Shown: positions 1-64,000 of the stretch, one piece after another
Layout of the letters: each line of letters starts with the position of its first letter
Position numbering within the stretch: position 1 is the first letter of the stretch
Assembly (NCBI GenBank): GCA_001443385.1
Contig: LDXP01000003.1
Location: 33,755-97,754, forward strand
Direction: 5' to 3'
Source of the DNA: Candidatus Rokubacteria bacterium CSP1-6
GTDB taxonomy: Bacteria > Methylomirabilota > Methylomirabilia > Rokubacteriales > CSP1-6
Length of the DNA stretch: 64,000 nucleotides
Made by a program: the position numbers and the translations under genes
The notes under the pieces: generated by a model
What the model was told of the DNA's origin: nothing
The model's database searches: none
Seen by the model: only the letters and a program-made list of their open reading frames with translations

Positions 1-89
1 GCGGCGGCCACCAGCTTCATGGCGCGCGTGATCTTCTGGGTGGACTGGACGGCGCGGATCCTGCGCCGGATGTCGCGTAGAGTGGCCAC
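1..89 (-). CDS. atpG: ATP synthase F1 gamma subunit, first ~29 codons only (gene continues past the window start)
   Basis: Reverse complement of 1-89 reads VATLRDIRRRIRAVQSTQKITRAMKLVAA, the typical AtpG N-terminus. GTG start at 89, just after the atpA stop. Confidence 0.8.
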   Translation of the reverse strand, partial: MATLRDIRRRIRAVQSTQKITRAMKLVAA

Positions 90-93
90 AGTG

Positions 94-1623
<1,530 letters not shown>

Positions 1624-2169
1624 CTATCCCCTCACGAGGCGCTCGCGCAGCCGTGCGAGCTGCCCGTCGAGACTGCCGTCCACCACGAGGCTGCCGATCT
1701 GGGCCACGAAGCCCCCGAGGAGGCTCGTGTCCACCCGGGCCTCGACCAGGACCTCCTTGCCCGCGATCCGCGCCAGACGCGCGGCCAGTTGCCTCCGCTC
1801 CGCCTCGCCGAGCGCGACCGCGCTCCGAACCTGAGCGCGCACCTGCCCGCGCTCGGCGTCGAGCAGCTTCCCGTACGCCCGCGCCATCTCCGCCAGATGA
1901 TCCGTGCGTCCCCGCTGAGCCACGAGTCCCACGAAGTCCCGGACCAGCGGGGAACAGCCCAGTTGCTCAGCGACCCCCAGCGTGACCGACTTCTTCGTCG
2001 CGCCCTTGATCCAGGGCCGGCTCAAAAATTCCTGGAGTCGGCGCTCGGCGGCCAGGACCTCGAGCACCCGGGCCAGCTCGTCCCCCACCGCATCGAGCCG
2101 TCCCGCCTCCCGCGCCACGCCGAAGAGGGCCTTGGCGTAGCGCCTAGCCGTGGCCTCCTGCTGCCTCAT
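1624..2169 (-). CDS. atpH: ATP synthase F1 delta subunit (OSCP)
   Basis: 181-aa ORF; sits between atpF and atpA with a 4-nt overlap to atpF. Confidence 0.85.
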   Translation of the reverse strand: MRQQEATARRYAKALFGVAREAGRLDAVGDELARVLEVLAAERRLQEFLSRPWIKGATKKSVTLGVAEQLGCSPLVRDFVGLVAQRGRTDHLAEMARAYGKLLDAERGQVRAQVRSAVALGEAERRQLAARLARIAGKEVLVEARVDTSLLGGFVAQIGSLVVDGSLDGQLARLRERLVRG

Positions 2170-2735
2170 GGGGTCCGCTCGAGCTCGGCGATGGCGTCGG
2201 TGACGATCTTCCTGTGCTCCTCGCCGCGCAGGCTCTTCCGGATGAGCCGCTCCGCCGCCCCCACCGCCAGGTCGGCCACCTCCTGGCGGAGCTCCTGCCG
2301 GGCCCGCCGGACATCCTGCTCGATCTCCGCCCGCGCACCCTCCACGAGCCGGCCCGCTTCGGCGCGGGCGGCCTCAACGACCCGGCGCTGCTCCTCCGCC
2401 CCCTCCTTGAGTGCCGCCTCGCGAATCGACTGGGCCTCGGCGTAGGCCGCCTGAAGCTGCTTCCGGTGCTCCTCCCGCTGGCGCTCGGCTTCCGCCTGCG
2501 CCGCCTGCGCCGCCAAGAGCGACTTCTTGATCGCCTGGGAGCGCTCGTCGAGCTTGGCCAGGAAGGGCCGGTAGAGAAACTTCCAGAGGAAAAACAAGAG
2601 GAGACCGAAGTTGACGATCTGGATCAGGAGGGACCGGTCCAGGTTGATGAAGCCCCCGCCCCCCTCCGAGGAGGCAAGGGCGAGCCCCGGGGCCAGCCCC
2701 AGAAGGAGCGCGATTCCCCCTAAGACTTTAGACAT
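2166..2735 (-). CDS. atpF: ATP synthase F0 subunit b
   Basis: N-terminal TM helix followed by a long charged coiled-coil (AQAEAERQREEHRKQLQAAYAEAQ...). Start moved to the internal ATG at 2735 (MSKVLGG...). Confidence 0.8.
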   Translation of the reverse strand: MSKVLGGIALLLGLAPGLALASSEGGGGFINLDRSLLIQIVNFGLLLFFLWKFLYRPFLAKLDERSQAIKKSLLAAQAAQAEAERQREEHRKQLQAAYAEAQSIREAALKEGAEEQRRVVEAARAEAGRLVEGARAEIEQDVRRARQELRQEVADLAVGAAERLIRKSLRGEEHRKIVTDAIAELERTP

Positions 2736-2818
2736 GCGTGAAATTCTCCGGGCCGAAGGCGTTGTGAAAAGAGGAGCAAGGAAAACACCAGACAAATATC
2801 ACGAGGGCCGGAAAACTG

Positions 2819-3937
2819 TCAAGGCCTGGTGATGATTCCGCCCCCGATGACCTGCTCCCCGTCGTAGAACACCACCGACTGCCCCGGGGTCACGGCGCGC
2901 TGGGGCTCGTCGAAGCGGACCTCGACGCGCCGCTCCCCAGGCTCCGCCTGGGGGCCCGCCAGCGGCCGGACCTCTGCCGGCGCCGGCGCGTGGCTGTGGC
3001 GGATCTTGGCCGCCACCCGGATCGCCTCGCCTGGCCAGTCGAACGGGATGAAATTGGTCTCGGCAGCCACGAGGCGCTCGCTCTCGAGGCCCTCGGCCTC
3101 GCCCACGACGACGGCGTTCCGCTCCGGGTCCAGCGCGAGCACGTAGAGGGGCCGCTCGGAGGTCACGCCGAGGCCGCGCCGCTGGCCCACGGTGTAGGCC
3201 GCGAGCCCCCGATGCTCTCCCAGTCGCCGCCCCGCGCGATCCACGATCGGGCCGGGACGGAACGCCTCGGGAATCCGGCGCCGCAGGAACCCCCGGTAGT
3301 CGTCGTCGGGAATGAAGCAGATCTCCATGCTCTCGGGCTTGTCCGCCACGGGAAGCCCGAGGGCGCGGGCCTTGGCGCGCACCTCCTCCTTGGTCAGCGC
3401 CCCGACGGGGAATTCAGCCGCGGCGAGTTGCGCCTGGGTCAGCGGCCAGAGAAAGTCCGACTGGTCCTTCCTGGGATCCCGCCCGCGCAACAAGAGGTAC
3501 CGGCCGGTCCGCGGATCTCGCTCCAGGCGCGCATAGTGGCCCGTGGCGACCGCCGTCGCCTCCCAGGCGCGCGCCCGGCGGAGCAGCGACCCGAACTTGA
3601 CCTCCTGGTTGCAGACGACACAGGGCACCGGCGTCCGCCCCGCCCGGTACTCGCGGGCGAAGTTGTCGATGACCGTGCGGTCGAACTCGCGCTCCGAGTT
3701 GAGGAGGTAATACGGAATCCCCAGCCGGCGGGCGACCTGCCGCGCGTCGTCCGCGGTCTGGGGCGAGCAGCAGCTGCCGAAGCGGCCGGGCGCGGCCTCG
3801 GGCTCCTGCCACGGCCACACGCGGAGCGTCACCCCCACGACGTCGTGCCCCTGCTCGACCAGGAGCGCGGCGGCCACCGAGGAATCGACGCCGCCGCTCA
3901 TGCCGACGACGACGCGCGCTGAATGCGACTCCCTCAT
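2819..3937 (-). CDS. mnmA: tRNA-specific 2-thiouridylase
   Basis: PP-loop motif SGGVDSS and the conserved MnmA core; start at the internal M (MRESHSARVVVGMSGGVDSS). ATGA overlap with the parB stop. The 144-codon N-terminal extension in the ORF track is an out-of-frame artefact. Confidence 0.85.
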   Translation of the reverse strand: MRESHSARVVVGMSGGVDSSVAAALLVEQGHDVVGVTLRVWPWQEPEAAPGRFGSCCSPQTADDARQVARRLGIPYYLLNSEREFDRTVIDNFAREYRAGRTPVPCVVCNQEVKFGSLLRRARAWEATAVATGHYARLERDPRTGRYLLLRGRDPRKDQSDFLWPLTQAQLAAAEFPVGALTKEEVRAKARALGLPVADKPESMEICFIPDDDYRGFLRRRIPEAFRPGPIVDRAGRRLGEHRGLAAYTVGQRRGLGVTSERPLYVLALDPERNAVVVGEAEGLESERLVAAETNFIPFDWPGEAIRVAAKIRHSHAPAPAEVRPLAGPQAEPGERRVEVRFDEPQRAVTPGQSVVFYDGEQVIGGGIITRP

Positions 3938-4776
3938 CACGGCTTCAGGGGGCTCCCCAAGATCTGCTCGACCAGCCGCTCGAGCTCTTCGCGCGACGCA
4001 TAGACGATCTCGATGCGGCCGCGGCGCTCGGACCCCACCAGGCGCACGCGCGTCGCCAGGCGCTCGCGGAGCTGATCCTCGAGGGCGGTCAGCTCGGCGG
4101 AGCGGCGCGCCGCCCGCCGCGGGATGTGGCTCCGCTGGACCCCTTCCTCCGTCGTGCGCACCGACCACGAGTGGGCGAGGATCTCCTCTCTGAGCTTCAG
4201 CTGGTCGGCCGCCGAGGTCAGCGAGAGGAGCGCCCGCGCGTGGCCCATGGTGAGCCGTCCGGCTCTGAGATCGTCCTGGATGACCGCCGGGAGCTTGAGG
4301 AGGCGCAGGCAGTTGGCGATCGAGCTCCGGTCCTTCCCCACGCGCCCGGCCAGCTCCTCCTGGGTCCACCCAAACTCGGCCAGCAGGCGCTGGTAGGCTT
4401 CCGCTTCCTCCATGGGGTTGAGATCTTCGCGGAGCAGATTCTCGACGAGGGCCAGCTCGAGGCTCTCGGCGTCCGTCGCCTCCCGGATCACCGCCGGGAC
4501 GCGCTCGAGGCCCGCCAGCTTGGCCGCGCGGAGCCGGCGCTCACCGACAATCAGCTGATAGCCGCTTCCCACCCGCCGCACGACCACCGGCTGGAGGACC
4601 CCGGACTGGCGCATGGACGCGGAGAGATCTTGTAACCCATTAATATTAAAGGATTTTCGTGGCTGGTTGGGGTTTGGACCGATCTCCTCGATGGGGATCT
4701 CGCGGAGGGTCTCCCCTTCCGCCGGGCTCGCGGAAAGTAGCGCGCCGAGTCCTCTCCCCAGCCCCCGCTTAGTCAT
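3937..4776 (-). CDS. parB: Chromosome partitioning protein ParB (Spo0J)
   Basis: ParB-box GERRLRAA with HTH and C-terminal dimerisation region; operonic with parA. Confidence 0.9.
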   Translation of the reverse strand: MTKRGLGRGLGALLSASPAEGETLREIPIEEIGPNPNQPRKSFNINGLQDLSASMRQSGVLQPVVVRRVGSGYQLIVGERRLRAAKLAGLERVPAVIREATDAESLELALVENLLREDLNPMEEAEAYQRLLAEFGWTQEELAGRVGKDRSSIANCLRLLKLPAVIQDDLRAGRLTMGHARALLSLTSAADQLKLREEILAHSWSVRTTEEGVQRSHIPRRAARRSAELTALEDQLRERLATRVRLVGSERRGRIEIVYASREELERLVEQILGSPLKP

Positions 4777-5518
4777 GGGCGAGCACCTCCTTGGTGAGTT
4801 CGAGGTACGCCAGGGCGCCGCTCGAGCGCAGGTCGTAGAGCAGAATGGGCTTGCCGTGGCTCGGCGCCTCCGAGAGCCGGACGTTCCGTGGGATGACGGT
4901 CTGGAAGATCTGGCCGCTGAAGTAGCGGTGAACCTCCGCCTTCACCTGCCCGGCCAGGCTCGTCCGCCCGTCGAACATCGTCAGGACGATGCCTTCCACC
5001 TCCAGCCGCGGATTCAAGCGATCCCTCACGAGACGGACGGTCTTGAGGAGCTGGGCCAACCCCTCGAGGGCGTAGAACTCGCACTGAAGCGGAACCAGGG
5101 CTGAATCCGCGGCGGTGAGGGCGTTAATGGTCAGGAGGCCGAGAGAGGGCGGACAGTCCAGCAGGACATAGTCGAACTTGCCCCGCAGCGGCTCGAGCGC
5201 GTCCTTCAGCTTGGATTCCCTTCCTGGAAGCCCCACCAGCTCCACTTCAGCGCCGACCAGGTCGATATCCGCGGGCACCAGGAGGAGGTTGGGAATGGCC
5301 GTCTCGCGGATCGCCTTCTCCAGAGGCTCCCCACCCAGCAGGACATGGTAGATCGTGGGATAGAGCTCCTCCTTCGACAGGCCGAGTCCCGTGGTGGCAT
5401 TGCCCTGAGGGTCGAGATCCACCAAAAGCGTGGGGCGATCGGCCACGGCGAGCCCCGCGGCGAGATTCACCGCCGTCGTGGTCTTGCCGACTCCCCCCTT
5501 CTGGTTGACCACCGCCAT
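4769..5518 (-). CDS. parA: Chromosome partitioning ATPase ParA (Soj)
   Basis: Deviant Walker A KGGVGKTT; start set at MAVVNQKGG (ATG 5518). The upstream extension in the ORF track covers the parS sites. Confidence 0.9.
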   Translation of the reverse strand: MAVVNQKGGVGKTTTAVNLAAGLAVADRPTLLVDLDPQGNATTGLGLSKEELYPTIYHVLLGGEPLEKAIRETAIPNLLLVPADIDLVGAEVELVGLPGRESKLKDALEPLRGKFDYVLLDCPPSLGLLTINALTAADSALVPLQCEFYALEGLAQLLKTVRLVRDRLNPRLEVEGIVLTMFDGRTSLAGQVKAEVHRYFSGQIFQTVIPRNVRLSEAPSHGKPILLYDLRSSGALAYLELTKEVLAHD

Positions 5519-5549
5519 CACCCGTCCCACCAATCGTCCCCCCCCCTTG

Positions 5550-5565
5550 TGTTTCACGTGGAACA
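5550..5565. promoter_or_regulatory. parS centromere-like site 1 (TGTTTCACGTGGAACA)
   Basis: 15/16 match to the canonical parS palindrome TGTTNCACGTGAAACA; lies in the rsmG-parA intergenic region. Confidence 0.75.
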
Positions 5566-5576
5566 CACTGCGCAAT

Positions 5577-5592
5577 GTTGCACGTGAAACAT
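5577..5592. promoter_or_regulatory. parS centromere-like site 2 (TGTTGCACGTGAAACA)
   Basis: Full match to the parS consensus TGTTNCACGTGAAACA; 27 bp from site 1. Confidence 0.8.
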
Positions 5593-5596
5593 ACCG

Positions 5597-6241
5597 TCAA
5601 CTGGCTTTTTCGACAAGCAAAAATAGTCGCTTACCGACCTTCCCGGGGGCGGGGACGGATTCCCAGCGGTGAGGAGTGTCTCGGGGAAGGGTGGGAAGGG
5701 GTTTTCCCGCAGGGGGACCGGAGGCAATAAAGCGACCACCCGGTGTCAAAAAAGCCATAGCCAACGGGAGGATGGAGGGGAGGGGAGCCACGGCCCTGGT
5801 CACGACGGCGTCATAGGCGCCCCGGAGCCAAGGATCCACTTCGAGCAGGTCCTCAGCACGTCCCGCCAGGACCGACACCCCCTCCAGGGCGAGCTCTCTC
5901 ACCACCGCAGTCAGAAAGGAGGCCCGGCGGCGGCGGGCTTCCACCAACGTGAGCGCGATCTCGGCTTTGACGATCTTCAGTGGGAGACCCGGAATTCCAG
6001 CTCCGGCGCCGAGATCGAGCACCCGTGCCCGCCCGGGCGGCACCCACCGGAGAAAAAGGAGCGAGTCGAGGAAGAGCTTTTCGGCGATGTCGGTCGGTCG
6101 CCTGTAACTCGTCAGGTGCTGCACGCGATTCCACTGGAGCAGAAGCCGGAGGTAGCGGGAGAAGGCGTCCGCCTCGGCAGGGGAGGGAGGACGCTGGAGA
6201 ATCTGGTTGAACCCGCGGGAGAGAACCTCCGGGAAGTCCAT
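5597..6241 (-). CDS. rsmG: 16S rRNA (guanine527-N7)-methyltransferase
   Basis: GidB family SAM-methyltransferase (VLDLGAGAGIPGLPL); conserved position next to parAB; start at MDFPEV. Confidence 0.85.
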   Translation of the reverse strand: MDFPEVLSRGFNQILQRPPSPAEADAFSRYLRLLLQWNRVQHLTSYRRPTDIAEKLFLDSLLFLRWVPPGRARVLDLGAGAGIPGLPLKIVKAEIALTLVEARRRRASFLTAVVRELALEGVSVLAGRAEDLLEVDPWLRGAYDAVVTRAVAPLPSILPLAMAFLTPGGRFIASGPPAGKPLPTLPRDTPHRWESVPAPGKVGKRLFLLVEKAS

Positions 6242-6269
6242 TCGCTCGCGTTCCCCGGAGCCGTGTAAG

Positions 6270-8021
6270 TTAGTGTTTTTGCTGTACTTCCTTGACTGCA
6301 ACTTTCGCTAAGCGGCCCCGCCGATCCATGTAGTACTGCTGGAGGATCTGGAGAAGGTTGGAGACTGTCCAGTAGAGGACGAGCCCGGAGGCGAGGCTCA
6401 GGAACATGAACGTCATGAAAACAGGCATCAGGAGCATGATCTTCGCCTGGCGGGGATCGCCCACCGACGGGCTCATCTTCTGCTGAACGAACATCGAGAG
6501 CCCCATCAGGATCGGGAGCACGTAGGTCGGATCGTACGTGGCGAGGTCGCAGATCCAGAGGCACTGCCCCCCGAGCCACGGCACCCAGCTCGGCAGGGTC
6601 CCCAGATTGATGAACGGCGCGTTCTCCAGCTCCGTCGACACCGTGAGCATCGCGTACAAGGCGAAGAAGATCGGAATCTGGATTACCATGGGCAGGCACC
6701 CGCCCATCGGATTCACCTTGTGCTGCCTGTAGAGCTCCATCGTCTCGCGCTGGAGCCGCTGCGGGTCCTTCTTCTGATACTTCGCCCGCAGCGCGTTGAT
6801 CTGGGGCTGGAGCGCCTGCATGGCCTTCATGGACGCCATGCTCTTGAGGGTCAGCGGGTAGAAAAGGATCTTGGTGATCACGGTCAGGATGATGATCGCA
6901 ACGCCGTAGTTCGGCACGTAGTCGTAGAACCACCGCATCAATCTGAGGAGGGGTACGACGATCCATTCCATCGGCAAGGTGGGGAAGCCCGACCGCGCCC
7001 AGCTCTCCGGGAAGGGGAACCCGCCGAAGTAAACGGCCTTCTCGAGCCCCACCCCGAGCGCCTGCAGGCGCTCGTACTCCATCGGGCCGAGGTACTGGAG
7101 CCACTTGCCTTCCCAGGCTTGGCCTGGCTGCAGCGTGGGCACTACGGCGCGGATGCCGATCTCGGCGCGCTTGGTCGCTCTGCCCTCGCCAGCCGGACCG
7201 TTGGCAAGCGCGCGCTCCAATACGGTGATGCCCGGGCTCCGCGGGATGAGCGCCGTCAGATATAGGCCGTTCACCCCGGTGATCGGGGCCACGCCGCTCT
7301 CGAACCCGATCCACCCGGATCCGGAAAACTCCTTAGCATCCTTGATGTAGACGCGATGCGCCCAGGATTCCCCCGGGGCGAGGCGGACGACACTGATCGG
7401 CCGGGGCCCCCGAAACCCCTCCTGCTCCTTGGGCCACTCCACCGGCGCCACCCAAGTCAGGGTGAGTTCGGCCCCCTGCGCCGCCCTGTGCCGGTTCTCG
7501 ACCCGGATCTCATGCTCGAGTACGTAGCTGTCGATCCGGACCGTCAGCACCTGCGTGATCCGAAGCCCGAACCCGTCCTCGCCGACCATCCGGATCTGGC
7601 CCCGGCGTGTCTCCTGCCGCACGGGCTCTACCGACAACTCGAACGCCACGGGCACCGGCGGAGCTCCGGCCCGGTGGACGGTCAGAGGATCCTGAGCCAC
7701 CAGACCCTTAAGGACCATCGGCTTCTCGCCGCGGAAGTGGAGATTCCATGCCTCCAGCGCCCCTCCCCCACTGGCCACCTCCGCCGAGTAGAGAGGAGTC
7801 TCAAAAGTCACCTTCCGCTCCGGCGGGGCTGGTCTCGGCCGCGGCGAGACAGGGGCGGTCTCGGCCAGCGGGGGTGGGGCCGGGGGCGGCTTGGACTCGG
7901 CCGGGGCTTGAGCGGGCGGGGAGGGGAGCGGCTCGGGAGGAAAGAGCCGGGCCTGGACGAACAGGAAGAGGGCAAAGAGGACCGACGACAGCAGGAGGGC
8001 CAGAATCAGGTTTCTTTCCAT
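6270..8021 (-). CDS. yidC: Membrane protein insertase YidC
   Basis: 583-aa ORF with N-terminal TM, a large periplasmic domain and the conserved C-terminal 5-TM YidC/Oxa1 core; classic rpmH-rnpA-yidD-yidC order. Confidence 0.9.
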
Positions 8022-8254
8022 GTCCTCAACGCCCGCGGCGGAACGGGATCGTACCCTCCCGGATGAAAGGGGTGGCAGCGGACCAGGCGCCGGACCGCCA
8101 GCCAGGATCCGCGGCCCGCGCCGTGCTGGACCACGGCCTCACGCACGTACTCGGAGCACGAGGGGTAAAAGCGGCAGGCACGAGGGAGGAGCGGGGAGAG
8201 GAACCGCTGGTACCCTCGGATGAGCCACGCGACCGCGGCAGCGAGGCGGCTCAC
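8006..8254 (-). CDS. yidD: Membrane protein insertion efficiency factor YidD
   Basis: Conserved YidD sequence (RFYPSCSEY...HP..GG.DPVP); GTGA overlap with the rnpA stop if GTG 8254 is the start. Confidence 0.75.
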
Positions 8255-8613
8255 GCCCCCCCCTGCCGGCACCGCTTGGCCACGGCGTCTAGCCCCTCGC
8301 GCATGTCCTGAAGGATCTCGCCGTACGGGCCCGTGGCCGCGCGCGGCCGGGCCACGACGACCAGCTGCACGCCCTCGGGAAGCCGCCGCCGACTCACCCG
8401 GTACGCCTCCCGGACGCGCCGCCGAGCCCGGTTGCGGCGAGCCGCGCTCCCGATCTGGCGGCTGACCGCGAAGCCGGCTTGACGCCGCCCCGGGGCCGCG
8501 CGCCAGAGGAGCAGCACCGACGGCCGTTCGATCCGCGCGCCCCGCTGGAAGACGGCCTGGAACTCCTCGGCGCCGGTCAGCCGTTCACTCCGCGGAAAGG
8601 CCTCGCCGCCCAC
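8251..8613 (-). CDS. rnpA: Ribonuclease P protein component
   Basis: 120-aa basic protein with the RnpA RNR-like motif; lies between rpmH and yidD. Confidence 0.85.
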
Positions 8614-8626
8614 CGCCGTGTCGTCG

Positions 8627-8761
8627 CTAGACGGTGAGCCGTCTCCGTCCCTTGGCGCGGCGCCGCTTGAGCACCTTCCGCCCGCCGCGCGTCTTCATTC
8701 GCTCGCGAAAGCCGTGCGTCCCCTTGCGCTTGCGGCGATTCGGCTGGTACGTGCGCTTCAT
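8627..8761 (-). CDS. rpmH: 50S ribosomal protein L34
   Basis: Missing from the ORF track (<60 aa). Reverse complement reads [44 protein letters not shown], near-identical to the L34 consensus. Confidence 0.9.
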
Positions 8762-9025
8762 GGGGGCACTCCTCCTCTCCGTCGAAAAACCGATTCAGTC
8801 TACAGACCGCCCCCCGTGAAGTCAAGCCGGCGGCGGAGCCGGGAAAGTGAAGAACGGGGTTGCCTCCTCGCTTTCCGCTGTGCTATGGTAGCACCCGCTT
8901 TTCGCCCCGAGTGTGACGCCCGGCGGTTTTTTCTTTCCGCTCCGACCGGAGCCGACGAGGGTTCGTATTCCGATGGGTTGTCGCCCCGCCGTCCATCACC
9001 CCGCCTCGCTGGCAATTCGATCCCG

Positions 9026-9045
9026 TTATCCACACGTGTGGATAA
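9026..9045. promoter_or_regulatory. Palindromic pair of consensus DnaA boxes (TTATCCACACGTGTGGATAA) upstream of dnaA
   Basis: TTATCCACA at 9026-9034 and TGTGGATAA at 9037-9045, both perfect matches to the DnaA box consensus, ~50 bp before the dnaA start. Confidence 0.7.
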
Positions 9046-9090
9046 CTCTGTGCGTAACTGGGCCCGTCGCCTGTCCTGGAGAATACTTAC

Positions 9091-10410
9091 ATGCTTGAAA
9101 GCCTCTGGACCCGGCTGCTCTCCTCACTCGAGCACAAGATTCCCGAGGCCGCGCTCGACACGTGGGTCCGCTCGAGCCGCTTGATGGCTGTCGAGGGCGA
9201 TCGCCTTCAGATCGCGGCTCCCAATAAGTTCTCGCGCGACTGGCTGGCGGAACACTACCTTCCCGCCCTCGCCGCGGCCGCCCAGGACTGCCTCGGGGGA
9301 AACCCCCAGGTCTCCATCGTGGTGGACGCGACGCCCGCCCCCGCACGGTCGCCCGGCGACGACGCGGCGCTGCCGGCGCCGACCTCCACGGCCTCCGGGC
9401 TCAACCCCCGCTACACGTTCGAGACGTTTGTCGTCGGCTCGTCCAACCAGTTCGCCCAGGCGGCCTGCCAGGCCGTGGCCGAACTGCCCAGCAAGGCCTA
9501 CAACCCGCTCTTCATCTACGGCGGGGTCGGCCTGGGGAAGACCCACCTCCTCCACGCCGTCGGCCATCAGATCACCCGCCTCTTCCCCGGCCTCCATGTG
9601 CTCTACCTCTCCTCGGAGCGCTTCACCAACGACCTCATCAACGCCATCCGCTACGACCGCACCGCCGAGTTCCGCGCCAAGTACCGGACCATCGACCTCC
9701 TCCTGATCGACGACATCCAGTTCATCTCCGGCAAGGAGCGCACGCAGGAGGAGTTCTTCCACACGTTCAACGACCTCTACGACTCCCGCAAGCAGATCGT
9801 CGTGTCCAGTGACAGCACGCCCAAGGAGATCCCGGAGATCGAGGAGCGCCTGCGCTCGCGCTTCGAGTGGGGGCTCATCGCCGACATCCAGCCCCCCGAC
9901 TTCGAGACGCGGGTGGCCATTTTGAAAAAGAAGGCCGGCGTCGAGCGCGTGCGCCTGTCGGACGACGTGGCCTATCTGATTGCCAGCCGCGTCAAGTCCA
10001 ACATCCGCGAACTCGAGGGCTCCCTCACGCGCATGATCGCCTTCTGCGCGCTGACCGGTCGGGAGATGACCCCCGACCTGGCCCAGGATGTCCTCTCCGA
10101 CCTTTGGGGCGAGGATGAGCGGATCATCACCCTCGAACAGATCCAGCGGAAGGTGTCCGACTTCTTCGGCATGAAGCTGTCGGACCTCAAGGCCAAAAAC
10201 CGGACGCGGGCCATTGCCTTCCCGCGCCAGATCGCCATGTACCTCGCCCGCCAGCTCACCACCGCCTCCCTGCTGGAGATCGGCCGCGCGTTCGGCGGGA
10301 AGGATCACACCACCGTCCTACACGCTGTGGATAAGATCACCCTGCTGCTCCAAGAAGACCCCAAACTGCGCAAGACGATCGACACCCTCACCCAGGGAAT
10401 CGCCTCGTGA
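9091..10410 (+). CDS. dnaA: Chromosomal replication initiator protein DnaA
   Basis: AAA+ Walker A GGVGLGKTHLL, the sensor/box VII region, and the C-terminal DNA-binding domain (AIAFPRQIAMYLARQLT...KDHTTVLHA). Confidence 0.95.
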   Translation: MLESLWTRLLSSLEHKIPEAALDTWVRSSRLMAVEGDRLQIAAPNKFSRDWLAEHYLPALAAAAQDCLGGNPQVSIVVDATPAPARSPGDDAALPAPTSTASGLNPRYTFETFVVGSSNQFAQAACQAVAELPSKAYNPLFIYGGVGLGKTHLLHAVGHQITRLFPGLHVLYLSSERFTNDLINAIRYDRTAEFRAKYRTIDLLLIDDIQFISGKERTQEEFFHTFNDLYDSRKQIVVSSDSTPKEIPEIEERLRSRFEWGLIADIQPPDFETRVAILKKKAGVERVRLSDDVAYLIASRVKSNIRELEGSLTRMIAFCALTGREMTPDLAQDVLSDLWGEDERIITLEQIQRKVSDFFGMKLSDLKAKNRTRAIAFPRQIAMYLARQLTTASLLEIGRAFGGKDHTTVLHAVDKITLLLQEDPKLRKTIDTLTQGIAS

Positions 10411-10441
10411 TCCACGCTCATCCCATCCCTGCCCACCGGCG

Positions 10442-10450
10442 TATCCACAG
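10442..10450. promoter_or_regulatory. DnaA-box-like nonamer TATCCACAG
   Basis: 8/9 match to TTATCCACA in the dnaA-dnaN intergenic region. Confidence 0.5.
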
Positions 10451-10532
10451 TCCGCTGGTTCGGCCCGGCCTTTCCCTGCGGGGACTTCGGCCTTCTCCCC
10501 GCCATCCCGCCGGCGAGTACGACTACGACTAC

Positions 10533-10580
10533 TCAGAAGTCTTAATTTCTTTTCTTAAGACTATAAGTTCTCTTTAGAGT
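10533..10580. other. Candidate oriC DNA-unwinding element: AT-rich tract with a perfect 8-bp inverted repeat AGTCTTAA/TTAAGACT
   Basis: About 50 bp at >70% AT inside a ~68% GC genome, sited between dnaA and dnaN next to a DnaA box; the dnaA-dnaN intergenic origin is common in many phyla. Confidence 0.55.
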
Positions 10581-10591
10581 TGGAGGATCCC

Positions 10592-11686
10592 ATGGAGGTT
10601 CAGCTCGAGCGCGATGCCTTTTCCAAAGGGCTCCAGATGGTCCAGAACATCGTCGAACCCCGGCAGACCCTGCCCATCCTGGCGAATGTCCTTCTCGAGA
10701 CGGAGGGAGACGTGCTCCGCGTGACCGCGACCGACCTCGCGGTAGGAGCGCGGGTGTCGGTGCCGGCCAAGGTGGCCTCGCCAGGCGCTATCACGCTCTC
10801 GGCGCGAAAGCTCGCCGAGATCGTGAAGGAGTTGCCCGTGGCGCCGCTGTCCCTCAAGGTCCAGGAAAATGCCTGGGTCGTTCTCCGCTGTGGCGGGGTC
10901 TCCTACAAGCTGGTGGGGCTGGCGGCGGAGGATTTTCCGGCGGTGGTCCCCACGGCGTCGCCGGCCTGGGTGTCGCTGGACGGAAAGGCGCTGAAAGAGA
11001 TGCTGGGGCGAACGGCATTCGCGATGTCCCACGACGAGAGCCGCTACGCGTTGAACGGGGTGCTCCTGTCCGTGCAGCCCGGGCGCCTCCGGGTTGTCGC
11101 CACCGATGGGCATCGGTTGGCGCTTGCCTCGCGGGCGCTCCCGAACGGAGCGGGGAGCGCCACGGGCATCGTGCCCCGGAAGGCGGTTCAGGAGGTGATG
11201 CGGGTGCTGGGAGCCGGCGAGGAGGTGCAGGTCGCCCTGGTGGAGAATCAATTCATCCTCAGGATGCCGAACTTCCTCCTCGTGGCGCGGCTGATCGAGG
11301 GGCAGTTCCCGAACTACGAGCAGGTCGTGCCGAAGGGGCACCCCTGCCGGCTCGCGGTCTCGCGGTCCGCCCTGGCCGCGGCGCTGCGGCGGGTGTCCGT
11401 GCTCTCCGAGGAGCGCACCAAGCCCGTCAAGTTGCTCCTCTCACCGGGCTCCCTGAAGCTGTCCGCCTCCAACCCCGAACTGGGCGAGGCGGAGGAGAGC
11501 CTGGCGGTGGACTACTCGGGCGAGGAGTTGGCGATCGGGTTCAACTCCCGCTATGTGCTGGACGCCCTCGGCGCCATCGAAACGGACGAGGTGGTCGCCG
11601 AGCTCAAGGACGGATTGAGCCCGGGAATCATCCGAAGCTTGGAGGGCGAGGAGTACTTCTGTGTTATAATGCCTATGAGGATTTAG
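10592..11686 (+). CDS. dnaN: DNA polymerase III beta sliding clamp
   Basis: Three-domain beta-clamp sequence; ATG at 10592 is preceded by a GGAGG RBS (10582-10586). Confidence 0.92.
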   Translation: MEVQLERDAFSKGLQMVQNIVEPRQTLPILANVLLETEGDVLRVTATDLAVGARVSVPAKVASPGAITLSARKLAEIVKELPVAPLSLKVQENAWVVLRCGGVSYKLVGLAAEDFPAVVPTASPAWVSLDGKALKEMLGRTAFAMSHDESRYALNGVLLSVQPGRLRVVATDGHRLALASRALPNGAGSATGIVPRKAVQEVMRVLGAGEEVQVALVENQFILRMPNFLLVARLIEGQFPNYEQVVPKGHPCRLAVSRSALAAALRRVSVLSEERTKPVKLLLSPGSLKLSASNPELGEAEESLAVDYSGEELAIGFNSRYVLDALGAIETDEVVAELKDGLSPGIIRSLEGEEYFCVIMPMRI

Positions 11687-11746
11687 TATCGAATGAGAGC
11701 AGGATAGGGTGGAGGTCCGATGGGTCACGCCACGTCGCTTCCCTGA

Positions 11747-14215
<2,469 letters not shown>

Positions 14216-14231
14216 TCTTTCGCCCGCCCAC

Positions 14232-16670
14232 ATGTCCCCCAACGAGCGCGTCGTTCCCGTCCCGATCGAAGAGGAAATGCGCAAGTCCTACCTGGCCTAC
14301 GCGATGTCCGTCATCGTCGGGCGGGCGCTCCCGGACATCCGCGACGGGCTCAAGCCTGTGCACCGCCGTGTGCTGTACACGATGCAAAGCCTCGGGCTGG
14401 CCTGGAACCGGGCGTACAAGAAATCGGCCAAGGTCGTGGGCGAGGTGCTCGGGAAGTATCACCCTCACGGCGACGCGCCGGTCTACGAAGCGCTGGTGCG
14501 GATGGTCCAGGAATTCTCCTTGCGCTACCCGCTGGTGGACGGTCAGGGCAACTACGGGTCGATCGACGGGGATCCGCCCGCGGCCTATCGCTACACGGAG
14601 GCGCGGCTGGCCAAGATCGCCCACGAGATGCTCGCGGACATCGACAAGGGGACGGTGGACTTCGTCCCGAACTTCGACGAGTCGGAGCAGGAGCCGACGG
14701 TTCTCCCGACCAGACTCCCCAACCTCCTGGTCAACGGCTCGTCCGGGATCGCGGTGGGGATGGCGACCAACATCCCGCCCCACAACCTCTCGGAGGTCGT
14801 GGACGGGCTCGTCATGCTCATCGACAACCCTGCCGCCACGGTGGACGACCTTATGGCGGTCATCAAGGGCCCCGACTTTCCCACGCGGGGGTACATCTAC
14901 GGGACGGCCGGGATCCGCGAGGCGTTCACCACGGGGCGCGGGACGATCACGATGCGGGCCAAGGCCCACGCCGAGAAGATGCGCGGCGGGCGCGAAGCGA
15001 TCATCGTGACCGAGCTGCCCTATCAGGTGAACAAGGCCACGCTGATCGAGAAGATCGCCGAGCTCGCCCGCGAGAAGAAGATCGAGGGGATTTCGGAGAT
15101 CCGCGACGAATCCAGCCGCGAGGGGATCCGGATCGTGCTCGAGGTGGGGCGGGGCGAGATCCCGCAGATCCTCCTGAACCAGCTCCACAAGCACACCCAG
15201 ATGCAGTCCACCTTCGGGGTCATCATGCTCGCCCTCGTGGACCGCCGGCCCCAGGTGGTGACCCTCAAGGAGATGCTGGAGGCCTTTATCCGCTTCCGGC
15301 GCGAGGTGGTGACCCGGCGGACGCGGTTCGACCTGGCTCGGGCCGAGGAGCGCGCGCACATTCTCGAGGGGCTCCGCAAGGCGGTGGAGCAGCTGGACCT
15401 GGTCATCCGGCTGATCCGCGGGGCGGAGAACCCCGAGGCCGCGAAGGACGCCCTCGTGCGGCGGCTCGAGCTGACGGAGGTCCAGGCCAAGGCGATCCTC
15501 GACATGCGCCTCCAGCGCCTGACCCAGCTCGAGCGCCACAAGATCGTGGAGGAGCACGAGCAGACGCTGGCGCTGATCGCCGATCTCAAGGACATCCTGG
15601 CCTCCGAGGGGCGGCTGATGCGGATCATCAAGGAGGAATTGCTGACCCTCAAGGCCGAGTACGGCGACGAGCGACGCACTGAGATCCTGACGGAAACCAC
15701 TGAACTCACCATTGAGGATTTGCTGGCCGACGAGGAGATGGTCGTCACGATCACGCGATCGGGCTACATCAAGCGCACGCACGTGGACCTCTACCGGAGC
15801 CAGCGGCGCGGCGGCAAAGGCGTGACGGGGATGGAGACCAAGGAGGAGGACGTTGTCCAGGACCTCTTCATCGCCACGACGCACTCCTACCTCCTCTTCT
15901 TCACGTCGCAGGGCAAGGTCCACTGGCTCAAGGTCCACGAGATCCCCGAGGGCGGCCGGCAGGCGAAGGGCAAGGCCATGGCGAACCTCCTGGCGCTGGC
16001 CGAGACCGAGCGGGTGGCGGCGGTGCTGCCGATTCGGGAGTTCGAGGCGGGCGGGTTCATCCTGTTCGCCACCAAGCAGGGGAAGGTGAAGAAGACGGAA
16101 CTGGAGGCGTACTCGCACCCCCGCGCGGGCGGGATCCAGGCCATCGCGCTCGAGGAGGGCGATGAGGTGATGGCCGCCCGGCGGACCGACGGCCAGCGCG
16201 AGGTTGTGATGTCCACCAAGAAGGGGATGATCATCCGGTTCTCCGAGGAGGAAGCGCGGCCCATGGGTCGCGTGGCGGCCGGGGTCCGGGGGATCGACGT
16301 CGAGGACGGCGACCAGGTGATCGCCGCCGAGGTTGTGCTGGAGGGGGCCGCCCTCCTCACGGTGACCGAGCGCGGCTACGGCAAGCAGACCCCGCTGGAG
16401 GAGTACCGCCTGCAGGGACGGGCCGGGAAGGGGATCATCGACATCAAGACCGGCGGGCGGAACGGCGACGTCGTGGGGGTGGTCCAGGCCCGGCCCGGCG
16501 ACGACATCCTGGTGGTCACGACCAAGGGGAAGATCATCCGGATGCACGCCCCCGACGTGTCGTCCCAGGGCCGGAACACGTGGGGCGTGCGCGTGATCGA
16601 CCTGGACCCCGACGATCAGGTGGGGAGCGTGGCGCGGGTCGACGCCGAGCAGACCGAGCCCGAATCATAG
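14232..16670 (+). CDS. gyrA: DNA gyrase subunit A
   Basis: 812-aa ORF with the active-site Tyr region (AAMRYTEARL-like [10 protein letters not shown]) and the C-terminal beta-pinwheel GyrA-box repeats. Confidence 0.95.
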
Positions 16671-18020
<1,350 letters not shown>

Positions 18021-18026
18021 ACGCCG

Positions 18027-18113
18027 GAGGGGTGGCCGAGCGGTTGAAGGCGCCGGTCTTGAAAACCGGAATCCCGCAAGGGATCGGGGGTTCGAATCCC
18101 TCCCCCTCCGCCA
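18027..18113 (+). tRNA. tRNA-Ser (anticodon TGA)
   Basis: Cloverleaf with GGAGGGG acceptor, anticodon loop CTTGAAA, long variable arm, T-loop TTCGAAT, and an encoded CCA. Confidence 0.85.
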
Positions 18114-18116
18114 AAT

Positions 18117-18190
18117 CCTCGGAGGGGGGCTCCGCCCCCCTTCCGACGCCCCGCGGCAAAGCCGGCGCGCGAAGCACGCGCGCTTTCGCC
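18117..18190 (+). repeat. Intergenic G/C-rich hairpin repeat, copy 1
   Basis: The 30-nt core CCTCGGAGGGGGGCTCCGCCCCCCTTCCGA is identical to the core at 48886 and to the reverse complement of 62491-62519; followed by the GGCAAAGCC hairpin motif. Confidence 0.8.
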
Positions 18191-18230
18191 AGAGCCCGGA
18201 ATGCCTTATAGTGGGTAGGCTTGACGCTTG

Positions 18231-18324
18231 GGAGAGGTGGCCGAGTTGGCCGAAGGCAGCCGCCTGCTAAGCGGTTACAGGGGCAAAACCTCTGTCCCGG
18301 GTTCGAATCCCGGCCTCTCCGCCA
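18231..18324 (+). tRNA. tRNA-Ser (anticodon GCT)
   Basis: Acceptor GGAGAGG, anticodon loop CTGCTAA, long variable arm, T-loop TTCGAAT, encoded CCA. Confidence 0.85.
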
Positions 18325-18326
18325 TC

Positions 18327-18403
18327 GCGCCCATAGCTCAGTTGGATAGAGCGTCGGACTACGAATCCGAAGGCCGCAGGTTCAAGTCCTGCTGGGCGCA
18401 CCA
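18327..18403 (+). tRNA. tRNA-Arg (anticodon ACG)
   Basis: GCGCCCATAGCTCAGTTGGATAGAGC... with anticodon loop CTACGAA and encoded CCA; 2 nt after tRNA-Ser(GCT). Confidence 0.9.
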
Positions 18404-18407
18404 TTTC

Positions 18408-18440
18408 GACCCCCCGGGAGGGCGCCACTCTCGGGGGGTC
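18408..18440 (+). terminator. GC-rich hairpin after the tRNA pair (GACCCCCCGGGAG...CTCTCGGGGGGTC)
   Basis: A 12-13-bp near-perfect inverted repeat right after tRNA-Arg; no U-tract, so the terminator or processing role is inferred. Confidence 0.4.
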
Positions 18441-18480
18441 CTTCGCTTCGCTGCCTGACCCCATCGTCCGGGTGTGCTAG

Positions 18481-18960
<480 letters not shown>

Positions 18961-18962
18961 TG

Positions 18963-19058
18963 CGGAGGGGTGGCCGAGCCCGGTTGAAGGCGTCCGACTC
19001 GAAATCGGATAGGGGCCCAGAAGGTCCCTCGGGGGTTCAAATCCTCTCCCCTCCGCCA
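18963..19058 (+). tRNA. tRNA-Ser (anticodon CGA)
   Basis: Acceptor GGAGGGG, anticodon loop CTCGAAA, long variable arm, T-loop TTCAAAT, encoded CCA. Confidence 0.8.
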
Positions 19059-19061
19059 TAT

Positions 19062-19154
19062 GGAGAGGTGACCGAGCGGCCGAAGGTGCGGCATTGGAAA
19101 TGCCGTGCACGGGTAAACCCTGTGCCGTGGGTTCGAATCCCACCCTCTCCGCCA
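19062..19154 (+). tRNA. tRNA-Ser (anticodon GGA)
   Basis: Acceptor GGAGAGG, anticodon loop TTGGAAA, long variable arm, T-loop TTCGAAT, encoded CCA. Confidence 0.85.
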
Positions 19155-19171
19155 TTTGGGACATACAGCGT

Positions 19172-19441
19172 GGCCGTGCTAGACGGGGAGGTAGCGGTGC
19201 CCTGTAGCCCGCAATCCGCTACAGCGGGGTTGAATCCCCTCTCGAGGCTTCTTCGCGTTGAATGAGCTTCACGGGGCGGCGTTGAGGGTTGGGCCCCACG
19301 CAACGAGAATCGTCGAACCCCGCCAGGCCCGGAAGGGAGCAACGGTAAGGCGACCCTCTCGTGTGCCGTGGGAGTACCTGACCGGAGCAGGTTCCGTGGA
19401 GAGATCGCAGGGCGAGCGAGGTCGATTGAGGGTGCACGGCC
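19172..19441 (+). ncRNA. ffs: Signal recognition particle RNA, large (Bacillus-type) form with an Alu domain
   Basis: 5' GGCCGTGCTAGACGGGGAGGTAGCGGTGCCCTGTAGCC...GGGGTTGAATCCCC resembles the Alu-domain start of B. subtilis scRNA. Domain IV motif CCAGGCCCGGAAGGGAGCAAC...GTGTGCCGTGGGAG is present. The 3' end GGTGCACGGCC pairs with the 5' end. Sits immediately upstream of dnaX, as in many bacteria. Confidence 0.75.
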
Positions 19442-19460
19442 ATTTATCTCCGAGGGCGAC

Positions 19461-21151
19461 ATGAGCTACCAGGTGCTGGCGAGGAAGTGGCGGCCCCAGA
19501 CCTTCGACGCGGTGGTCGGCCAGGAGCCGATCACGCGGACGCTCAGGAATGCGCTGGCGGCGAACCGGATCGCCCACGCCTATCTCTTCGCGGGACCGCG
19601 CGGGATCGGGAAGACCACCACGGCGCGCCTCCTCGCCAAGGCCCTGCTGTGCACCGCGCGCCGGGACCCGGAGCCCTGCGGCGCCTGTCCGGCGTGCCGG
19701 GAACTCGTCCTTGGGACGCTGGTGGATGTCATCGAGATCGACGGCGCCTCGAACCGCGGCATCGACGACATCCGCACCCTCCGGGAGAACGTCCGGTACG
19801 CGCCGGCCCGGGGGCGGTACAAGGTCTACATCATCGACGAGGCCCATCAGCTCACCAAGGAAGCGTTCAACGCGCTCCTCAAGACGCTGGAGGAGCCCCC
19901 GGCCCACGTCGTCTTTGTCCTGGCGACGACGCAGCCCCACGAGATGCCCCTGACGGTGCTCTCGCGCTGCCAGCGGTTCGACTTCAAACCGATCCCGCCC
20001 GAGCTGCTGTCGGCGAGCCTGGAGCGGATTTTGAGGGAGGAGAAGGTCGAGTTCGACCCCGCCGCGCTGCCGCTCCTGGTTCGCAGCGCCGAAGGGAGCC
20101 TGAGGGATGCCCTGTCGCTGCTCGACACCGCGCTGGCCTACGGCGGCGGCCGGCTCGCCGCCGACTCGCTGGCGCACCTCCTGGGCGCCAGCGCCCCGGC
20201 CCAGGTGCGGGCCTTCGTCGGCGCGCTCGTGGTGCGGGACGGGGCGGGGGCACTGGAGGCGATCGATCGGGCGGCGCAGGAGGGAGAGGATCTGGCCGTG
20301 CTCTGCCGGGAGACCGTGGAGGCGTTGCGCCGGCTCCTGCTCTTGAAGGTCGCGCCGCGCCTGTCCCCCCCGGACCTGACGGCGGCCGAGATCGAGGAGT
20401 TCCGGCAGAGGCCGCCCGGCTCAGCGAAGACGAGCTGCTCTTCGTCCTGAAGGGTTTCGTCGAGGCCGAGGGGGAGGTCCGGCGTTCCCCGCATCCCCGC
20501 GTGGAGCTGGAGATCGCCGCCGTTAAAGCGGTCCGGCGCCCCGTCGCCGCGGCGATCGAGAGCGTGCTGGCCAAGGTCGAGGAAGTCGAAGAGCGCCTCC
20601 GGCAGATGGCGTTTTTAGGCGGCGCCGCGCCGGCCGCGCCGTCGGGCCCGGTGCAGGAAAGCCTGATTCCCCCCGAGTCCGGCCCGCGTCCCGCGTCTCC
20701 CGGGCCGCGAAGCGCAGCACTCCCGCCGCCCGCGCCGCGCCCGCCCGCGAGCCCGTCGGCGAAACTTCCGGCCTCCGCCGCTGCGCCCGCGGCCCAGGGG
20801 CTGGACGCGGGCTGGCGGCAGGTCGTCGAGGAGGTCCTCCGACGGAAGCCCTCGCTGGGGGCGGTGCTCGAGCAGTCCACGCCCGTCACGCTCGCCGAGG
20901 GGAAGCTGACCGTGGCGCTCGTCGGCAATCACTTCCATAAGGAGCTCGTCGCCGATCGGGCCAACCACGAGCTCGTCACCCAGGCGGTTCAGCGCCACAT
21001 CCCCGGCGCCAAGCGGATCGAGATCAGCATGGGGGCAGCGCAGGAGGCCGGCGCCCAGGGGCATCCCGCCGTGCAGGCGGCGCTGTCGGTCTTCCAGGGC
21101 GAGGTGGTGGCGGTGCGGGCGAGGACCGAGGAAGGAGGGGAAGGCCAGTGA
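19461..21151 (+). CDS. dnaX: DNA polymerase III subunit tau/gamma; full length needs a -1 frame change near 20405-20420
   Basis: N-terminal AAA+ clamp-loader (GPRGIGKTT, DEAHQL) in the frame of 19461 up to ...TAAEIEEFRQ; it continues as ...AARLSEDELLFVLKGF... plus the conserved tau C-terminus only in the -1 frame (ORF 19487..21151). The zero frame stops at 20450. Confidence 0.85.
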
Positions 21152-21462
21152 AGGGCTTCGGGAACATGATGAAGGAGGCGCAGAAGCTCCAGGCACAGCT
21201 GGAGGCCCTCCGCGAGGAAGTGGCCAAGAAGAAGGTCGAGGCCACGGCGGGCGGCGGCATGGTCACGGTCGAGGCCAGCGGCAATCAAGAGATCGTGTCG
21301 ATCAAGATCGATCGCGAGGTGATCAACCCCGAGGACGCCCAGATGCTGGAGGATCTGGTTCTCGCCGCGTGCAACGAGGCCCTCAGGAAGTCCCGCGAGC
21401 TGGTGCAGGCCGAGATGGGCAAGCTCACGGGCGGCCTCCGGATTCCCGGTCTCACTCCGTAG
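21148..21462 (+). CDS. ybaB: Nucleoid-associated protein YbaB/EbfC
   Basis: 104-aa conserved YbaB sequence; GTGA overlap with the dnaX stop; GGAGGGG RBS. Confidence 0.88.
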   Translation: MKGFGNMMKEAQKLQAQLEALREEVAKKKVEATAGGGMVTVEASGNQEIVSIKIDREVINPEDAQMLEDLVLAACNEALRKSRELVQAEMGKLTGGLRIPGLTP

Positions 21463-21471
21463 AGGGGTGGA

Positions 21472-22074
21472 GTGGCGTATTACCCCGAACCCGTTGCCCG
21501 CCTGATCGAGGCCTTCCAGAAGCTGCCGGGCATCGGCCCCAAGACGGCCCAGCGACTCACCTTCTTCCTCCTCAAGCGCCCCCCCGAGGAGGTCACCGCC
21601 CTCAGCGAAGCGCTCGCCCGCGTCAGGGCCCAGATCGTCAACTGCTCGGTCTGCTTCAACGTGACCGAGGAGGATCCCTGCCGGATCTGCACGGATCCCT
21701 CGAGGGACGGGAAGAGCCTGTGCGTGGTGGAGGAGCCCAACGATCTCCTCGCCCTCGAGCGCACCGGGCAGTACCGGGGCCGCTACCACGTGCTCCTGGG
21801 CGCGCTGTCGCCGCTCGACGGCATCGGCCCGGAGGACCTCCGCGTGCGGGAGCTGCTGGCCCGGCTCGAGACTCAGCCGGTGGACGAGGTGATCCTCGCC
21901 ACCAACCCCAACGTGGAGGGCGAGGCGACCGCGATCTACCTGGCGAAGCTCCTGAAGCCGCTCGCGGGCCGGGTGACCCGGATCGCGCGCGGCCTCCCTG
22001 TGGGGGGGGACCTCGAGTACGCCGACGAGGTTACCCTGGGCAAGTCGCTGGAGGGGCGCAAAGAGATGGGGTAA
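21472..22074 (+). CDS. recR: Recombination protein RecR
   Basis: HhH (LPGIGPKTAQRL), C4 zinc finger (CSVCFNVTEEDPCRIC) and Toprim domain. Confidence 0.92.
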   Translation: MAYYPEPVARLIEAFQKLPGIGPKTAQRLTFFLLKRPPEEVTALSEALARVRAQIVNCSVCFNVTEEDPCRICTDPSRDGKSLCVVEEPNDLLALERTGQYRGRYHVLLGALSPLDGIGPEDLRVRELLARLETQPVDEVILATNPNVEGEATAIYLAKLLKPLAGRVTRIARGLPVGGDLEYADEVTLGKSLEGRKEMG

Positions 22075-22140
22075 GGCGAAGCGAGATCGAGTAAAATAGC
22101 CATGTTCCCCGGTAGCTCAACCGGTAGAGCAGGTGGCTGT

Positions 22141-22700
22141 AAGGAGGGTGAACAGGTGGCCGGTGGGCGGACATACGCTGATCGCCGCGAGTATCTCATC
22201 AAGGCCGTCCAGAAACGGCGTAAGGAGGTGCGCCGGAAGGCGCTTGTTTACAAGGGCGGCCGTTGTCAGAAGTGCGGTTATGATCGGTGTATGGAAGCGT
22301 TGGAGTTCCACCATCTGAACTCCTCGCGTAAGGATTTTGGGATCTCCAGTCAAGGGCATACCCGCAGCTGGAACAAGATCCGCGAGGAGTTAGAGAAGTG
22401 CGCGCTCCTTTGCGCCAACTGCCATCGAGAAGTTCACGCCGGACTGCAGCTTCCACAGGAAACTGTGGCTGTAACATCGGGTGAATTCAGGGAAGCCTAC
22501 CCCGGAGTCGTCGCGATTTCGGCACGGTAATCCTGAGCGAAGCCTGCCGAAGGGCCAGCGCGTAGGCAGGAACGTGCAGAGACTAGAGGCTGAGGAGCCC
22601 ATCCAATAAAGCCTCGCAAGCGCCCGACACCCTCCCTGGATCCGATGATCGAGGTGGGTGAAGAGATAGTCCGAGCCCAGTAGAAATGCTGGGGCACTCG
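22141..22700 (+). mobile_element. Group I intron (~560 nt) in the tRNA anticodon loop, carrying an HNH endonuclease ORF
   Basis: Core element R (GTGCAGAGACTAGA, 22574-22587) and S (AAGAGATAGTCC, 22661-22672) form P7. A Q-like AATCCTGAGC lies at ~22528. The intron ends in G (22700); the 5' exon ends in U. Confidence 0.75.
22156..22530 (+). CDS. HNH homing endonuclease (intron-encoded)
   Basis: Motifs CQKCGYDRC...EFHHL...N...CALLCANCHREVH (zinc-finger HNH). GTG 22156 lies 8 nt after GGAGG. The longer ATG at 22102 would overlap the tRNA 5' exon. Confidence 0.75.
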   Translation: MAGGRTYADRREYLIKAVQKRRKEVRRKALVYKGGRCQKCGYDRCMEALEFHHLNSSRKDFGISSQGHTRSWNKIREELEKCALLCANCHREVHAGLQLPQETVAVTSGEFREAYPGVVAISAR

Positions 22701-22740
22701 TAACCACAAGGTTGCAGGTTCGAGTCCTGCCCGGGGAGCC

Positions 22741-22781
22741 ATAAAACAAAAACGGCCGTCGGAGGTGACTCCGCCGGCCGT
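22741..22781. terminator. Bidirectional hairpin terminator (ACGGCCGTCGGAG-GTGA-CTCCGCCGGCCGT) with an A/T-rich flank
   Basis: A 13-bp stem; on the minus strand it is followed by UUUUUGUUUUAU, terminating the convergent minus-strand gene, and it also follows the tRNA 3' end. Confidence 0.6.
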
Positions 22782-22823
22782 TCGTCTCCAAGTGGCCCGT
22801 ACTGTCCGAGGCGCGGCCACCCT

Positions 22824-23498
22824 TCAGTCGACCCGTTCGCCCAGAACGGACGAGGAGGGCGCGGGCGGGACGGGTCCTTCGAGCCGGTCCTTCAGCGCCT
22901 TCAGGGTCTGGACCGCGCCCTGCTCGCCGGCGCCGCGCGTGAGAAAGGCCGGGAGCGTGGTGCGGCCGCCCATCGCGTAGGTCACGAGCACCCCCTGGTC
23001 CCAGGGCTCGACCTTCCAGTACCCCCATTGATCGCGGAAGAGGTCGTTGTCTCGGCCGCGGTCCAGCTCCCAGCGGAGCAGGTGGGCGGCCGCGTCGGCG
23101 TAGTTGTTGACGTGGAAGCGGAAGGCGAACGGGCCCACGGCGACGCGGTAGCGGACGAGGGTGCGATCGCCGCCGCGTTCGAGCACCGCGCTCTCCTTCA
23201 CCCGGGGAAACAACCCCGCGTGGCCGGGGAAATCCACGAGCGTCCGCCAGACGGTGTCGGGGTCGGCCTGGAGCAGCGCCAGAGCGGTTCCCCCCATGGC
23301 GCCGCCGGCGGAGCCCCCGGCCGGAATCTCGCTCTTGAAGAGGATGCGCCCCTGCCGCAGCAGGCGCTCGTCGGTGGACGACAGCGTCAGATCGGCCGTC
23401 ACCGGGTGGGGAAGGGACAGGAGCAGGACGAGGGCGAGGAGCGCCGGCGCGCACCGCGTCCGGCGCGCGAGCCGGCCCAACCGAGGACCGAGGGACAT
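22824..23498 (-). CDS. Secreted SRPBCC-fold (START/polyketide-cyclase-like) protein
   Basis: Signal peptide MSLGPRLGRLARRTRCAPALLALVLLL... and SRPBCC-like sequence; start set at the internal M (23498). Confidence 0.6.
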   Translation of the reverse strand: MSLGPRLGRLARRTRCAPALLALVLLLSLPHPVTADLTLSSTDERLLRQGRILFKSEIPAGGSAGGAMGGTALALLQADPDTVWRTLVDFPGHAGLFPRVKESAVLERGGDRTLVRYRVAVGPFAFRFHVNNYADAAAHLLRWELDRGRDNDLFRDQWGYWKVEPWDQGVLVTYAMGGRTTLPAFLTRGAGEQGAVQTLKALKDRLEGPVPPAPSSSVLGERVD

Positions 23499-23587
23499 GA
23501 GGGCCTCCTCTTGGGAGATAGAGAACAACATTCCACGTATCTCACGGCTCGCCGCAGCGTGTCAACGCCGATGAGCGCGCGGCCGCA

Positions 23588-23616
23588 TTGAGCCGCCCCG
23601 GAGCGGGTGCTATAAT
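23588..23616 (+). promoter_or_regulatory. Candidate sigma70 promoter TTGAGC-17-TATAAT, ~8 nt upstream of the glcD ATG (leaderless or near-leaderless)
   Basis: Near-consensus -35 and perfect -10 hexamers with a 17-nt spacer; positions +/-1 nt. Confidence 0.45.
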
Positions 23617-23623
23617 CCCCGCC

Positions 23624-25096
23624 ATGACCACCCTCACCGAATCCCGGCGGCAATCCCTCGGGCGCGCCCTCGAGGGGATCGTCGGGAAGGCGGCCGTGCT
23701 CACCGATCCGCAGGAGCTGATGGTGTACGAGTCCGACGGCCTGACCCTCTTCCGGGCGCTGGCCGACTTCGTGGTCTTCCCCACGTCCACCCAGCAGGTG
23801 TCGGCGCTCGTCCGGCTGGCCGACGCGGAAGGCTTGCCCTTCGTCGCGCGCGGGGCGGGGACTGGGCTCTCCGGCGGGTGCCTGCCGACGGAAGGCGGGC
23901 TCGTGATCGCGCTCTCGCGGATGACCCGGATCCTCGAGGTGGACTACGACAACCAGCTGGCGGTGGTCGAGCCGGGGCTGGTGAACCTGCACCTGTCGTG
24001 GGCGGTGGGCCCGCGCGGCTACTACTACGCGCCCGACCCGGCGAGCCAGCAGGCCTGCACCATCGGCGGGAACATCGCCAACAATTCCGGCGGGCCGCAC
24101 ACGCTGAAGTACGGCGTGACGACCAACCACGTGCTCGGCCTGGAGGTGGTGCTCCCTGACGGCGAGGTGGTCTGGCTCGGGGGGAAGACCCGCGACCCCC
24201 TGGGGTACGATCTCACGGGCGTCTTCGTCGGCTCCGAGGGGACCTTCGGCATCGCGACGAAGATCGTGGTGCGCCTGCTCAAGAAGCCGCAGGCCGTGAA
24301 GACGGTGCTGGCGGCCTTCGACGAGATCGATCGGGCCTCGGAGGCGGTGTCGGCGATCATCGCCCGGGGCCTCGTCCCCGCGGCGCTCGAGATGATCGAC
24401 CAGGTGACGATCCAGGCCGTCGAGGACGCCTTCGGCTGCGGGTACCCGCGCGATGCCGCCGCGGCGCTCCTCATCGAGCTGGACGGGCTGGCGGCCGGGA
24501 TGGAGGCGCAGGCCGAGCGCGTGGTGGCGGCGTGCCGCGAGGCGGGCGCGCGCGAGGTGCGCACGGCGAAGGACGAGGCCGAGCGGCAGCTCCTCTGGAA
24601 GGGGCGCAAGTCGGCGTTCGGGGCCTACGGGCGCGTCTCGCCCGCGTACATGGTCATGGATGGGGTCATCCCGCGGACCAAGCTCCCGTACGTGCTGCGC
24701 CGGGTGAACGAGATCGTGGCGGCCGCCAACCTCCGCGTGGGGAACGTCTTTCACGCGGGCGACGGCAACCTCCATCCGAACATCCTGTACGATCCCCGGC
24801 GGCCGGGGGAGGAGGCGCGGGTGGTGCAGGCGGGGGCCGAGATCCTGAAGGTGTGCGCCGAGGTGGGCGGCTCCATCTCGGGCGAGCACGGCATCGGCCT
24901 CGAAAAGATGGACTACATGCCGTTCATCTTCTCGCCCGCCGATCTGGCCACGATGCACCGGGTGAAAGAGGCCTTCAACCCGCGCGGGCTCTGCAACCCC
25001 GGCAAGATCTTTCCGACCAAGAAGTCCTGCGTGGAGACGGGGCCCGCATACCGCGCGCATCCGATCGAAGAAAAAGGCCTCGCCCAGCGCTTCTAG
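23624..25096 (+). CDS. glcD: Glycolate oxidase subunit GlcD (FAD-linked oxidase)
   Basis: FAD-binding PCMH domain (FPTSTQQVSALVRLA..., GAGTGLSGG) plus the C-terminal FAD-oxidase domain. Confidence 0.85.
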   Translation: MTTLTESRRQSLGRALEGIVGKAAVLTDPQELMVYESDGLTLFRALADFVVFPTSTQQVSALVRLADAEGLPFVARGAGTGLSGGCLPTEGGLVIALSRMTRILEVDYDNQLAVVEPGLVNLHLSWAVGPRGYYYAPDPASQQACTIGGNIANNSGGPHTLKYGVTTNHVLGLEVVLPDGEVVWLGGKTRDPLGYDLTGVFVGSEGTFGIATKIVVRLLKKPQAVKTVLAAFDEIDRASEAVSAIIARGLVPAALEMIDQVTIQAVEDAFGCGYPRDAAAALLIELDGLAAGMEAQAERVVAACREAGAREVRTAKDEAERQLLWKGRKSAFGAYGRVSPAYMVMDGVIPRTKLPYVLRRVNEIVAAANLRVGNVFHAGDGNLHPNILYDPRRPGEEARVVQAGAEILKVCAEVGGSISGEHGIGLEKMDYMPFIFSPADLATMHRVKEAFNPRGLCNPGKIFPTKKSCVETGPAYRAHPIEEKGLAQRF

Positions 25097-25100
25097 CGTC

Positions 25101-26435
25101 GTGCACTCCGCGCTCCTCGACAAGATCCGGGGAATCGTCGGCGCCGAGTCCGTCCTGACCGGAGTCGAGCTCTCCCCCTACGTTCTTGAGGGCCGGACCC
25201 CGGCGGCGGCCGTCTTTCCCGGCTCGGTGGAGGAGGTCAGCGCGCTCCTGGCGCTGGCCTCGGACGAGGGGATCGCCGTCACCCCCTGGGGGGGCGGCAC
25301 CAAGATCGCCATCGGGGCGCCGCCGGAGCGGCTGGGGCTGGTGCTGGGGCTCCGCCGGCTCAACCGGCTCCTCGAGCACGAACCCGGCGACCTGACGGCG
25401 ACGTCCCAGGCGGGCATCACGCTGGACGCCCTCCAGGGGCGGTTGGCGGCTCGGGGGCAGTGGCTCTCGCTCGATCCCGCCTTCGGGGAGCAGGCGACGC
25501 TCGGTGGGATCCTGGCGGCCAATGCCTCGGGGCCGCGGCGGCATCTGTATGGCACGGCCCGCGACCTCTTGATCGGCGTCACCGTGGTGGCGGCCGACGG
25601 GTCGGTGGTGAAGGGCGGCGGCAAGGTCGTCAAGAACGTGGCGGGCTACGATCTGCCGAAGCTCTACATCGGCTCCTTCGGTACGCTGGGGATCATCGTC
25701 GAGGCGACCGTGAAGCTCCGGCCGCGGCCCGACGACGACCGGCTCGTCCTGACGTGCTTCGAGCGGCTGAAGGATTGCGGCCAGGCGGTCAGGCTCGTCC
25801 TGGCGTCCGACCTGATCCCGTCGGCCGTGGACCTGCTGGACGGCGAGGCGCTCCGGGGCGTGGGGCTGGCGCCGGGCGTGGAGACGGGCGGCGCCCTGCT
25901 GCTGGGCTTCGACGGCATGCGGGAGCAGGTCGAGTGGCAGTGCGAGGAAGCCCGGCGGCTGCTGGCCGGCGCGGGGCCCGTGGCGCAACGGGTGCTGGAG
26001 GCCGAAGCGCGGGACGCGGCGTGGCGGAGTGTGCGCGAGCTTGGCGGGCGCGTCTTCCCCGAGGCGGCGGCGCAGCTCAGGCTGGCGGTGCTCCCGTCGC
26101 AGGTGGCCGAGGTAATCGAGCAGGCCGGGGCCGCGGCCCAGCGCTGCGGCCTCCGGGCCGCCTTCGGGGCCCACGCGGCGGTCGGCATCGTGACCGCGGT
26201 GCTGGCCGGGGGCGGCGAGTCGGCCCAACCCGTCATCGCCGCCCTCCGGGAATGGCGGGAGTTGGTGCGCGCCGCGGGCGGCCACGCCGTCCTGGAGCGC
26301 GCGCCGCTGGCGGTCAAGGAGCAGGTGGCGGTGTGGGACCCCCCCGGCCCCGCCGGGAGGATCATGGAGCGCATCAAGATCCAGCTCGACCCCAAGGGGA
26401 TTCTCAACCCCGGTCGATTCGTCGGCGGGATCTAG
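25101..26435 (+). CDS. glcE: Glycolate oxidase FAD-binding subunit GlcE
   Basis: FAD-binding PCMH domain protein directly after glcD. Confidence 0.8.
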   Translation: MHSALLDKIRGIVGAESVLTGVELSPYVLEGRTPAAAVFPGSVEEVSALLALASDEGIAVTPWGGGTKIAIGAPPERLGLVLGLRRLNRLLEHEPGDLTATSQAGITLDALQGRLAARGQWLSLDPAFGEQATLGGILAANASGPRRHLYGTARDLLIGVTVVAADGSVVKGGGKVVKNVAGYDLPKLYIGSFGTLGIIVEATVKLRPRPDDDRLVLTCFERLKDCGQAVRLVLASDLIPSAVDLLDGEALRGVGLAPGVETGGALLLGFDGMREQVEWQCEEARRLLAGAGPVAQRVLEAEARDAAWRSVRELGGRVFPEAAAQLRLAVLPSQVAEVIEQAGAAAQRCGLRAAFGAHAAVGIVTAVLAGGGESAQPVIAALREWRELVRAAGGHAVLERAPLAVKEQVAVWDPPGPAGRIMERIKIQLDPKGILNPGRFVGGI

Positions 26436-26449
26436 CGACCGAGGGAACG

Positions 26450-27781
26450 ATGGCGCACGCGGCGACGCTCGAGCCTCTGGACCCGACCCATCGGCTCGCC
26501 ACGCTCGAGGGCGTGGACGAGGGGGTCAACACGTGCGTTCACTGCGGGCTTTGCCTGCCCTACTGCCCGACCTACGCGGAGCTCGGGACGGAGATGGATT
26601 CGCCCCGCGGCCGGATCGTCCTGATCAAATCGCTGGCCGAGGGGCGCATCGCGCTGACCGAATCCGTGGTGGACCACCTGTCGCTCTGCCTGGGCTGCCG
26701 CGCCTGCGAGACCGTCTGCCCGTCCGGCGTCCCCTACGGCCAGCTCATCGAGGCCGCGAAGGCGGAGATCGAGCGCCAGCGACCGGGCGGGCCCCTGCGC
26801 CGGCTTTTCCGGTGGGTGAACTTCGCCCTGCTCTTGCCCCGGCCCCGGCTCTTGGGGCTGGCGGCCTCGGCCCTCCGGATCTATCAGCGGAGCGGGCTCC
26901 AGCGGCTGGTTCGCGCCACACGGCTCCTCCGGCTGCTGCCGGGGGGGCTCCCCGCCTGGGAGGCACTCCTGCCGGATCTGCCGCCGGCGCGTGAGCGTGG
27001 GCGGCTGCCGGAAGTCGTTCCGGCGGAGGGTGCGCGGCGCGGCCGCGTCGGGCTCCTCACCGGGTGCGTCCAGGCCGTGGTCTTCGGCGCTCACAATCGC
27101 GCCACGGCCCGGGTCCTCGCGCTCAATGGTGTCGAGGTCCGTGTTCCGCGCGAGCAGGCGTGCTGCGGGGCGCTTCACGCCCACGCCGGCGAGCATGCGC
27201 GCGCCCAGGAGCTGGCGCGGCGGACCATCGACGTGTTCGACGCCGTGTCCGTCGAGGCCGTCGTGGTGAACTCGTCGGGCTGCGGCGCCCACATGAAGGC
27301 CTACGGGCACCTGTTGAAGGACGACCCCGTGTACGCCGAGCGGGCCCGGGCGTTTTCGCTGAAGGTCCAGGACGTCGCCGAGTTTCTGGCTCGCGAGCCG
27401 CTCCGGGGGCCGCGGGCCCCGGTGCCCATGACGGTGACCTACCACGACCCCTGCCACGTGATTCACGGGCAGAAGATCAGGAACCAGCCGCGGCAACTGC
27501 TGGGCCAGATTCCGGGGCTCACGCTCGTCGAGCTCAAGGAAGCCGACTGGTGCTGCGGCTCGGCCGGGATCTACAACCTGACCCAGCCCGAGATGGCCGC
27601 GCGCCTCCAGGAGCGGAAGGTGCAGCACATCCTCGCGACGGGCGCGGCGGCGGTGGTGACGGCGAACCCCGGGTGCATCATCCAGATCGTCCAGGGGCTC
27701 CGGGCCAGGGGCTCCCCGATCAAGGTCCTGCATCTGGTCGAGATTCTGGACGCGGCGTACCGGCGGGGGCCGGAGGCGTGA
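26450..27781 (+). CDS. glcF: Glycolate oxidase iron-sulfur subunit GlcF
   Basis: Two 4Fe-4S ferredoxin CxxCxxCxxxCP motifs and the CCG domains; ATG 26450 after GAGGGA. The upstream track extension is out-of-frame relative to glcE. Confidence 0.85.
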   Translation: MAHAATLEPLDPTHRLATLEGVDEGVNTCVHCGLCLPYCPTYAELGTEMDSPRGRIVLIKSLAEGRIALTESVVDHLSLCLGCRACETVCPSGVPYGQLIEAAKAEIERQRPGGPLRRLFRWVNFALLLPRPRLLGLAASALRIYQRSGLQRLVRATRLLRLLPGGLPAWEALLPDLPPARERGRLPEVVPAEGARRGRVGLLTGCVQAVVFGAHNRATARVLALNGVEVRVPREQACCGALHAHAGEHARAQELARRTIDVFDAVSVEAVVVNSSGCGAHMKAYGHLLKDDPVYAERARAFSLKVQDVAEFLAREPLRGPRAPVPMTVTYHDPCHVIHGQKIRNQPRQLLGQIPGLTLVELKEADWCCGSAGIYNLTQPEMAARLQERKVQHILATGAAAVVTANPGCIIQIVQGLRARGSPIKVLHLVEILDAAYRRGPEA

Positions 27782-27786
27782 CGCCA

Positions 27787-28305
27787 GTGGCTGACCCCGC
27801 GTCCGTTCCACGGGAGCACAAGGCCGGGGCGCCCAAGCGTGTCGCCTGCCTCGTGCTTACGATCTCCGACTCGAAGATGGCCGAGACCGACACGAGCGGG
27901 CAGTTGATCCGGGAACTTCTGACGGTGGCCGGGCACGAGGTCGTCCAGTCGGCCATCGTGAAGGACGAGCCTGGCCAGGTCCGGGACGTGATTTGCCGGG
28001 CGTGCGAAGATCCGCGCGTTCAGGCGCTCATCCTGACGGGCGGGACCGGGATCGCCTCGCGCGATTCGACGTTCGAGGCGGTGGAAGGCATGCTGGACAA
28101 GCGCCTCCCGGGGTTCGGGGAGCTCTTCCGCCTGCTCTCCTACGCGGAGATCGGGGCGGCGGCGATGCTCTCCCGCGCCCAGGCCGGGGTCCGGCAGGGC
28201 CGGCTCATCTTCTCCCTCCCCGGATCGCCCAACGCCTGCCGCCTTGCCCTGGAGAAGCTCATCCTCCCCGAACTGGGTCACCTCCTTCGGGAAGTCTCGC
28301 GCTAG
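27787..28305 (+). CDS. moaB: Molybdenum cofactor biosynthesis protein MoaB/MogA family
   Basis: MoCF-biosynthesis fold (LTISD, LILTGGTGIASRD); GTG 27787 after GGAGG. Confidence 0.75.
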   Translation: MADPASVPREHKAGAPKRVACLVLTISDSKMAETDTSGQLIRELLTVAGHEVVQSAIVKDEPGQVRDVICRACEDPRVQALILTGGTGIASRDSTFEAVEGMLDKRLPGFGELFRLLSYAEIGAAAMLSRAQAGVRQGRLIFSLPGSPNACRLALEKLILPELGHLLREVSR

Positions 28306-28363
28306 GGGGTTGCGGGTGGCGCTATACTGGGGGATAACAGCTGTGGCTCAAGAGGAGGCTCGG

Positions 28364-29482
28364 ATGCGCCGGAGGGGAAGCTCGCTTGGGGTCGTAGCAG
28401 TTCTCTTGCTCGCGGGGTGCGCGGCCAGCGCGCCGGCCGGGGGTCCGCTCTGGCAGGAGGGCGCCGCCGGGGCCGTCCCCGCCGAGATCGCCCGGCTCAA
28501 CGACCACCTCGGCCAGCTGGCCGAGCGCCTGAAGCCCGGGCTCGTGCAGGTGCGGGTCCAGCGAGCCCAGCCGCCGGCCGGCGAGGGGCACGAGCCGGGC
28601 CCGCCCGATGAGCCGCGGCGCACGACGGGCTCGGGGTTCCTGATCCGCGAGGACGGGCTCCTCGTGACGAACGCCCACGTCGTCGGCGACGCCACGCGCA
28701 TCCAGGTGCGCCTGCAGGACGGGCGCCGCTTCGAGGGAACGCTGATCGGCAAGGACACCCGCGTGGACCTGGCCCTGGTGAAGATGGACGGCGCCCGGGG
28801 GCTTCCCGTCCTGCCGCTGGGCGACTCCAACCGCCTGCGGGTCGGGGAGTTCGTCCTGGCCTTCGGCCATCCCTTTGGGCTCGAGCACACCGTCTCCTTC
28901 GGGATCGTCAGCCGCAAGGGCGCGCCCCTCCGGGTCGCCGCCCCCGGCTTCGATTTCATCCAGACCGACGCCTCCGTGAATCCCGGCAACTCGGGGGGGC
29001 CCCTGGTGAACATGGCCGGCGAGGTCGTGGGCGTCAACAGCATGGCGGCCCGGAACGGCTCCATCGGGTTCGCGATCCCGGTGAATCTCGTGAAATCCCT
29101 CCTCCCCCAGCTGGTCGAGAAGGGCAAGGTGGAGTGGGGGTGGCTTGGGGTCGGGATCGACGAGATCTCCGAGGAGGATCTGGCCAAGCTCGGGCTGAAG
29201 GAGGCCCGGGGCGTGGTGATCCGCCGGGTCATGCCGGGCGAGCCTGCCGACAAGGGCGGCGTCAAGGCCAACGACGTGATTCTGTCGCTGGACGGCGCCC
29301 GGGTCGACACCCCCCGCGACCTCCAGCGGATGATCGCCACGGCCCCGGTGGGCAAGATCGTCAAGCTGACCGTCGTGCGCGAGGGGCAGGAGAAGGATCT
29401 CTCGGTGACGGTGGGGCTCTACCTGGAGCCGCCAGCCCGCCAGGAGTCCCCTGCTCGTCCTCGGCCCCGTCCCACTCCCTGA
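28364..29482 (+). CDS. htrA: Periplasmic serine endoprotease DegP/HtrA family (lipoprotein signal peptide)
   Basis: Lipobox LLAGC; catalytic His (TNAHVV), Asp, and Ser (GNSGGPLVN) all intact; one PDZ domain. Confidence 0.88.
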   Translation: MRRRGSSLGVVAVLLLAGCAASAPAGGPLWQEGAAGAVPAEIARLNDHLGQLAERLKPGLVQVRVQRAQPPAGEGHEPGPPDEPRRTTGSGFLIREDGLLVTNAHVVGDATRIQVRLQDGRRFEGTLIGKDTRVDLALVKMDGARGLPVLPLGDSNRLRVGEFVLAFGHPFGLEHTVSFGIVSRKGAPLRVAAPGFDFIQTDASVNPGNSGGPLVNMAGEVVGVNSMAARNGSIGFAIPVNLVKSLLPQLVEKGKVEWGWLGVGIDEISEEDLAKLGLKEARGVVIRRVMPGEPADKGGVKANDVILSLDGARVDTPRDLQRMIATAPVGKIVKLTVVREGQEKDLSVTVGLYLEPPARQESPARPRPRPTP

Positions 29483-29492
29483 GGCTCCCGGT

Positions 29493-29981
29493 CTAGCCCC
29501 GTCCCTGAGTCAGGGCCTTGAGTATGGCGCGGGCCCAGGGCGCGTCGAGGGAGGGCGTGGGAGCGTAGCGGAGCCCCCCGCTGATCCTGAGGCTGCTTTC
29601 CCACTCTGCCGGCGCGTCCTCGAGGACGTCCTCGACTCCGAGGACGAAGAGCCCGCAGTCAGGCAGGTCTTCGAGCAGGAGGGGTCCCGTCCGGGCCCGC
29701 GCCTTCACGTACACCGTCTGCTCCGGCTCCACGAGGAGGAGCGTGGCGACCCGCCGCTCGGCCAGGTTTCGCGCGCTCCGGCTCCCGGTGCCGATCACGA
29801 TCCGGATCGTCCGCGGATCGGCGGCGCGGACTTCGAGGGAGGAGAGGAGCATCGGGTGGGGTCGCCCTTCGGCGTCGAGGGTGATGAGCGGAATTGCCTT
29901 CCCGAGGTGGGCCGCGAGCTCCGCCTGCGACAGACGCGCCAGCACCTCGGCGGGCAGGCTCGGGCCCAGGCTCCGGGACAC
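29493..29981 (-). CDS. Pyridoxamine 5'-phosphate oxidase family FMN-binding protein (hypothetical)
   Basis: 162-aa ORF with a PNPOx-like split-barrel sequence pattern; weak assignment. Confidence 0.45.
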   Translation of the reverse strand: MSRSLGPSLPAEVLARLSQAELAAHLGKAIPLITLDAEGRPHPMLLSSLEVRAADPRTIRIVIGTGSRSARNLAERRVATLLLVEPEQTVYVKARARTGPLLLEDLPDCGLFVLGVEDVLEDAPAEWESSLRISGGLRYAPTPSLDAPWARAILKALTQGRG

Positions 29982-29993
29982 GGCCGCGGGAGG

Positions 29994-31223
29994 CTAGCTG
30001 CCGGGCTTGGCCGCGGGGGCTCCGGCGGCTGCGGAGGTGCCCTGGCCGTTATCGCCGATGGCGCAGGCCTGGCCCGCGCCCTCCGCGTGGATCGAGAGAT
30101 CCGTGATCGTCGGGGTCTTGCCGCAGAGCGGGCAGTTCGGATCCCGCCGGAGCTTCACTTCCCTGAAGCGCATGCCGAGCGCATCGAACGTCAAGAGGCG
30201 CCCGATCAGGGGCTCGCCGAAGCCCACGAGCAGCTTCACGGCTTCGGTCGCCTGCACCAGCCCGATCACTCCTGGGAGCACGCCCAGGACGCCGGCCTCG
30301 CTTCAGGAGGGGACGAGCCCAGCCGGCGGCGGCACGGGGTAGAGGCAGCGGTAGCAGGGGCCCTGGTCGGGGGCGAACACGGTGGCCATTCCCTCGAACT
30401 GGAAGATGGAGCCGTGGACGTTGGTCTTGCGCTGGAGGTAGCAGGCGTCGTTGACGAGGTACCGGGTCTCGAAGTTGTCGGAGCCGTCGATGATGAGGTC
30501 GTAGTCCTTGATGATCTCCGCGATGTTGTCCACGGTGATGCGGTGGGGGTAGGGGACGACCGTGACGTCGGGGTTGAGGGCCCGGATCGTCTCAGTGGCC
30601 GACTCCACCTTGGGGCGGCCGATGTCGGAAGTCCGGTGGAGGATCTGGCGCTGGAGGTTGGTGATGTCCACGCGATCGCCGTCCATGATCCCAAGCGTTC
30701 CGACGCCGGCGGCGGCGAGATAGTAGGCGGTGGGCGAGCCCAGGCCGCCGGCGCCGATCAGGAGGACCTTCGAGCGCAGGAGCTTCCGCTGGCCCTTTTC
30801 GCCGACCTGGCCGAGGAGGAAATGGCGGCTGTAGCGCTGGATCTGATCCGTGGTGAGCGGCGAGTCCTTGACGGTCGGATGGCCGGACTGGATCCACCGC
30901 TGGTAGCCGCCCGCCAGGTTGATGACGTTGGGAAACCCGAGGTCCTTGAGCGCCTTGGCGGCCAGCGCCGACCGGAGGCCCGTCTGGCAGTAGAGGATGA
31001 TGGGGACGCTGGGGTCGGGGGCGGCGGTCCCGATCCTGAACTCGAGGAAGCCGCGGCTGATGTTCACCGCCGGCTCGATGTAGCCGTCGCGGTACTCGTC
31101 CGGGTCGCGCACGTCGATCAGGACGAGGGGCTCGCCCGAAGCCAGGCGCGCCTGGAGCTCCTCCGGCCCTTCCTCCCGGATCGCCTGCCTGGCTTCCGCC
31201 AGCATCTCCCTCAGCGTCTTCAT
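29994..31223 (-). CDS. Rhodanese-ThiF/MoeB E1-like sulfur-carrier adenylyltransferase with an in-frame TGA (30303-30305), candidate selenocysteine
   Basis: ORFs 30303..31223 and 29994..30281 share one frame and are separated only by TGA. Joined product: N-terminal rhodanese (CQTGLRS active site), ThiF/MoeB Rossmann fold (LLIGAGGLGS), then CYRC...(TGA)SEAGV...PNCPLCG. The TGA sits where the conserved Cys of the E1 loop lies. Confidence 0.7.
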
Positions 31224-31300
31224 TCTCTAACTCCTTGCCCTATTTGCGAAAAGAGAATACCACCATTTCCGATCAAGTCAAGGGCATTCTCCAATCGCCC

Positions 31301-31330
31301 TTGTCGCCGCCCAAGGGCCCCTGCTATACT
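31301..31330 (+). promoter_or_regulatory. Candidate sigma70 promoter TTGTCG-18-TATACT upstream of rmlA
   Basis: Hexamers in a relatively AT-rich divergent intergenic region, 24 nt before the rmlA ATG. Confidence 0.4.
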
Positions 31331-31353
31331 CGCCTTATTTTAGGCGAACTTCT

Positions 31354-32415
31354 ATGAAAGGCCTCATCCTCGCCGGCGGCCGGGGCACCCGCCTCCGCCC
31401 GATCACGTATACCTCGGCCAAGCAACTGGTCCCGGTGGCGAACAAGCCGATCCTATTCTATGGGATCGAAGCCCTCGCCGCCTCCGGGATCCGGGAGATC
31501 GGCATCGTGGTCGGGGACACCAAGCGCGAGATCATGGACGCGGTCGGCGACGGCGCCCGCTTCGGGGTGCGCGTCACCTACATCGAGCAGGAGGCGCCAC
31601 TCGGGCTCGCCCACGCCGTCCTGGTGTCGGAGCCCTACCTCGGGGCCGACCCGTTCGTCATGTACCTGGGCGACAACCTGATCCGGGAGACGCTGGCGCC
31701 GCTCGTCCAGCGCTTCGGCGAAGAGAAGCCGAACGCCCAGATCCTCCTGGCCCACGTGCCCAACCCCCAGCAATTCGGCGTCGCCGAGCTGGCCGGCGGC
31801 AAGGTGGTGCGCCTGGTCGAGAAGCCGAGCCGGCCGCCCTCCGACCTGGCCCTGGTCGGGGTGTACATGTTCGACCGGACCGTCTTCGAGGCGGTGAAGG
31901 CGATCACGCCGTCCGCCCGGGGCGAGCTGGAGATCACCGACGCCATCCAGCGCCTGATCGACACCGGCCGCACGGTGCGGCCGCACGTGATCGAGGGGTG
32001 GTGGAAGGACACCGGCAAGCTCGAGGACCTGCTCGAGGCCAACCGGATCATCCTGGACACGATCGAGCCGCGGGTGGAGGGTGAGATCGAGGCCTCGGAA
32101 ATCCACGGGAAGGTCATCGTGGAGGCAGGAGCCAAGATCGTCAGGAGCGTCGTCCGCGGGCCGGCCATCATCGGCAAGGGGGCCAGCATCGAAAATGCCT
32201 ACGTCGGCCCCTTCACGGCGGTGGGGGATCAGGTGGTGATCCGGGGCAGCGAGGTGGAGCACTCGATCATCCTGGAGGGCTCCAGCATCACGGACGTCGG
32301 CGGGCGCATCGAGTCCAGCCTGGTCGGGCGCAACGTGGTGATCTACCGGTCCGAGTCCAAGCCCAAGTCCTACAACCTCATGCTCGGCGACCGGTCGCAG
32401 GTCGGCCTCGTCTGA
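31354..32415 (+). CDS. rmlA: Glucose-1-phosphate thymidylyltransferase (long form with C-terminal LbH domain)
   Basis: N-terminal GGRGTRLRPIT nucleotidyltransferase motif; 353 aa. Confidence 0.85.
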   Translation: MKGLILAGGRGTRLRPITYTSAKQLVPVANKPILFYGIEALAASGIREIGIVVGDTKREIMDAVGDGARFGVRVTYIEQEAPLGLAHAVLVSEPYLGADPFVMYLGDNLIRETLAPLVQRFGEEKPNAQILLAHVPNPQQFGVAELAGGKVVRLVEKPSRPPSDLALVGVYMFDRTVFEAVKAITPSARGELEITDAIQRLIDTGRTVRPHVIEGWWKDTGKLEDLLEANRIILDTIEPRVEGEIEASEIHGKVIVEAGAKIVRSVVRGPAIIGKGASIENAYVGPFTAVGDQVVIRGSEVEHSIILEGSSITDVGGRIESSLVGRNVVIYRSESKPKSYNLMLGDRSQVGLV

Positions 32416-32434
32416 GCCGAGCGGGAGCGCGCCC

Positions 32435-32971
32435 ATGGAGCTGAGCGGCGAGGCCCAGCGGCGGTTCCGACTCCAGGACTACACGCCGAAACCCTCGATC
32501 AAGGGCGTGGAGGTCGTCGAGCTCCACCGCCACACCGACGACGGCGGCTCCTTCACCGAGCTCGGCCGCTTCACGGCCGCCGTCAGCGCGGCGTTGGGCG
32601 GCTTCGTCCTGGCCCAGGTGAACTACAGCGAGCTGGAGCCGGGAGCGATCAAGGCCTTTCACCTCCACCGGCGGCAGACCGACGTCTGGTTCGTCCCGTC
32701 CGGGGACAAGATCCTCCTGGGGCTCGTGGATGTGCGGGGCGGCTCGCCCACTGAAGGGGTGCGCATGCGCCTGGTGCTGGGCGATGGCCATTCTCGCCTG
32801 GTGCTGATCCCGCCTGGGGTCGCGCATGGCTGTCGAAACCTGGCGCCGGCGCGGGGCCGGATCGTCTACTTCACGGACACGCACTTTGCCCCCGCCCCGG
32901 AGACCTCGGACGAGGGGCGCCTGCCCTGGGACTTCGCCGGCGCCGACCTCTGGGAGACCGGGCGGGAGTAG
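32435..32971 (+). CDS. rmlC: dTDP-4-dehydrorhamnose 3,5-epimerase-like cupin
   Basis: Cupin fold with RmlC-like motifs, sitting between rmlA and rmlB. Confidence 0.6.
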   Translation: MELSGEAQRRFRLQDYTPKPSIKGVEVVELHRHTDDGGSFTELGRFTAAVSAALGGFVLAQVNYSELEPGAIKAFHLHRRQTDVWFVPSGDKILLGLVDVRGGSPTEGVRMRLVLGDGHSRLVLIPPGVAHGCRNLAPARGRIVYFTDTHFAPAPETSDEGRLPWDFAGADLWETGRE

Positions 32972-32980
32972 AGGGGGCGC

Positions 32981-33982
32981 GTGAAGCTCCTGGTCACGGG
33001 GGGTGCCGGCTTCATCGGCTCCCACTTCATCCGCCACATCCTCCGGAAGTACCCCGGCGATTCCGTCGTCAACCTGGACAAGCTCACCTACGCCGGCAAT
33101 CTCGAGAACCTCCGGGACGTGGAGGGCGATTCGCGCTACCGCTTCGTCCGCGGCGACATCTGCGACGGGGCGGCGGTCCGCGAGGCGATGCGCGGCGTGG
33201 ACGCCGTGCTGAATTTCGCGGCCGAAAGTCACGTTGACAGGTCCATCCTGGGAGCGGACGAGTTCTTGAAGACGGACGTGCTGGGGACCTTCACGCTGCT
33301 GGAGGCGGCGCGGGAACTCGGGATTTCCCGCTGCGTGCAGATCTCGACGGACGAGGTCTACGGCTCCATCGAGCGCGGCGCCGCCAAGGAGAGCGCGCCG
33401 CTCCGGCCCTCGAACCCCTACTCGGCGTCGAAGGCCGGCGCGGATCTGCTCGTCAGCGCCTACTGGACGACCCACCGGCTGCCCGTGCTGATCACCCGGA
33501 GCTCGAACAACTTCGGACCGAACCAGTACCCGGAGAAGCTCATCCCCCTGTTCATCACCCACGCGCTGGAGGACCGCCCCCTCCCGCTCTACGGGGACGG
33601 GAAGAACGTGAGGGACTGGCTCTACGTCCGGGACAACTGCGCCGCCATCGATCTGGTGCTCCACGCGGGGGTGCCCGGCGAGGTCTACAACGTCGGGGGC
33701 GGGACGGAGGTGGAGAATATCGTCCTGACGCGCCAGATCCTCCGGCTCCTGGGCAAGCCCGAGAGCCTGATCCAGCCGGTGAAGGACCGCCCCGGCCACG
33801 ACCGCCGCTACGCGCTCGACTGCCACAAGATCCGGGCCCTCGGCTGGAAGCCGGCCCACGAGTTCGGGGCGGCGCTGGCGGAGACGGTGCGCTGGTACCA
33901 GGAGCACGAGGCCTGGTGGCGGCCCATCAAGTCGGGCGAGTTCAAGGCCTATTACGCCAGGCAGTACGCCAGCGGCGCATGA
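32981..33982 (+). CDS. rmlB: dTDP-glucose 4,6-dehydratase
   Basis: SDR fold: GGAGFIGS, YSASK catalytic motif, DEVYG. Confidence 0.9.
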   Translation: MKLLVTGGAGFIGSHFIRHILRKYPGDSVVNLDKLTYAGNLENLRDVEGDSRYRFVRGDICDGAAVREAMRGVDAVLNFAAESHVDRSILGADEFLKTDVLGTFTLLEAARELGISRCVQISTDEVYGSIERGAAKESAPLRPSNPYSASKAGADLLVSAYWTTHRLPVLITRSSNNFGPNQYPEKLIPLFITHALEDRPLPLYGDGKNVRDWLYVRDNCAAIDLVLHAGVPGEVYNVGGGTEVENIVLTRQILRLLGKPESLIQPVKDRPGHDRRYALDCHKIRALGWKPAHEFGAALAETVRWYQEHEAWWRPIKSGEFKAYYARQYASGA

Positions 33983-34830
33983 AGATCCTCATCACGGGCG
34001 CGGGGGGGATGCTGGGCCGGGCGCTCAGGGAAACCCTGAGCCCCGAGCATGACGTCGCGGCCTTCGCCCGCGCTGATCTCGACTTCACCGATCTCGGCGC
34101 GACCCTGGCCGCGCTCGGCCGCGCCCGGCCCCAGGCGGTCATCCACGCGGGGGCGTGGACCGACGTGGACGGCTGCGAGCGCGATCCGGACCGCGCCTGG
34201 CGCGTCAACGCGCTCGGCAGCCGCAACGTCGCCGTGGCCTGTCAGGAAACCGGCGCGGCCTGCTGCTACATCTCCACCGACTACGTGTTCGACGGCGAAA
34301 AGCCCGACCCGTACACCGAGTTCGACGCGCCGAACCCCATCTCGTGCTACAGCGCCTCGAAGCTGGCCGGCGAGCGCTACGTCCAGACCCTGACGCCCCG
34401 CCACTGGATCGTTCGCTCCTCCTGGCTCTTCGGCCCGGGCGGGAAGAACTTCGTGAAGACCATCCTGGCCAAGGCGCGGGCCGGCGAGGAGCTCAGGGTG
34501 GTGGACGACCAGGTCGGCTCGCCCACCTACACTCGCGACCTGGCCCGGGGCGTCTCCCGCCTCATCAGCGCGCCGCACTACGGCGTCTGGCATGTGACGA
34601 ACAGCGGCTCCTGCTCGTGGTACCGCTTTGCCGCCGCGATCGTGGAGAACGCCGGACTCAGGGGCACGCGCCTGGAGCCGATCGGGTCGAAGGACCTCCG
34701 GCGCCCGGCCCCGCGCCCCCGGAACTCGATCCTCAGAAACTACTGCTGGGAGCTCGAGGGGTGGCCGCCGCTCCGCCGGTGGGCCGACGCCCTCCGAGAG
34801 TATCTGGCCCACCCCGACGCGGCGGGGTAG
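33979..34830 (+). CDS. rmlD: dTDP-4-dehydrorhamnose reductase
   Basis: Starts MKILITGAGGMLG with YSASK; ATGA overlap with the rmlB stop. Confidence 0.85.
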   Translation: MKILITGAGGMLGRALRETLSPEHDVAAFARADLDFTDLGATLAALGRARPQAVIHAGAWTDVDGCERDPDRAWRVNALGSRNVAVACQETGAACCYISTDYVFDGEKPDPYTEFDAPNPISCYSASKLAGERYVQTLTPRHWIVRSSWLFGPGGKNFVKTILAKARAGEELRVVDDQVGSPTYTRDLARGVSRLISAPHYGVWHVTNSGSCSWYRFAAAIVENAGLRGTRLEPIGSKDLRRPAPRPRNSILRNYCWELEGWPPLRRWADALREYLAHPDAAG

Positions 34831-34843
34831 ACTAACGGCAGTG

Positions 34844-35875
34844 ATGAAGAGGTCGGTCATGAGACGCATGGCCCCGGCGCTTGTCCTCCTCCTGGCGCTC
34901 CCGCTCGCCCTGGGGGCCGCGCCGCGCGGCACCGAGCAGAAGCCCGATCCCAAGACCGCCCCCGCCGTTCCCTCCTACGTCCAGCGGGTCGAGCCCGCCG
35001 TGGTGGGGATCAAGGTCCAGGTCCCGCGGAACCGCCCGTCGGTCCTGACGCTCGGCCCGGAGCGCTGGGGGAGTGGCGTCATCTTCGACCCCGTGGGCTA
35101 TGCGCTGACCGTGAGCTACGTCCTGCTGGACGCGGGGAGCATCGAAGTGTCCCTGCGCGACGGGCGGACCGTGCCGGGCAAGCTGGTCGGGCTCGATCTG
35201 GAGGTCGGCCTCGGCGTCGTGAAGCTCGACGGGCCGGGGCCGTGGCCCGCGGCGACTGTTGGAGATTCATCGGGCGTCAGCGTCGGCCAGGCGACTGCCA
35301 CCGTCGGGGTGGATGCGGACAACGACCTGGTCGTCACGAGCGGGAGCGTCACGGAGATCCGCAGGTTCGCCGGCTACTGGGAGTACATGCTGGATCGGGC
35401 CTTCGTCGTCTCTCCGTACAACCCGGCCTTCGGGGGAAGCCCGCTGGTGAACGTCAACGGGGAGGTCATCGGAATCACCTCCCTCCGGCTGGGCGAGCGC
35501 CCGGCCGTGAACCTGGCTATTCCCATCGAGAAGTTCCTCCCGGGAAAGGACGAGCTGATCCAGAAGGGCCGGGTCGCGAGCCGGAAGCCGCGGCCTTGGC
35601 TCGGGCTCTACACCCTGCCCGTCGAGAACGGCGGCGTGGTGATCGTGGGCATCTCCCCCGTGGGGCCCGCGGGACGGGCGGGCTTCCAGCGCGGTGACGT
35701 CATCGTGCGCGTCAACGGCGAGAAGGTCGTGAGCCAGGAAGAGTTCTACACCCGGCTCTGGGGGGCCGAGGTCGGCCAGGAGCTCACCGTGGTGGTGCTG
35801 CGCGGCTCGCGCTTCGAGGCCATCACCGTGCGGCCGGCGGACCGCTACCAGTTCTTCCACACCACGGGGCCCTAG
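34844..35875 (+). CDS. Secreted trypsin-fold + PDZ protein, apparently catalytically inactive DegP-like
   Basis: Signal peptide; S1C fold, but the His position reads TVSYVL (Tyr) and the GNSGGPL motif is FGGSPL (the catalytic Ser alignment is lost). Confidence 0.65.
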   Translation: MKRSVMRRMAPALVLLLALPLALGAAPRGTEQKPDPKTAPAVPSYVQRVEPAVVGIKVQVPRNRPSVLTLGPERWGSGVIFDPVGYALTVSYVLLDAGSIEVSLRDGRTVPGKLVGLDLEVGLGVVKLDGPGPWPAATVGDSSGVSVGQATATVGVDADNDLVVTSGSVTEIRRFAGYWEYMLDRAFVVSPYNPAFGGSPLVNVNGEVIGITSLRLGERPAVNLAIPIEKFLPGKDELIQKGRVASRKPRPWLGLYTLPVENGGVVIVGISPVGPAGRAGFQRGDVIVRVNGEKVVSQEEFYTRLWGAEVGQELTVVVLRGSRFEAITVRPADRYQFFHTTGP

Positions 35876-35879
35876 CGGC

Positions 35880-37283
35880 ATGAAAGGGGCGGACACCTAC
35901 CAGGGACGCGGGCTCATCGCCGACCCGATTCACCGCTACATCCTCTACACGCGGCCGGACGGCGTGCCGGGGGAGGCGACCGAGCAGGACCTGATGGACA
36001 CCTCGTGGGTCCAGCGCCTCCGGCGGATCCCGCAGCTCCAGTCGGCGCGCTGGGTGTTCCCCGCCGCCGAGCACAGCCGTTTCCAGCACGCGCTGGGCGC
36101 CATGCACTTGGCCGGCCGGTTCGGCCAGCAGCTTTACCCCTCGCTCAAGGCCGTCTTCCCCGACTGCCCGTCGCCGGCGCTGGTCGAGGAGCTGCTCCGC
36201 ATGGCGGGCCTCCTCCACGACGTGGGCCACGGCCCCTTCGGGCACTTCTTCGACGACAACTTCCTGGTGGACTTCGACCTGACCCACGAGATGGTCGGCC
36301 AGCGCATCATCCGGGAAGAGCTGGGCGACACCATCCGGGGGCTCAGGCGGAGCCCGGCCGGTCCCTTCGCCTCCGGCGAGGAAATCGATCCCGACTGGAT
36401 CTGCTACCTGATGGGGAAAGCCTTCACCCGCCCCGAGGCCGGCCACCCCCGGTGGCTCTCCTTCCTGAAGCCGATCCTCTCGGGCATCTACACCGCGGAC
36501 AACATGGATTACGTGCTCCGCGACTCCTACATGTGCGGCGTGGCGGTGGGCCCCATCGACATCGACCGGATCATCTACTACTCCTTCTTCACCGAGGAGG
36601 GGCTGACCCTGGACCGCGGGGGCACGCAGGCCTTCATTATGTTCCTCAACGCCCGGTTCTACATGTACACCAACGTGTACTACCACCGGACCACGCGCGG
36701 CATCGACCTCCACCTGAAGGAGATCTTTCGCGACACCATGAAGATCGTGTTTCCGTACGACCTGCGGAAGGAGCTCCACCCCTACCTCCACCTGACGGAG
36801 TGGACGCTCCTGGAAGAGGTGGGGCGCTGGCACGACGCGGAGGATGCGGAGCGGAAGGCGCTCGGGGCGGAGTGGCGCCAGATCCTGGACCGGCGGCTCA
36901 AGTGGCGGATGTCCCACGAGGTCGTCCTGGACAAGTACCAGCTCCAGCGCGGGGTGGACTTCGTGAAAGCCGAGGAGGTGGAAGCGCGCGTCCGGGACCG
37001 GCTGCCGGCGCCGCTGAAGCGCTTCCCCTTCAAGATCGACATGGCGCTCCAGGATCCGCGCCCCCTGAACCCGCTGGCGATGGGCGACCGCCAGATCTAC
37101 ATTTACGACTCGGCCACCCGGCAGGTCTCCAAGGAGCGGCTCACGGAGTTGTTCCGGTATCTCCCGGGGAAGGTGGCCCAGTGCCGGATTTTCGCGGCGA
37201 GCCACGAGCACGACAGAGACCTCGCCCAGGCCCTGGAGCAGGCGCTGGGCGAGGACGCCCCCGCCATCCCCACCAACGTGTGA
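35880..37283 (+). CDS. HD-domain dNTP triphosphohydrolase (dGTPase/SAMHD1-like)
   Basis: HD motifs HSRFQHALG...LLHDVGHGPFGH...DNMDYVLRDSYMCG; 467 aa. Confidence 0.75.
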   Translation: MKGADTYQGRGLIADPIHRYILYTRPDGVPGEATEQDLMDTSWVQRLRRIPQLQSARWVFPAAEHSRFQHALGAMHLAGRFGQQLYPSLKAVFPDCPSPALVEELLRMAGLLHDVGHGPFGHFFDDNFLVDFDLTHEMVGQRIIREELGDTIRGLRRSPAGPFASGEEIDPDWICYLMGKAFTRPEAGHPRWLSFLKPILSGIYTADNMDYVLRDSYMCGVAVGPIDIDRIIYYSFFTEEGLTLDRGGTQAFIMFLNARFYMYTNVYYHRTTRGIDLHLKEIFRDTMKIVFPYDLRKELHPYLHLTEWTLLEEVGRWHDAEDAERKALGAEWRQILDRRLKWRMSHEVVLDKYQLQRGVDFVKAEEVEARVRDRLPAPLKRFPFKIDMALQDPRPLNPLAMGDRQIYIYDSATRQVSKERLTELFRYLPGKVAQCRIFAASHEHDRDLAQALEQALGEDAPAIPTNV

Positions 37284-37299
37284 GACGGTCTCCCTCCCC

Positions 37300-37851
37300 G
37301 TGACACGCCGTCGCAAAGGTCCCGATCTTCGTTCCATCAAAGGGCGGATCGCCGAGGCACTCGTCGAATCCATGTTCAGGAGAGCCCTCTACCGGATGAC
37401 GCGGTTCGGGAGGGAGCGCGACCTGCGGGGGATGCTCAAGCTCGGTAAGGACGACGATTTCGTCCCGGATTTCTTGGTGCTGAAGGAGAATCTGGGCAGT
37501 CGCGACGCGCCGCGCGTGTACGGGACCTTCATGATCGAGGTGAAGTACCGGGCGGACCTGCCGCGCTACCTGGCGCTCCAGGAGCGTGGAGGGGCAAAAA
37601 GCCTGCTGGCAAAGAGCAAGGCGAAGTGGCCCAACCTCTACGTGATCTTCGTCACCGATCGTCCCGGAGAGGGGCGCTCGTGCTTCCAGGCGCTCGATGT
37701 CAGCGCGTACGAACCCGGTGGGCCGGTCGCGACGCGCCCGCTGTACGAAATGCAGGCGCTGGATATCTATCCGAATAATGTGATAGAGCATGAGGAGCTG
37801 ACGAGGCAGCTGTTTGGCCTCCTCGCGTCCCTGTCGGCGCCCTCACGCTGA
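37300..37851 (+). CDS. Hypothetical PD-(D/E)xK / NERD-like nuclease-fold protein
   Basis: GRIAEALVE...DFVPDFLVLKE...GTFMIEVKYR matches the D...E-x-K motif spacing of the restriction-endonuclease fold. Start (GTG 37300) uncertain. Confidence 0.45.
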   Translation: MTRRRKGPDLRSIKGRIAEALVESMFRRALYRMTRFGRERDLRGMLKLGKDDDFVPDFLVLKENLGSRDAPRVYGTFMIEVKYRADLPRYLALQERGGAKSLLAKSKAKWPNLYVIFVTDRPGEGRSCFQALDVSAYEPGGPVATRPLYEMQALDIYPNNVIEHEELTRQLFGLLASLSAPSR

Positions 37852-39630
37852 CGATCCGCGTGCCTTCTTGGGTCGGTCCAGCCCTTTGACGATTTGGGAC
37901 CGGATCAGCCGGGGCAGCATCATGTGGTGATGGGGGCAGATGGACTGCGGATTCTGATAGGCGGAGCCGGCGAAGGCGACCATGTAGCGGCGGAGCTCCT
38001 CGAAGCGCACGACCTCGTCCACGAATCCACGCTTGGCGCAGTAGATCGGCCGGGACTGCTCGCGGTACTGCCTGGCCAGCGCGTTCATCTGATCGATGAC
38101 CGGCTTCAGCGGTCGCCCGGCCGCCTTCTCCTTGACGAGCCGCCGGGAGAACGAGGCGACCGCGGCCGTTTCCCCGTGCATGACGTAGATCTCGCTGGTG
38201 GGCGTGCCGAGCGTGAACGCGTTGTGGTTGTTGGCGGTGGGGCCACCCATGATGTAGTGGGCGGCGGCCGTGCCTTTCCGGAGCACCACGAGCATCATCG
38301 GCAGATCGGTCTGCTCGATGGAGTAGATCAGTGATTGGCCCAGGCCGAGCAGCTCGGCCTTCTCGGCGGTGTCCCCGACGTCGATCCCGGTCGTGTCCTG
38401 AAACCAGATGATCGGTACCCGGTCCCGCCCGCAGTGGGTCACGAACTCGTTCATCTTGATCAGGCCCTGCCGATAGAGCTTGCCCCCGATGCCGATGTAC
38501 TCGGCGGTGTACTCCGGATAGTTGGTCCCCAGAAGGCCCTGGCGGTTGCCGATCACCCCGACCAGGAACCCGTCGACCTTGACGAGACCGGTGTACACTT
38601 CCGGGCCGAAGCCCGGCCGGAACTCCAGGTGCTCGCTTCCATCCACCAGGCGGGCCAGCGCGTCTTCGATGCTGTAGACGGCCTTCGGGTTGAGGGGGAC
38701 GATCGAGGCGAGGTCCGAGAGCGGATACTTCGGCTCGGCTGGCGCGGCGACCCGGAAGAACTTCGGGTGATACGCCGGGATCTGGGCCATGCACTCCTTG
38801 AGCGCATCGAGAACCTCGGTCTCCTTCTCGAACACGGCCCCGAAGAAGCCGGTGGAGTCGTAGTGAATGTGGGCGCTCCCCGGGGGAACTTCCTTGAAAC
38901 GGCGCGCGGCCTCGATGATCTGTTCCGCCCCGGATTCGTCGAACGAGCCCTTGGGGCTCATGCCGCTGACGATCCCTCCGCCCCCGACGGCCATGTTGGC
39001 GTTCTTGTGGGCGAACAGGATCGTCGGGCTGATGCTCTGATAGCCCCCGCCGGCCGGATTCGTCCCGTAGATCCCGGCCAGGACCGGGATGCCGAGTTTC
39101 TCCAGCTCGGCGTGCCGGAAAAACGTGGTGCCGCCGCCTCTGCGGTCGGGATAGACCTCATCCTGTTGCGTCAGCTTGACCCCGGAGCAATTGACCAGCC
39201 AGACCAGGGGCACCCGGAGACGCTTGGCCAGGTCGGTGACCCGCAGGTTGTTGTCGGCCTGCCCGGCCAGCCACGCCCCGGCCATGACCTTGTTGTCGAA
39301 CCCGATGAGGACGCACCACTTGCCGCCGATCCGGGCCAGCCCATCCACGACCCCGGTCGTGCCTTCCTCGTTCTGGCGCGGATTGAAGAGGGTGTGCAGG
39401 GGGCAGAACGTCCCGGGATCCACGAGGTACTCGATCCGGTCCCAGACCGTCAGCTCGCCCCGCTCGTGGACCTTCTCGGCGGGCAGCCCCGCGCTCTTCA
39501 CGCGGCTCACCTCGGCGTCCAGCTCCTTGAGCACGGCCGCGATCTGGTCGCGGTTTTCGGCCATCTCCTCGATCTCGGCCCGTTTGAGCGGCTTGCCGAG
39601 AGCATCCATCTTCTCGAAGTACGGGCGCAT
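37843..39630 (-). CDS. gcdA: Glutaconyl-CoA decarboxylase alpha subunit (carboxyltransferase)
   Basis: Two-domain acyl-CoA carboxyltransferase sequence (MRPYFEKMDALGKPL...); ATG 39630 after GGAGGGG. The rest of the 895-aa track ORF is an out-of-frame overlap. Confidence 0.75.
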   Translation of the reverse strand: MRPYFEKMDALGKPLKRAEIEEMAENRDQIAAVLKELDAEVSRVKSAGLPAEKVHERGELTVWDRIEYLVDPGTFCPLHTLFNPRQNEEGTTGVVDGLARIGGKWCVLIGFDNKVMAGAWLAGQADNNLRVTDLAKRLRVPLVWLVNCSGVKLTQQDEVYPDRRGGGTTFFRHAELEKLGIPVLAGIYGTNPAGGGYQSISPTILFAHKNANMAVGGGGIVSGMSPKGSFDESGAEQIIEAARRFKEVPPGSAHIHYDSTGFFGAVFEKETEVLDALKECMAQIPAYHPKFFRVAAPAEPKYPLSDLASIVPLNPKAVYSIEDALARLVDGSEHLEFRPGFGPEVYTGLVKVDGFLVGVIGNRQGLLGTNYPEYTAEYIGIGGKLYRQGLIKMNEFVTHCGRDRVPIIWFQDTTGIDVGDTAEKAELLGLGQSLIYSIEQTDLPMMLVVLRKGTAAAHYIMGGPTANNHNAFTLGTPTSEIYVMHGETAAVASFSRRLVKEKAAGRPLKPVIDQMNALARQYREQSRPIYCAKRGFVDEVVRFEELRRYMVAFAGSAYQNPQSICPHHHMMLPRLIRSQIVKGLDRPKKARGSSA

Positions 39631-39647
39631 ACGCCGTTCCCCTCCGC

Positions 39648-40811
39648 TTACCGGTTCGCTTTGCGATAGCCGAGCTGATCCAGCGCGATGATCGATTTGC
39701 AGATGTTGGCCGAGCCCTCGACCATGAAGTAGGTCGGTGCGTCCCGGTAATAGCGGGCGACGGGATACTCGGTCGAGTAGCCATAGGCGCCGAGGATGCG
39801 CATGGCGTAGTTGGCGGCCTTTGTCACCACCTCGCCGGCCAGGTATTTCGCCTGGGCCACTTCCAGCGTGTTCCCCAGGTTGCCCTGATCCTTCTGCCAG
39901 GCCGCCCGGTAGACCATCAGCCGGGCCGCCTCGATCTCGCTGACCATCTGCGCCACCATGTCCTGGTTCATCTGGAACTGGCCGATCGGCTGCCCGAACT
40001 GCTCCCGCTCGTTGCAGTACTTGGTCACCTGATCCAGGCACGCCTGGGCGAGGCCGACCGCGCCTGCGGCCGCCGAGAGGCGAGTCTGGTCGAGCGAGCC
40101 GAAGACGATCCTGGTCCCGTCGCCCGGCTTGCCGAGGATGTTCTCTTTGGGGATTCGCACGTTCGTCAGCGTGATCTCCCCGGTGGGCGACAAATGCGAC
40201 CCCAGCTTGTCCAGATCGGAGGTGGTGACCCCATCGACGTTCTTGAGCTCGACGACGAACGCGGAGAGCCCCTTGCCGCGCGCGCCTCGGTCCGTGTAGG
40301 CGTAGTAGATGACCACGTCGGCGAGGGGCGCGTTGGAGATCCACGTCTTCGATCCATTCAGGAGCCAGTGGTCTTCCTTGTCCGTGGCGGTGGATCGCAG
40401 GGCCATCACATCGGAACCCGCGGTGGGCTCGGTGATGGCGAACCCCCCCATAGAGTCCGCGCTGACCAGCCTGGGGATGTACTTCCGCCTGAGTGCCTCG
40501 GACCCGTACCGAAGAATCGGAAACGCGCACCCCACCGCTTGCATGTTGATCTGGACGCGGAGGGAGCTGCAGGCGCGGCCAATCTCTTCGGACAAGATCA
40601 TGGTCGCGAGCCAGCCCATATTGTTTCCCCCGTACTCCTCGGGGATCACCGTGCCGAAGAAGCCCAGCTGCGCCATGGGCTTGATGACTTCCTCATAGGG
40701 GAAATAGTGCTCTTCGTCCCACTTCTTGACGAACGGCGCGATCTTTTCAGCGCCGAAGTCCCGGGCGATTTGCACGAGGGCTTTCAGTTCGGCAGACAAC
40801 TCGAAAGACAT
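39648..40811 (-). CDS. Acyl-CoA dehydrogenase, likely glutaryl-CoA dehydrogenase
   Basis: ACAD fold (387 aa) with a C-terminal catalytic-base region; adjacent to gcdA as in anaerobic glutaryl-CoA pathways. Confidence 0.75.
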   Translation of the reverse strand: MSFELSAELKALVQIARDFGAEKIAPFVKKWDEEHYFPYEEVIKPMAQLGFFGTVIPEEYGGNNMGWLATMILSEEIGRACSSLRVQINMQAVGCAFPILRYGSEALRRKYIPRLVSADSMGGFAITEPTAGSDVMALRSTATDKEDHWLLNGSKTWISNAPLADVVIYYAYTDRGARGKGLSAFVVELKNVDGVTTSDLDKLGSHLSPTGEITLTNVRIPKENILGKPGDGTRIVFGSLDQTRLSAAAGAVGLAQACLDQVTKYCNEREQFGQPIGQFQMNQDMVAQMVSEIEAARLMVYRAAWQKDQGNLGNTLEVAQAKYLAGEVVTKAANYAMRILGAYGYSTEYPVARYYRDAPTYFMVEGSANICKSIIALDQLGYRKANR

Positions 40812-41023
40812 ATCCTCGGTCCTCCCGGTTCGCGTGTCCGCCAAGGGCGGTATGATAATACCACGGCGACGGAAGGCAAACGATCCGGAGCTTGCGAGGG
40901 CGTCGAGTTTGACTGGCTGGCCCGCGCGTGGTACGGTGCCGCGGAGCCTCGACAGACCGATTGACGCCGGTGCGAAACTACGGGGCCAAGTACGGAAGCC
41001 CAGAAAAGAGGAGGGAGGACGCA

Positions 41024-41251
41024 ATGGCTGAACACATTGTCGAGGCTCCCGCGCCAGGGAAAATACTCCGGGTTCACGTCGAAGAGGGAAAGCGCGTGGC
41101 CGCGGGAGACCGCATCTGCGTCCTCGAGGCGTTGAAGATGGAACTCCCCATAGTGGCCCCGGTGGGCGGCACGGTCAAGGCGCTCCATATGTCCCCCGGC
41201 CAGACTGTCGAGGCTGGGGATCCGCTGGCCGTCATCGAGGCGTCACCCTAG
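41024..41251 (+). CDS. gcdC: Biotin carboxyl carrier subunit of Na+-translocating decarboxylase
   Basis: Biotinyl domain with EALKMELP (biotinyl-Lys); ATG after AGGAGGGAGG. Confidence 0.75.
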   Translation: MAEHIVEAPAPGKILRVHVEEGKRVAAGDRICVLEALKMELPIVAPVGGTVKALHMSPGQTVEAGDPLAVIEASP

Positions 41252-41294
41252 GATCCCTTGGTGCTCAAAGCCACCTGGTTCGTCCTGGCCGGCC

Positions 41295-41411
41295 ATGGCC
41301 ATCGTCTTCGCCACGTTGAGCCTCCTCGTCCTGGTGATGACCGCCCTGAACCGCTGGCTCAGGCCCAAGCCGGAGGCCAGAGCCCAAGCGACAAGGGGGG
41401 GGGATGTTTGA
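41295..41411 (+). CDS. Small membrane anchor subunit (OadG/GcdD-like) of Na+-translocating decarboxylase
   Basis: 38-aa ORF MAIVFATLSLLVLVMTALNRWLRPKPE..., absent from the track; the ATGTTTGA overlap couples it to the gcdB start. Confidence 0.5.
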   Translation: MAIVFATLSLLVLVMTALNRWLRPKPEARAQATRGGDV

Positions 41412-42540
41412 AGGCGAGCTTCTGGGCGTTTTCGCCCTGACCTGGCAGGCCGCCGTCATGCTCGGGCTCGGCGGCCTCCTCATCTATCTGGGTATCGCCA
41501 AGCAGGTGGAGCCGGTGCTCCTCGTTCCCATCGGAATGGGAGTCATCCTGGCGAACGTCCCCCTCGGCGGGCTCACCGAAGCGGGTGGCCTCCTCGCCGT
41601 GCTGAGGAAAGCCGGCATCGACACGCAGCTCTTTCCTCTCCTCATCTTCATCGGGGTGGGAGCCATGATCGATTTCGGCTCCCTGCTGGAGCGTCCGTAC
41701 ACCGTCTTCCTGGGCGCAGCCGCCCAATTCGGGATCTTCGGCACGTTCTTCCTGGCCTACTTCCTGGGCGATGGCGGCCTCCGCCTCTTCGACTTCAGCT
41801 TCAACGATGCGATCTCGATCGGCATCATCGGCTCCGCCGACGGCCCCACTTCCATCTACGTTGCCACGATGCTTGGCTCCAAGTACACGCCCGCCATCGT
41901 GGTGGCGGCTTACTCCTATATGGCCCTGGTGCCCATCATCCAGCCGCCCATCATGCGGGCGCTCACGACAGAAGCGGAGCGGCGGCTTGCGATGCCCACT
42001 CGAGCGCAGAAAGTGTCCCGGCGCACCCGCGTCTTGTTCCCGATCGTGACCATCCTCGTCGTGGGACTCATCGCTCCCAAGGCCACTCCCCTGATCGGTA
42101 CCCTCATGTTCGGCAACCTCCTGAGGGAGTCGAGAGTGCTCGAACGGCTCTCGCAAGCGGCCCAGAACGAGATGGCCAACATCGTCACGATCCTCCTCGG
42201 GCTCACCGTGGGGGGCATGATGGTGGCTCGGGACTTCCTGCGGCTGGAAACGATCATGATCTACGTCATGGGGGTCGTGGCCTTCGCCCTGGGCACGGCC
42301 GCCGGGCTGATTCTTGGCAAAGGGATGTATCTCGCCTCCGGGAAGAGGATCAACCCCCTGATCGGGGCGGCTGGGATTTCCGCCTTCCCCATGTGTGCGC
42401 GCGTCGTCCAGAGGGTGGGACTCGAAGCCAACCCGCAGAACCATCTGCTCATGCACGCGGCGGGAGCCAACACGGCCGGCCAGATCGCCTCAGTGGTGGC
42501 CGGGGGCGCCGCGCTGGTGCTCGCGCCGTTCTTCGCCTAG
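41404..42540 (+). CDS. gcdB: Na+-translocating decarboxylase beta subunit (OadB/GcdB family)
   Basis: Polytopic membrane protein (378 aa) with the conserved OadB sequence. Confidence 0.85.
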   Translation: MFEGELLGVFALTWQAAVMLGLGGLLIYLGIAKQVEPVLLVPIGMGVILANVPLGGLTEAGGLLAVLRKAGIDTQLFPLLIFIGVGAMIDFGSLLERPYTVFLGAAAQFGIFGTFFLAYFLGDGGLRLFDFSFNDAISIGIIGSADGPTSIYVATMLGSKYTPAIVVAAYSYMALVPIIQPPIMRALTTEAERRLAMPTRAQKVSRRTRVLFPIVTILVVGLIAPKATPLIGTLMFGNLLRESRVLERLSQAAQNEMANIVTILLGLTVGGMMVARDFLRLETIMIYVMGVVAFALGTAAGLILGKGMYLASGKRINPLIGAAGISAFPMCARVVQRVGLEANPQNHLLMHAAGANTAGQIASVVAGGAALVLAPFFA

Positions 42541-42541
42541 T

Positions 42542-43777
42542 GTGAGTCACGCGCGCGCCGCGCGCGGGCCGGGGAGCGTGGCGATCGCCGCGCTCACCAT
42601 GGCGGTTCAGAACGGGATCGTCATGGCCTTCGCGGTGCTCTACCTGCCGCTCATCCAGGACTTCCGAGCCTCCCGCGCCGAGGTTGCGACCGTCCAATCC
42701 GCGGTGCTGCTCCTCGGAGGGTTCGGCGGGCCGGCGATCGGCTACGCCCTCGACCGGTTGGGGCCGCGCCGCTTGTTCCAGGGCGGGGCGCTGCTCGCGG
42801 CCCTGGGGCTCCTCCTGGCGAGCCGGGCCGGCAGCCTGCCGGGCCTGCTGCTGACCTACGGGATCCTCACCGGCCTCGGCCTCTCGGCGCTCGGGAGCCA
42901 GCCCAACATGGTCGTGGCGGCGCTCTGGTATCCGGGGGCGCGCGGCCGGGCGATCGCCGCGGCGGACCTGGGCACCGGCTTCGGCGCCTTCCTCTTCATC
43001 CCGCTCGCCCAGGCCGTCGTGGCGCGCTATGGGTGGCGGACGACGCTCGCCCTCTGGGCGGGTCTCCTTGTGGCCATCCTGATCCCCGCCAACGCCTTCC
43101 AGCGTGTTCCCCCCTCCGTGCCGGAACGTAAGACGGCGCCGGCGCCGGGCGGGCGAGAGGCCGGGCGCCTGTTGCTTGACCACCATTGGACCCTCACGCG
43201 CGCCGCGCGGACATCCGGCTTCTGGTGGCTCGTCGCCGTTCGCTTTTTCTCTGCGATGGCCTTCCCGCTCATGAACGTCCACATGCTGGCCTTTGCCGTG
43301 GGCGCGGGGGTTTCTCCCGCCGCCGCGGCCACCGCCCTCGGCACCGTGAGCCTGGTGAGCCTGGCCGGGCGGCTGCTGACCGGGTGGCTCGCCGACCGGC
43401 TCGGGCGCGCGCCGACGCTCACGCTCACGTACACCAGCGCCGCCGTGGGGATCGGGAACCTGGGGCTCCTGGTGTGGACCGGCTGGCCTGGCTGGCTCGT
43501 CGGGTACGTCCTCTTCTACGGCCTGGCGCAGGGGTCGAGCGGGATCGTCACGGCGGCGCGGACGGCGGATATTTTCGCGGGGGCGAGCTTCGGCACGATC
43601 TACGGCTGGATCGTGCTGGCCACCGGGCCCGGCGAGGCGATCGGGGCCTGGGCCGGGGGAGCGATTTTCGACCTGACGGGGAGCTACCTCTGGGCCTTCG
43701 GCTTCGTGGTAGTGGCGCTCCTGGCGGGAACCGCCGCGATCTGGCAGGTGCGTCAGCCGGCGCGGAGGTCCACGTAG
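42542..43777 (+). CDS. MFS transporter
   Basis: 12-TM MFS pattern; start GTG 42542 or ATG 42599. Confidence 0.7.
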   Translation: MSHARAARGPGSVAIAALTMAVQNGIVMAFAVLYLPLIQDFRASRAEVATVQSAVLLLGGFGGPAIGYALDRLGPRRLFQGGALLAALGLLLASRAGSLPGLLLTYGILTGLGLSALGSQPNMVVAALWYPGARGRAIAAADLGTGFGAFLFIPLAQAVVARYGWRTTLALWAGLLVAILIPANAFQRVPPSVPERKTAPAPGGREAGRLLLDHHWTLTRAARTSGFWWLVAVRFFSAMAFPLMNVHMLAFAVGAGVSPAAAATALGTVSLVSLAGRLLTGWLADRLGRAPTLTLTYTSAAVGIGNLGLLVWTGWPGWLVGYVLFYGLAQGSSGIVTAARTADIFAGASFGTIYGWIVLATGPGEAIGAWAGGAIFDLTGSYLWAFGFVVVALLAGTAAIWQVRQPARRST

Positions 43778-44157
43778 AGCTCGATCTCGTGGCCGTCGGG
43801 GTCGTGGATCGAGAACGACGCGCTCTCGCTCGCGTTCATTTCGCCGAAGGGCCCGAGCCCGTGGGCCTCCACCCAGCGGCGGGCCGCGTCGAGCGCCTCG
43901 CGCGTGGTGCCGACCTGGAAGGCGATGTGGTAGAGTCCCGCCGCGCCCCGCGGCCGTTCCGGCCCGTCGACCCTCGCGGCCTCGATCGAGAGGTCGTGGT
44001 GATGCGGGCCGGCCGAGAAGAACGCGATCCTGCCGTTCTTCCCTCTTCCCACGTCCTTCAACCCGAGGACATCCCGGTAAAAGCGAATGGACGCTTCCAG
44101 GTCCTTGACGAAGAGCGAGACGTGGCCGAGTGCCTCGACCTTCAGCGGGACGCCCAT
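43753..44157 (-). CDS. Glyoxalase/VOC family protein
   Basis: Only the C-terminal 134 codons of track ORF 43753..45501 are real (MGVPLKVEALGHVSLFVKDLEASIRFYRDVLG...). The rest is antisense to the MFS genes. Confidence 0.7.
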   Translation of the reverse strand: MGVPLKVEALGHVSLFVKDLEASIRFYRDVLGLKDVGRGKNGRIAFFSAGPHHHDLSIEAARVDGPERPRGAAGLYHIAFQVGTTREALDAARRWVEAHGLGPFGEMNASESASFSIHDPDGHEIELYVDLRAG

Positions 44158-44184
44158 GGCGGAGTTAGTGTAGCATAGAGGCTC

Positions 44185-45399
44185 ATGACCCCGGACCGGA
44201 CCGCCGCCGCCGTCCCTATGCCACCTCCCGTCGCCGCCGCGGCGGAGCGCGTCAAGCCCGATATGCGGCTGCTGGGCCTCCTGGCCCTGGGGCACTTCGT
44301 CGTCGACACCAACCAGGGGTCGCTCCCCGCGCTGCTGCCGTTTCTCCGGACGGCGCTCGATCTCTCCTACGCGGCCACGGGCGCCATCGTCCTCATGGCC
44401 AACGTGACGTCGTCCCTCACCCAGCCCCTCTTCGGCTACCTCGCCGACCAGACCACCCGGCGCTGGCTGTTGCCGCTCTCCGTCTTCCTCTCGTCGCTCG
44501 GGTTCGCGCTGACCGGCCTCGCCCCGTCCTACGGGGTCGTGCTGCTCCTCGTGCTCGTGTCGGGCTTCGGGATCGCCGCGTACCACCCTGAGGGGTATCG
44601 CACCGCGACTCGAGTCGCCGGTGACCGGAAGGCGACGGGATTGTCGATCTTCTCCACGGGGGGCAATATCGGGATTTCCATCGGTCCCCCGTTCATTACG
44701 GCGCTCGTCACAGGGCTCGGGCTCTGGGGGAGCCTCGGGCTCCTCCTTCCCGGTGTCCTGGTGGCGGCGCTGCTGACCGGCGTCCTCCCCCGGCTCTCGG
44801 TGCCGTCGGCGTCTCGCACCGAGTCGGCCGTGGCGCCCGCCGGCCGGACCATGGTCGCCGCGATGACGCTCCTCATCCTGGTCGTCACTGTTCGGTCCTG
44901 GACCCAGCTCGGCCTGACGACGTTCGTCCCGTTCTACTATTTGGACGTGCTCGGGGGCGACCCGCGGATGATCGGGACGCTGCTCTTCGTTTTCCTGGGC
45001 GCCGGGGCCCTGGGCACCCTCGTCGCCGGTCCCATCGCCGACCGCGTGGGCATGCGCCGCTACGTCGTCAGCGTCTTCCTCCTCGCGACGCCCATCGCCA
45101 TCGGCTTCCTCCTGGTCCGGGGGGTGCTGAGCTTCATCCTCCTCGGGGCGCTGGGGTTCGTGCTGGTGTCCACCTTCACGGTGTCGGTCGTGCTGGGGCA
45201 GGCCTACATGCCGCGCAACCCCGGCATGGCGTCGGGGCTCATCGTGGGCTTCGCCATCGGCGCGGGCGGCATCGGGGCCGTGGCTCTCGGCTGGGTGGCG
45301 GACCACCTGGGGCTGATGAGCGCGCTCTGGATTTCGGCGCTGATGCCGCTGGCCGGGTTCGTCGTGGCGCTGTTTCTCCCCGAGCCCCGCCGCGCGTGA
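44185..45399 (+). CDS. MFS transporter
   Basis: 404-aa ORF with 12 predicted TM helices. Confidence 0.8.
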   Translation: MTPDRTAAAVPMPPPVAAAAERVKPDMRLLGLLALGHFVVDTNQGSLPALLPFLRTALDLSYAATGAIVLMANVTSSLTQPLFGYLADQTTRRWLLPLSVFLSSLGFALTGLAPSYGVVLLLVLVSGFGIAAYHPEGYRTATRVAGDRKATGLSIFSTGGNIGISIGPPFITALVTGLGLWGSLGLLLPGVLVAALLTGVLPRLSVPSASRTESAVAPAGRTMVAAMTLLILVVTVRSWTQLGLTTFVPFYYLDVLGGDPRMIGTLLFVFLGAGALGTLVAGPIADRVGMRRYVVSVFLLATPIAIGFLLVRGVLSFILLGALGFVLVSTFTVSVVLGQAYMPRNPGMASGLIVGFAIGAGGIGAVALGWVADHLGLMSALWISALMPLAGFVVALFLPEPRRA

Positions 45400-45454
45400 T
45401 CGGCGACTTTCCTCCACGGGGCGCCATGTGCTATAACTTGCGTCGGATCGCGCG

Positions 45455-46252
45455 ATGAGCGTCCTCGAAGCCTTCCAGGACGGCGAGCAGGTTCTCCTCA
45501 TCGACCAGCGGGGGAAGCGTCACCTCCTCACCCTGAGAAAAGGCGAGACCTTCCACTCGGACCGCGGCTGGATCCCCCACGACGCCATCATCGGCCACCC
45601 GGACGGGAGCTGGGTGCGGTCGTCCCTCGGCCTGCGGCACCTGGCCCTCCGTCCCACGCTGGCCGAGTACGTCCTCGAGATGCCTCGCGGCGCCCAGGTG
45701 ATCTACCCGAAGGACCTGGCGATGATCCTGTTCTGGGCCGACGTCTATCCGGGGTGTCGCGTGCTGGAGGCTGGCACAGGGTCGGGCGCCCTGACGCTGG
45801 CGCTGCTTCGGGTGGTGGGGCCCGAGGGCAAGGTCATCACCTACGAGCAGCGCGAGGAGTTCGCCCGCCGGGCGCTGGCCAACATTCACGCGCGGATGGG
45901 GGAGGTCACGAACCTGGCGGTGAGGTTTGGGCCCGTGGAGGAGGGGCTGGCGGACGAGGAGCCGGTGGACCGGGTGATCCTGGATCTGCCGGAGCCCTGG
46001 CGGCTCGTCGAGCCTGTCCTCAAGCCCCTCCGCCCCGGAGGTATCTTCCTCTGCTACGTGCCGACCATCATCCAGTCCCAGCAGGTCGCCGAGGCCCTCC
46101 AGCGGCATCCGGCCTACGGGCTCGTCGAGACCTTCGAGACGCTGGTCCGCCCGTGGAACATCGAGGGGCCGTCGGTCCGCCCGTTCCACCGGATGGTGGC
46201 GCATACCGGGTTCATCACCCTGGCCCGGCGCGTCGTGCCCGAGGATGCTTGA
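45455..46252 (+). CDS. trmI: tRNA (adenine-N1)-methyltransferase TrmI/Gcd14 family
   Basis: SAM-MTase motif VLEAGTGSGALTLAL with a TrmI-like N-terminal beta-barrel domain. Confidence 0.75.
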   Translation: MSVLEAFQDGEQVLLIDQRGKRHLLTLRKGETFHSDRGWIPHDAIIGHPDGSWVRSSLGLRHLALRPTLAEYVLEMPRGAQVIYPKDLAMILFWADVYPGCRVLEAGTGSGALTLALLRVVGPEGKVITYEQREEFARRALANIHARMGEVTNLAVRFGPVEEGLADEEPVDRVILDLPEPWRLVEPVLKPLRPGGIFLCYVPTIIQSQQVAEALQRHPAYGLVETFETLVRPWNIEGPSVRPFHRMVAHTGFITLARRVVPEDA

Positions 46253-46544
46253 CCGCTTCTTCGGCCTGAGCGAGCGCCGCACCACGGTCGGGGCCGAGCT
46301 GATGGGCGGCCTCACCACGTTCATGGTGATGGCCTACATCATCTTCGTCAACCCGGCCATCCTCTCCTTCGCGGGGATCAAGGGGCTCGAGGGGCAAGGC
46401 CCGCCGTTCGCCCCCACGCTGGCCGCCACGTGTCTCGTGGCCGGGCTCGCCACCATCGCCATGGACCCGATGATGTACGTCGCCACGCTGGCCTTCCTCG
46501 TGTACGTCGCCTTGCCGTGGCTCCGCCCCCTCTTCGGCTTCTAG
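46245..46544 (+). pseudogene. Truncated remnant of an NCS2 (AzgA/PbuG-type) purine permease
   Basis: First ~75 residues (MLDRFFGLSERRTTVGAELMGGLTTFMVMAYIIFVNPAILS...) match the permease N-terminus, then it diverges and stops at 99 aa (full length ~440). Confidence 0.55.
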
Positions 46545-46589
46545 CCTCTCGGCGCATGTGGTAGGCTTGAAGGGTTCCGAGAACCCCCG

Positions 46590-48484
46590 ATGATCCAGGC
46601 ACTGAGACGGAACCTGAAAGTTCTCTCGATCACCCTGTGGGTGGTGATCGCCGCCTTCATCGGCACCTCCTTCTTCGTCTGGGGAAAGGGGAGCATCACG
46701 GGCGGCGACTCCAACGCCGTGGCCACGGTCAACGGTGAGGAGATTCCCATCGAGCGTTACCAGCGCCTCTACCGCTCCTACCTCGAGTTCTACCGCCAGG
46801 TCTTCAAAGACCGCTTCACCACCGAGACCGCCGAGCGCCTCGGGATCTCCCAGCAGGTCGTGGACTTCCTGGTGGACGAGGTGCTGGTCCTTCAGCGCGC
46901 CCAGGCGGAGGGGATCCAGGTGGGCGACGAAGAGCTGCGGGCCAAGATCCAGGCCATCCGCGCCTTCCAGGAGGACGGCAAGTTCTCGCGGGATCGCTAC
47001 GCGGCCCTCCTGAACCGCGCCAAGATCGACCCGGCCACCTTCGAGGCCGATCAGCGGCGGGAGATCGTTCGGAAGAAGATGGAGGCCACCGTCAAGGGGG
47101 GGGTAAAGGTTTCCGACGCGGAGATACGCCAGGCGTACGAGGGCGGGAGAAGGTCCGGGCCGCCTGGGCCCAGGTTGAGATTTCCCCCCTCATGACGGAC
47201 GTCAAGGTGACCGACGCGGAGCTGGAGGACTTCCTGAAGAAGAACGCGCTCCGGTTCCAGGAGCCCGAACGGCGGCGGCTCCAGTACGTGCTCCTGAGCC
47301 CGAAGACTTTCATCAAGCCGGCGACAGACGCGGAAGTGGAGCGGTATTACAAGGAACACGTCGCCGAGTTCGAGAAGCCGCGGCGCGTGAAGGTGGCTCA
47401 CATCCTCGTCCGCGTGCCTCCGGTCGGGGGGAGCGAAGCCGAGGAAAAGGCCAAGGCCAAGGTGCTGGAGGTCCTCAAGCGGGTGCGGGCGGGGGAGGAT
47501 TTCGCCAAGCTCGCGAAGGACGTCTCCGAAGATCCGGCGTCGGCCGGTTCGGGGGGCGACCTCGGCTACGTTGCGCGGGGCGAACTGGTGCCGGCGTTCG
47601 AACAGGCGGCCTTCGCCCTGAAGAGGGGCGAGGTCTCCCAAGAGCCCGTGCGCACGCCGTTCGGCTATCACGCCATCAAGGTCACCGATATCCAGGAGGG
47701 CGGGCGGCGCCCGCTGAAGGAGGTCGCCGCGGAGATCAAGGGAAAGCTCCAGGGCGAGCAGGGCGAGCGCGCGGCCCTGGCCAAGGCGGAGGAGGTCAAG
47801 GGCCCCCTCCAGGGCGCCAAGGATTTCCCCGCCGAGGCGAGGCAGCGCGGCCTCGAGCCGAAGACGGCGCTCCTGGCGCGCGGCGACTCCCTCGAGGGAA
47901 TCGGCCGGGCCGAGGCCGTGGAAGAGGCCGTGTTCGCGGCGGCGCCGGGCGGCGTGCTGGGCCCCCTCAAGACCCCGGGCGGGTACGCGGTCGTCAAGGT
48001 GGTCGAGCAGCAACCCGCTGCCGTCCCGCCGTTCGCCGAGATCAAGTGGAAGGTGGCGGACGCAGTCAAGCGGCAGAAGGCTGAGGCCCTCGCGCTCAGC
48101 AGGGCTCAGGCGCTCGCCACGGCGGCGGAGAAGGGGGAAGACCTCCTGGCCGCGGCGAAGAAGCAGGGGCTCCCCTCAGGCGACACCGGGTTCCTCTCGC
48201 GCGCGGAGCCGGCCGCCGACCGGCGGGTGCCGGGCGAGGTCATGCGCGCGGCCCTCCAGCTGGCGGTGGGCAAGGTGGCCGAGCCCGTCACCCTCCCCCA
48301 GGGGATCTACGTGGTGAAGGCGCTGGAGCGCCGGGCTCCGGACCCGAGCGGGCTCGAGAAGGAGCGCGAGGAGCTTCGCCAGCAGGTGCTGGAGCAGAAG
48401 CGCACCCAGGCGTGGGAGCAGTGGGTCAAGGGCCTGAGGGCGGGCGCCAAGATCCAGGTCTCGTCTCGGCTCGCGTCGCCGTGA
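46590..48484 (+). CDS. ppiD: Periplasmic chaperone/peptidyl-prolyl isomerase PpiD, disrupted by an apparent -1 frameshift near 47140-47150
   Basis: N-terminal TM anchor and PpiD N-domain in frame 46590 up to ...AEIRQAYEG, continuing as REKVRAAWAQVEISPLMTDVKV... and a parvulin domain (GGDLGYVARGELVPAFE) in the -1 frame (47192..48484). Confidence 0.75.
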
Positions 48485-48885
48485 GACTGAAAAAGGCGGA
48501 AGCCCGGTTCATTGAGTGGGAGCGGGTATGCCGCGTGGCGACCGCGGGAGCGGGCGGGTGGCCCCACGGCGTTCCCGTCTGCCACGTCCTCTGGAACGGG
48601 AAGATTTACTTCGGCTCGGGGAACGACGCCAAGAAAGTGCTGAACCTCAGGGCCAATCCTCGGGTCGCGGTCACCGTGGACCTCTACTCTGACGCCTGGG
48701 AGAGTCTCAAGGGCGTGATGGTGCAGGGGTCCGCGAAGCTGATCGAAAAGGGGCCGCGGTTCCGGAAGATCCGCCAGCTCCTCTACACGAAGTACCCGCA
48801 GTATCCGCGCGAAGCTGCCCTCGACGAAAAGGATTCGCTGATCGCCGAGGTCACCCCCACCCGCATTTTTTCCTGGGGATTTTAG
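48481..48885 (+). CDS. Pyridoxamine 5'-phosphate oxidase family protein
   Basis: PNPOx split-barrel sequence (VATAGAGGWPHGVPVCHVLWNGKIYFGSGNDAKKVLNLRANPRVAVTVD); GTG overlaps the ppiD stop. Confidence 0.65.
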   Translation: MRLKKAEARFIEWERVCRVATAGAGGWPHGVPVCHVLWNGKIYFGSGNDAKKVLNLRANPRVAVTVDLYSDAWESLKGVMVQGSAKLIEKGPRFRKIRQLLYTKYPQYPREAALDEKDSLIAEVTPTRIFSWGF

Positions 48886-48951
48886 CCTCGGAGGGGGGCT
48901 CCGCCCCCCTTCCGATTCCTCCCCCCGAGATTGCGACGGCAAAGCCGTCGC
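48886..48951 (+). repeat. Intergenic G/C-rich hairpin repeat, copy 2
   Basis: CCTCGGAGGGGGGCTCCGCCCCCCTTCCGATTCCTCCCCCCGAG...GCGACGGCAAAGCCGTCGC; lies between convergent genes. Confidence 0.8.
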
Positions 48952-48967
48952 TCGAACAAGCGCCAGA

Positions 48968-51900
48968 CTAAGCCATCGGGCGGCGGCCGTTGGCCGTGCG
49001 GCCGTTGACCCACTGCCAGCGCGCGACGAGCGCGGCCTTCCAGCGGGGGAAGCGGATCCGGGAGAAGACGCGGAGCCCGCGCAGGTCGTCGAACATCGAG
49101 TAGATCACCGGAGTCACCAGCAGCGTGACGAGCAGGCAGAGGGCCTGGCCGCCGACCACGACGGTGGCCAGCGAGGCGCGCGAGGCCGCGCCGTCCCCCC
49201 GCCCCAGGGCCACCGGCAGCATCCCCGCGATGATCGCGAGCGTCGTCATCAGGATCGGGCGCAGCCGCGCCCGGTCCGCCTGCATCTGCGCCTCGAAGCG
49301 CTCCAGGCCCCGCTCCCGGAGGACGTTGGTGTAGTCCACCTGGAGGATCGCGTTCTTCTTGACCACCCCCATCAGGAGGAACACCCCCATGATCGAGTAG
49401 ATGTTGAGGCTCGCGTTGCGGACGCCGAGCTGGTAGAGGACCGTGAGCGTCAGGAGGCCGAAGGGGATCGAGAGGAACATGGAGACCATGATCGTGATCG
49501 GGTGGATGAAGGACTCGAACTGGGCCGCGAGGACGATGTAGATGAAGGCGAGCGACAGCACGAAGGCAATGAGGAAGTTCTGCATCGCCTCGGCCAGGAG
49601 CTTGCCCCGCCCGAGCGTGACGATGCCGTACTCGGAAGGCATCTTGAGCTCCTGCACGACCGCATACGCCTCGGCGAGGGCGGTCCCCAGGGGCTTCTGG
49701 TAGAGGTTCGAGATGATCGTGATAGAGCGCTCCTGGGCGTAGTGCTCGATCTGGCCCGGGCTCATCCCGGGGGCCAGCGTGGTCACGTTGGAGAGCTTGA
49801 CAAGCTGGCCGCCGGCACCCGGAGCGGCAAGGTCCGCGATGACGGACGCGTCCTTCCTGAAGGGCTCCTGGAGCCGGATGCGGACGTCGTACTGCTCGCC
49901 CGCCTCGCGGTAGAAGCCCGCCTTCTCGCCGCCCACCAGGGTCCGGAGCGCCGAGGCGATGCCGTCCACCCTGACGCCGAGGTCTGAAGCCCTTTGCCGA
50001 TCGATCAGGACCTGCAGCTCCGGCTGGCGCTGGGTCTGCGCCGTGTCCAGGTCCACGAAGCCGGGCTTGCTTCCCAGCGTCCGGATGACCGCCCGGGCGT
50101 GGCCGTCCAGCTGCTGGAGGTCCGGCCCGCGGAGGATCAGGTTGAACGGGGTCTGGCGGAAGCCGCCGCCGCCGATCAGGTTGATCTGCTGGGCGCTGAT
50201 CCTGAGCCCGGGGAAGACAGCGAGCCGTCTCCGGGCGTCCTGCTTGATCTCGTCCTGGGTGCGCTTGCGCTCGCTGAGGTGCGTCAAGCCGACGTAGAGC
50301 GAGATGTCCGTGACGTTCGACTGATACTGGCCCCGGACCCCGATGGTCGTGAAGAGGGTGCGCACCTCGGGGATCTTCCGCAGTTCACCCTCCAGCGCCC
50401 GGGCGATCTCGGTCGTGCGCTCGAGTGACGACCCGGGCGGGGCCTCGGCCACCACCTCGAACTCGCTCATATCGTCGTCCACCACGAACTCGACCGGAGA
50501 CTTGGCAAGGAGATAGAACCCGCCGACGAGGATGAGCAGCGCGCCTCCGATCACGGGCAGCCGGTGGCCCAGGCACCAGGCGAGGGCGGCTTCGTACCAC
50601 TGCTCCATCGCCCGGTAGAAGGCGGTTTCCTTTGAGGTTCGGGCGGTATCCTCCGCCTTGCGGGCCGAGAGGATCCGGGCCGCCAGCATCGGGGTCAGGG
50701 TGAACGCGACGACCAGCGAGACGATGATGGCGAAGGTCGTGGTGAGGCCGAAGGAGTTCCAGAACTTCCCCACGAGCCCGCCCATGAACGCCACGGGGAG
50801 GAAGATCACGACGAGAGAGAGCGTGGTGGCCGTGACGGCCAGCGCGATCTCGCGGGTGCCGGCGATCGCTGCGTCGAAGGGGGAGCGCCCTTCCTCCTCG
50901 GTGTGGCGGAAGATGTTCTCCAGCACGATGATGGCGTCGTCGATCACGATGCCCGTGGAGAGCGCCAGCCCGAGCATCGTCAGGTTGTTGAGCGTGAAGC
51001 CCGCGATGCGCATGGCCGTGAAGGTGGCGATGATCGAGCAGGGGATCGCCAGGGCGGCCACGAAGGCCGGCCGGAGCTTCCTGACGGCCACGAAGAAGAT
51101 CATCGTCGCGAGGATCGCCAGGCCGGTGACCTGGAGGAGCAACTGAGGGTTGCCCTGGAGGAAGGCGGCGCCCACCGCCGCGACGATGACCCCGATCGCC
51201 GCGGTTTCCCACCAGAGGAGGTTGCCGATGAAGACCGCGACGATGAGGCTGGCCAGGAGGCCGCCCAGGAGGAGGTGGTCCTGGACCTCGTGGAAGGAGC
51301 GCTTGATGAAGCGGGAGAGATCGCGAACGACCTCGAACCGGATGTCGGGCGGCAGCCCCTTCTGGACCTCCGCGAGTTTCTTCTTCACGGCGTCCACCAC
51401 CGCCACGGTGTTGGTGCCCGACTGCTTGCGGATGAGGAGACTGACCGCGTTCTGGCCGTTGAGCCGCGAGAGCGTCCGGGCCTCCTCTTCCCCGTCCACC
51501 AGGGTGCCGATGTCGCGGATGTGGACGGGCCCTCCCTTGAAGTCGGCGACGATCAGGTCGTTGAAGGCCGCCGGCGACTCGATCCGGCCGAGGGTGCGAA
51601 GGCCCTCTTCCCGCCCGCCCTCGGTCACCCGGCCCCCCGGGATCTCGACATTCTGGCGCAGGAGGGCGTCCTTGACCTGCTGGATGGAGAGGCCGAAGGC
51701 GGTCAGTTTGTGCGGGTCCACGAGGACCTGGATCTCGCGCTTGCGATCGCCCACCAGCGTGATGGCGCCCACGTCCTTCACGGTCTCGAGCTGGCGCTTG
51801 ATCCGCTTGTCGGCGATCTCGGTGATCTCGCGGGCCGAGCGCTGGCCCGAGACCACGAGCGCCATGACCGGGGCCGAATCCGGGTCGAACTTCTCGATGA

Positions 51901-52279
51901 CCGGCGGCTCCGTCCCGGCCGGGAAGCGCCCGACGACCGTCGCGACCTTCTCCCTGACGTCGTTTGCGGCTTCCTGGACACTTCGCTCCAAGACAAACGT
52001 GACGAAGACCTGCGATTGGCCCTCGATGGTGGTCGAGCGGAGCTCGTCGAGGCCGCTGATCGTGTTGACGACTTCCTCGATGGGCTTGGTGATCTGGCTC
52101 TCGATCTCCTCGGGGCTCGCCCCCGGCAGCCGGGTCGTGATCGTGATGGTGGGGAGATCGACCTTGGGGAAAATGTCCACGCCCAGCTGGATGAAGGAGG
52201 CCGCCCCCAGGACGACGAAGGCGGTGATCAGCATCGTGGTGAAGACCGGGCGGCGGACGAAGACTTCGAGAAAACTCAT
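48968..52279 (-). CDS. RND multidrug efflux transporter (AcrB/HAE1 family)
   Basis: 12-TM RND sequence of 1103 aa starting MSFLEVFVRRPVF (ATG 52279). The 1462-aa track ORF runs out-of-frame across the acrA-like gene. Confidence 0.9.
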   Translation of the reverse strand: MSFLEVFVRRPVFTTMLITAFVVLGAASFIQLGVDIFPKVDLPTITITTRLPGASPEEIESQITKPIEEVVNTISGLDELRSTTIEGQSQVFVTFVLERSVQEAANDVREKVATVVGRFPAGTEPPVIEKFDPDSAPVMALVVSGQRSAREITEIADKRIKRQLETVKDVGAITLVGDRKREIQVLVDPHKLTAFGLSIQQVKDALLRQNVEIPGGRVTEGGREEGLRTLGRIESPAAFNDLIVADFKGGPVHIRDIGTLVDGEEEARTLSRLNGQNAVSLLIRKQSGTNTVAVVDAVKKKLAEVQKGLPPDIRFEVVRDLSRFIKRSFHEVQDHLLLGGLLASLIVAVFIGNLLWWETAAIGVIVAAVGAAFLQGNPQLLLQVTGLAILATMIFFVAVRKLRPAFVAALAIPCSIIATFTAMRIAGFTLNNLTMLGLALSTGIVIDDAIIVLENIFRHTEEEGRSPFDAAIAGTREIALAVTATTLSLVVIFLPVAFMGGLVGKFWNSFGLTTTFAIIVSLVVAFTLTPMLAARILSARKAEDTARTSKETAFYRAMEQWYEAALAWCLGHRLPVIGGALLILVGGFYLLAKSPVEFVVDDDMSEFEVVAEAPPGSSLERTTEIARALEGELRKIPEVRTLFTTIGVRGQYQSNVTDISLYVGLTHLSERKRTQDEIKQDARRRLAVFPGLRISAQQINLIGGGGFRQTPFNLILRGPDLQQLDGHARAVIRTLGSKPGFVDLDTAQTQRQPELQVLIDRQRASDLGVRVDGIASALRTLVGGEKAGFYREAGEQYDVRIRLQEPFRKDASVIADLAAPGAGGQLVKLSNVTTLAPGMSPGQIEHYAQERSITIISNLYQKPLGTALAEAYAVVQELKMPSEYGIVTLGRGKLLAEAMQNFLIAFVLSLAFIYIVLAAQFESFIHPITIMVSMFLSIPFGLLTLTVLYQLGVRNASLNIYSIMGVFLLMGVVKKNAILQVDYTNVLRERGLERFEAQMQADRARLRPILMTTLAIIAGMLPVALGRGDGAASRASLATVVVGGQALCLLVTLLVTPVIYSMFDDLRGLRVFSRIRFPRWKAALVARWQWVNGRTANGRRPMA

Positions 52280-52281
52280 AC

Positions 52282-53403
52282 TTATTTCTGGACCACGGTG
52301 ACCGGCGCCCCGTTGAAGAGCTGCGGGAGGTTGGTGGTGGCCACGGCCTCGCCCGCCTTGACGCCGTGCTGGATCTCGACCCAGCCGCCTTGGCGGGTCC
52401 CGGGCTTCACCAGCCGCTCCTCGGCCTTGCCGTCGGTCACGACGAAGACCTTGGTGATGCCGACGAAGTACGTGACCGCCTCGGCGGGGACGAAGGTCAC
52501 CGTTTCGTCCTTCCGGGTGAGCACGGCGCCCTTGGCGAAGAAGCCGGGGCGGAGGCGGCCGTCGGCGTTGGGCACTCGGGCCTCCAGGGAGAGGCTCCGC
52601 GTCTGGACCTCCACGGCCGGGGCCACGCGCGTGACCTGGCCGGAAAAGGTCTGCCCGGGGTGGGCCTCCACCGTGAGCTCGAGCGCCTGGCCGCCCCGAA
52701 GCTCCGGGGCGTACCGCTCGGACACCGTCCCCGTGTACTTGAGCGGGTCGGCGACGACGAGGGTGAAGAGCGGCGCGCCGTCCTTCACGAACTCGCCGAC
52801 GTTGACGTGGCGCTTGGCGACCGCCCCCGTGATCGGGGCCCGGATCGTCGCGTCCTGGAGCTTCTTCCGGGACATGCCCAGCGCGGCCTCCATCCGCTGG
52901 ATGTCGGCGGCGCTCGACTGCGAGAGGGCCTGGGTGACGCGGTACTGGGTGCGCCACCGGTCGCGCTCCTGGGCGGAGATCAGCTCGCGCCGGTAGAGTT
53001 CCTCGGCCCGCTCGAGGTTGGCCTTGGCCTCGTCCTGCTCGGCTCTCATCCGTGCCTGCGTCTCTAGAGTCATGCGCAGACTTGCTTCCGACTGCTCCAC
53101 CTGGAGCCGGAACTCCCGGGCGTCCACGGTCGCGAGGACCTGGCCGGCTTTCACCCGGTCGCCCAGATCGGCGGAGATCTTGTCCACGGTGCCCGGGACC
53201 TCCGCCTTGACCTGGCTTTCCTCCCAGGCGAGCAGGCTGCCCACGGTCTCGACGCTTCGCTGGACGGCCCGCGTCTCGACCCGCGCCACCGTGACGGGGA
53301 GCGGTTTCCGCTCCGCCGCCTTCTTCGCGGGATCCTGGGCCTGGCCCTGCCCGCACGCCGCCAGCAGGAACGCCAGGAGGAGCGCCGGGGCCGCGCGTCT
53401 CAT
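52282..53403 (-). CDS. RND efflux membrane fusion protein (AcrA family lipoprotein)
   Basis: Lipobox LLAACG, coiled-coil and beta-barrel MFP domains. Confidence 0.85.
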   Translation of the reverse strand: MRRAAPALLLAFLLAACGQGQAQDPAKKAAERKPLPVTVARVETRAVQRSVETVGSLLAWEESQVKAEVPGTVDKISADLGDRVKAGQVLATVDAREFRLQVEQSEASLRMTLETQARMRAEQDEAKANLERAEELYRRELISAQERDRWRTQYRVTQALSQSSAADIQRMEAALGMSRKKLQDATIRAPITGAVAKRHVNVGEFVKDGAPLFTLVVADPLKYTGTVSERYAPELRGGQALELTVEAHPGQTFSGQVTRVAPAVEVQTRSLSLEARVPNADGRLRPGFFAKGAVLTRKDETVTFVPAEAVTYFVGITKVFVVTDGKAEERLVKPGTRQGGWVEIQHGVKAGEAVATTNLPQLFNGAPVTVVQK

Positions 53404-53858
53404 TCCTCGCCCCGCGCGGCGGAGAGGAGGCGCTCCAGGCCGCGGATCACGTCCTTGCGGTCGGCGGGGGTGAGGCGCTGCAGCACCCGGGCGAGCCCTT
53501 CCACCTGGAGCTGCTCCAGCCTCCGGGCGAGGCGCTCGCCCTCGGGCGTGAGGAGAAGCCGGACGTGGCGGTGGTCGCGCGGGTCCTCCCCCCGGCGGAG
53601 GAAGCCCTTGGACTCCAGCCGGTCCGCGACCTGGGAGACGGCGGGGAGCGTGATACCGAAGCTCCGGGCCACGTCGCTCATGAGCGTCCCGCCGTGCTTG
53701 GCGACGTGGAAGAGCACCTGAGCCTGGGAGTAGTTGAGGTCCAGCTCCAGCGCCTGCTTCCAGAGGATCTGGCGGAAGGTGGTGGACAGGAGGTCAGTGA
53801 GCAGCTCCACCAGGTGGCGGCTGGTGTCGGTCAGGTCGTCGTGCACGGGGCCCCCCAA
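53400..53858 (-). CDS. MarR family transcriptional regulator
   Basis: Winged-HTH MarR sequence; overlaps the MFP gene start, so probably the efflux regulator. Confidence 0.8.
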   Translation of the reverse strand: MGGPVHDDLTDTSRHLVELLTDLLSTTFRQILWKQALELDLNYSQAQVLFHVAKHGGTLMSDVARSFGITLPAVSQVADRLESKGFLRRGEDPRDHRHVRLLLTPEGERLARRLEQLQVEGLARVLQRLTPADRKDVIRGLERLLSAARGEE

Positions 53859-53926
53859 GGTTCACGTAGTTAATCATCTTAATCTTTGGCCGTCAAGTCG
53901 TTGAACATGCCGTAAAATATGGGATC

Positions 53927-54424
53927 GTGGCGATCCAGCGGACCCCCATGACCCGGCAGGGCTTCGACCGTCTCAAGGCCGAGCTCGAGCGGCTCCGGCG
54001 GGAGGAGCGTCCCCGGATCACCAAGGCGATCGCCGAAGCGCGGAGCCACGGCGATCTGGCGGAGAACGCCGAGTACCACGCGGCCCGGGAGAAGCAGTCC
54101 TTCATCGAAGGGCGCATCATGGAGCTGCAAGCCAAGGTGGCCCACGCGGAAGTCATCGACCCGCCGACCAACGGCGACCGGGTGACCTTCGGATCCACCG
54201 TTCGCCTCCAGGACGCGGATGGCAAGGAAGTGCGCTACTGGATCGTGGGCTCGGATGAGGCGGAGCCGACGAAGGGCAGGATCTCGATTATGTCGCCCTT
54301 GGCCCGCACGCTGATTGGCAAGGAAGTTGGCCAGGCGGTGACCGCCCAGCTGCCCGGCGGAAAGAAGACCTACGAGATCCTCGCGGTCAACTTCCCCTGG
54401 GGGGAGGGCGCGGGAAAGGGCTAG
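53927..54424 (+). CDS. greA: Transcription elongation factor GreA
   Basis: N-terminal coiled-coil (PMTRQGFDRLKAELERL) and the C-terminal FKBP-like domain. Confidence 0.9.
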   Translation: MAIQRTPMTRQGFDRLKAELERLRREERPRITKAIAEARSHGDLAENAEYHAAREKQSFIEGRIMELQAKVAHAEVIDPPTNGDRVTFGSTVRLQDADGKEVRYWIVGSDEAEPTKGRISIMSPLARTLIGKEVGQAVTAQLPGGKKTYEILAVNFPWGEGAGKG

Positions 54425-54438
54425 CTCCCGGCGCGGTG

Positions 54439-55590
54439 CTAGTTGCGAAGGGCCTCGCGCAGCTCCCGCGTGAGCGTTTCGACCGTTCCCCGCGTGCCGC
54501 CCGCCAGCTTCTGCCGCCACTCGCCCTCCGTCTCGAAGCGGCGGTCGCCCAGCCGGGTTCCCCAGGGTTTGATGGCCTCGCGGATGGCGTGGAGGTCGAA
54601 CGGATCCTTCCGGAGCTCCCGCGCCCGCGCCATCACGTCGGGCGCCACCCGGATGAAGGCCCGGAGCGCCGCGCCCGTTTTGATCGAGTATTTCCGGCCC
54701 GCCCACGCGCTCGGGAAGACGCCGGCCACGGCCTTCGTGTAGTTCAGGAAGAACCGCTTGGCGCCCTGCCGGAGCTCCGAGATCCGGGCGCTGCCGCCGA
54801 CGTTTTCCACCGTCTCCAGGAAGTCCACCATCTCCTCGGCGAGCGGGGCCTGGGAGACCCTCCCCCGCCCGGTGCCGAGCATCTTGATGTCGCCGTGAAG
54901 CGGGGACGTCTCGTCCTCGTTCAGCGAGCGGATGACGTCGTGAGCCAGCGCCTGGTTGGGGTCCGGATAGAGCTTGCGTCCGGCGAGGCTCACGATATGG
55001 GAGGGGTTGAGCCGCGTGTGCTTGGCGTTGATCGTGACGAAGAGCTCCACGGTCTGCCGGGCGTCCAGCGTGTCGAAGAGCACCGCCGGGACCTCGATCC
55101 CCAGGACCTCTCCGGCCTGGGTCAGGGCGTGGAGCGCCAAGAGCCGGTGCTGGCCGTCGAGGACGCGGAGCACCCCGTGCTCCTCGGGGATCTGGAGCAG
55201 CCCGAGGTCGTGGTGGCTCGCCATCGGGGTGAAGGTGAAGCGCTTCTCCGAGGTGATGATGACCGCCCCCGGGATCGCCGGCAGGGTGCCGGCCTCCTTG
55301 CACTCCCGGTAGTAGGTGGCGAGCTCTTCGATCTTCCGGCGGATCACCGGCCGCTGGTAGGCGCCCTCGCTCTCCGCGATTCGCTTTTCCAGCATCTCCC
55401 AGTTGACCCGTGCCCGGGCGGCGCGCTTGGCCTTCGGGGGCTCCTTGGGCAACCCGCCCTCGTAGCCGAGGACCTCGAATTTCACCAGGCGGTCGATGTC
55501 CTTGGCCGAAAACGACGCCTGATAGAACTCGAGCCCGAATTGTTTTACGCGATGGGCAGGAACCGTGATCATGGGTGTTTTCCCGAACAC
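54439..55590 (-). CDS. DGQHR-domain protein, DndB-like (orphan; no dndCDE nearby)
   Basis: Exact motif VLDGQHRLLAL, N-terminal FGLEFYQASFSAKDI region, and ~380 aa, consistent with DndB-family ParB-like-fold proteins. Confidence 0.65.
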   Translation of the reverse strand: MFGKTPMITVPAHRVKQFGLEFYQASFSAKDIDRLVKFEVLGYEGGLPKEPPKAKRAARARVNWEMLEKRIAESEGAYQRPVIRRKIEELATYYRECKEAGTLPAIPGAVIITSEKRFTFTPMASHHDLGLLQIPEEHGVLRVLDGQHRLLALHALTQAGEVLGIEVPAVLFDTLDARQTVELFVTINAKHTRLNPSHIVSLAGRKLYPDPNQALAHDVIRSLNEDETSPLHGDIKMLGTGRGRVSQAPLAEEMVDFLETVENVGGSARISELRQGAKRFFLNYTKAVAGVFPSAWAGRKYSIKTGAALRAFIRVAPDVMARARELRKDPFDLHAIREAIKPWGTRLGDRRFETEGEWRQKLAGGTRGTVETLTRELREALRN

Positions 55591-55680
55591 CCACTTTAGA
55601 CGAAGCCCAAACCCCTGTCAACAGAGGACTTTCCGGCCTCAATCCTGTCTTGACACGATATCTGGGGTTAAATGGTAGAG

Positions 55681-55712
55681 TTATCCACGACATGTGGGGA
55701 TTTTGTGGATAA
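55681..55712. promoter_or_regulatory. Inverted pair of DnaA-box-like nonamers (TTATCCACG ... TGTGGATAA) upstream of the DndB-like gene
   Basis: An 8/9 match and a 9/9 match to the DnaA box in opposite orientation, 16 bp apart, in an AT-richer intergenic region that also holds a consensus TTGACA at 55650-55655. Confidence 0.45.
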
Positions 55713-55823
55713 GCCCAATGAGTCGAACTTCGTTTGAAGCCTAGCGAATGTGAAGGTTTCCGGGGGGTTTGGGGGTAGAATCGAGCGCGGGAGGTTCAAG
55801 ACCGCGCAGATCGGGAGGGAAGG

Positions 55824-56225
55824 ATGACTCGTCTCTGGACGTTCATGACCATCGCGCTGGCGCTGCTGCTCCCCGTCGCCTCCGCTTCGGCCCAGGCGCC
55901 CCCGCACATCCAGGCGGCCCACGAGTTCCTGCTGGGCTGGGGCAAGGCGAACTGGGACGCCGTGAAAGCCCACGCGGCGGACAAGGTGACCGTGAAGGTC
56001 GGCGGCGCCGACTACGCGCTCGACGTGGCAGGGAAGAAGGCCGAGGTCCAGCTGATCTTTCCTTTCCGCGGCCTCGCCGCCGTCCGGGTGGGGGCGAACG
56101 TCAAAGGCGTCACCGTCGAGGAGATCACGGTCAGGGCCGGCGGCGCCGAGCGGAAGGGCAAGGGGACGGTGACGCTCGAGGAGAAAGACGGGAAGTTCAC
56201 CGTGACGAGCGTCGCAGTCGAATAA
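55824..56225 (+). CDS. Secreted hypothetical protein
   Basis: Signal peptide MTRLWTFMTIALALLLPVASASAQA; no recognisable domain. Confidence 0.5.
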   Translation: MTRLWTFMTIALALLLPVASASAQAPPHIQAAHEFLLGWGKANWDAVKAHAADKVTVKVGGADYALDVAGKKAEVQLIFPFRGLAAVRVGANVKGVTVEEITVRAGGAERKGKGTVTLEEKDGKFTVTSVAVE

Positions 56226-56254
56226 GCGCCGCCGCCTCGACGGGCTCTCCCCCG

Positions 56255-57667
56255 CTAGGAGCGTTCCCTCGCCAGCGCCCGCGCGCAGTGCTCGCCTGCG
56301 ATCCTGCCGTAGCCCAGCGCCGTCAGCAGCCCGTTGCCCGAGAGGTAGCCTGCCGGGCCGTGGCCGGAGATCCCGGCGGCGACCCCGCCCCCCGCGTAGA
56401 GGTTGGGAATCGGCGAGCCGTCGGGTGTCACCACCTGCGCGTGCTGATTGACCACGAGCCCTCCCTGGGTGTGGATGAGGGCCGCGGTCACCTGCACGGC
56501 GTAGAGCGGCGGGGACAGCGGCCTTCCTGACGGCCGCCGGCCCACCTCGTCAGGCGCGAGGGTTCGGTTGGCGGCGTTGTAGCTTTCGACAGTTCGCGCC
56601 AGCTCGGCGGCCGGCAGCCCGAACAGGCCGGCCAGCCGGGCGACGGTCGTGGCGCGCTTGACGACGCCCTGCTCCACGCACGCCCTGAAGTCGGGGAACT
56701 GGAGCGCCTGGTCGTAGATCGGCTGGTCGAAGACCTCGACGGCGATTCGATCGGGCTGGCGGGCCAGCGCGACGGCGTGCTCCGAGTACCCCAGGGTCTC
56801 GTCGGCGAAGCGCCGGCCGAGGCGGTTGACCTGGATGCCGCCCTGCATGATGACCGCGTAGGAAACCAGCGTGCCGCCGGGCTGGGCCACCGAGGCGTGG
56901 GCCTGGTAGGCGTCCATGAAGGCGGTGGCCGCGCCGAGCGCCTGGCCCCAGCGGATCCCCTCGCCGGTGGATTCTTCGCCGCCGAAGTAGAGGACGCCCG
57001 CCATCTCCGGGATGTGCTGGGCCACCAGGGGGGGATTCCCGCCGAAGCCGTTGAGCGCCAGGATGACCTTCCGGGCCCGAACGAACTCCACCGCCGCCCC
57101 GCTCTCGACGCTCACGCCGCCGACGGCGCCGCGGTCGGCCACGAGCCCCTGGCCGTTGGCGCCGAGCGCGACCTGGATGTTGGCCTCGCGGTGCACCGCG
57201 TCGCGCAGCATGGCGAAGAGCGCGGCGCCGGTGCGCTCGAGCGGGGCGTGCATGCGGTACTCGGTGTGGCCCGGATACTTGAAGTCGGTCACGAGCTCGA
57301 GCCGCACGCGCGGGCGGTCCACGAGCCAGTGGACCAGCTCTGGGGCCCGGCGACAGAGGGCGAAGGCAAGATCCCGCGGGCTCTGGCCGCCGTTCTTGGC
57401 CAGGATCTCCAGGGCGAAATCTTCGGGGGACTCGGCGATCCCGGCGGCGCGCTGGAAGCGGGTCCCCCCGGCCGGGATCATCCCGCCGCTGCGGGCCGTG
57501 TTGCACGCGCCCTTCCGGTCGCGGTCGATCAGCAGCACCTGGGCGCCGAGCTCCGCCGCCGACAGGGCGGCCACCATGCCGCAGCCGCCGGCGCCGACGA
57601 CCGCAACGTCGGCCTCGTACTCCCAGCTCCTGACCGCCTCCGCCGGGATAATCAGCGCGTCCGTCAT
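56255..57667 (-). CDS. FAD-dependent oxidoreductase (fumarate reductase / tricarballylate dehydrogenase flavoprotein family)
   Basis: N-terminal dinucleotide-binding motif VAVVGAGGCGMVAAL and FAD-binding-2 family sequence. Confidence 0.75.
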   Translation of the reverse strand: MTDALIIPAEAVRSWEYEADVAVVGAGGCGMVAALSAAELGAQVLLIDRDRKGACNTARSGGMIPAGGTRFQRAAGIAESPEDFALEILAKNGGQSPRDLAFALCRRAPELVHWLVDRPRVRLELVTDFKYPGHTEYRMHAPLERTGAALFAMLRDAVHREANIQVALGANGQGLVADRGAVGGVSVESGAAVEFVRARKVILALNGFGGNPPLVAQHIPEMAGVLYFGGEESTGEGIRWGQALGAATAFMDAYQAHASVAQPGGTLVSYAVIMQGGIQVNRLGRRFADETLGYSEHAVALARQPDRIAVEVFDQPIYDQALQFPDFRACVEQGVVKRATTVARLAGLFGLPAAELARTVESYNAANRTLAPDEVGRRPSGRPLSPPLYAVQVTAALIHTQGGLVVNQHAQVVTPDGSPIPNLYAGGGVAAGISGHGPAGYLSGNGLLTALGYGRIAGEHCARALARERS

Positions 57668-57715
57668 GACTCGACCTCGCGCTCGCGCCGGGATGCGATG
57701 GTTATCGGCACGGCG

Positions 57716-58420
57716 TCAGCGACCGAGGTAGGCCTTGAGGGTCTGCTCGCTCTCCAGCAGTTCCTGCCCGGTGCCGGAGAGGACGATCCGCCCGTTCTCG
57801 AGGACGTAGCCCCGCCGGGAGGTCGCGAGGGCCTGGCGGACGTTCTGCTCGACCAGCAGCACCGTCACGCCGCGGGCGTTGATCTCCCGGATGATCCGGA
57901 AAATCTCCTGCACCACCATGGGGGCCAGGCCGAGCGACGGCTCGTCCAGCATCAGGAGGGAGGGCCGGGCCATCAGCGCGCGGGCGATGACGCACATCTG
58001 CTGCTCGCCGCCGGAGAGGCTGCCCGCGCGCTGGGCCGCCCGCTCGCGGAGGATCGGGAACCGGGCCATCACGTCCTCCAGCGTCCGGGCGCGCGCGGGG
58101 CGCGAGCGCCGCGTGTAGGCGCCCAGCTCCAGGTTCTCGCGCACCGTCAGCGAGGGAAAGAGCTTCCGCCCCTCCGGGACCTGGACCACCCCCGCCTCGA
58201 CGATCCGGTCCGGCGGCAGCCGGTCCAGGCGCCGGCCCTCGAAGCGGATCTCGCCGCGCCGGGGACGGAGAAGGCCCGAGACCGTTCGGAGCATGGTGGT
58301 CTTGCCGGCGCCGTTGCCGCCGACGAGGGTCACGATCTCGCCGGACTCGACCCGCAGCGAGACCCCGCGGAGCGCCTGCAGGTCCCCGTAGAAGACGTCC
58401 ACCCCCTCCAGTTCAAGCAT
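57716..58420 (-). CDS. livF: Branched-chain amino acid ABC transporter ATP-binding protein LivF
   Basis: Walker A GGNGAGKTT, signature LSGGEQQM, Walker B LLMLDEP. Confidence 0.88.
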   Translation of the reverse strand: MLELEGVDVFYGDLQALRGVSLRVESGEIVTLVGGNGAGKTTMLRTVSGLLRPRRGEIRFEGRRLDRLPPDRIVEAGVVQVPEGRKLFPSLTVRENLELGAYTRRSRPARARTLEDVMARFPILRERAAQRAGSLSGGEQQMCVIARALMARPSLLMLDEPSLGLAPMVVQEIFRIIREINARGVTVLLVEQNVRQALATSRRGYVLENGRIVLSGTGQELLESEQTLKAYLGR

Positions 58421-58442
58421 GGCTCTGGTATAGTACTAGCCC

Positions 58443-59900
58443 ATGGCGCGGTACGACGCGGCGGTGGTCAACGGCACGGTGGTCATCCCCTATCTCGGGG
58501 CGCTCCGCTGCGACATCGGGATCCGGGGCGGGCGCATCGCCGCCCTGACCGAGGCGATTTCCTCGAGCGAGGCCGAGAGTGTGGTGGACGCGCGGGGGAA
58601 GGTCGTGCTGCCCGGGGCGGTGGACTCGCACTTCCACCTCGGCATCTACCGCGACCTCGCCCAGGACGCCCGCAGCGAGACCGCGTCCGCCCTCGTGGGC
58701 GGGGTGACCACCGTCGTCAGTTATTTCCGGACGGGCCGCCATTATCTCAACAAGAGCGGGCCCTACCGGGAGATCTTTCCCGAGGTCCTCGCGGCGACGG
58801 CGGGTCAGGCCTGGACCGACTACGCCTACCACATCGCCGTCATGACGGCGGACCAGCTCGACGAGGTGGACTGGCTCGTGGGGGAGCAGGGCGTGGGCTC
58901 GTTCAAGTACTACATGTTCTACAAGGGCCTGAACCTCGCCGGCGACTCTACGCGCGGCAGCGACTACACGATGGCCGACACGTACGATCTCGGCCACCTC
59001 TACCTCTTCATGCAGCGCGTCGCGCAGGCTGCGGAGAAGTACGGTCGCCATGGCCGCGTCTCCCTGAGCCTCCACTGCGAGCAGGCGGAGTTGATCCGCG
59101 TCTTCATCGACGAGGTGAAGCGCTCGGGCCTCCAGGGCCTCGAGGCGTACCACCGATCGCGCCCCCCACTGACGGAGCGCCTGTCCATGGCGGAGGCGGT
59201 GGTCTTGGCCGACGCCACCCGCTGCCCACTCAACCTCCTGCACCTGTCGAGCGAGGAGGCCGTCACGAGCGGGGCCCGGGCGCGGCGCGAGTTCCCTCAT
59301 CTGGACATCCGGCTCGAGACGACGCTCCACCACCTGGCCCTCACCTACGCGACGGCCGGCGGTATCCGCGGGAAGGTCAACCCGCCGATCAGGACCGAGG
59401 CTGACCGCGAGGCGCTCTGGCAGGCCGTCCGGGACGGGCGCATTGACACGGTGGTCAGCGATCATGCCTGCTGCTCCGAGGCCGACAAGGAGGGCGACCT
59501 CTGGAAAGCGCTGCCCGGGTTCGGCGGGACCGCCCTCCTCTATCCGTATCTGCTCTCCGAGGGGCACGGCCGGCGCGGCCTCAGCCTGGCCCGCGTGGCC
59601 GAGCTGGCGAGCGCGAACCCGGCGCGCGCCTTCGGGCTCTATCCGACCAAGGGCGCGATCGCCGTCGGCAGCGACGCCGACCTCGCGGTCGTGGATCTGG
59701 AGCGCGAGGTCGCGGTGACGCCCGAGGCGCTCAACTCGGCCCAGGACTTCACCCCGTTTGCCGGGCTCAAGGTTCGCGGCTGGCCGACCCACACGCTGCT
59801 GCGCGGCCGCGTGGGCTGGGAGGGCGGGGCACCCAAGGGCCAGCCGGCCGGCCGGTACGTGAAGCGTCCCGTGGGATTGCACGCCGCTCGGTCCCGCTAA
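58443..59900 (+). CDS. Dihydropyrimidinase / D-hydantoinase family cyclic amidohydrolase
   Basis: Amidohydrolase metal-binding motifs (DSHFHL...) and a hydantoinase-like length of 485 aa. Confidence 0.75.
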   Translation: MARYDAAVVNGTVVIPYLGALRCDIGIRGGRIAALTEAISSSEAESVVDARGKVVLPGAVDSHFHLGIYRDLAQDARSETASALVGGVTTVVSYFRTGRHYLNKSGPYREIFPEVLAATAGQAWTDYAYHIAVMTADQLDEVDWLVGEQGVGSFKYYMFYKGLNLAGDSTRGSDYTMADTYDLGHLYLFMQRVAQAAEKYGRHGRVSLSLHCEQAELIRVFIDEVKRSGLQGLEAYHRSRPPLTERLSMAEAVVLADATRCPLNLLHLSSEEAVTSGARARREFPHLDIRLETTLHHLALTYATAGGIRGKVNPPIRTEADREALWQAVRDGRIDTVVSDHACCSEADKEGDLWKALPGFGGTALLYPYLLSEGHGRRGLSLARVAELASANPARAFGLYPTKGAIAVGSDADLAVVDLEREVAVTPEALNSAQDFTPFAGLKVRGWPTHTLLRGRVGWEGGAPKGQPAGRYVKRPVGLHAARSR

Positions 59901-60622
59901 GCGGCGAGGAAGGGCTCGCCGAGATACGCGCCCACGACCTTGGGGTCCCGGGCCACCTCGGCCGGCGGCCCTTCGGCGATCAGCTCGCCGTGATGCAGCA
60001 CGGCGATCCGGTCCGACAGTTCCATCACGGCGGCCATCACGTGCTCGATGACCAGGATCGCGATCCCGGACTCGCGGATGGCACGGATGATCGCCACGGT
60101 CTCCTCGACCTCCGCCGGGTTCAGCCCCGCCATGACCTCGTCGAGCAGCAGGATGCGCGGCTCGGTCGCCAGGGCCCGCGCGAGCTCGAGCCGCTTGCGT
60201 AACCCGATGGGGAGCACCTGTGCAGCACGATCGGCGACATGCGCCAGGCCGGTGCGCGCCAGCACTTCCAGCGCCTGCCGCCGCGCCCGCCGGCTGTCGC
60301 TGGAGCGGTTGAAGGCGCCGATCATCACGTTGTCCACCACCGAGAGGTGAGGGAAGGGCTGGACGATCTGGAAGGTCCGGGCCAGCCCGAGCCGGCAGAT
60401 CAGGTGGGGCCTGAGCCCCAGGAGCTCGCGGCCGTCCAGGTGGACGCTCCCCGCGTCCGGCCGGAGAAACCCCGAGATCACGGAGAACAGCGTGGTCTTG
60501 CCGGCGCCATTCGGGCCGATCAGGCCCAGGATCTCGGCATCCCCCAGGCGGAGGTCGATTTCCGAGAGCGCCCGAAGCCCGCCGAAGCGCTTGGAGACTC
60601 CCCGGACCTCCAGCGCCGCCAC
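59897..60622 (-). CDS. livG: Branched-chain amino acid ABC transporter ATP-binding protein LivG
   Basis: Walker A GPNGAGKTT, Walker B LLLDEVMAGL; GTG 60622 after GGAGGGG. The longer track ORF is an out-of-frame extension over livM. Confidence 0.85.
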   Translation of the reverse strand: MAALEVRGVSKRFGGLRALSEIDLRLGDAEILGLIGPNGAGKTTLFSVISGFLRPDAGSVHLDGRELLGLRPHLICRLGLARTFQIVQPFPHLSVVDNVMIGAFNRSSDSRRARRQALEVLARTGLAHVADRAAQVLPIGLRKRLELARALATEPRILLLDEVMAGLNPAEVEETVAIIRAIRESGIAILVIEHVMAAVMELSDRIAVLHHGELIAEGPPAEVARDPKVVGAYLGEPFLAA

Positions 60623-60624
60623 GG

Positions 60625-61566
60625 CTAGCCCCTCCTGCCCCGCTGGCGGAGCCACCCCATCACGCCGTGGGGGAGGAACACGACGGCGCCCATCAGGATC
60701 ACCCCGTAAATCATGAGGTGAACGCCCGCGTAGCTCTTCACGAGCCCGCGCGTGCCTTCGCCGAGGCCGCCCAGCAGGAACGAGCCCAGGAGCGGGCCCC
60801 AGACGGTGCCGGCGCCGCCGATGATCGGCCGGAGCAGGATCTCGATGGAGTTGGCGGGGCCGAAGCCGATCGCGGGGTCCACGTAGGAGAAGTACTGGGC
60901 GTAGAAGGAGCCGCCGAGCGCCGTGAGGCCGGCCGAGAGCGCCATCGCGGTGAGCTTCACCTGGTAGGCGTTGACGCCGAGCCCCTCGGCGGCGCTTTCG
61001 TTCTCGCGGATCGCCGCCATCTGGTAGCCGAGCTTGGAGTTCTCCAGCCGGCGGACCCCGTAGCACGCGGCGACCAGCATCACGAGGATGATGTAGTAGA
61101 AGTAGCGCTTGTCGCCGAACTGGAAGAGCGCGGGGGCATGTCCCCGGAGCGGCACGAGGATCCCGAAGGAGCCGCCCACCCAGTCGAGGTTGGTGGCCGC
61201 CACGCGGAAGATCTCGGCGAAGGCCAGCATGATCAGGGCGAAGTAGGCGCCGCGGAGGCCGAAGCGAAAGGAGAGGTGGCCGGTGACGAGCCCGACCAGG
61301 ACCGCCAGCGCGGCCCCGCACCACATCCCCACCCACGGCGTGAGGCCCGCCTTCACGAAGAGCAGGCTCGATGTGTAGGCGCCGATCCCGAAGAAGAGCG
61401 CGTGGCCGAAGGAGAACTGGCCGGCGTAGCCGCCCAGGATGTTCCAGCCCTGGCCCACGAAGGCGAAGAAGTAGATGAGGGTGAGCGTGCCGATCAGGTA
61501 CTCCGAGCGGACCAGGAGCGGGATCACCAGGGCCGCGGCCAGGAGCAGCAGCGGCAGCCTACGCAC
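60625..61566 (-). CDS. livM: Branched-chain amino acid ABC transporter permease LivM
   Basis: Permease TM pattern; GTG 61566 overlaps the livH stop by 8 nt. The N-terminal 61 residues of the track ORF are out-of-frame. Confidence 0.8.
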   Translation of the reverse strand: MRRLPLLLLAAALVIPLLVRSEYLIGTLTLIYFFAFVGQGWNILGGYAGQFSFGHALFFGIGAYTSSLLFVKAGLTPWVGMWCGAALAVLVGLVTGHLSFRFGLRGAYFALIMLAFAEIFRVAATNLDWVGGSFGILVPLRGHAPALFQFGDKRYFYYIILVMLVAACYGVRRLENSKLGYQMAAIRENESAAEGLGVNAYQVKLTAMALSAGLTALGGSFYAQYFSYVDPAIGFGPANSIEILLRPIIGGAGTVWGPLLGSFLLGGLGEGTRGLVKSYAGVHLMIYGVILMGAVVFLPHGVMGWLRQRGRRG

Positions 61567-62431
61567 TGGGGGTGCCGAGGAGGCCGGAAGGCTTGAAGAG
61601 GAGGACCAGGATGAACAGGGCGAAGATCCCGATCTGGGCCAGCGAGCCGTGGACGAAGAGCCCGCCCAGTGACTCCACGACGCCCACGAGCAGGCCGCCG
61701 GCCAGCGCGCCCGCGAAGGAGCCCATGCCGCCCAGCACGACGACGACAAATGCGGTGATGACGAGGGTGTTGCCCACCTCGGGAGAGACGTAGAAGAAGG
61801 GGACGGCCATCGCGCCGGCCGCCGTCACGCACGCCGTCCCGATCCCAAAAGCGACCGCATAGACCCGCTGGACCGGGATGCCCACGAGTGCGGCGCCGTC
61901 CCGCTCCTCGGCGGCCGCGCGGAGGGCTTTGCCCAGGTCGGTGAACCTCAGAAAGAGGAAGAGGAGCAGCGTGACGGCGAGCGCTCCCGCGAAGGCCAGG
62001 AGCCGGGGCAGGCTCAGGAGGATCGGCCCGAGGGAGACCGAGGCCTGCGAGTACGAGACGAGCAGCGTGCGGGGGTCGGCCTTGAACGTGAGGAGCGCCA
62101 GGTTTTCCAGGAAGAGCGCCAGCCCCAGCGTCATCAGGAGCTGGTTGTGCTCGGGAGCCTCGAGGACGGGGGTGATGACGGCGCGCTGGATCGCGTAGCC
62201 CACCGCGAAGCCCAGGGGGAGGGTGACGGCCAGCGAGAGGTAGGGATCCACGCCCCCGAGCTTGGCCAGCCAGAAGGAGGCGTACATGGCCCACATCATC
62301 AGCGCGCCGTGGGCGAAGTTGATGATCTTCATCACCCCGAAGATCAGGGTGAGGCCGAGGGCGACCAGGGCGTAGAGGCCGCCCAGCATCACGCCGTTGG
62401 CCAGGCTCGACAGGACGACCGCGCTGCTCAT
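61559..62431 (-). CDS. livH: Branched-chain amino acid ABC transporter permease LivH
   Basis: 290-aa permease with conserved LivH sequence. Confidence 0.88.
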   Translation of the reverse strand: MSSAVVLSSLANGVMLGGLYALVALGLTLIFGVMKIINFAHGALMMWAMYASFWLAKLGGVDPYLSLAVTLPLGFAVGYAIQRAVITPVLEAPEHNQLLMTLGLALFLENLALLTFKADPRTLLVSYSQASVSLGPILLSLPRLLAFAGALAVTLLLFLFLRFTDLGKALRAAAEERDGAALVGIPVQRVYAVAFGIGTACVTAAGAMAVPFFYVSPEVGNTLVITAFVVVVLGGMGSFAGALAGGLLVGVVESLGGLFVHGSLAQIGIFALFILVLLFKPSGLLGTPSA

Positions 62432-62455
62432 AAGCTGCCTCGCGCCCGTTCGAGC

Positions 62456-62520
62456 GCCGGCTTTGCCGGCGCAACCCTCGGGGGGAGGTATCGGAAGGGG
62501 GGCGGAGCCCCCCGCCGAGC
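62456..62520 (-). repeat. Intergenic G/C-rich hairpin repeat, copy 3 (inverted orientation)
   Basis: Reverse complement reads GCTCGGCGGGGGGCTCCGCCCCCCTTCCGATACCTCCCCCCGAGGGTTGCGCCGGCAAAGCCGGC, about 90% identical to copy 2; lies between the livK stop and the livH start. Confidence 0.8.
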
Positions 62521-62521
62521 C

Positions 62522-63742
62522 CTAGACGCGCCCCGCCCAGGCGGGCATGGGGATGACGGGCTTGGCCTCCGCGAACTCGTTCGGGTACACGACCACGATC
62601 TTCTGGTCCAGCACCTGCATGAGCAGCGTGCGGGCGTGCGGGTTCTGGCCCTTGTCGTTGAAGGCGATCGGGTAGGGGACGATCTGGTCCTTGAGGTTGG
62701 TCGCCGCCAGGGCGTCCCGCACCTTGTCCCGATCGGTGGAGGCCGCGCGCTCGAGCGCGTCCTTCAAGACGTACGCGGACTGGTAGGCCAGCATCCACTC
62801 GTAGGCGAACGGGTGCTGGTAGGCCTTCTCGAAGGCGGCGATGATCCCCTTGATCCGGGGGTGCTTGGGGTTGTACCAGTGGTTGCCGTCCATCATGTAG
62901 TCGGCGAGCTTGGCCACGTCCTTGATGAAGCGGTACTGGCTGCCCGCCCCGCCGTACACGGAGAGGATCGCCGCCACGTCCACCCGCTGCTCGGCCATGG
63001 TGCGGAGCAGGAGGGAATGCGGGCCGTAGTACGTGGACGGGATGACGATGTCCGCCTTGGCCGCTTTGATCCTGAGCACCTCGTTCGCCAAGCTCTGCGT
63101 CGCCGCGCTGTGCGGGATCCGCTCGACGACGTCCATGCCGATCCCCGGCAGGAGCTTCTGGAGGGTGTCGGCGGTGCTCTTGCCGAAGATCCCGTCCTCG
63201 TGGATCAGCACCACGCGCTTCACCGAGAGCTTCAGGTCCCTGGCCATGGCGCCCAGATAGTCCACGGTGTGCGTGGCGCCCATGCCGGCGTTCGGGCAGG
63301 CGCGGAAGGTGTACTTGAAGCCGCGCTCGGTGATCTGGTCGGCGATCGCCACGTCGAGGACGTGCGGGATCTTGTACTTCTCCGCCTCCTGGGTGGTGAC
63401 GAAGGCGAGCCCGGAGGCGTAGGGGCCGAGGATCGCCACCGCGCCGGCGTCCTTCAGCTTCTCGATGGTGGAGATGGCCACGGGCGGCTTCGACTCGTTG
63501 TCCAGGACCATGAGCTTGAGCTTGGCGCCGCCCATGGACCTGATCCCGCCGCCGGCGTTGATCTCGTTGACGGCGAACTCGATGCCGTTCTTCCCGAGGT
63601 TGCCCTCCCGGGCCAGCCCGCCGGTCAGCGGGTGGGTCTCGCCGACCAGGATCTCTTTGGGCTGGGCGCGCAGGACCGCCGGGAAGCCGAGGCTGCCGGT
63701 CACTGCCGCTGCGCCTTTGACAAACTCTCTCCGTGTGATCAT
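62522..63742 (-). CDS. livK: Branched-chain amino acid ABC transporter substrate-binding protein (Tat signal)
   Basis: Twin-arginine motif RREFVKGAAAV; periplasmic-binding type I fold; 406 aa. Confidence 0.88.
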   Translation of the reverse strand: MITRREFVKGAAAVTGSLGFPAVLRAQPKEILVGETHPLTGGLAREGNLGKNGIEFAVNEINAGGGIRSMGGAKLKLMVLDNESKPPVAISTIEKLKDAGAVAILGPYASGLAFVTTQEAEKYKIPHVLDVAIADQITERGFKYTFRACPNAGMGATHTVDYLGAMARDLKLSVKRVVLIHEDGIFGKSTADTLQKLLPGIGMDVVERIPHSAATQSLANEVLRIKAAKADIVIPSTYYGPHSLLLRTMAEQRVDVAAILSVYGGAGSQYRFIKDVAKLADYMMDGNHWYNPKHPRIKGIIAAFEKAYQHPFAYEWMLAYQSAYVLKDALERAASTDRDKVRDALAATNLKDQIVPYPIAFNDKGQNPHARTLLMQVLDQKIVVVYPNEFAEAKPVIPMPAWAGRV

Positions 63743-64000
63743 GAGTGGGTCTCCTTTGAGAAACGATCGGCCAGGTCGAGCAGGTCCTCGAGTCTGAGGA
63801 GCCGATTCAACTCGGTGAAGGACAGCATCCGGGAAGCGAGCTCGGCCGAGCTGCCGCTCAGCTTCAGCGCCGCGAGGGCCTCGAGAGCCGCTTTGGCCAT
63901 GACACGCGTGAGCAGGTTCGGGAAGATCACCAGCCGGAACCCCAGCGCCTGGAGCCGGGCGACGAGCAGCAACGGAGTCTTCCCGCCCTCCACCAGGTTG
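63739..64000 (-). CDS. C-terminal part of a PEP mutase / isocitrate lyase superfamily protein (gene continues past the window end)
   Basis: Partial ORF ending ...LLDLADRFSKETHS; ATGA overlap with the livK start; weak family assignment. Confidence 0.35.
   Translation of the reverse strand, partial: NLVEGGKTPLLLVARLQALGFRLVIFPNLLTRVMAKAALEALAALKLSGSSAELASRMLSFTELNRLLRLEDLLDLADRFSKETHS

Follow-up and report, generated by a model that had tools for sequence, protein, structure and literature searches.

A family of short, structured and probably mobile intergenic repeats in Rokubacteriales genomes

The window analysed here is a 64,000-nt stretch of contig LDXP01000003.1 from Candidatus Rokubacteria bacterium CSP1-6, and three of its intergenic gaps hold copies of a G/C-rich hairpin repeat. 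Copy 1 (18117..18186, + strand) starts 3 nt beyond the CCA end of a tRNA-Ser(tga) gene (18026..18113, +) and is adjoined by the serS gene, the product of which is 100% identical to SerS of CSP1-6. Copy 2 (48886..48956, +) follows a PNPOx-family gene (PNPOx_N domain; 48412..48885, +), the TAG stop of which (48883-48885) lies 1 nt before the model core of the element (48887). On its other side is a convergent AcrB/RND transporter gene (48968..53356, −); because the stop of this gene lies 11 nt past the terminal TCGAA of copy 2, the copy occupies the entire 82-nt intergenic gap. Copy 3 (62449..62520, −) sits between a livK-like gene for a periplasmic binding protein (Peripla_BP_6; 62522..63742, −), which has its TAG stop (62524-62522) 2 nt before the element, and a downstream livH-like permease gene (BPD_transp_2; 61559..62431, −). 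All three copies have the 3′ end of the upstream gene 1–3 nt before them, in identical relative orientation. These gene contexts, which come from a tRNA call and domain matches, are those given in a preliminary description of the window.

The window contains the 30-mer CCTCGGAGGGGGGCTCCGCCCCCCTTCCGA without mismatch at 18117-18146(+) and 48886-48915(+), and again with 2 mismatches at 62491-62520(−), just as that description had claimed a core common to the first two copies and inverted in the third. It had no match in 100 dinucleotide-preserving shuffles, and the chance expectation is 0. Copies 2 and 3 align across the full core (71–72 nt) at about 89% identity, in keeping with the ~90% over ~65 nt originally reported for them. 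Both contain CCTCCCCCCGAG, and their terminal hairpins are GCGACGGC-AAA-GCCGTCGC and GCGCCGGC-AAA-GCCGGCGC. A covariance-model scan of the window finds exactly three copies, scoring 49.5 bits (copy 1, E=2e-08), 91.9 bits (copy 2) and 90.9 bits (copy 3); the next best matches, at 19–21 bits, are noise. A candidate fourth copy at 29549-29587 scored 9.5 bits, which is also noise level, and was dismissed.

Copies 2 and 3 have complete cores; a separate calculation on copy 2 gave z=-3.67. In copy 2, hairpin 1 (TCGGAGGGGGGC-TCC-GCCCCCCtTCCGA; 48888-48915, +) is followed by a C-rich box, CCTCCCCCC (box B; 48918-48926, +), by hairpin 2 (GCGACGGC-AAA-GCCGTCGC; 48933-48951, +) and by TCGAA (48952-48956, +). 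On the − strand, copy 3 has hairpin 1 at 62518-62491, where a stem position has changed from A to C, box B at 62488-62480, hairpin 2 at 62472-62454 and TCGAA at 62453-62449. A 17-nt 3′ tail, CGGGCGCGAGGCAGCTT (62432..62448, −), then places GAGG 6 nt ahead of the livH ATG. Copy 1 is a degenerate variant that has hairpin 1 (18118-18146, +) and a degenerate tail in common with copies 2 and 3, and lacks the CCTCCCCCC box. Its hairpin 1 is followed by a small hairpin, CGGC-AAA-GCCG (18154-18164, +), and by a further hairpin, GCGCGCG-AAGCA-CGCGCGC (18165-18183, +). This arrangement resembles the beginning of the long form of the element described below, from which the box would have been lost.

Across the family, the core measures about 72 nt and the whole element 75–130 nt. 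From 5′ to 3′ the modules are hairpin 1 (28 nt), the C-rich box (consensus CCTCCCCC(C)), a purine-rich linker, hairpin 2 (19 nt), TCGAA and a variable 3′ tail; they are preceded by an A/T-rich leader of 2–7 nt whose sequence is not conserved (60% A+T, vs about 30% in the flanks). Hairpin 1 comes in two types. Type A1, TCGGAGGGGGGC-N3-GCCCCCC(T)TCCGA, has 12 bp and a bulged T, and type A2, TCGGAGGGGGCC-TCGAC-GGCCCCCTCCGA, has 12 bp and is bulge-free; a sample that was unselected with respect to hairpin 1 held 63 A1 copies, 47 A2 copies and 16 with no recognisable hairpin 1. The spacer between hairpin 1 and the box is 0–3 nt, and long forms carry a 40–60-nt two-hairpin insert instead. The linker from box to hairpin 2 varies between 3 and 15 nt. 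Hairpin 2, (TT)GCGCSGGC-RAA-GCCSGCGC, has 8 bp and a 3-nt loop, and sequence conservation is gone within about 4 nt 3′ of the TCGAA that follows it. Particular 3′ tails are common to subfamilies, for example TCGAAC-RR-GCGCG, to which the tail of copy 3 is similar; one tail ends in TTACTCSGACA-N6-CTAG. Some copies bear extra hairpin modules, nested inside hairpin 2 or placed between box and hairpin 2. The ends of the element form a short direct repeat, CTCGGA...CTCGAA. At one orthologous pair of loci (L010 and L066) the flanks are 96.9% identical and all four of the in-element differences fall within roughly 10 linker positions, a pattern suggesting that the modules are constrained or have been homogenised.

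Compensatory changes are found in both hairpins. With a hand-specified structure, 97.6% of alignment cells are paired and 7 of 20 pairs show double-sided changes. The model-based alignment of 131 copies gives 98.4% of cells paired, a figure in which the structure is favoured because that alignment was fitted to the covariance model, and double-sided changes in 14 of 20 pairs; none of 500 shuffles equalled it, and slid controls gave 46–63% pairing. The raw sequences themselves clearly show particular swaps. In hairpin 1, TCGGA/TCCGA becomes TGGGA/TCCCA or CCGGA/TCCGG, and GGGGGGC/GCCCCCC becomes GGGGGGT/ACCCCCC, and the stem is preserved in both hairpin-1 types. The central pair of hairpin 2 is CG (n=58), GC (n=48) or UA (n=2). 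The loops are 3 nt long and of C-GNA-G type, for hairpin 2 on the sense strand and for hairpin 1 on the antisense strand; 3-nt loops of this type form very stable DNA mini-hairpins. Mismatches give no signal as to which strand is functional (17 G-U-type cells vs 10 of A-C type, which is uninformative). The preliminary description had proposed RNA-fold predictions and a comparison with Rfam: the outcome is this conserved structure with its compensatory changes, and no Rfam family that fits, the copies having no match even at E up to 10 (best sub-threshold score 20.2 bits, against a threshold of 55).

The box CCTCCCCCC and the hairpin-1 arm GGAGGGGGG mirror each other in sequence. That the box completes an intramolecular pyrimidine-purine-pyrimidine triplex as its third strand, or pairs with that arm, is not supported, since elements with arm variants (GGCGG, GAAGG) mostly retain CCTCC and co-variation occurs only in L081. 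Judged by eye and uncounted, the lengths of the G-runs and C-runs are correlated at subfamily level only, with many exceptions.

Strong GC-rich stems directly after genes, a position that all three window copies occupy, are what one would expect of an ordinary rho-independent terminator, and both a terminator hairpin and an attenuator had been suggested at the outset. However, no U-tract follows either stem on either strand (the tails read UCGAA and UUCCGA) and a terminator scan returned 0 sites, so that a canonical terminator is not supported. Copy 3 lies within an operon, between livK and livH, many antisense copies lie directly upstream of start codons, and independent terminators would not be expected to be identical in sequence at hundreds of loci. 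The location of copies, at the 3′ ends of genes or immediately next to start codons and in either orientation, makes an attenuator unlikely. Overall, we regard it as very improbable that the family consists of ordinary terminators or transcription attenuators.

The position of copy 1 raises the idea of a tRNA-derived sequence or a leftover integration site. Indeed, copies directly follow tRNA-Ser genes not only in the window but also at L036, L063 and L109-L111, beginning 3–5 nt beyond the CCA; the hairpin-1 stem GGAGGGG/CCCCTCC looks like the acceptor stem of tRNA-Ser, and the 9-nt sequence CCCCCTCCG is common to the element and the tRNA 3′ end. Yet protein-coding genes precede most copies, the matching sequence is low in complexity, neither ARAGORN nor Rfam detects a tRNA-like fold in the copies, and a survey of N-terminal sequences revealed no integrase genes nearby. 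We find a derivation from tRNA genes scarcely credible. The more specific proposal of a tRNA-Ser acceptor-stem mimic or RNase P substrate was rejected, as the similarity is low-complexity only and comes with no tRNA-like call.

The repeat is abundant. Exact matches to the 23-nt core GGGGGGCTCCGCCCCCCTTCCGA were found at a minimum of 107 loci in at least 26 species-level metagenome-assembled genomes (contigs of one genome per species), and among the matches listed nearly all carriers are Rokubacteria, Rokuibacteriota or Methylomirabilota. A pattern made of the box and hairpin 2, which makes no use of hairpin 1, matches at least 120 metagenome contigs, and the covariance model finds 131 copies in 741 kb of fetched sequence. 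Leaving aside the copies for which sequence was selected, the density is about one copy per 20–25 kb, similar to that of the window (3 in 64 kb); extrapolation of this density gives an estimated copy number of a few hundred per genome (200–300). No viral contig matched the element. Host selection, instead of recent movement, could be the reason that hairpin 1 is conserved exactly across species. We found no paper that contains the core sequence or describes Rokubacteria repeats. The preliminary description, which had called for a genome-wide search, thus foresaw many copies correctly; of the two outcomes it had named as adverse, we observed neither a restriction to three copies without conserved structure nor identity with a known annotated element. 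The repeat family is genuine, abundant and found throughout the lineage, and it has not been described so far.

Where do the copies lie relative to genes? With flanking coding strands called by GC3 periodicity, 35 copies are in sense orientation between co-directional genes, 24 are antisense between co-directional genes, 17 lie between convergent genes and 3 between divergent genes. Very short co-directional or convergent junctions are favoured, and divergent spacers, which bear promoters, are avoided. The end of the element that touches a gene is the hairpin-1 end. In the genome sample, 42 copies have an in-frame stop 0–5 nt before the element, and these stops are TAG in 55% of cases vs 33% in the background. 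The result was replicated in an independent metagenome sample: of 46 sense-coding upstream flanks, 39 (about 85%) have a stop that ends −1 to 6 nt ahead of the element. At the hairpin-2 end, a broader 6–100 nt of non-coding sequence follows. The tails of sense copies often offer GAGG at normal spacing to the next gene, as in the window (GCGAGGCAGCTT-ATG) and at L010/L066 (TCGAGG(Y)CCTGAG-ATG). The abutment to stops and tRNA ends is most simply explained if copies survive only in promoter-free junctions of near-zero length and bring their own variable tail of 20–60 nt; the element may also target gene ends actively.

This geometry bears on a further possibility, namely that the repeat acts as a site at the level of DNA, forming a cruciform or a hairpin in single strands to which gyrase, a nucleoid protein, a recombinase or the like would bind for chromosome organisation, with incidental effects on expression. 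The stems are near-palindromic and so work on either strand, the C-GNA-G loops fall on one strand per hairpin, the wobble pairs carry no strand signal, and copies are spaced regularly, roughly one every 20 kb. Such a site would nevertheless leave unexplained both the tight placement against stop and start codons and the asymmetric, fixed order of two different hairpins and a box, and nothing identifies a binding protein. We think this reading quite improbable.

Comparison of orthologous junctions suggests that the element moves. The serS/tRNA cluster is syntenic in four relatives. In L108 (SerS 94% identical) the spacer after tRNA-Ser(tga) is 29 nt long and has no element; in L109-L111 (SerS 88–83% identical) the same spacer holds variant copies, some with an A2-type hairpin 1. 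The element-free site in L108 may be a deletion, not the ancestral state. The picture is clearer at the livK-livH junction. In the window and in L112 (livH 98% identical) it reads stop, 2–3 nt, core, a 17-nt GAGG tail and start. In L113 (livH 85% identical) the spacer is 294 nt and ends in an oppositely oriented hairpin 1, which is 11 nt away from the GTG; a second reverse-orientation copy lies between livH and the next permease gene. L114 (livH 81% identical to that of the window) has an unrelated 58-nt spacer, and in L115 and L116 (livH 78% identical) stop and start are 1 nt apart or overlap. Because this junction is empty, filled or oppositely filled in relatives, the elements have been gained independently, and the element is probably mobile.

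Evidence of insertion was also sought in the flanks. No target duplication is visible at livK-livH, and across copies we found no short duplication of fixed length; only long repeats are in excess. About 5% of copies have long flanking direct repeats of target sequence, variable in length (8–54 nt), and at an alignment score of at least 28 there are 5 such repeats where 0.1 are expected. Two of these five (the window and L063) are merely the similar 3′ ends of neighbouring tRNA-Ser genes, and L056, L020 and L096 remain. At L056, 54 nt from the 3′ end of a dehydrogenase-like gene are duplicated: each version encodes FIVAIGRVGRATVLRGL and then a stop, and the duplicate beyond the element retains the native stop/start overlap with the next gene. 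The duplication at L020 is of about 50 nt of the 5′ end of a gene. Further duplications comprise 18 nt at L096 and 10 nt plus diverged sequence at L073. In overlapping junctions, such duplications would be a requirement for an insertion to survive. A search of metagenomes for an empty allele of copy 2 gave 0 matches to the flank-junction pattern. In a shallow survey of N-terminal sequences at 111 genome loci, no transposase, integrase or other partner gene is apparent beside or between copies, and the neighbouring genes, judged in the same way, look like housekeeping genes.

We weighed these observations against a host-selected cis-regulatory RNA motif, one that acts in operon-internal processing, stability or termination and is rarely duplicated, rather than a selfish mobile element. 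Its appeal lies in the conservation of the hairpins and the C-rich box in at least 26 species while linkers vary, in the strict location of copies at gene ends with avoidance of divergent spacers, and in the position between binding-protein and permease genes, which mirrors classic REP-dependent differential expression. Against such a motif, however, stand the presence of copies in both orientations relative to transcription (35:24) and a livK-livH junction that was independently filled in opposite orientations and is empty in relatives. Tails and nested modules common to subfamilies at unrelated loci, and target duplications at some copies, also speak against it, as do wobble pairs without strand bias and 3-nt loops that are atypical of selected RNA hairpins. 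On balance we consider this explanation unlikely.

Antisense copies next to start codons have a geometry of their own. In 17 of them, representing both hairpin-1 types, the hairpin-1 end lies 1–5 nt from an ATG on the opposite strand, and credible N-termini begin at these ATGs: MSIDRRRFLQ (a Tat-type signal), MMQRIVVGMSGGV (PP-loop) and MKIAILGGTG. The 17 junctions are too short for a conventional Shine-Dalgarno sequence. In the antisense direction, though, the box reads GGGGGGAGG, and the order becomes GGAGG, 1–2 nt, the 28-nt stem-loop, 2–6 nt and ATG. Counting unpaired nucleotides only, the effective spacing is 5 nt in nine copies, 6 nt in three, 7 nt in three, 8 nt in one and 4 nt in one; closing the stem reduces a linear Shine-Dalgarno-to-AUG distance of about 31–36 nt to 4–8 nt. 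From this geometry we infer that box and hairpin 1 together are a portable split Shine-Dalgarno, which would make antisense insertions beside start codons viable. There is precedent in phage T4, where spacings of 22 nt in gene 38 and 27 nt in gene 25 are brought down to 5 and 11 nt, respectively, by a hairpin that is needed for efficient initiation (PMC3014915). The two systems are alike in that a stable hairpin between Shine-Dalgarno and AUG cuts the effective spacing. They differ in that the T4 hairpin is a feature of single genes, whereas here it is predicted, and only for the antisense copies of a dispersed repeat.

We favour the reading that the repeats are a family of short non-autonomous, probably mobile intergenic elements spread across Rokubacteriales, and put its probability at roughly 60%. 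What weighs against it is that the survey of neighbouring genes revealed no transposase or other partner, that terminal inverted repeats and a fixed duplication are lacking, that sense copies outnumber antisense ones by just 35:24, and that mismatches carry no strand signal. The elements would be co-transcribed with their neighbours, and their modules would keep the flanking genes functional; such tolerance would explain why insertions are allowed exactly at the junctions where we find them. For sense copies we infer that the two stable stems could act as a 3′-end barrier or processing point, like the malE-malF REP hairpins, and the tail could give GAGG to the following gene. For antisense copies, hairpin 1 would fold between box and AUG and bring the Shine-Dalgarno to its effective distance of 4–8 nt. 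Movement might take a single-stranded-DNA (HUH/Y1-type) route. The 3-nt loops, the subterminal hairpins, the direct CTCGGA...CTCGAA ends and the lack of inverted repeats and of a fixed duplication hint at this route, which we offer as a lead, not a result.

A bolder version of this proposal would make the repeat an 'expression-neutral junction cassette', a mobile element that targets, or survives at, only the ends of ORFs and tRNA genes by virtue of its own translation and processing signals, in both orientations. One orientation would present a stop-abutting protective hairpin and a Shine-Dalgarno in the tail, and the other a split Shine-Dalgarno bridged by a hairpin. The cassette would move by single-stranded hairpin intermediates with an enzyme that is not yet recognised, and long, variable target duplications would be possible. 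In this full form we rate the proposal as rather doubtful.

Rokubacteria are abundant uncultured bacteria of soils and aquifers, with large genomes. For the annotation of these genomes the element matters because ORFs run through it and some adjacent start and stop calls are wrong; for their assembly, its G/C homopolymer hairpins may break contigs. The exact 23-nt core can serve as a marker of the Rokubacteriales lineage in metagenomes and as a lead towards the enzyme that recognises the element. The most interesting feature is the apparent built-in split Shine-Dalgarno: if it is real, many unrelated genes obtain their ribosome-binding sites from a dispersed element, and selfish DNA would have a general route by which to colonise compact genomes harmlessly.

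How does this family compare with known classes of element? The Correia MITEs of Neisseria, the pneumococcal BOX elements and the enterobacterial ERIC sequences are non-autonomous, intergenic, co-transcribed and structured, and about 70–150 nt long; they may carry expression signals, they are modular, and relatives differ in their presence or absence. The element described here is like them in size, structure, modularity and intergenic location, and in differences between relatives, with insertion polymorphism at the orthologous livK-livH and tRNA-Ser junctions. It is unlike MITEs in having no terminal inverted repeats, its ends (CTCGGAGGGG and GCGCTCGAA) sharing only a 5–6-nt direct repeat, CTCGRA, and in having no target duplication of fixed length, as duplications are either missing or long and variable (8–54 nt). 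The PATEs derived from IS200/IS605, and other elements mobilised by HUH/Y1 enzymes, have subterminal hairpins, lack inverted repeats and regular target duplications, and insert in an oriented manner. Our element similarly has a subterminal hairpin at each end, no inverted repeats or regular target duplications, oriented insertion, and structures that plausibly serve as single-stranded DNA. In contrast to the IS200/IS605 type, however, its two hairpins are unrelated, no TnpA gene was found, and there is no fixed 4–5-nt 5′ target; positions −7 to −1 are about 60% A+T and nothing more specific.

REP elements lie mainly between co-directional or convergent ORFs, on the downstream side of coding regions, and belong to super-families in which one end of the palindrome carries an unpaired tetranucleotide, GTAG or CGTC (Di Nocera et al. 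2013, PMC3733652). Like REPs and BIMEs, the family consists of high-copy, GC-rich imperfect palindromes that are extragenic, probably co-transcribed and proposed to be miniature mobile elements. The REP size range for imperfect palindromes (20–40 bp), the high copy number and the intergenic location are all found here, and the flanks are distributed in the same way (59 co-directional, 17 convergent, 3 divergent). Moreover, the copy at livK-livH matches in position the classic REP site of malE-malF, between the genes for a binding protein and a permease; hisJ-hisQ is another classic REP site of this kind. The differences are equally clear. No unpaired GTAG or CGTC tag is present (GTAG occurs in only 3 of 42 copies), and the stems are flanked instead by TTCCGA, TT and TCGAA. 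Two different hairpins and a C-rich box form a fixed series, in place of one palindrome or an inverted dimer; inverted doublets of the REPIN kind are absent, copies being single and loci with several matches having them in tandem or far apart. Unlike REPs, the element is conserved across many species, and one of its ends abuts stop or start codons. No RAYT (Y1) transposase gene flanked by copies is apparent in the N-terminal survey of the 111 loci. The family had first been called REP/MITE-like, and in behaviour, as a structured intergenic repeat with insertion polymorphism, it is; it is not a strict member, since it lacks the tags, the terminal inverted repeats and the fixed target duplications that define these classes. 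We therefore class the element as a new variant within the REP/MITE kind.

The repeat family, an intergenic element with a core of about 72 nt (hairpin 1, a C-rich box, a linker, hairpin 2 and TCGAA) and a variable 3′ tail, carries further modules in some of its copies. A second recurrent motif, TTACTCSGACA-N6-CTAG, is seen at loci L004, L007, L018, L023, L076, L098, L013 and L050, and at L113 1440–1470. One subfamily has it 40–50 nt beyond hairpin 2 on the 3′ side, and it is also found beside a reverse-orientation copy. This motif may be a separate module, or may be the real 3′ end of a longer form of the repeat. In some copies, a hairpin CGGGTACCCRCGCC-GAA-GGCGYGGGTG is nested within hairpin 2, or a segment of about 70 nt (GCAGTTCGAGCGTGGCGGGTT...) lies between the box and hairpin 2; copies with such nested modules occur at L011, L059, L083, L086, L092 and L095, and at L042, L079 and L105.

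Open reading frames can traverse the element. At L010 5635–5705 (−) the stop codon is gone and the frame runs on into the repeat, and partial duplicates of the 5′ arm lie immediately upstream of some full copies (the loci for read-through or 5′-arm duplicates are L010, L049, L087 and L047). Each of these features probably causes some protein ends to be wrongly annotated. A few copies with the exact 23-nt core fall in metagenome-assembled bins assigned to other phyla, labelled Acidoferrum (L033 and L067) and Actinomycetes (L051). These could be mis-binned Rokubacteria contigs or could reflect horizontal transfer.

The gene order at 14232–21151 of the window is gyrA, serS, tRNA-Ser/Ser/Arg, a deaminase gene, tRNA-Ser/Ser, SRP RNA and dnaX, and is kept in four further Rokubacteria contigs (L108–L111). 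Immediately 3′ of tRNA-Arg(acg) we observed a stem-loop, CCCCCGGGAGG...CTCTCGGGGGG (∼18410–18440, +), that is conserved across all five orthologous loci and is unrelated to the repeat family. In one of the relatives (L110 3883–3960), long irregular runs of G and C (GGGGGGGGGGGGCGGGGGGGCCCCCCCC...) take the place of the orthologous repeat copy after tRNA-Ser, and appear to be an artefact of assembly or sequencing at the hairpin.

The SRP RNA of this cluster (19174–19439, +) is of the large, Bacillus type. At 22106–22741 (+), a tRNA gene, here called the split tRNA gene, is interrupted by an intron of about 560 nt. This split tRNA was detected by ARAGORN solely under its intron option, and its anticodon assignment is ambiguous. 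It is a group I intron, matching Rfam family RF00028 at 22390–22693 (75.5 bits), and contains an open reading frame with a Cys/His (HNH-like) motif.

Follow-up and report, generated by a model that had tools for sequence, protein, structure and literature searches.

In Escherichia coli, the zero frame of dnaX encodes tau, and gamma arises from a programmed -1 ribosomal frameshift at A_AAA_AAG, stimulated by a stable stem-loop that follows the heptamer and by an SD-like element some 10 nt before it. The E. coli shift site is located at approximately residue 430, after domain III. A class of 'reversed' dnaX genes, in which tau is the product that needs a -1 event, comprises 17 genes from 12 genera, including Chlorobium and Chloroherpeton; poly-A runs of 7-10 are present in 12/17, and the cluster is conserved across the 12 genera (Antonov et al. 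2013). In these reversed genes the break follows domain III, and the zero-frame stop is positioned directly past the shift site (Antonov et al. 2013; Atkins et al. 2016). The dnaX gene of Thermus thermophilus uses transcriptional slippage on an A9 run, a process that needs about nine A or T residues (Antonov et al. 2013; Atkins et al. 2016).

Here we describe a dnaX gene that is split between two reading frames in a 64,000-nucleotide stretch of DNA from Candidatus Rokubacteria bacterium CSP1-6 (the window). The locus is best treated as a broken annotation of an ordinary DnaX family member, and it adds nothing new on the making of tau and gamma.

Reading frames and domain content of the split dnaX

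The zero frame of dnaX opens at ATG 19461 and closes at a TGA stop at 20448-20450, as seen in the ORF list and the translation. Its protein reads ...TAAEIEEFRQ (in fuller form DLTAAEIEEFRQ) and then passes into the tail RPPGSAKTSCSSS. The conserved continuation (EAARLSEDELLFVLKGFVEAEGE / AARLSEDELLFVLKGFVEAEGE) lies in the -1 frame, which ends at 21151, and in this respect the ORF list and translation bear out a preliminary description made from the sequence. The gene is made up of the following parts.

19461-20408, + strand: dnaX 5' segment, codons 1-316, with the AAA+ ATPase module, the lid and the first half of domain III (ORF list, translation, Pfam PF13177, PF22608 and PF12169)
20409-20450, + strand: out-of-frame zero-frame tail with the stop TGA at 20448-20450 (ORF list, translation)
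20408-21151, + strand: dnaX 3' segment in the -1 frame, with the rest of domain III, a Pro/Ala-rich linker and the tau C-terminal domain, and the stop TGA at 21149-21151 (ORF list, PF20964)

The Pfam match to PF12169 in the first ORF covers profile positions 3-77 of 143 (26.6 bits), while PF20964 is detected in the second ORF with an E value of 1.7e-5 and 25.2 bits, slightly below its cut-off of 26.2 bits. When the two ORFs are joined, the PF12169 match grows to profile positions 3-129 of 143 and 45.9 bits. PF13177, PF22608 and PF12169 all score above their cut-offs in the repaired protein, and PF20964 falls just short (25.0 bits against the 26.2-bit cut-off). The repaired protein is also colinear with E. 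coli gamma/tau (1jr3, 1xxi), with residues 1-358 aligned on residues 1-357 (phmmer, E = 1.6e-94). In domain content and colinearity with solved structures, the repaired product is a DnaX (tau/gamma) clamp-loader subunit, with its AAA+ module and lid followed by domain III and the C-terminal domain of tau.

The break falls at residue 316, about 40 residues short of the end of the domain III collar, and the truncation of PF12169 at profile position 77 of 143 agrees with the earlier view that it lies inside domain III. The accompanying proposal, that the zero frame gives a gamma-like product, does not stand, because E. coli gamma keeps a distal portion of domain III that is absent here; the 329-residue product would be a crippled fragment and no equivalent of gamma. 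Judged by their domains, neither ORF alone could be expected to supply a working clamp-loader subunit, and dnaX is essential. In the public annotation of Candidatus Rokubacteria bacterium CSP1-6, the 5' part of the gene is entered as KRT75258.1 (329 aa, 'gamma/tau') and the 3' part as KRT75259.1 (216 aa, 'hypothetical protein XU13_C0003G0069').

A single C is missing relative to close relatives

The junction was compared with seven independently assembled relatives (L001-L005 and the two NCBI MAGs L086 and L087), whose local identity to the window ranges from 91.5 to 99.3% over 141 nt around the junction. An extra base is present in 7/7 of them, at one site.

20408-20409, + strand: missing-base site, CAG-C-AG in the relatives and CAG-AG in the window (pairwise alignment, per-indel list against L001-L005, eight-sequence alignment including L086 and L087)

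CGG CAG CAG GCC in the relatives corresponds to CGG CAG AG GCC in the window, the gap falling between 20408 and 20409; against L001, the junction alignment has one gap column in 154 (CGGCAGCAGGCC against CGGCAG-AGGCC). The lesion is not in a homopolymer, and the nearest run of at least five bases is a C7 at 20365-20371, 37 nt upstream. The indel had previously been assigned to a GC run; it is instead the loss of a single C from CAGCAG. A repair by an inserted G, which would give Q-E, was considered and ruled out, as the closest relatives show that a C is missing, which gives Q-Q. Close strains differ in the two codons at the lesion: CAGCAG is replaced by GCCGAG in L086 (CGG GCC GAG GCC at the junction), and at the protein level the variants QQ, AQ, AE, TR, SQ and SR are observed.

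By blastn, identity to the window is 99.59% for L004 (13.4 kb aligned), 99.19% for L001 (2.7 kb aligned) and 94-96% for L002, L003 and L005. Both L001 and L004 have an uninterrupted 563-aa dnaX in which the junction differs from that of the window solely by one added C. Relatives with an intact single-frame dnaX that is identical elsewhere, which the preliminary description regarded as evidence against recoding, are thus found in L004 and L001. A 9-nt in-frame length difference from L003 is present in the Pro/Ala-rich tau linker, in the 20636 region.

Protein and metagenome comparisons gave the same picture of the junction. The best homologue (P0001) is a single-frame protein of 563 aa that is 99% identical and reads ...EEFRQQAARLSEDELL, and the best 120 protein homologues are all single-frame (120/120), with lengths of 518-607 aa. 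In the 90%-identity cluster, every listed junction-spanning member reads through as ...EEFR[QA][QE]AARLSEDEL, and the only exceptions are KRT75258.1 and KRT75259.1, the source record of the window itself. The tail RPPGSAKTSCSSS is carried by no homologue examined, and it is an artefact of the missing base. A DNA pattern that allows both versions (CAG N{0,1} AGG in a 34/35-nt context) matched four metagenome contigs, and the 35-nt intact form was present in 4/4. In a peptide-pattern scan of genome contigs with the repaired protein, the closest among the matches listed was 59% identical and thus uninformative on the junction. The truncated 329-aa product had no exact match in an index of contigs.

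With the C restored, dnaX differs from that of L004 at 10 codons, five on each side of the break, of which 10 are synonymous and 0 nonsynonymous, and the repaired DnaX is identical in amino acids to the 563-aa DnaX of L004. The five differences in the 3' segment are all synonymous in the -1 frame. Signs of pseudogene decay, either further lesions or nonsynonymous changes, were absent from the repaired gene in the comparison with L004. Because the 3' half has been under purifying selection in the -1 frame until the present, the lesion must be extremely recent, unless it is not biological at all.

Search for recoding signals

A genuine frameshift could in principle be compensated by recoding, either through a ribosomal -1 shift at a C_CCC_CCG heptamer or through RNA polymerase slippage on the C7 run. 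The gene would then be a 'reversed' dnaX, yielding full-length tau in which 13 conserved residues, DLTAAEIEEFRQQ, are replaced by the out-of-frame patch GPDGGRDRGVPAE (shifted peptide ...LSPPGPDGGR..., native peptide ...LSPPDLTAAEIEEFR...).

20366-20372, + strand: C_CCC_CCG heptamer, in the C7 run at 20365-20371, Ser-Pro-Pro codons (heptamer/homopolymer scan)

No other X_XXY_YYZ heptamer occurs anywhere in the zero frame of the 5' ORF, and this one is positioned 36 nt upstream of the lesion. In E. coli, C_CC.C_CC.G has been listed as a motif at which -1 shifting exceeds 0.10% in the absence of stimulators (Sharma et al. 2014). Recoding could also draw on the GAGGAG found 8-13 nt upstream of the lesion and on the precedent of reversed dnaX in 17 genomes. 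However, both motifs are ordinary codons that are unchanged in all intact relatives: C_CCC_CCG is retained in 7/7 intact-frame relatives, and GAGGAG, which encodes Glu-Glu, is likewise the same in them. Nothing able to slip is present at the junction, where the interval 20380-20450 contains no X_XXY_YYZ heptamer, X_XXN tetramer or homopolymer; the scan thereby confirms the earlier remark that a canonical slippery heptamer is lacking there. No A/T run of 7-10 occurs at the frame change, the C7 being the only run in a homopolymer scan of 20300-20460. The 92 nt downstream fold with -37.3 kcal/mol, compared with a shuffle mean of -40.1 (z = +0.75), and so show no stable structure.

The break is also not conserved, being present in 0/7 relatives by DNA, 0/120 best homologues and 0/4 pattern matches, and it is absent even at 99.6% identity. 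In the reversed dnaX genes already described, the shift relies on poly-A runs of 7-10 after domain III, whereas the break here is within domain III, and the Gly/Pro-rich patch GPDGGRDRGVPAE would sit in a helical segment that is conserved. Recoding and transcriptional slippage, which the preliminary description had kept open, thus find no support in slip motif, conservation or stimulatory structure. We consider compensation of a genuine frameshift by recoding very improbable, and the split in dnaX is almost certainly not programmed frameshifting. Scarcely credible is a scenario in which the deletion has become fixed in the CSP1-6 population and a few ribosomes shifting -1 at C_CCC_CCG provide full-length tau with the 13-residue patch. 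Were it true, it would represent a newly arisen 'saviour' frameshift that rescues an essential replication gene within 0.4% divergence of an intact ancestor.

Genomic neighbourhood and assembly quality

The dnaX gene is positioned in a block (19174-22074) that has the standard bacterial arrangement in the replication-origin neighbourhood. Besides the genes given below, dnaN, gyrB, gyrA and serS are found in this neighbourhood (tblastn; Pfam labels of L087 orthologues).

3937-5596, - strand: parA/parB (Pfam)
9058-10410: dnaA
19174-19439, + strand: large bacterial SRP RNA, immediately upstream of dnaX (Rfam RF01854, 185.8 bits)
21148-21462, + strand: ybaB, with its start overlapping the dnaX stop (GTGA) (ORF list, PF02575 on the L001, L086 and L087 orthologues, single-frame tblastn)
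21472-22074, + strand: recR (ORF list, KRT75261.1 RecR, single-frame tblastn)

The gene order of the origin neighbourhood (3937-18020) is the same as in L087. Directly upstream of the SRP RNA, at 18026-19154 on the + strand, four tRNA-Ser genes (TGA, GCT, CGA, GGA) and one tRNA-Arg(ACG) surround a tadA-like deaminase gene (18481-18960). Farther along the window, at 48968-53861 on the - strand, a MarR-family regulator, an HlyD-type membrane-fusion protein and an AcrB-type RND transporter are arranged in tandem with abutting or overlapping ORFs, as in an ordinary efflux operon.

Downstream of recR, a tRNA gene at 22106-22744 (+ strand) contains a 560-nt group I intron (22141-22700), the core of which (22390-22693) matches Rfam RF00028 with 75.5 bits. 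Splicing after U22140 and G22700 is predicted to give a 76-nt tRNA-Asn(GUU) (ARAGORN); the gene is uncalled on the unspliced window. The 5' part of the intron (22142-22470, + strand) contains an HNH-like ORF (...CQKCGYDRC...EFHHLN...CANCHREVH) with a Pfam HNH match of E = 7.6e-4 and 20.0 bits, just below the 21.4-bit cut-off. L002, L003 and L005 are without exactly this HNH-like stretch and retain the intron core at 74-89% identity, and L004 has the stretch. This distribution looks like a presence/absence polymorphism of a putative homing-endonuclease ORF.

The integrity of the assembly around dnaX was assessed with the genes of L087. Fifteen have a counterpart in the window (approximately 10.6-33 kb); 13 match over their full length and two over most of it (residues 4-364 of 375 and 1-83 of 95), each in one frame, and dnaX alone is split, at residue 317 (tblastn). 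Pfam and tblastn replaced a GC3/GC2 frame plot, which cannot separate a frameshift from a same-strand gene boundary. No broken genes were found in the abutting same-strand groups elsewhere in the window, where the 10 ORFs checked by Pfam are distinct, complete genes. The assembly does not appear to be error-prone in general. The other indels relative to L004 over 13.4 kb, at 28304, 28342 and 18405, are all intergenic: a G5 versus G6 directly after a stop codon (28304), a +3 (28342) and a -1 just past the tRNA-Arg (18405). They were considered as a sign of an error-prone assembly and set aside as uninformative, since they lie after a stop codon or between genes.

Origin of the deletion

In all likelihood, dnaX is split because a single base was lost in silico from the assembly or consensus of the CSP1-6 metagenome-assembled genome, as we infer from the comparisons above. 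An assembly indel had been put forward as the leading explanation, and it gains weight from the intact genes of L004 (99.59%) and L001 (99.19%), each with one extra C. The organism itself most likely encodes tau in an ordinary single-frame dnaX of 563 aa, and the C would have dropped out when sequence from a strain-heterogeneous, high-GC population was assembled or its consensus was called. Because the two lesion codons vary among co-occurring strains, they probably mark a spot where a mixed-strain assembly can mis-resolve. BLAST-validated singleton frameshifts have been treated as likely sequencing errors (Antonov et al. 2013). Two observations speak against an assembly error: the deletion is outside the homopolymers in which short-read indel errors are commonest, and the contig is otherwise clean, with no other broken gene found.

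The first of these observations, that the site is no homopolymer and so no classic short-read error site, would also fit a real deletion in the DNA. The assembler would then have followed a non-functional allele of very recent origin, such as a minority variant, a dead-end variant or relic DNA, with neither recoding nor any biological role. Such an allele would be compatible with the high cell-to-cell genomic heterogeneity of Rokubacteria (Becraft et al. 2017), which also fits a mixed-strain assembly, and with a lesion that is the sole defect in a gene otherwise subject to purifying selection (all 10 codon differences from L004 are synonymous), as a pre-sampling mutation would look alike. A real deletion is nevertheless unlikely, because dnaX is essential and an allele without half of the domain III collar could not become common enough in a living population to form its consensus; the allele was, moreover, found in no other assembly examined (7 relatives, 4 pattern matches).

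We favor loss of the C during assembly or consensus calling. For annotation hygiene, KRT75258.1 and KRT75259.1 together would represent one ordinary 563-aa tau, and in MAG mining for recoded dnaX, or in completeness or pseudogenisation scoring, the locus should be counted as a false positive.

Comparison with known dnaX systems

The dnaX of the window shows none of the tested features that define the E. coli-type, Thermus-type and reversed two-ORF classes. The gene is the same as in E. coli, and the frame change is formally -1 in both, but the dependence is reversed, as had been noted earlier. The junction here is without A_AAA_AAG or another slippery motif and without a stable downstream structure, the break is unconserved, and the gene is interrupted at residue 316 inside domain III, in contrast to the E. 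coli site after domain III; on this point, too, the earlier comparison is upheld.

With Thermus thermophilus the locus shares the gene and the involvement of two frames, but the only run of five or more bases near its junction is the C7, which is conserved in the intact relatives. The reversed two-ORF genes are similar in that a -1 break is present in the DNA and the longer product depends on a frame change. They differ in that the dnaX described here is without an A-run at the frame change, its break is a singleton among near-identical relatives, and its zero-frame stop follows 13 codons later, in domain III.

The ordinary single-ORF dnaX, represented by the near-identical Rokubacteria/Methylomirabilota contigs L001 and L004, exhibits the same domain order (PF13177, PF22608, PF12169 and PF20964). 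The ordinary dnaX-ybaB-recR arrangement in these two relatives also has the same neighbours, with the SRP RNA upstream and ybaB and recR downstream. From this ordinary gene, the dnaX of the window differs by the missing base between 20408 and 20409 alone.

Follow-up and report, generated by a model that had tools for sequence, protein, structure and literature searches.

In Candidatus Rokubacteria bacterium CSP1-6, the gene for tRNA-Asn(GUU) is interrupted by a group I intron, probably mobile and IA1-like, of the family that occupies position 35/36 of tRNA-Asn; we put the probability of a mobile intron of this kind at about 0.8. The intron is 560 nt long and lies between tRNA positions 35 and 36 (22141-22700; all features described here are on the + strand, and coordinates are those of the window, the whole 64-kb stretch of DNA that was analysed). 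Its core was identified by a match to the Rfam model RF00028 and its boundaries by comparison with an uninterrupted allele of the same gene. The exon U that precedes it and the G that ends it, both pointed out in the first-pass annotation, are found in 81 of 81 homologues. A gene for a small endonuclease of the HNH (His-Me finger) type lies in the loop of P1.

The split tRNA-Asn gene and its splice junction

Upstream of the tRNA gene are dnaX, ybaB and recR. The last of these (21472-22074; Pfam RecR domains) ends at 22074 and the tRNA begins at 22106, in agreement with the original placement of the split tRNA just downstream of recR. The RecR and YbaB products are exact matches to KRT75261.1 and KRT75260.1, respectively, both from Candidatus Rokubacteria bacterium CSP1-6. 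When the region 21900-22900 was scanned, no sigma-70-like promoter was found, and the single terminator-like match was inside the HNH ORF, at a frequency within chance expectation. With no promoter detected in the recR-tRNA interval, the precursor tRNA would perhaps be transcribed by read-through from dnaX-ybaB-recR.

Plain ARAGORN predicted five tRNAs in the 64-kb window, with no tRNA-Asn among them. In intron mode, the program assigned 22106-22741 to one tRNA-Asn(gtt) gene with a 560-nt intron between positions 35 and 36. The 5' exon (22106-22140) contains the 5' part of the acceptor stem, the D-arm, the 5' strand of the anticodon stem and the loop residues C32 U33 G34 U35. The 3' exon (22701-22741) contains U36 A37 A38, the 3' strand of the anticodon stem, the variable loop, the T-arm, the acceptor strand, G73 and an encoded CCA. 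Both exons are also found, joined, in an uninterrupted tRNA-Asn allele (L088), and the two tRNA halves recognized in the first-pass annotation thus belong to one gene. Standard tools miss a split tRNA-Asn of this kind or label it as tRNA-Thr. Since the plain search finds no Asn gene, such genomes look as if they were without tRNA-Asn, and estimates of their completeness suffer.

Two positions had been proposed for the junction: after U35, which gives the loop CUGUUAA and tRNA-Asn, or after U33, which gives tRNA-Thr(CGU) and was suggested by a P1 pairing of GGCU with GGCC. The uninterrupted allele, which is located at the same recR locus, upholds the first of these and refutes the second. Its exons are identical to those in the window, and at the junction it reads GGCTGT|TAACC (GGCTGTTAACC). 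Because the bases flanking each boundary differ, only the boundaries 22140|22141 and 22700|22701 reproduce this sequence, and the allele and ARAGORN agree on an insertion exactly at 35/36 of tRNA-Asn(GUU). The anticodon of the uninterrupted allele is GTT, not CGT, and since only the 35/36 junction yields it, the Thr reading is excluded.

It should be noted that the alternative spliced sequence is accepted by ARAGORN as tRNA-Thr(cgt) and that the same two-base ambiguity misleads the program in 12 related loci, which it labels Thr; this Asn/Thr annotation ambiguity of 35/36 introns has been described previously (PMC13011429). A junction after U33 would, however, end the intron in U instead of G. 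Moreover, the GGCC required for the proposed P1 is part of the start-codon region of the endonuclease gene, where it varies with the Met-Ala codons and is not conserved, and the guide preferred here, GCAGCY, is present in 80 of 80 homologues. The terminal G is fixed at 22700 by P9.0, in which GAG/CUC, AAG/CUU and other pairs replace one another among the homologues. Finally, the acceptor stem of the split tRNA is of the U1-A72/G73 type, and a U1-A72 pair with G73 is a feature of tRNA-Asn, as in E. coli. Four lines of sequence evidence (the uninterrupted allele, the exon U and terminal G, the covariation in P9.0 and the acceptor stem) therefore agree in placing the junction after U35, with tRNA-Asn(GUU) as the predicted product, and tRNA-Thr(CGU) with an intron at 33/34 was ruled out.

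The ribozyme core and the gene in its P1 loop

The Rfam covariance model for group I introns, RF00028 (Intron_gpI), matched 22390-22693 over its full length (model positions 1-253) with a score of 75.5 bits (E = 2.3e-17), above the gathering score of 50. In the Rfam alignment, the previously noted R-like and S-like sequences are the 5' and 3' strands of P7, respectively, and the Q-like sequence is the 3' strand of P4. The full P1-P9 model could be drawn by hand on the window, with every core helix intact. This model was then projected onto a MAFFT alignment of 80 homologous introns from which the ORFs had been deleted. The 48 pairs in P2, P3, P4, P6, P6a, P7, P8, P9.0 and P9 were canonical in 97.7% of cases, with compensatory changes on both sides at 33 of the 48. 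In controls in which the 3' partner was slid by 1-3 columns, 30-43% of pairs were canonical and 12-15 pairs had double-sided changes.

P1 is formed between the exon sequence GGCUGU (22135-22140) and an internal guide, GCAGCU (22446-22451), about 305 nt downstream of the 5' splice site. U22140 and G22446 make a U.G wobble at the splice site that is kept in 80 of 80 homologues; the partner of G30 is U or C. In the same 80 introns the guide is invariant as GCAGCY and lies directly 5' of P2, and it is this sequence, not the GGCC suggested earlier, that is conserved as the partner of the exon. P2 (22453-22468) is a hairpin, CCACAG-GAAA-CUGUGG, in which all 6 pairs are canonical in 80/80 homologues with 2-4 pair types per position. 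The P3 5' strand (22477-22483) pairs with 22621-22627, a 3' strand identified in the covariation alignment, and 4 of its 7 pairs show compensatory changes. P4 (22487-22492 / 22531-22536), which covaries, encloses P5 and P5a (22495-22528) in the Rfam alignment; P5a is variable and poorly aligned among the homologues. P6 (22537-38 / 22574-75) is extended by P6a (22543-48 / 22565-70), where compensatory changes were seen at all 6 pairs.

The guanosine-binding helix, P7, is invariant in 80/80 homologues. Its 5' strand (22579-22585) consists of G22579, a bulged A22580 and GACUA, and pairs with UAGUCC (22667-22672), in agreement with the Rfam consensus AGACUA/UAGUC. Between P7 and P3', hand folding identified a P7.1-type hairpin (22586-22615; GAGGCU ... 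AGCCUC) with a conserved 18-nt loop and partial covariation. The P8 hairpin (22628-22660) was predicted with RNAfold, and its 5 basal pairs covary. P9.0 (22673-75 / 22697-99) surrounds P9 (22676-22693), which has a GAAA loop and 3-6 pair types per position, and is followed by the terminal guanosine (omega-G) at 22700. An extra hairpin between P7 and P3' (P7.1/P7.2) is a hallmark of subgroup IA. This hairpin, along with 85% identity to an intron classed as IA1 in PMC13011429, suggests an IA1-like architecture for this member of the tRNA-Asn 35/36 family.

Two further elements were considered and not retained. A P10 pairing between the 3' exon and the bases 5' of the guide was drawn by hand; it is weak in the window, is no better than fair even in the homologues where it can be seen, and is not claimed. 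The exon-like sequence GUGGCUGUAA at 22466-22475 resembles the junction at 22133-22142 and was considered as a pseudo-substrate or duplicated homing site; homologues have GGUUGAAA instead, and on this comparison the resemblance is a window-specific coincidence within P2/J2-3.

The intron is well formed and very probably functional. By analogy with an ORF-less Patescibacteria tRNA-Asn intron that self-splices in vitro at 35/36 (PMC13011429), it may likewise be self-splicing. The exon end would pair with the distant guide, P3-P9 would fold about the guanosine site in P7, and an external guanosine would attack after U22140. G22700, positioned by P9.0, would then direct exon ligation to give a 76-nt tRNA-Asn with the loop CUGUUAA.

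The same observations bear on the possibility that the locus is a dead pseudogene and that another gene of the genome supplies the functional tRNA-Asn. The comparison covers 64 kb of the genome, which leaves room for such a gene, but there is no second tRNA-Asn within the window, the core helices are all intact, and the exons form a canonical cloverleaf and are identical to those of the uninterrupted allele. In addition, the Patescibacteria genomes selected for splicing assays have no gene for that tRNA other than the interrupted one (PMC13011429). We therefore consider a pseudogene highly improbable. If the split gene were the sole tRNA-Asn copy here as well, all asparagine decoding would depend on ribozyme splicing.

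Most of the intron is occupied by an ORF of 124 aa (22156-22530), with a GTG start at 22156 and a TAA stop at 22528-22530. As described in the first-pass annotation, it contains zinc-finger HNH motifs, CQKC...EFHHL...CANCH, which are in frame with the GTG; the HNH domain ends near residue 95. PHROG HNH families match the ORF, phrog_2255 with E = 1.3e-30, and the Pfam HNH model (PF01844) scores 19.8 bits, just under its cut-off of 21.4. Residues C37, C40, H52, H53, C86, N88, C89, H90 and H94 vary little or not at all in an alignment of the homologues (alignment A1). The first 7 nt of the intron (22141-22147) are AAGGAGG, a Shine-Dalgarno-like sequence 8 nt before the GTG, and a purine-rich motif is present within the first 22 nt of 60 of 81 homologous introns. 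The gene would accordingly carry its own ribosome-binding site at the very start of the intron.

The position of this gene was established by alignment to the 248-nt ORF-less intron of Nitrospira japonica, in which the P1 loop (L1) is 7 nt. Since that intron is 85% identical to 22445-22700 and has its guide 7 nt after the splice site, the endonuclease gene is best described as a ~300-nt insertion into L1, at approximately 22143-22444. The reading frame, however, continues past the HNH domain through the guide (P1'), P2, the 5' strands of P3 and P4, and P5, such that the last ~28 codons of the ORF are ribozyme sequence. In some relatives the frame is open through most of the core (167 aa in P0009). 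The C-terminal tail, LQLPQETV..SGEFREA, is conserved among intron-borne homologues. Because the ORF-less intron has the same nucleotides, and because free-standing viral homologues mostly cease to match at residues 94-107, we take this tail to be ribozyme sequence that is translated, and not a functional domain. Since the frame runs through these helices, a ribosome on the ORF tail and a folded core should be mutually exclusive on the same RNA molecule, and translation and splicing of the intron may be antagonistic.

Searches with the HNH protein gave little beyond the domain itself. There was no match in NCBIfam, and the sole match in a PDB sequence search (6ME0, E = 0.0018) was a weak one, with the endonuclease domain of a maturase from a group II intron; no extra DNA-binding domain was recognized by either search. 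An AlphaFold2 model from an 18-sequence alignment had a mean pLDDT of 54, too poor for use.

Homologous loci, alleles and mobility

Loci encoding HNH homologues were collected from look-ups of four proteins found by protein search (6 loci) and from a survey in which each bacterial species was represented by one genome (80 loci). A split tRNA was found in 85 of these 86 loci, and the remaining locus ends at a contig edge. After correction of boundary miscalls, all 85 split tRNAs were tRNA-Asn, with an exon ending ...G(G/A)CUGU, an intron-terminal G and a 3' exon beginning UAA(C/U). In the reference genomes there are at least 551 HNH loci of this tRNA-Asn intron kind, distributed over many phyla and including Nitrospirota, Acidobacteriota, Omnitrophota, Elusimicrobiota, Bipolaricaulota, Bacillota and Desulfobacterota-type lineages, among others. 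These numbers, with the published cases, argue against the earlier suggestion that an ORF-carrying intron in an Asn or Thr tRNA may be uncommon. HNH proteins 62-84% identical to that of the window occur at the same tRNA site in Nitrospirota, Acetothermia/Bipolaricaulota, Acidobacteriota, Omnitrophota and Elusimicrobiota, and also in Clostridia, Deltaproteobacteria-labelled MAGs, Planctomycetia, Binatia, Aerophobetes and others.

Alleles were compared among contigs that encode exactly the RecR protein of the window. The intron is present in L087, L089, L090, L091 and L092, which with the window make six intron-plus contigs, and absent from L088. The flanks of L088 are identical to those of the window at 2585 of 2602 positions upstream and 1300 of 1300 downstream. 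Thus, intron-plus and intron-minus alleles coexist among strains of one population with 99-100% identical flanks. Co-conversion of the recR-tRNA spacer of the intron-plus allele along with the intron was also considered; it is unsupported, as the upstream sequence is unrelated in L007, the nearest relative whose exons are identical.

These data can be set against the view that the intron splices but is an immobile passenger, vertically inherited, with an HNH gene that is inactive or decaying. The lone intron-less allele could then be a case of precise loss rather than gain. Decay of the gene does occur: related Nitrospirota introns of 283 and 347 nt retain HNH remnants with large internal deletions, and a 248-nt ORF-less form exists. 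The sub-threshold Pfam score and the lack of a recognized DNA-binding domain are in keeping with this view. On the other hand, the ORF in the window is intact, with all catalytic residues and zinc ligands, as are those of relatives from different phyla at 62-89% identity. Vertical descent hardly explains HNH proteins that are 62-84% identical across unrelated phyla and always at the same tRNA site, nor does it readily accommodate the coexistence of both alleles among near-identical strains. We consider an immobile intron unlikely. The 283- and 347-nt introns represent the stage of decay through which homing endonuclease genes are expected to pass in their life cycle, and the combination of polymorphism, wide spread and gene decay favours an element that is mobile now or was so recently.

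A mobile intron would act by homing. The HNH protein, a putative endonuclease, would make a cut or nick close to the anticodon loop in tRNA-Asn genes that have no intron, and repair from an intron-bearing copy would spread the intron. Several features count against this explanation. P1 must close across ~300 nt, and a small HNH protein with no recognizable added DNA-binding domain would have to read a long target. The weak P10 in the window, the Pfam HNH score below its cut-off and the decayed HNH genes of the two Nitrospirota introns also weigh against it. The natural intron-plus/minus pair, together with the ORF-less and ORF-decayed relatives, provides material for testing homing by a very small HNH enzyme, and the same material is suited to the study of an endonuclease gene that overlaps a ribozyme core.

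Relation to known introns and to free-standing phage endonucleases

Williams 2020 (bioRxiv 10.1101/2020.01.27.920355) raised the number of known tRNA settings for group I introns from 4 to 21, and the 35/36 tRNA-Asn class is the 'Asn.4Ug' of that study, as the label is quoted in PMC13011429. In the latter work, Nakagawa et al. 2026 placed most tRNA-Asn 35/36 introns in subgroup IA and reported them from Nitrospirota, Cyanobacteriota, Bacillota_A, Bipolaricaulota and Pseudomonadota. Patescibacteria are also represented, and HNH genes were described in four Patescibacteria tRNA-Asn introns. The window intron has the tRNA, the site and the two-base ambiguity in common with these introns. It is not a new kind of element; its host is a member of Rokubacteria (Methylomirabilota), a phylum not named in PMC13011429. 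The splicing assay in that study was of an ORF-less Patescibacteria intron, whereas the window intron is known from its sequence.

Among complete genomes, HNH-bearing 35/36 introns were found solely in Patescibacteria, and the authors expected that draft genomes might reveal such members elsewhere (PMC13011429). The 551 or more reference-genome loci found here, in many phyla, indicate that HNH-bearing members are common well outside Patescibacteria. With the matched intron-plus/minus pair and the phage relatives beside tRNA-Asn described below, this is a modest extension of the published picture. The HNH protein of Patescibacteria GCA_000503835.1 is identical to that of the window at 43 of 75 positions; its gene has the matching location in the P1 loop, and its frame likewise reads on into the shared guide-P2 sequence. 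The Nitrospira japonica intron (GCF_900169565.1), listed as IA1 at 248 nt in Table S5 of PMC13011429, has the same guide GCAGCU, P2 and core as the window. It begins aaaacuu-GCAGCU-UCCACAGGAAACUGUGG. It differs from the window in the size of its P1 loop, 7 nt against about 305 nt, and in having no endonuclease gene.

Introns in the anticodon loops of other tRNAs can also be compared. The Synechocystis-type tRNA-fMet(CAU) intron is also a group I intron with a homing endonuclease gene (PF11645 examples), but it is in another tRNA, at site 33/34, and its PD-(D/E)XK endonuclease is unrelated. The enzyme of the Synechocystis-type intron is I-Ssp6803I. The cyanobacterial and plastid tRNA-Leu(UAA) intron is a self-splicing group I intron, also in the anticodon loop, whose 5' splice site has a U.G wobble; it differs in its position (34/35), its subgroup (IC3), its size (~220-250 nt) and in that it normally has no ORF. 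IC3 is also the class given in entries of Table S5 of PMC13011429 to the fMet 33/34 introns of Desulfobacterota, Nitrospirota and Omnitrophota.

Homologues of the HNH core, with 45-62% identity, were also found on IMG/VR viral contigs, at a minimum of 559 loci, where nearly all are free-standing and lie within phage tRNA arrays. A tRNA-Asn is within 400 nt of the HNH gene in 44 of 68 distinct viral loci, and tRNA-Asn is the nearest tRNA upstream in 20 of the 68 and downstream in 23. Among cultured phages, Bacillus phage Bastille (AEQ34205.1) has a tRNA-Asn, the HNH gene and a second Asn-annotated tRNA in series, and Klebsiella phage Muenster (QOE32633.1) is another example of an HNH gene beside tRNA-Asn. 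No group I intron overlaps the viral HNH genes in the IMG/VR loci examined, except in L095, which is intron-borne. A 194-nt and other short 'introns' called by ARAGORN in phage tRNAs (L117, L105, L148) gave no group I match and were treated as miscalls. The phage proteins therefore resemble the window's family in their core and in adjoining tRNA-Asn, but they are not in an intron and do not have the ribozyme-encoded C-terminal tail.

A route by which a free-standing endonuclease invades an intron was reportedly proposed by Bonocora and Shub. Because the HNH family also occurs free-standing in phage tRNA arrays, usually beside tRNA-Asn, we suggest tentatively, and at somewhat less than even odds, that the P1 loop of an ORF-less tRNA-Asn intron was invaded by a phage-type endonuclease whose specificity for tRNA-Asn DNA was already in place, and that the composite then spread across phyla by way of the near-universal anticodon arm of tRNA-Asn. 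If so, its distribution would extend far beyond the 'only in Patescibacteria' picture obtained from complete genomes. In phage T4, SegB is a GIY-YIG family enzyme located in the tRNA cluster. The likeness here is one of concept: SegB is described as a homing endonuclease that acts on a tRNA region of a phage (PMC13096335).

Gene context and the recR-tRNA spacer

The split tRNA-Asn gene is the last in a run of RNA and replication genes in the window. A large-type SRP RNA (185.8 bits) is immediately preceded by four tRNA-Ser genes (TGA, GCT, CGA and GGA) and a tRNA-Arg(ACG) gene, all within window 18026-19439, and is followed by dnaX-ybaB-recR. When the intron-plus alleles were compared with the uninterrupted allele at the same recR locus (L088), a difference was found between recR and the tRNA. 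In the intron-minus allele, the spacer is 17 nt, stop codon counted (TAACATGAATTCGTTGT; L088:2604-2617 versus window 22075-22105). The spacer of the intron-plus alleles is 34 nt long, contains the sequence TAAAAT some 9 nt upstream of the tRNA, and is unrelated to the shorter one, despite 99-100% identity between the two kinds of allele in the flanks beyond it.

Within the intron, a 10-mer at window 22466-22475, GUGGCUGUAA, is a near repeat of the exon/intron junction at 22133-22142. Since the homologues do not share this 10-mer, the resemblance is a coincidence of the window's lineage.

Variation in the intron and its reading frame

The HNH frame of some homologous introns reads on without a stop across most or all of the ribozyme core, and the products are 167-184 aa long (P0009, encoded at L001 3001-3504, P0075 and P0094); thus, the position of the stop codon is not conserved. 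Relative to the window, three Nitrospirota tRNA-Asn introns (GCA_951812745.1, GCA_958295805.1 and GCF_900169565.1; sequences from Table S5 of Nakagawa et al. 2026, PMC13011429) form a decay series. In the 347-nt intron, a start codon and a CxxCH remnant survive; in that of 283 nt, the ribosome-binding site and the final codons are all that is left; and that of 248 nt is without an ORF.

One sub-lineage of this tRNA-Asn intron, mostly from Omnitrophota (L037, L045, L056, L060, L065, L073, L076, L080, L081 and L084), has an extra GC-rich hairpin directly after the 5' splice site. Its ORF starts later than usual, and its P3/P4 sequences differ (for example, GCAGGAGAAUUGCUGG).

HNH genes in phage tRNA arrays

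Free-standing genes homologous to the HNH core of the intron, with 45-62% identity, are present in phage tRNA arrays (IMG/VR viral loci L095-L174 and two cultured phages, L175 and L176). Among the matches listed, 44 of 68 distinct loci have a tRNA-Asn gene no more than 400 nt from the HNH gene. In Bacillus phage Bastille (L175; JF966203.1 5002-7668), the HNH gene lies between a tRNA-Asn gene and a second, 68-nt tRNA that is annotated as Asn and for which ARAGORN gave no call. The array of Klebsiella phage Muenster (L176; MT708547.1) likewise includes an HNH gene. At L176:384-632 (record 302840-303088), this phage also has a strong match to a group I intron (104 bits), which is absent from the record's annotation; the matched stretch seems to interrupt a different tRNA, located a short distance upstream of the tRNA-Asn and HNH genes.

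Follow-up and report, generated by a model that had tools for sequence, protein, structure and literature searches.

Results and Discussion

Organization of the Locus and Domains of the Joined Protein

The window analyzed here, meaning the whole 64-kb stretch of DNA, carries on its minus strand a single reading frame that extends from the ATG at 31223 to the TAG ending at 29994, and the sole interruption of this frame is the TGA at 30305-30303. The upstream ORF (31223..30303, 306 aa) terminates at the TGA, past which 102 further sense codons continue in frame up to the TAG at 29996-29994. The downstream ORF (30281..29994), which opens with GTG, is in frame with the upstream ORF. The division of one minus-strand frame into two ORFs by the TGA and seven sense codons, as outlined in a preliminary description of this DNA, was reproduced from the coordinates. 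A ribosome-binding site and a promoter match precede the ATG (Table 1); two promoter-like sites were found, in comparison with 0.2 expected in shuffles.

Table 1. Features of the predicted selenoprotein gene, with positions counted along the window.
Feature	Position	Strand	Details
Complete predicted selenoprotein gene	29994..31223	minus	ATG 31223-31221, Sec-UGA codon 307, TAG 29996-29994; 409 residues
Sigma-70-like promoter match	31254..31281	minus	TTGACT, 16 nt, TATTCT; consensus match only
Ribosome-binding site AAGGAG	31236-31231	minus	7 nt 5' of ATG; read from sequence
N-terminal rhodanese domain, residues 20-112	30888..31166	minus	Pfam PF00581, 75 bits
ThiF/MoeB adenylation domain, residues 131-365	30129..30833	minus	Pfam PF00899, 288 bits
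In-frame TGA, predicted Sec codon, residue 307	30303..30305	minus	crossover loop, between first CxxC and helix
SECIS upper stem-loop, putative	30271..30288	minus	CCUGGG 30288-30283, loop CGUGCU 30282-30277, CCCAGG 30276-30271
Possible extended SECIS with 4-bp lower stem	30262..30295	minus	RNAalifold consensus, columns 11-14 with 41-44
C-terminal tail, residues 368-409	29997..30122	minus	conserved DLSIH, Cys387, Ala/Pro-rich linker, terminus KPGS

In the joined protein, the rhodanese active site CQTGLRS, the ThiF/MoeB domain and the zinc motifs CYRC and CPLCG named in the preliminary description were all located, and both Pfam domains, Rhodanese and ThiF, were recovered. The PF00899 match is full length (1-237 of 238), runs across the TGA, and includes the nucleotide site GAGGLG (Rossmann-type GxGxxG). 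All 139 distinct homologues retain the rhodanese active-site residue Cys79 (TGC 30989-30987), which stands at the start of the six-residue loop CQTGLR, and likewise the four zinc cysteines C290, C293, C364, and C367. Of the zinc CxxC pairs, CYRC (30356-30345) lies before the TGA and CPLC (30134-30123) after it, in agreement with the earlier remark that a truncated upstream product would be without two of the four zinc ligands. Furthermore, the joined protein scores 521 bits against the curated family NF006444 (MoeB) of NCBIfam, for which the cutoff is 449, the match covering 5-375 of the 387 profile positions. The N-terminal rhodanese domain had been regarded as unusual; it is in fact the architecture of this family (NF006444/PRK08762). 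The Cys forms of NF006444 share the domain order, the zinc motifs and the position of the loop residue with the present protein, and differ in having Cys at position 307 and in rarely ending in Gly-Gly (1 of 46). In the C-terminal tail, Cys387 (30065-30063) is conserved among relatives, and the tail has a pLDDT below 40 in the AlphaFold2 model.

The Column of Codon 307 and Translation past the TGA

A phmmer comparison with PDB sequences aligned the TGA column with Cys187 of E. coli MoeB, Cys184 of ThiF, and the thioester (crossover-loop) Cys of Uba4. The counterparts are 1jw9_B, which reads nal--tCveagvmapligvig (MoeB), and 6yub (Uba4); thus the MoeB alignment given in the preliminary description, with the TGA on Cys, was recovered by search. 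Related loci were then compared in a set of 160, comprising the 80 species genomes with the greatest similarity to the query and 80 metagenome loci from soil and groundwater that a Cys-form query had retrieved. Codon 307 is TGA in 146 and TGC/TGT in 14 of these loci. Among the species genomes, 79 of 80 carry the TGA form, as do 67 of the 80 metagenome loci; this form represents 126 distinct sequences with protein identity down to ~72%. Copies ~96-98% identical to the window protein lie on JACPSW010000012.1 and JBBTEL010000336.1. A stop at the Cys column is always TGA, never TAA or TAG. All full-length Cys-form relatives, like MoeB, ThiF and Uba4 and the 14 TGC/TGT loci, have Cys at this column, which was the homologue check proposed for it; the residue that follows Cys in these forms is usually Ala or Gly. 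Moreover, an identical 306-aa product can be read from 23 or more contigs belonging to separate JGI metagenomes, which, together with the recurrence of TGA in related loci, rules out an assembly or read artefact.

The codons immediately past the TGA behave as coding sequence. It can be observed that the amino acids of codons +1 to +7 are invariant in the 126 distinct TGA sequences, while at +3 (Ala) and +4 (Gly) all four third bases are used. Since the amino acids are kept while the third bases vary, the codons there are translated. A start codon before +8 is absent, and the part of the related loci that was inspected showed neither frameshifts nor extra in-frame stops.

The Hairpin Downstream of the UGA

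The hairpin described previously was located at its reported position; it begins 14 nt past the UGA and carries G and U in its loop, at nt 25-26 when the U of the UGA is counted as 1. As with the SECIS of E. coli fdhF and the bSECIS type in general, the stem-loop lies inside the ORF just past the UGA and presents a small loop with G then U, although no sequence similarity to the fdhF element exists. The fdhF loop dinucleotide is G23-U24, so that the loop G-U here is situated 2 nt further from the UGA. The published bSECIS criteria comprise an apical loop of 3-9 nt with G in its first two positions, a stem of 4-16 bp, a UGA-to-loop distance of 16-37 nt, and an MFE <= -7.5 kcal/mol (PMC13188914). 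The present hairpin, having a 6-nt loop with G at position 2 followed by U, a stem of 6-7 bp, a spacing of 20 nt and an MFE of -11.9 kcal/mol, falls within all four. A search of Rfam gave no SECIS family match, even at E <= 10.

Folding of the region past the UGA, as had been recommended, gave a divided result. For the 73-nt region of the single sequence, the fold energy was no better than that of shuffles (z = -0.40), while the 22-nt hairpin alone gave z = -2.76 and agrees with the bSECIS criteria. A Cys-form sequence folds with equal stability. Single-sequence folding was therefore dropped as evidence for a SECIS: folding energy does not discriminate in a genome of 68% GC, and synonymous-site conservation was used instead, so that the significance of the hairpin rests on comparative data. 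Across the 126 distinct TGA forms, third-position entropy is zero at codons +5 to +9, whereas flanking four-fold sites have 1-1.6 bits. The Cys forms arrive at an identical peptide through different codons; the synonymous sites of the hairpin are frozen solely in the TGA forms. A change from CCA to CCG (U-A to U-G) in 8 sequences keeps the pairing. Compensatory double substitutions were not seen in the hairpin stem, where changes are single and wobble-compatible. An extended SECIS with a lower stem is weakly suggested by the RNAalifold consensus; its changes are one-sided (C-G to U-G, G-C to G-U), and one pair is broken in 8 of 66 sequences.

Probable Selenocysteine and Alternative Readings of the TGA

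Elsewhere in the 64-kb window, TGA is the ordinary stop of 17 other GC3-supported ORFs (of ~47), which have normal lengths, and a coding signal that crosses a TGA within one gene was found at this site only. A further candidate for such a crossing, at 57716-57718, was rejected and consists of two adjacent genes sharing one frame. The window was searched for sel genes through neighbourhood annotation and a Pfam scan that covered 10 of the ~47 GC3-supported ORFs. The scanned ORFs, from the replication-origin region and elsewhere, are yidC, dnaA, dnaN, serS, and dnaX together with genes for an acyl-CoA dehydrogenase, an OAD beta subunit, an MFS transporter, a PPIase, and an FAD-binding oxidoreductase. 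None of the ten is SelA, SelB, or SelD, and the examined parts of the window yielded no selA, selB, selD, or tRNA-Sec. The Methylomirabilota have been reported in published work to be rich in selenoproteins, with one MAG containing 63 predicted selenoprotein genes and with Sec-type hydrogenases. In the literature on Rokubacteria and selenocysteine or selenoproteins, nothing specific to the rhodanese-MoeB gene was found.

Several other readings of the TGA have to be weighed. Were it a true stop, the locus would be either a split gene, with a 306-aa rhodanese-ThiF protein and a 95-aa fragment starting from GTG 30281, or a decaying pseudogene. The JGI and NCBI gene calls, which give a 306-aa product plus products of 87 or 95 aa, and the GTG as a possible start codon are in line with this. 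However, the seven codons between TGA and GTG have no start and are nevertheless fixed in amino acid sequence in 126 distinct sequences, with synonymous change free at +3 and +4. The TGA persists through the full range of divergence in a region where additional lesions were not seen, it is the one stop used and always at the Cys column, and the upstream fragment would miss half of its zinc ligands. A true stop is accordingly considered highly improbable. Reassignment of TGA throughout the genome, as in genetic codes 4 or 25, is next to impossible, considering that 17 of the window's 47 GC3-supported ORFs stop at TGA with normal lengths and that coding signal passes a TGA within one gene at this site only; moreover, reassignment would not place TGA specifically on the Cys column.

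It is also conceivable that the UGA is read by a near-cognate or suppressor tRNA (Trp, Cys, or Arg), with the hairpin acting as a generic stimulator of read-through. The result for Sec machinery in the examined parts of the window is compatible with such a reading, but homologues have a nucleophilic Cys at this position, the geometry of the hairpin, with its loop G-U at nt 25-26, matches that of a SelB-type bSECIS, marine MoeB genes classed as selenoproteins share both the codon and the hairpin, and the phylum is reported to be Sec-rich. Near-cognate decoding is therefore judged very improbable. By comparison, the candidate selenoprotein of the preliminary description gains support from the Cys column, the coding signal past the TGA, the frozen hairpin, and the use of TGA as a normal stop elsewhere. 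We infer that the residue inserted is selenocysteine: the gene at 31223-29994 (minus strand) is very probably one 409-residue selenoprotein of the rhodanese-MoeB/ThiF type with UGA 307 read as Sec, and the TGA almost certainly encodes Sec at the catalytic-loop Cys of a rhodanese-MoeB enzyme that activates a sulfur carrier.

Relationship to Known MoeB Selenoproteins

A selenoprotein family named “Molybdopterin biosynthesis MoeB protein” was described from the Sargasso Sea by Zhang, Fomenko and Gladyshev in 2005 (PMC1088965), and is also found in the GOS study of 2008 (PMC2398784) and in reviews (PMC9312934, PMC13188914). MoeB selenoproteins that carry Sec at precisely this residue have been known since 2005, and the present gene, to judge from its sequence, is a further family member. 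In the Sargasso proteins, Sec (“u”) stands at the identical column, in the motif CYRCLY..PPPA.LVPS-U-, that is, at the non-zinc loop Cys of the ThiF/MoeB domain after the first CxxC. The same hairpin core, GGCGUGCUCC, follows the UGA, in the form GUCCUGGGCGUGCUCCC[A/G]GG. The MoeB domains are 55% identical, and both proteins are fused to rhodanese. The Sargasso proteins have the MoeZ-type order with a C-terminal rhodanese, whereas here the rhodanese is N-terminal and a short C-terminal tail is present. Sec is followed by Ser-Glu here, in contrast to Ala-Val (once Ser-Val) in the marine set, and the lineage is soil and groundwater Rokubacteria instead of marine plankton. What differs from the 2005 family is therefore the domain order, the Rokubacteria/Methylomirabilota lineage, and the split annotation in public records.

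Proposed Mechanism and the Gly-Gly Tail of Sec Forms

The enzyme is proposed to be an adenylyltransferase/sulfurtransferase that activates a ubiquitin-like sulfur carrier of the MoaD/ThiS/CysO/Urm1 type. The hairpin would recruit the SelB/Sec-tRNA(Sec) complex so that UGA 307 is decoded as Sec, which would take the place of the crossover-loop Cys. The C-terminal glycine of the carrier would be adenylated and then attacked by Sec307, giving an acyl-selenoester, or a Se-S species with the Cys79 persulfide. Sulfur would subsequently pass from Cys79-SSH of the rhodanese, and the thiocarboxylated carrier would leave. Leimkuhler and co-workers are said to have found in 2001 that Cys187 of stand-alone E. 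coli MoeB is dispensable, and the catalytic role of residue 307 is for this reason argued by analogy to fused Uba4 and ThiF, not MoeB. In yeast Uba4, a fused rhodanese-E1, the essential thioester is formed at C225 of the crossover loop (PMC6007339); the loop Cys makes an acyl-thioester with the adenylated carrier and passes the carrier to the rhodanese persulfide. The adenylation domain, the crossover-loop Cys and the rhodanese persulfide Cys of Uba4/MOCS3/MoeZ have their equivalents here, in a bacterial enzyme with permuted domain order and with Sec predicted in place of Cys.

The carrier protein, the pathway and the selenoester chemistry are likewise proposals. No carrier gene of the MoaD/ThiS type and no GC3-supported small ORF ending in Gly-Gly was found in the 64-kb window. 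A MoCF_biosynth (MoaB/Mog) gene lies ~1.7 kb away, and a link to molybdenum cofactor synthesis is hinted at by this neighbour only. The MoaD-specific adenylation that the NCBIfam name implies is a presumed specificity, given by annotation and not by assay.

A Gly-Gly carboxy-terminus is the signature of MoaD/ThiS/Urm1 carriers adenylated by such enzymes. Within the Sec clade with N-terminal rhodanese, the tail usually terminates in [KR][AP]GG, while the copy in the window ends in KPGS. Gly-Gly ends 88 of 133 distinct Sec forms versus 1 of 46 Cys forms, the expectation from tail composition being ~2%. There is a slight chance that the tail of the enzyme acts as a built-in substrate or pseudo-substrate; the glycine at its end would then be adenylated and either trapped by Sec307 in an intramolecular selenoester or thiocarboxylated. 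If this were true, the enzyme would constitute a self-contained relay for sulfur (or selenium) without a separate beta-grasp carrier. The AlphaFold2 model, in which both the tail and the Sec loop are of low confidence, gave no sign of tail docking. The association of Sec with Gly-Gly may simply reflect shared ancestry. A ribosome-binding site as the cause of the C-terminal Gly-Gly was considered and rejected, because the two glycines are mostly encoded by GGC GGC and the sequences downstream differ among loci.

Implications for the Family and the Lineage

In well over 100 Rokubacteria/Methylomirabilota assemblies, the public gene calls break this locus into a 306-aa “ThiF family adenylyltransferase” plus a small orphan ORF; the corrected product of this split annotation is one 409-residue predicted selenoprotein. 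The catalogue of known selenoprotein families is unchanged. To our knowledge, there is apparently no biochemical study of any MoeB-type selenoprotein. The occurrence of the same Sec codon and a nearly identical hairpin in marine MoeZ-type proteins, whose domains stand in reverse order, suggests that the module of Sec loop and SECIS is older than the rhodanese fusion, or moved independently of it. Furthermore, given the predominance of the TGA form among the relatives recovered, the crossover-loop nucleophile of this sulfur-carrier-activating enzyme appears to be routinely selenium-based in an abundant uncultured soil lineage.

Gene organization and protein identity

The predicted selenoprotein gene occupies 29994..31223 of the minus strand and encodes a 409-residue rhodanese-MoeB/ThiF protein in which the in-frame TGA is residue 307 (predicted Sec307). 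As the preliminary description had proposed, a single shared frame is split by this TGA, and the motifs cited there were all recovered: CQTGLRS of the rhodanese loop, GAGGLG of the nucleotide-binding site, and the CYRC and CPLCG pairs, which lie N- and C-terminal to the TGA respectively. A 162-aa PNPOx-like ORF (29493-29981, minus) starts 12 nt past the selenoprotein stop, and no terminator-like site was found between the two, so they may be co-transcribed. This arrangement is common only to the closest relatives (loci L001, L002 and L004). The neighbours comprise rmlACBD (divergent), the PNPOx-like gene, an HtrA-type protease, MoCF_biosynth (MoaB/Mog) and GlcDEF-like genes.

Features of the window
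Feature	Coordinates	Strand	Remarks
Origin-region genes	6270-20450		yidC, dnaA, dnaN, two ~800-aa ORFs, serS, tRNA cluster, SRP RNA, dnaX
Four tRNA-Ser genes and tRNA-Arg	18026-19154		
Large-type SRP RNA	19174-19439		
tRNA-Asn(GUU) gene, intron-split	22106-22741	plus	break between anticodon nucleotides 35 and 36
Group I intron in tRNA-Asn(GUU), 560 nt	22141-22700	plus	Rfam RF00028 core 22390-22693, 75.5 bits
Selenoprotein C-terminal tail	29997-30122	minus	conserved Cys387, variable Ala/Pro-rich linker, conserved [KR]-[AP]-G-G terminus in relatives
Second listed ORF	GTG 30281 to 29994	minus	in frame with upstream ORF, 7 codons past TGA
Frame continuation past TGA	to TAG 29996-29994	minus	102 further sense codons
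Upstream ORF	ATG 31223 to TGA 30305-30303	minus	306 codons before TGA
AAGGAG ribosome-binding site	before ATG	minus	read from sequence
Sigma-70-like promoter match	31281-31254	minus	upstream of ATG; consensus-type match

Profile searches were run on the joined 409-residue sequence with Cys put at the TGA. Pfam Rhodanese matched residues 20-112 (75 bits), and Pfam ThiF matched residues 131-365 (288 bits) over its whole profile length, crossing the TGA. The N-terminal rhodanese domain, previously regarded as unusual, is no oddity, since this architecture is that of a known family, NCBIfam NF006444/PRK08762 ("molybdopterin-synthase adenylyltransferase MoeB"), whose curated cutoff of 449 bits the protein exceeds with a score of 521 over positions 4-375 of the 387-position profile. 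The top solved-structure matches were E. coli MoeB (1jw9_B, E = 6e-59), Uba4 (6yub) and ThiF (1zfn). In each case the TGA aligns with a non-zinc loop cysteine (MoeB ALTCVEAGV, Uba4 QTSCGEAGIMG, ThiF ERNCRTAGV), which reproduces the MoeB alignment of the preliminary description. Past the TGA, the other two zinc ligands, C364 and C367, are invariant in 139/139 distinct full-length sequences. In an AlphaFold2 model of a close Cys-form relative, the rhodanese and ThiF domains were confident and loop 304-313 was of low confidence, as would be expected for a mobile crossover loop.

Conservation of the TGA and translation past it

Two kinds of relative were obtained by protein search: full-length proteins of ~400 aa, 72-79% identical, reading GLVPSC followed by A, G or S, and shorter proteins ending GLVPS, dozens of them distinct, whose length is exactly 306 aa and whose identity is 79-100%. 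At least 23 contigs, from different JGI metagenomes, carry a gene for precisely the window's 306-aa product, and this excludes a read or assembly error at the TGA. The DNA comparison covered 80 loci of species-representative genomes, almost all bearing the label Rokubacteria, Rokuibacteriota or Methylomirabilota, and 80 metagenome loci retrieved with a Cys-form query. The homologous codon is TGA with the frame continuing in 146 of these 160 loci, and TGC or TGT in 14. TGA is present in 79/80 loci of the species-genome set, a figure that overstates its prevalence in the phylum because these are the best 80 by similarity to the Sec-form query; the metagenome set, although seeded with a Cys form, yielded 67 TGA against 13 Cys.

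The codon before the Sec-UGA (30306-30308, minus) is always a Ser codon ending in C (TCC or AGC), and that after it (30300-30302, minus) is always Ser in TGA forms (AGC in 119, AGT in 7). The 14 Cys-form DNA loci instead encode Ala or Gly after the Cys. One Cys-form protein, P0003, has Ser after Cys and is also the sole Cys form ending Gly-Gly; the presence of both Sec-form traits suggests that Sec was recently replaced by Cys.

Across the 126 distinct DNA segments of TGA form, the amino acids of codons +1 to +7, counted downstream from the TGA (S-E-A-G-V-L-G), are invariant, while at the third base all four nucleotides occur in codons +3 (Ala; entropy 1.36 bits) and +4 (Gly; 1.34 bits). No start codon is present between the TGA and codon +8. 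Such a stretch bears the signature of protein-coding selection and would be reachable only by read-through of the TGA; this is strong evidence against a split gene or pseudogene.

The SECIS-type hairpin

The hairpin CCUGGG-CGUGCU-CCCAGG was confirmed at 30288-30271, starting 14 nt past the UGA. It has a 6-bp stem (7 bp if codon +11 is GGA), a 6-nt loop CGUGCU with G-U at loop positions 2-3, a UGA-to-loop spacing of 20 nt and an energy of -11.9 kcal/mol. The compatibility with a bacterial SECIS that had been suggested holds for all four criteria of the consensus model quoted in PMC13188914. In the 126 TGA forms, third-position entropy is zero across codons +5 to +9 (GUC CUG GGC GUG CUC), and codon +10 is CCA in 118 and CCG in 8, a change from U-A to U-G that keeps the stem; four-fold degenerate sites flanking the hairpin on both sides show 1.0-1.6 bits. 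In the 14 Cys forms the V-L-G-V-L-P peptide is retained, but the codons for it differ and vary (GUG, CUG/CUC and CCC/CCG among them). The nucleotide-level constraint is thus tied to the presence of TGA, as expected of a cis-acting recoding signal. The wider region has a folding energy no better than that of shuffles, and a Cys-form sequence folds as well as the TGA form. No compensatory double substitutions were seen in the stem in the alignments, and no Rfam model matched the hairpin.

Relation to the known MoeB selenoprotein family

"Molybdopterin biosynthesis MoeB protein" entered the literature as a new selenoprotein family in 2005, with the Sargasso Sea selenoproteome (11 sequences; PMC1088965); it recurs in GOS data (19 Sec and 2,262 Cys forms; PMC2398784) and is covered by reviews of 2022 and 2026 (PMC9312934, PMC13188914). 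Among the marine sequences taken from the 2005 supplementary file, AACY01471790 has Sec at exactly the column of the window TGA, and the DNA of AACY01749113 is nearly the same downstream (TGA GCG GTT GCC GGA GTC CTG GGC GTG CTC CCG GGG). The stem of a more AT-rich marine copy, UUUGGG/CCCAGG, is still held together by wobble pairing, and 96.9% of stem cells pair in the combined window-type and marine alignment. Since the marine proteins are also 55% identical to the window protein across the MoeB domain, the window gene, judged by its sequence, is a member of this family, whose Sec position is already in the literature. The two differ in lineage (Rokubacteria as opposed to the marine sequences of 2005), in domain order, the rhodanese being N-terminal in the window protein and C-terminal (MoeZ-type) in the marine proteins, and in the residues just after Sec, Ser-Glu in the former and Ala-Val in the latter.

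More than 100 assemblies in public records (L161-L164, P0017, P0046-P0120) show the gene as two ORFs, one of 306 aa named "ThiF family adenylyltransferase" (or similar) and one of 87 or 95 aa. In two protein records the region of the Sec site looks artefactual, through the gene model or the assembly: P0001 has an internal duplication and is probably an assembly chimera, while P0053 lacks the Sec loop owing to a ~45-residue gap.

Interpretation of the in-frame TGA

The Cys column, translation past the TGA, the TGA-linked hairpin and the family precedent all support the selenocysteine interpretation put forward in the preliminary description, and the TGA very probably encodes selenocysteine. A split gene or pseudogene is highly improbable, as translation runs through the TGA, which has been kept long-term and specifically on a Cys column. 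Reading of the UGA by another tRNA is slightly less improbable but still unlikely, leaving both the SelB-type geometry and the family precedent unexplained. The chance of a reassigned code is negligible: TGA terminates 17/47 GC3-supported ORFs in the window, and a scan for coding signal crossing a TGA in frame returned only the residue-307 site, the single genuine one, plus one adjacent-gene pair.

Regarding the machinery for selenocysteine, tRNA-Sec was not found in the 64-kb window, and SelA, SelB and SelD were absent from 10 Pfam-scanned ORFs and the annotated neighbourhood of the selenoprotein gene. This says little, because the window holds the chromosomal replication-origin region. Methylomirabilota have been reported as Sec users, one MAG having 63 predicted selenoprotein genes (PMC13188914), and Sec-type [NiFeSe] hydrogenases are described in the phylum (PMC13582414).

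C-terminal tail and proposed mechanism

The tail cysteine is conserved in 136/139 sequences. A Gly-Gly end occurs in 88/133 distinct Sec forms vs 1/46 Cys forms, with ~2% expected from tail composition; Cys forms often end GGSA, and the window copy ends KPGS. A C-terminal Gly-Gly is the hallmark of carriers adenylated by MoeB/ThiF enzymes. An origin of the Gly-Gly as an RBS artefact was ruled out, and AF2 gave no docking signal for the tail.

Sec307 would be inserted by SelB, which would bring Sec-tRNA(Sec) and bind the hairpin as the ribosome stands at the UGA. Yeast Uba4 is a fused E1-rhodanese in which adenylated Urm1 is bound as an essential thioester by Cys225 of the crossover loop and then passed to a persulfide on the rhodanese cysteine (PMC6007339). 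The crossover-loop cysteine in the Uba4 structure sequence aligns with the window TGA. By analogy, Sec307 may form an acyl-selenoester with an adenylated carrier or, alternatively, react with a persulfide on Cys79, the rhodanese active-site cysteine, to give a Se-S species en route to the thiocarboxylate. No MoaD/ThiS-like carrier gene was found near the selenoprotein gene.

Other features of the window

In the origin region, the two ~800-aa ORFs are probably gyrB and gyrA, and serS is directly adjoined by all four tRNA-Ser isoacceptor genes. The group I intron bears an HNH-endonuclease-like ORF (EFHHLNSSRKDF...CANCHREVH). ARAGORN missed the native tRNA-Asn gene and called the spliced 76-nt product tRNA-Asn(gtt).

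Implications

The additions made here are modest: that most of the recovered Rokubacteria-type relatives have the TGA form, that public gene calls systematically mis-annotate the selenoprotein gene as two ORFs, that the Sec and SECIS module is common to both rhodanese domain orders, and that a C-terminal [KR][AP]GG tail is associated with the Sec forms.

Follow-up and report, generated by a model that had tools for sequence, protein, structure and literature searches.

DGQHR proteins, including those resembling DndB, are usually taken for components of DNA-modification defence systems. In a 64,000-nt stretch of the genome of Candidatus Rokubacteria bacterium CSP1-6 (GCA_001443385.1, contig LDXP01000003.1, positions 33,755-97,754; referred to here as the window), a gene encoding such a protein stands alone, and nonamers that resemble DnaA boxes lie in inverted orientation upstream of it. 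The locus raises the question of whether the gene is a remnant of a defence island or a gene in use, and of what the nonamers control. A sequence-only reading of the window had considered a decayed DNA-modification island, DnaA-regulated expression and a novel palindromic operator.

A solo protein of the DGQHR family

The open reading frame spans 383 aa (54439-55590, minus strand) if read from a GTG at 55590, as in the sequence-only reading. That frame exists, but the homologues are 375-378 aa long and all begin with MIT(V)P. The start is therefore placed at the ATG at 55572, which yields a protein of 377 aa (Table 1).

The exact DGQHR motif is present, within the sequence LDGQHR. The protein aligns to the complete NCBIfam model of the DGQHR domain (TIGR03187, model positions 1-276 of 276) with 118.7 bits, against a cut-off of 58.85. 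The Pfam DndB family (PF14072) matches only the N-terminal half of the protein (57 bits, cut-off 29.1), in agreement with the DndB-like N-terminus recognized earlier. A comparison of TIGR03187 with the DndB equivalog TIGR03233 had been suggested, and the outcome is clear: the DndB model gives 26.2 bits, far from its cut-off of 328, and the PADLOC DndB profile gives 26 bits. The models of DpdB (NF041060, 49.7 bits, cut-off 300) and of the dnd-associated DGQHR protein 1 (TIGR04172, 44.9 bits, cut-off 450) are not reached either.

The family is defined by a QR pair, the DGQHR pentapeptide and an FxxxN motif (PMC4619093). The corresponding residues Q73-R74, D139-G-Q-H-R143, F178 and N182 are invariant in both homologue alignments (A1 and A2), and the N-terminal domain has the features that define the ParB/Srx fold. 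Neither a His nor an Asn motif is invariant in the C-terminal half in the same alignments. Profiles and motifs place this solo protein in the ParB/Srx superfamily, on the DGQHR branch that resembles DndB and DpdB.

Two other assignments were rejected. A GmrSD/SspE/DndI-type protein (DUF262 plus nuclease) is not indicated, with 15.5 bits for GmrSD_N against a cut-off of 33.2 and no match to a DUF1524/HNH nuclease domain. The protein is also not the chromosomal ParB, as Pfam detects no ParB_N, HTH_ParB or ParB_C domain; a canonical ParB is encoded together with ParA at 3937-5575, apart from the DGQHR gene.

Table 1 Features of the DGQHR locus and the reference DnaA boxes (window coordinates)
Feature	Position	Strand	Description
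Solo DGQHR-domain gene	54439..55572	-	377 aa; N-terminal ParB/Srx-fold NTP-binding domain (QR, DGQHR, FxxxN motifs), then C-terminal helical domain
greA	53927..54424	+	Pfam; convergent with DGQHR gene, stop codons 14 nt apart; conserved syntenic partner
133-aa hypothetical gene	55824..56225	+	Divergent from DGQHR gene; no Pfam match
Sigma-70-type promoter of DGQHR gene	55593..55621	-	-35 TTGACA (55621..55616), 17-nt spacer, -10 TAAAGT (55598..55593)
Operator-like palindrome centred on -35	55609..55632	-	Imperfect in the window: AAAGTCCT-CTGTTGAC-AGGGGTTT
Second short palindrome-like motif	55656..55667	-	CCCCAGATATCG; fixed ~21 nt from trio box 3
DnaA box, 1 mismatch	55681..55689	+	TTATCCACG; box 3 in the gene's orientation (CGTGGATAA)
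Middle degenerate DnaA box	55693..55701	-	ATCCCCACA; yTACCCACA in most relatives
Perfect DnaA box	55704..55712	-	TTATCCACA; box 1 in the gene's orientation
Reference DnaA-box pair	9026..9045		TTATCCACAcgTGTGGATAA, 46 nt upstream of dnaA (9091-10410)

The claim that the gene is solo, without dnd or ssp partners, is borne out by the Pfam annotation of its neighbours and by the related loci described below. Between 47 and 61 kb the gene order is AcrB, membrane-fusion protein, MarR, GreA, the DGQHR gene, a 133-aa hypothetical gene, an FAD_binding_2 oxidoreductase, ABC ATPases and an amidohydrolase. No dnd, dpd (dpdA/dpdC, TGT-like) or ssp genes are among them. Neither a housekeeping family lacking the DGQHR fold nor an adjacent dnd or ssp partner, the two observations that had been named as speaking against the sequence-only reading, was found.

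The same reading had correctly named greA as a neighbour, but the FAD oxidoreductase, named as the other, is separated from the DGQHR gene by the 133-aa gene, which it did not mention. The product of this gene has a hydrophobic N-terminus resembling a signal peptide, judging by its sequence only. The gene adjoins the DGQHR gene in 9 loci, all of them the closest relatives of the window. An Rfam scan of 55400-56000 (E <= 1) returned no RNA family, and no tRNA is present at the locus.

Conservation across Rokubacteria

Relatives of the DGQHR gene occur in at least 242 species genomes of Rokubacteria/Methylomirabilota, and the best 80 of these at least 242 relatives are 82-97% identical. The reading frame is intact in the 80 genome-derived loci. 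The DGQHR protein is more conserved than GreA in 61/61 loci, with a mean of 86.3% vs 74.4%. Convergent greA lies downstream in 64 of the 83 related loci that were fetched; the upstream neighbours, metabolic or transport genes, differ from locus to locus. No dnd, dpd or ssp partner and no cas genes were found among the flanking genes of the related loci examined (83 fetched). With a GC3 of 0.92, the window gene is native for its genome.

The native GC3, the presence in so many genomes, the synteny with greA and the conservation above GreA at every locus thus indicate purifying selection and not decay. By these comparative measures, the gene is a vertically inherited core gene under strong purifying selection, outside any defence island.

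Relatives outside the phylum

The nearest relatives outside the phylum are found in Myxococcota (P0127 clade). They share 47% identity over the full length, are of equal length and carry the same motifs. In 5/5 contigs the myxococcal gene heads a type I-G CRISPR-Cas operon: a WYL regulator flanks the DGQHR gene, and downstream of it come a small ORF of 150-200 aa and cas3, cas8g, csb1 and csb2. The window gene differs in that no cas genes, WYL regulator or type I-G context surround it, and the greA stop codon lies 14 nt beyond its own. A literature search found no report linking DGQHR or DndB with CRISPR type I-U or I-G. The consistent association with type I-G operons in Myxococcota is an unexpected lead of wider use. 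A sister clade with 37% identity (P0162 group, L084-L086) is also solo and has no DnaA boxes upstream.

The best-known DGQHR proteins belong to dnd and dpd clusters, and the myxococcal relatives lie in CRISPR-Cas defence loci. Both facts would suit a gene left over from a decayed dnd, dpd or ssp island, possibly non-functional, with boxes that are chance matches in AT-rich DNA. We give this explanation almost no credence. Besides the intact frame, the native GC3 and the conservation relative to GreA, the gene has a fixed chromosomal position and a conserved promoter, and the boxes are kept in 31 loci, against a chance expectation of 2.17 boxes per 64 kb. The decayed island proposed in the sequence-only reading is thus abandoned. 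That one DGQHR subfamily behaves as a core gene is a warning against labelling orphan DGQHR genes "decayed defence".

Promoter and palindromes of the gene

The region upstream of the gene is indeed richer in AT than its surroundings, as noticed before, with 51-52% GC vs 68.5% for the window. The consensus TTGACA reported there occurs twice: the minus-strand copy is the -35 element of the DGQHR gene, and the other lies on the plus strand at 55650-55655. The promoter agrees with the sigma-70 consensus at 10/12 positions, where 0.1 such matches are expected. The transcription start is predicted near 55586, leaving a leader of ~14 nt. Across the 80 distinct upstream sequences, TTGAC never varies and TAnAnT is conserved throughout; a GGGGTTT motif inside the spacer is 76-100% conserved. 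The gene would be expressed from this strong promoter of its own. A hairpin of the 5' leader over the start codon (55572-55593) was rejected, as it is no better than in shuffled sequences (z = -1.08).

A palindrome resembling an operator is centred on the -35 element. Its perfect form in relatives is AAACCCCT-N8-AGGGGTTT; the window copy matches it at 6/8, and the left arm is degenerate generally in the clade that carries the DnaA boxes described below. The perfect 8+8 palindrome is present in 32 loci and TTGACAGGGGTTT in 49, and both have zero occurrences elsewhere in 950 kb. A phylum-wide promoter feature, whether GGGGTTT or TTGACAGGGGTTT, was rejected, since TTGACAGGGGTTT is not found outside the DGQHR promoter in these 950 kb. 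The second palindrome-like motif takes the form CCCCA-N5-TGGGG, CACCA-tc-TGGTG or CCCTA-gat-ATAGGG in relatives, and both of its arms covary in an alignment of 32 loci.

DndB forms homodimers and represses its own synthesis by binding to palindromes in the dndB promoter (PMC4507180), and DpdB is a homodimer with an ATPase activity that is stimulated by DNA (PMC10164549). By analogy, the window protein is most likely a homodimer that binds DNA and uses NTP as a switch; its NTPase activity and its cellular role are predicted from this kinship. A first layer of control would then be autoregulation through the gene-specific palindrome overlapping the -35 element, as for DndB.

The likeness to DndB comprises the ParB/Srx N-terminal domain with the QR, DGQHR and FxxxN motifs, the similar length (~360-380 aa) and, as far as the nucleotide sequence goes, the palindrome at the gene's own promoter. 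The palindromes themselves differ, that of DndB being TACG-N10-CGTA. DndB regulates the dndBCDE phosphorothioation operon, whereas dndCDE are absent from the window and the 83 related loci, and the window gene is conserved like a core gene and not like part of a defence island. DpdB, the ATPase partner of DpdA in 7-deazaguanine DNA modification, has the motif DGQQR in place of DGQHR, and no dpdA or dpdC lies near the window gene.

A trio of DnaA boxes upstream of the promoter

Both inverted nonamers described earlier between 55681 and 55712 are present, one of them a perfect match, and a third, degenerate box lies between them. On the plus strand the trio reads TTATCCACG-3-TGTGGGGAT-2-TGTGGATAA. 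Two boxes point in the same direction and one is inverted, and the outer two form an inverted repeat with arms of 13 nt that are 85% complementary. The TTATCCACAcgTGTGGATAA pair upstream of dnaA indicates that the standard DnaA box is in use in this genome. The cumulative GC-skew minimum at 8-12 kb places oriC near dnaA, ~46 kb from the trio. A second origin at 55.7 kb was rejected, as the minimum coincides with dnaA and the skew is positive throughout 52-58 kb.

Allowing one mismatch, the window contains 7 DnaA boxes where 2.17 are expected, a number reached in 1/100 shuffles. Four boxes are perfect, three of them at dnaA/oriC (9026, 9037 and 10326). Across the 83 related loci and the window, such boxes have a density of 4.35/kb in the upstream regions (-260..-60) vs 0.012/kb elsewhere in 965 kb, an enrichment of ~350-fold. 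The trio is the sole DnaA-box cluster in the ~900 kb of non-origin Rokubacteria DNA that was sampled.

The composition and spacing of the trio are kept in 31 distinct related loci with diverged flanks, and the 2-nt and 3-nt spacers are invariant. In these loci the trio lies 68-74 nt upstream of the -35 element, a variation of up to 6 bp that does not preserve strict helical phasing. It lies ~105-140 bp before the predicted transcription start, a long way for simple activation or repression. The trio has been kept by vertical descent across the large clade to which this genome belongs. Roughly half of the orthologues, those of the leaderless clade, lack the boxes, and in several lineages inside the trio clade (L002, L009, L016, L020 and L059) the boxes have decayed, so that DnaA control would be dispensable for the DGQHR gene. 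Two loci of the other clade independently carry a tandem box pair. We rejected a conserved divergent promoter from which transcription of the 133-aa gene would start at the trio, as the -10 element of such a promoter is unconserved even in the closest relatives when judged by eye; in most trio-bearing loci the upstream gene is co-directional.

Among the earlier proposals, DnaA-regulated expression is the one favoured by the conservation of the boxes and by their constant placement with respect to the promoter. Our best explanation, to which we assign a probability of about 0.6, is DnaA-coupled and probably autoregulated expression of a solo, NTP-dependent DNA-binding DGQHR protein. As a second layer of control, present in the trio clade, DnaA would bind the three-box module ~70 bp upstream of the -35 element. 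Whichever the direction of its effect, expression would be coupled to the level or activity of DnaA and thereby to the replication cycle. We know of no DGQHR gene in any described DnaA regulon. Comparative sequence analysis predicts that, in an uncultured phylum, the replication initiator is linked to a putative ParB-fold NTPase, and this concrete link is open to test.

The trio beyond this locus

A metagenome scan with the trio pattern found 80 loci. The DGQHR gene lies directly downstream in 64 of them; 7 loci are truncated, one holds a disrupted copy, and 8 are low-GC contigs. Among the high-GC contigs open to judgement, the gene is directly downstream of the trio in 64/65, the remaining one being the disrupted copy. 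The 8 low-GC contigs contain further DnaA boxes nearby, and dnaA was detected 100-400 bp downstream of the trio in 6/8; no DGQHR gene was detected on the contigs where the trio precedes dnaA. The occurrence of the same trio ahead of dnaA in unrelated bacteria of low GC content makes it very probable that the trio is a true DnaA site, with binding predicted.

These contigs also bear on a rival view, in which some other regulator, such as the DGQHR protein, uses the nonamers as its operator and their likeness to DnaA boxes is a coincidence. The inverted repeat of the outer boxes would suit such an operator, as would the binding of DndB-type proteins to palindromes in their own promoters (PMC4507180). 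However, the boxes agree both with the DnaA consensus and with the pair that precedes dnaA in this genome. A simple palindromic operator has no need of a middle box co-oriented with one of the outer two. Moreover, the identical module, with equal spacers, precedes dnaA amid further DnaA boxes in unrelated low-GC bacteria, on contigs without a detected DGQHR gene. We regard an operator of this kind as very unlikely, and the novel palindromic operator of the sequence-only reading as unlikely for the nonamers; the palindrome at the -35 element is a different one, specific to the gene.

Comparison with DnaA-control elements

The trio resembles known DnaA-box clusters (dnaA promoters, the B. subtilis clusters, E. 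coli DARS1/DARS2 and datA) in that boxes of the TTATCCACA consensus are grouped in an intergenic promoter region. Three DnaA boxes form the DARS core: box I runs against II and III, 5 bp separate I from II and 3 bp separate II from III, and both spacers are highly conserved; DARS1 lies in the promoter region of uvrB (PMC6868365). In E. coli (NC_000913.3) the DARS1 core reads TTATCCACT-5-TGTGGATAA-3-TGTGTATTA. The window trio has the same topology (-> <- <- on the plus strand).

The trio may control DnaA itself, by DARS-like reactivation of ADP-DnaA or in a datA-like or titrating manner, and merely reside beside the DGQHR gene. Its topology, its location in a promoter region like that of DARS1, the ~46 kb that separate it from oriC and its status as the only cluster in the sampled non-origin DNA are consistent with this. 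We nevertheless consider it unlikely. The spacers of the trio are 3 + 2 nt, invariant in the 31 loci, and not the conserved 5 + 3 of DARS. The trio is tied to the DGQHR gene alone, at a near-fixed distance from its promoter, and is missing from half of the orthologous loci of the phylum. In addition, dnaA promoter/oriC regions contain the trio with its 2/3 spacing, a context that suits ordinary DnaA binding.

It is conceivable, though improbable, that both aspects are combined. The gene would then be a domesticated offshoot of a type I-G CRISPR-Cas-associated ParB-like NTPase, its product now a replication-coupled DNA-binding factor of the chromosome, and the trio, more than an operator, a DARS-like or titration element near the origin that feeds back on DnaA activity. 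If so, this candidate phylum would possess an element that controls the DnaA cycle and has its own dedicated partner protein; we know of no such element described for the phylum.

The three-box module with its exact spacing (box-2-box-3-inverted box), which recurs upstream of dnaA in unrelated bacteria, is a reusable by-product of this analysis.

A conserved solo DGQHR gene

At its left end, the window (68.5% GC) carries rpmH-dnaA-dnaN-gyrB-gyrA, yidC and parAB; its cumulative GC-skew minimum is at 8-12 kb, and it thus spans a chromosomal origin region. Homologues place the organism in Candidatus Rokubacteria/Methylomirabilota. The oriC is likely located at 10326-10590. One DnaA box is found within the 3' end of dnaA and another follows it, and a sharply AT-rich stretch lies within the dnaA-dnaN spacer. 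The canonical ParB of the genome is encoded by a separate gene. Elsewhere in the window, four tRNA-Ser isoacceptors (tga, gct, cga, gga) and tRNA-Arg(acg) form a cluster of five tRNA genes.

The ORF flagged in the sequence-only reading (54439-55590, minus strand) has a coding-type composition, with a GC3 of 0.92 as in the adjoining genes, and contains the LDGQHR motif. Homologues are 375-378 aa long and begin with MIT(V)P, which places the start at ATG 55572 and gives a protein of 377 aa instead of the 383 aa originally proposed. NCBIfam TIGR03187 (DGQHR domain) matches the protein end to end at 118.7 bits (cut-off 58.85). Scores against the equivalogs for DpdB (49.7, cut-off 300), dnd-associated DGQHR_1 (44.9, cut-off 450) and DndB (26.2, cut-off 328) are far below threshold, and PADLOC returns weak matches to both DpdB and DndB. 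The Pfam DndB match is restricted to the N-terminal half. The three motifs defining the DGQHR domain, QR, DGQHR and FxxxN (PMC4619093), are invariant across alignments of relatives with identities down to 21%. The C-terminal half is helical and contains no conserved nuclease-type motif. No solved structure matching the protein was detectable by sequence search.

Pfam annotation of every ORF between 47 and 61 kb identified a PPIase, AcrB, a membrane-fusion protein, MarR, GreA, the DGQHR gene, a 133-aa hypothetical protein, an FAD oxidoreductase, ABC ATPases and an amidohydrolase. None of these ORFs is a dnd, dpd, ssp or cas gene, in agreement with the solo status assigned to the gene. The greA and DGQHR stop codons are 14 nt apart, with no terminator-like site found in the gap, and the convergent transcripts may overlap as antisense.

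Relatives of the gene are present in at least 242 species-representative genomes. The best 80 of these are 82-97% identical and all belong to Rokubacteria/Methylomirabilota, except for a few bins with odd labels. Orthologues at 84-88% identity occur on contigs labelled Binatia, Verrucomicrobiia, Acidoferrum, Limnocylindria or Eisenbacteria (L019, L020, L031, L036, L038, L062 and L066); these contigs probably come from Rokubacteria and were placed in the wrong MAGs. The greA gene is convergent and downstream at 64 of 83 fetched loci; where genes are inserted between the two, they are metabolic. The upstream neighbour differs among these loci, being a DAO-type oxidoreductase, an EamA transporter, GDT1 or the 133-aa gene. 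The DGQHR protein is more conserved than GreA at every locus compared (61/61; mean 86.3% vs 74.4%). By these comparisons, it is the product of a core gene that is inherited vertically and strongly constrained, which contradicts the earlier suggestion of a remnant from a decayed island.

Features of the window and of the Myxococcota contigs
Feature	Position	Strand	Sequence or remark
Canonical parB	3937-4776
DnaA-box pair upstream of dnaA	9026-9045		TTATCCACAcgTGTGGATAA
DnaA box, 3' end of dnaA	10326-10334
DnaA box	10441-10449
AT-rich stretch, dnaA-dnaN spacer	10530-10580
tRNA cluster	18026-19154
greA/DGQHR gene gap	54425-54438
DGQHR gene -10	55598..55593	-	TAAAGT; with -35, 10/12 match, 0.1 expected
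DGQHR gene -35	55621..55616	-	TTGACA
Repeated motif in promoter spacer	55606-55615	-	GGGGTTTGGG
-35 palindrome, imperfect	55609-55632		AAAGTCCT-CTGTTGAC-AGGGGTTT
Second short palindrome	55656-55667
Three-box module	55681-55689, 55693-55701, 55704-55712	+ (coordinates)	TTATCCACA-aa-ATCCCCACA-tgt-CGTGGATAA (gene's orientation)
Repeated motif, inverted copy	55764-55773
Myxococcota relatives, L208-L212	6001-7146/7194 in each
Type I-G cas genes, L208-L212			Cas3, Cas8g2 (TIGR04106), Csb1/Cas7g (TIGR02570), Csb2 (TIGR02165)
CRISPR array, L210	14-1943		26 repeats

Promoter and leader classes

All 80 distinct upstream sequences of the DGQHR gene share TTGAC(A)-17-TAnAnT. Besides the hexamers, an A-tract immediately 5' of the -35 and GGGGTTT directly 3' of it are 76-100% conserved. 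Together they make up a palindrome centred on the -35, AAACCCCT-N8-AGGGGTTT, which is perfect in 32 loci. Since neither AAACCCCT-N8-AGGGGTTT nor TTGACAGGGGTTT occurs elsewhere across 950 kb from the same genomes, the palindrome is specific to this gene rather than shared by promoters in general. Homodimeric DndB represses its own promoter via paired palindromes (PMC4507180), and by analogy we infer that the DGQHR gene is probably autoregulated at the -35 palindrome.

The loci fall into two promoter-leader classes that coincide with two protein-tree clades. Roughly half of the orthologous loci (L015, L034 and L037-L058 among them) have only 35-40 nt, mostly 37-40, between the -35 and the ATG, so that the mRNA must be leaderless, without a Shine-Dalgarno sequence. 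This distance is 49-94 nt in the leadered class, which includes the window (49 nt); leaders in its clade are ~14-60 nt long. The promoter spacer of the window contains one copy of GGGGTTTGGG. A second, inverted copy is found just 5' of a TAGAAT -10-like hexamer before the divergent 133-aa gene, and the motif may be a shared half-site for a regulator.

A three-box DnaA module upstream of the promoter

The two DnaA-like nonamers reported upstream of the gene are present and constitute the outer members of a trio. In the gene's orientation, box 1 (yyATCCmCA) is followed after 2 nt by box 2 (yTACCCACA) and after 3 nt by the inverted box 3 (TGTGGATAA). Across 31 distinct leadered loci and the window, the trio forms a conservation island amid diverged flanks, with both spacers invariant and box 3 located 68-74 nt 5' of the -35. 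The density of boxes with at most one mismatch is 4.35 per kb in the -260 to -60 regions vs 0.012 per kb elsewhere. Two extra boxes lie further upstream in one sub-clade, and the boxes have decayed in some lineages (L002, L009, L016, L020, L059). The leaderless clade lacks DnaA boxes except at two loci, L065 and L067, where an independent tandem pair, TGTGGATAAgTGTGGATAG, lies about 110-120 nt 5' of the gene start, a separate, second case of DnaA boxes linked to the gene. A second short palindrome, present in the window and at homologous positions in the 31 loci, is fixed ~21 nt from box 3. Its arms covary between lineages (CCCCA-N5-TGGGG, CACCA-tc-TGGTG, CCCTA-gat-ATAGGG), and it could be either a protein site co-evolving with the protein that binds it or a small hairpin.

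A metagenome collection scanned with the trio pattern yielded at least 120 matching stretches, 80 of which were analysed. A DGQHR orthologue lies immediately 3' of the trio in the correct orientation in 64 of the 80; a further 7 end before the gene position and 1 has a disrupted copy. The other 8 are low-GC contigs (33-50%) from unrelated organisms (L096/L101, L107/L109, L124/L151, L140 and L153). In all 8, the trio, e.g. TTATCCACAagTTACCCACAattTGTGGATAA, sits with the same spacers among further DnaA boxes, and in 6 (three pairs of near-identical contigs) dnaA was detected 100-400 bp 3' of it. This placement argues for a genuine, recurrent DnaA-binding arrangement, and the trio is very probably a real DnaA site. 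It also suggests that box-2 nt-box-3 nt-inverted box is a widespread DnaA-binding unit with precise spacing in dnaA promoter/oriC regions. The pair that precedes dnaA in this genome, TTATCCACAcgTGTGGATAA, confirms that the standard DnaA box is used here. Of the earlier interpretation, the solo status and the DnaA link stand, and the decayed island does not.

On the + strand, the trio has the topology -> <- <- of the E. coli DARS1 core (TTATCCACT-5-TGTGGATAA-3-TGTGTATTA in NC_000913.3). Among DARS elements the spacing is highly conserved, and box I is oriented against boxes II and III (PMC6868365). The spacers of the trio are 3 and 2 nt, unlike the 5 and 3 nt of DARS1, and because spacing is a defining feature the trio is not a member of this group. 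In high-GC Rokubacteria-type DNA among the 80 stretches the trio is found only at the DGQHR gene, and its distance from the promoter is near-fixed. Both observations favour regulation of the gene over an independent element. A DARS-like or titration role is unlikely.

In the best-supported model, to which we assign a probability of about 0.6, the gene would encode a DNA-binding protein of the ParB/Srx-DGQHR type that is dimeric and switched by NTP, for which DndB and DpdB are precedents (PMC4507180, PMC10164549, PMC10853773). Transcription would start from a strong promoter, with probable autorepression by the protein at the -35 palindrome, and in the clade of the window DnaA bound to the trio would add further control. 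Against control by DnaA, the trio lies a long way upstream, at about -105 to -140, it is not strictly phased to the promoter, and half of the phylum can dispense with it. The gene would represent a variant of two known kinds, as a member of the DGQHR family and as a DnaA-box-controlled gene.

Relatives outside Rokubacteria

Clustering of relatives at 50% identity gave 1059 clusters at E <= 0.001, with the whole Rokubacterial group in a single cluster and few full-length relatives. A more distant clade at 37% identity, with one member labelled Planctomycetota, is solo and has no DnaA boxes upstream of the gene. The nearest clade is from Myxococcota, at 47% identity. In all five contigs examined (L208-L212), the relative comes directly after a WYL regulator and is followed by a small ORF of 150-200 aa, which has no family match, and then by type I-G cas genes. 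L210 additionally carries Cas4-Cas1, Cas2 and a CRISPR array. Our literature search found no report linking DGQHR or DndB-like proteins with type I-G systems. The Rokubacterial gene may derive from a defence-associated one by domestication.
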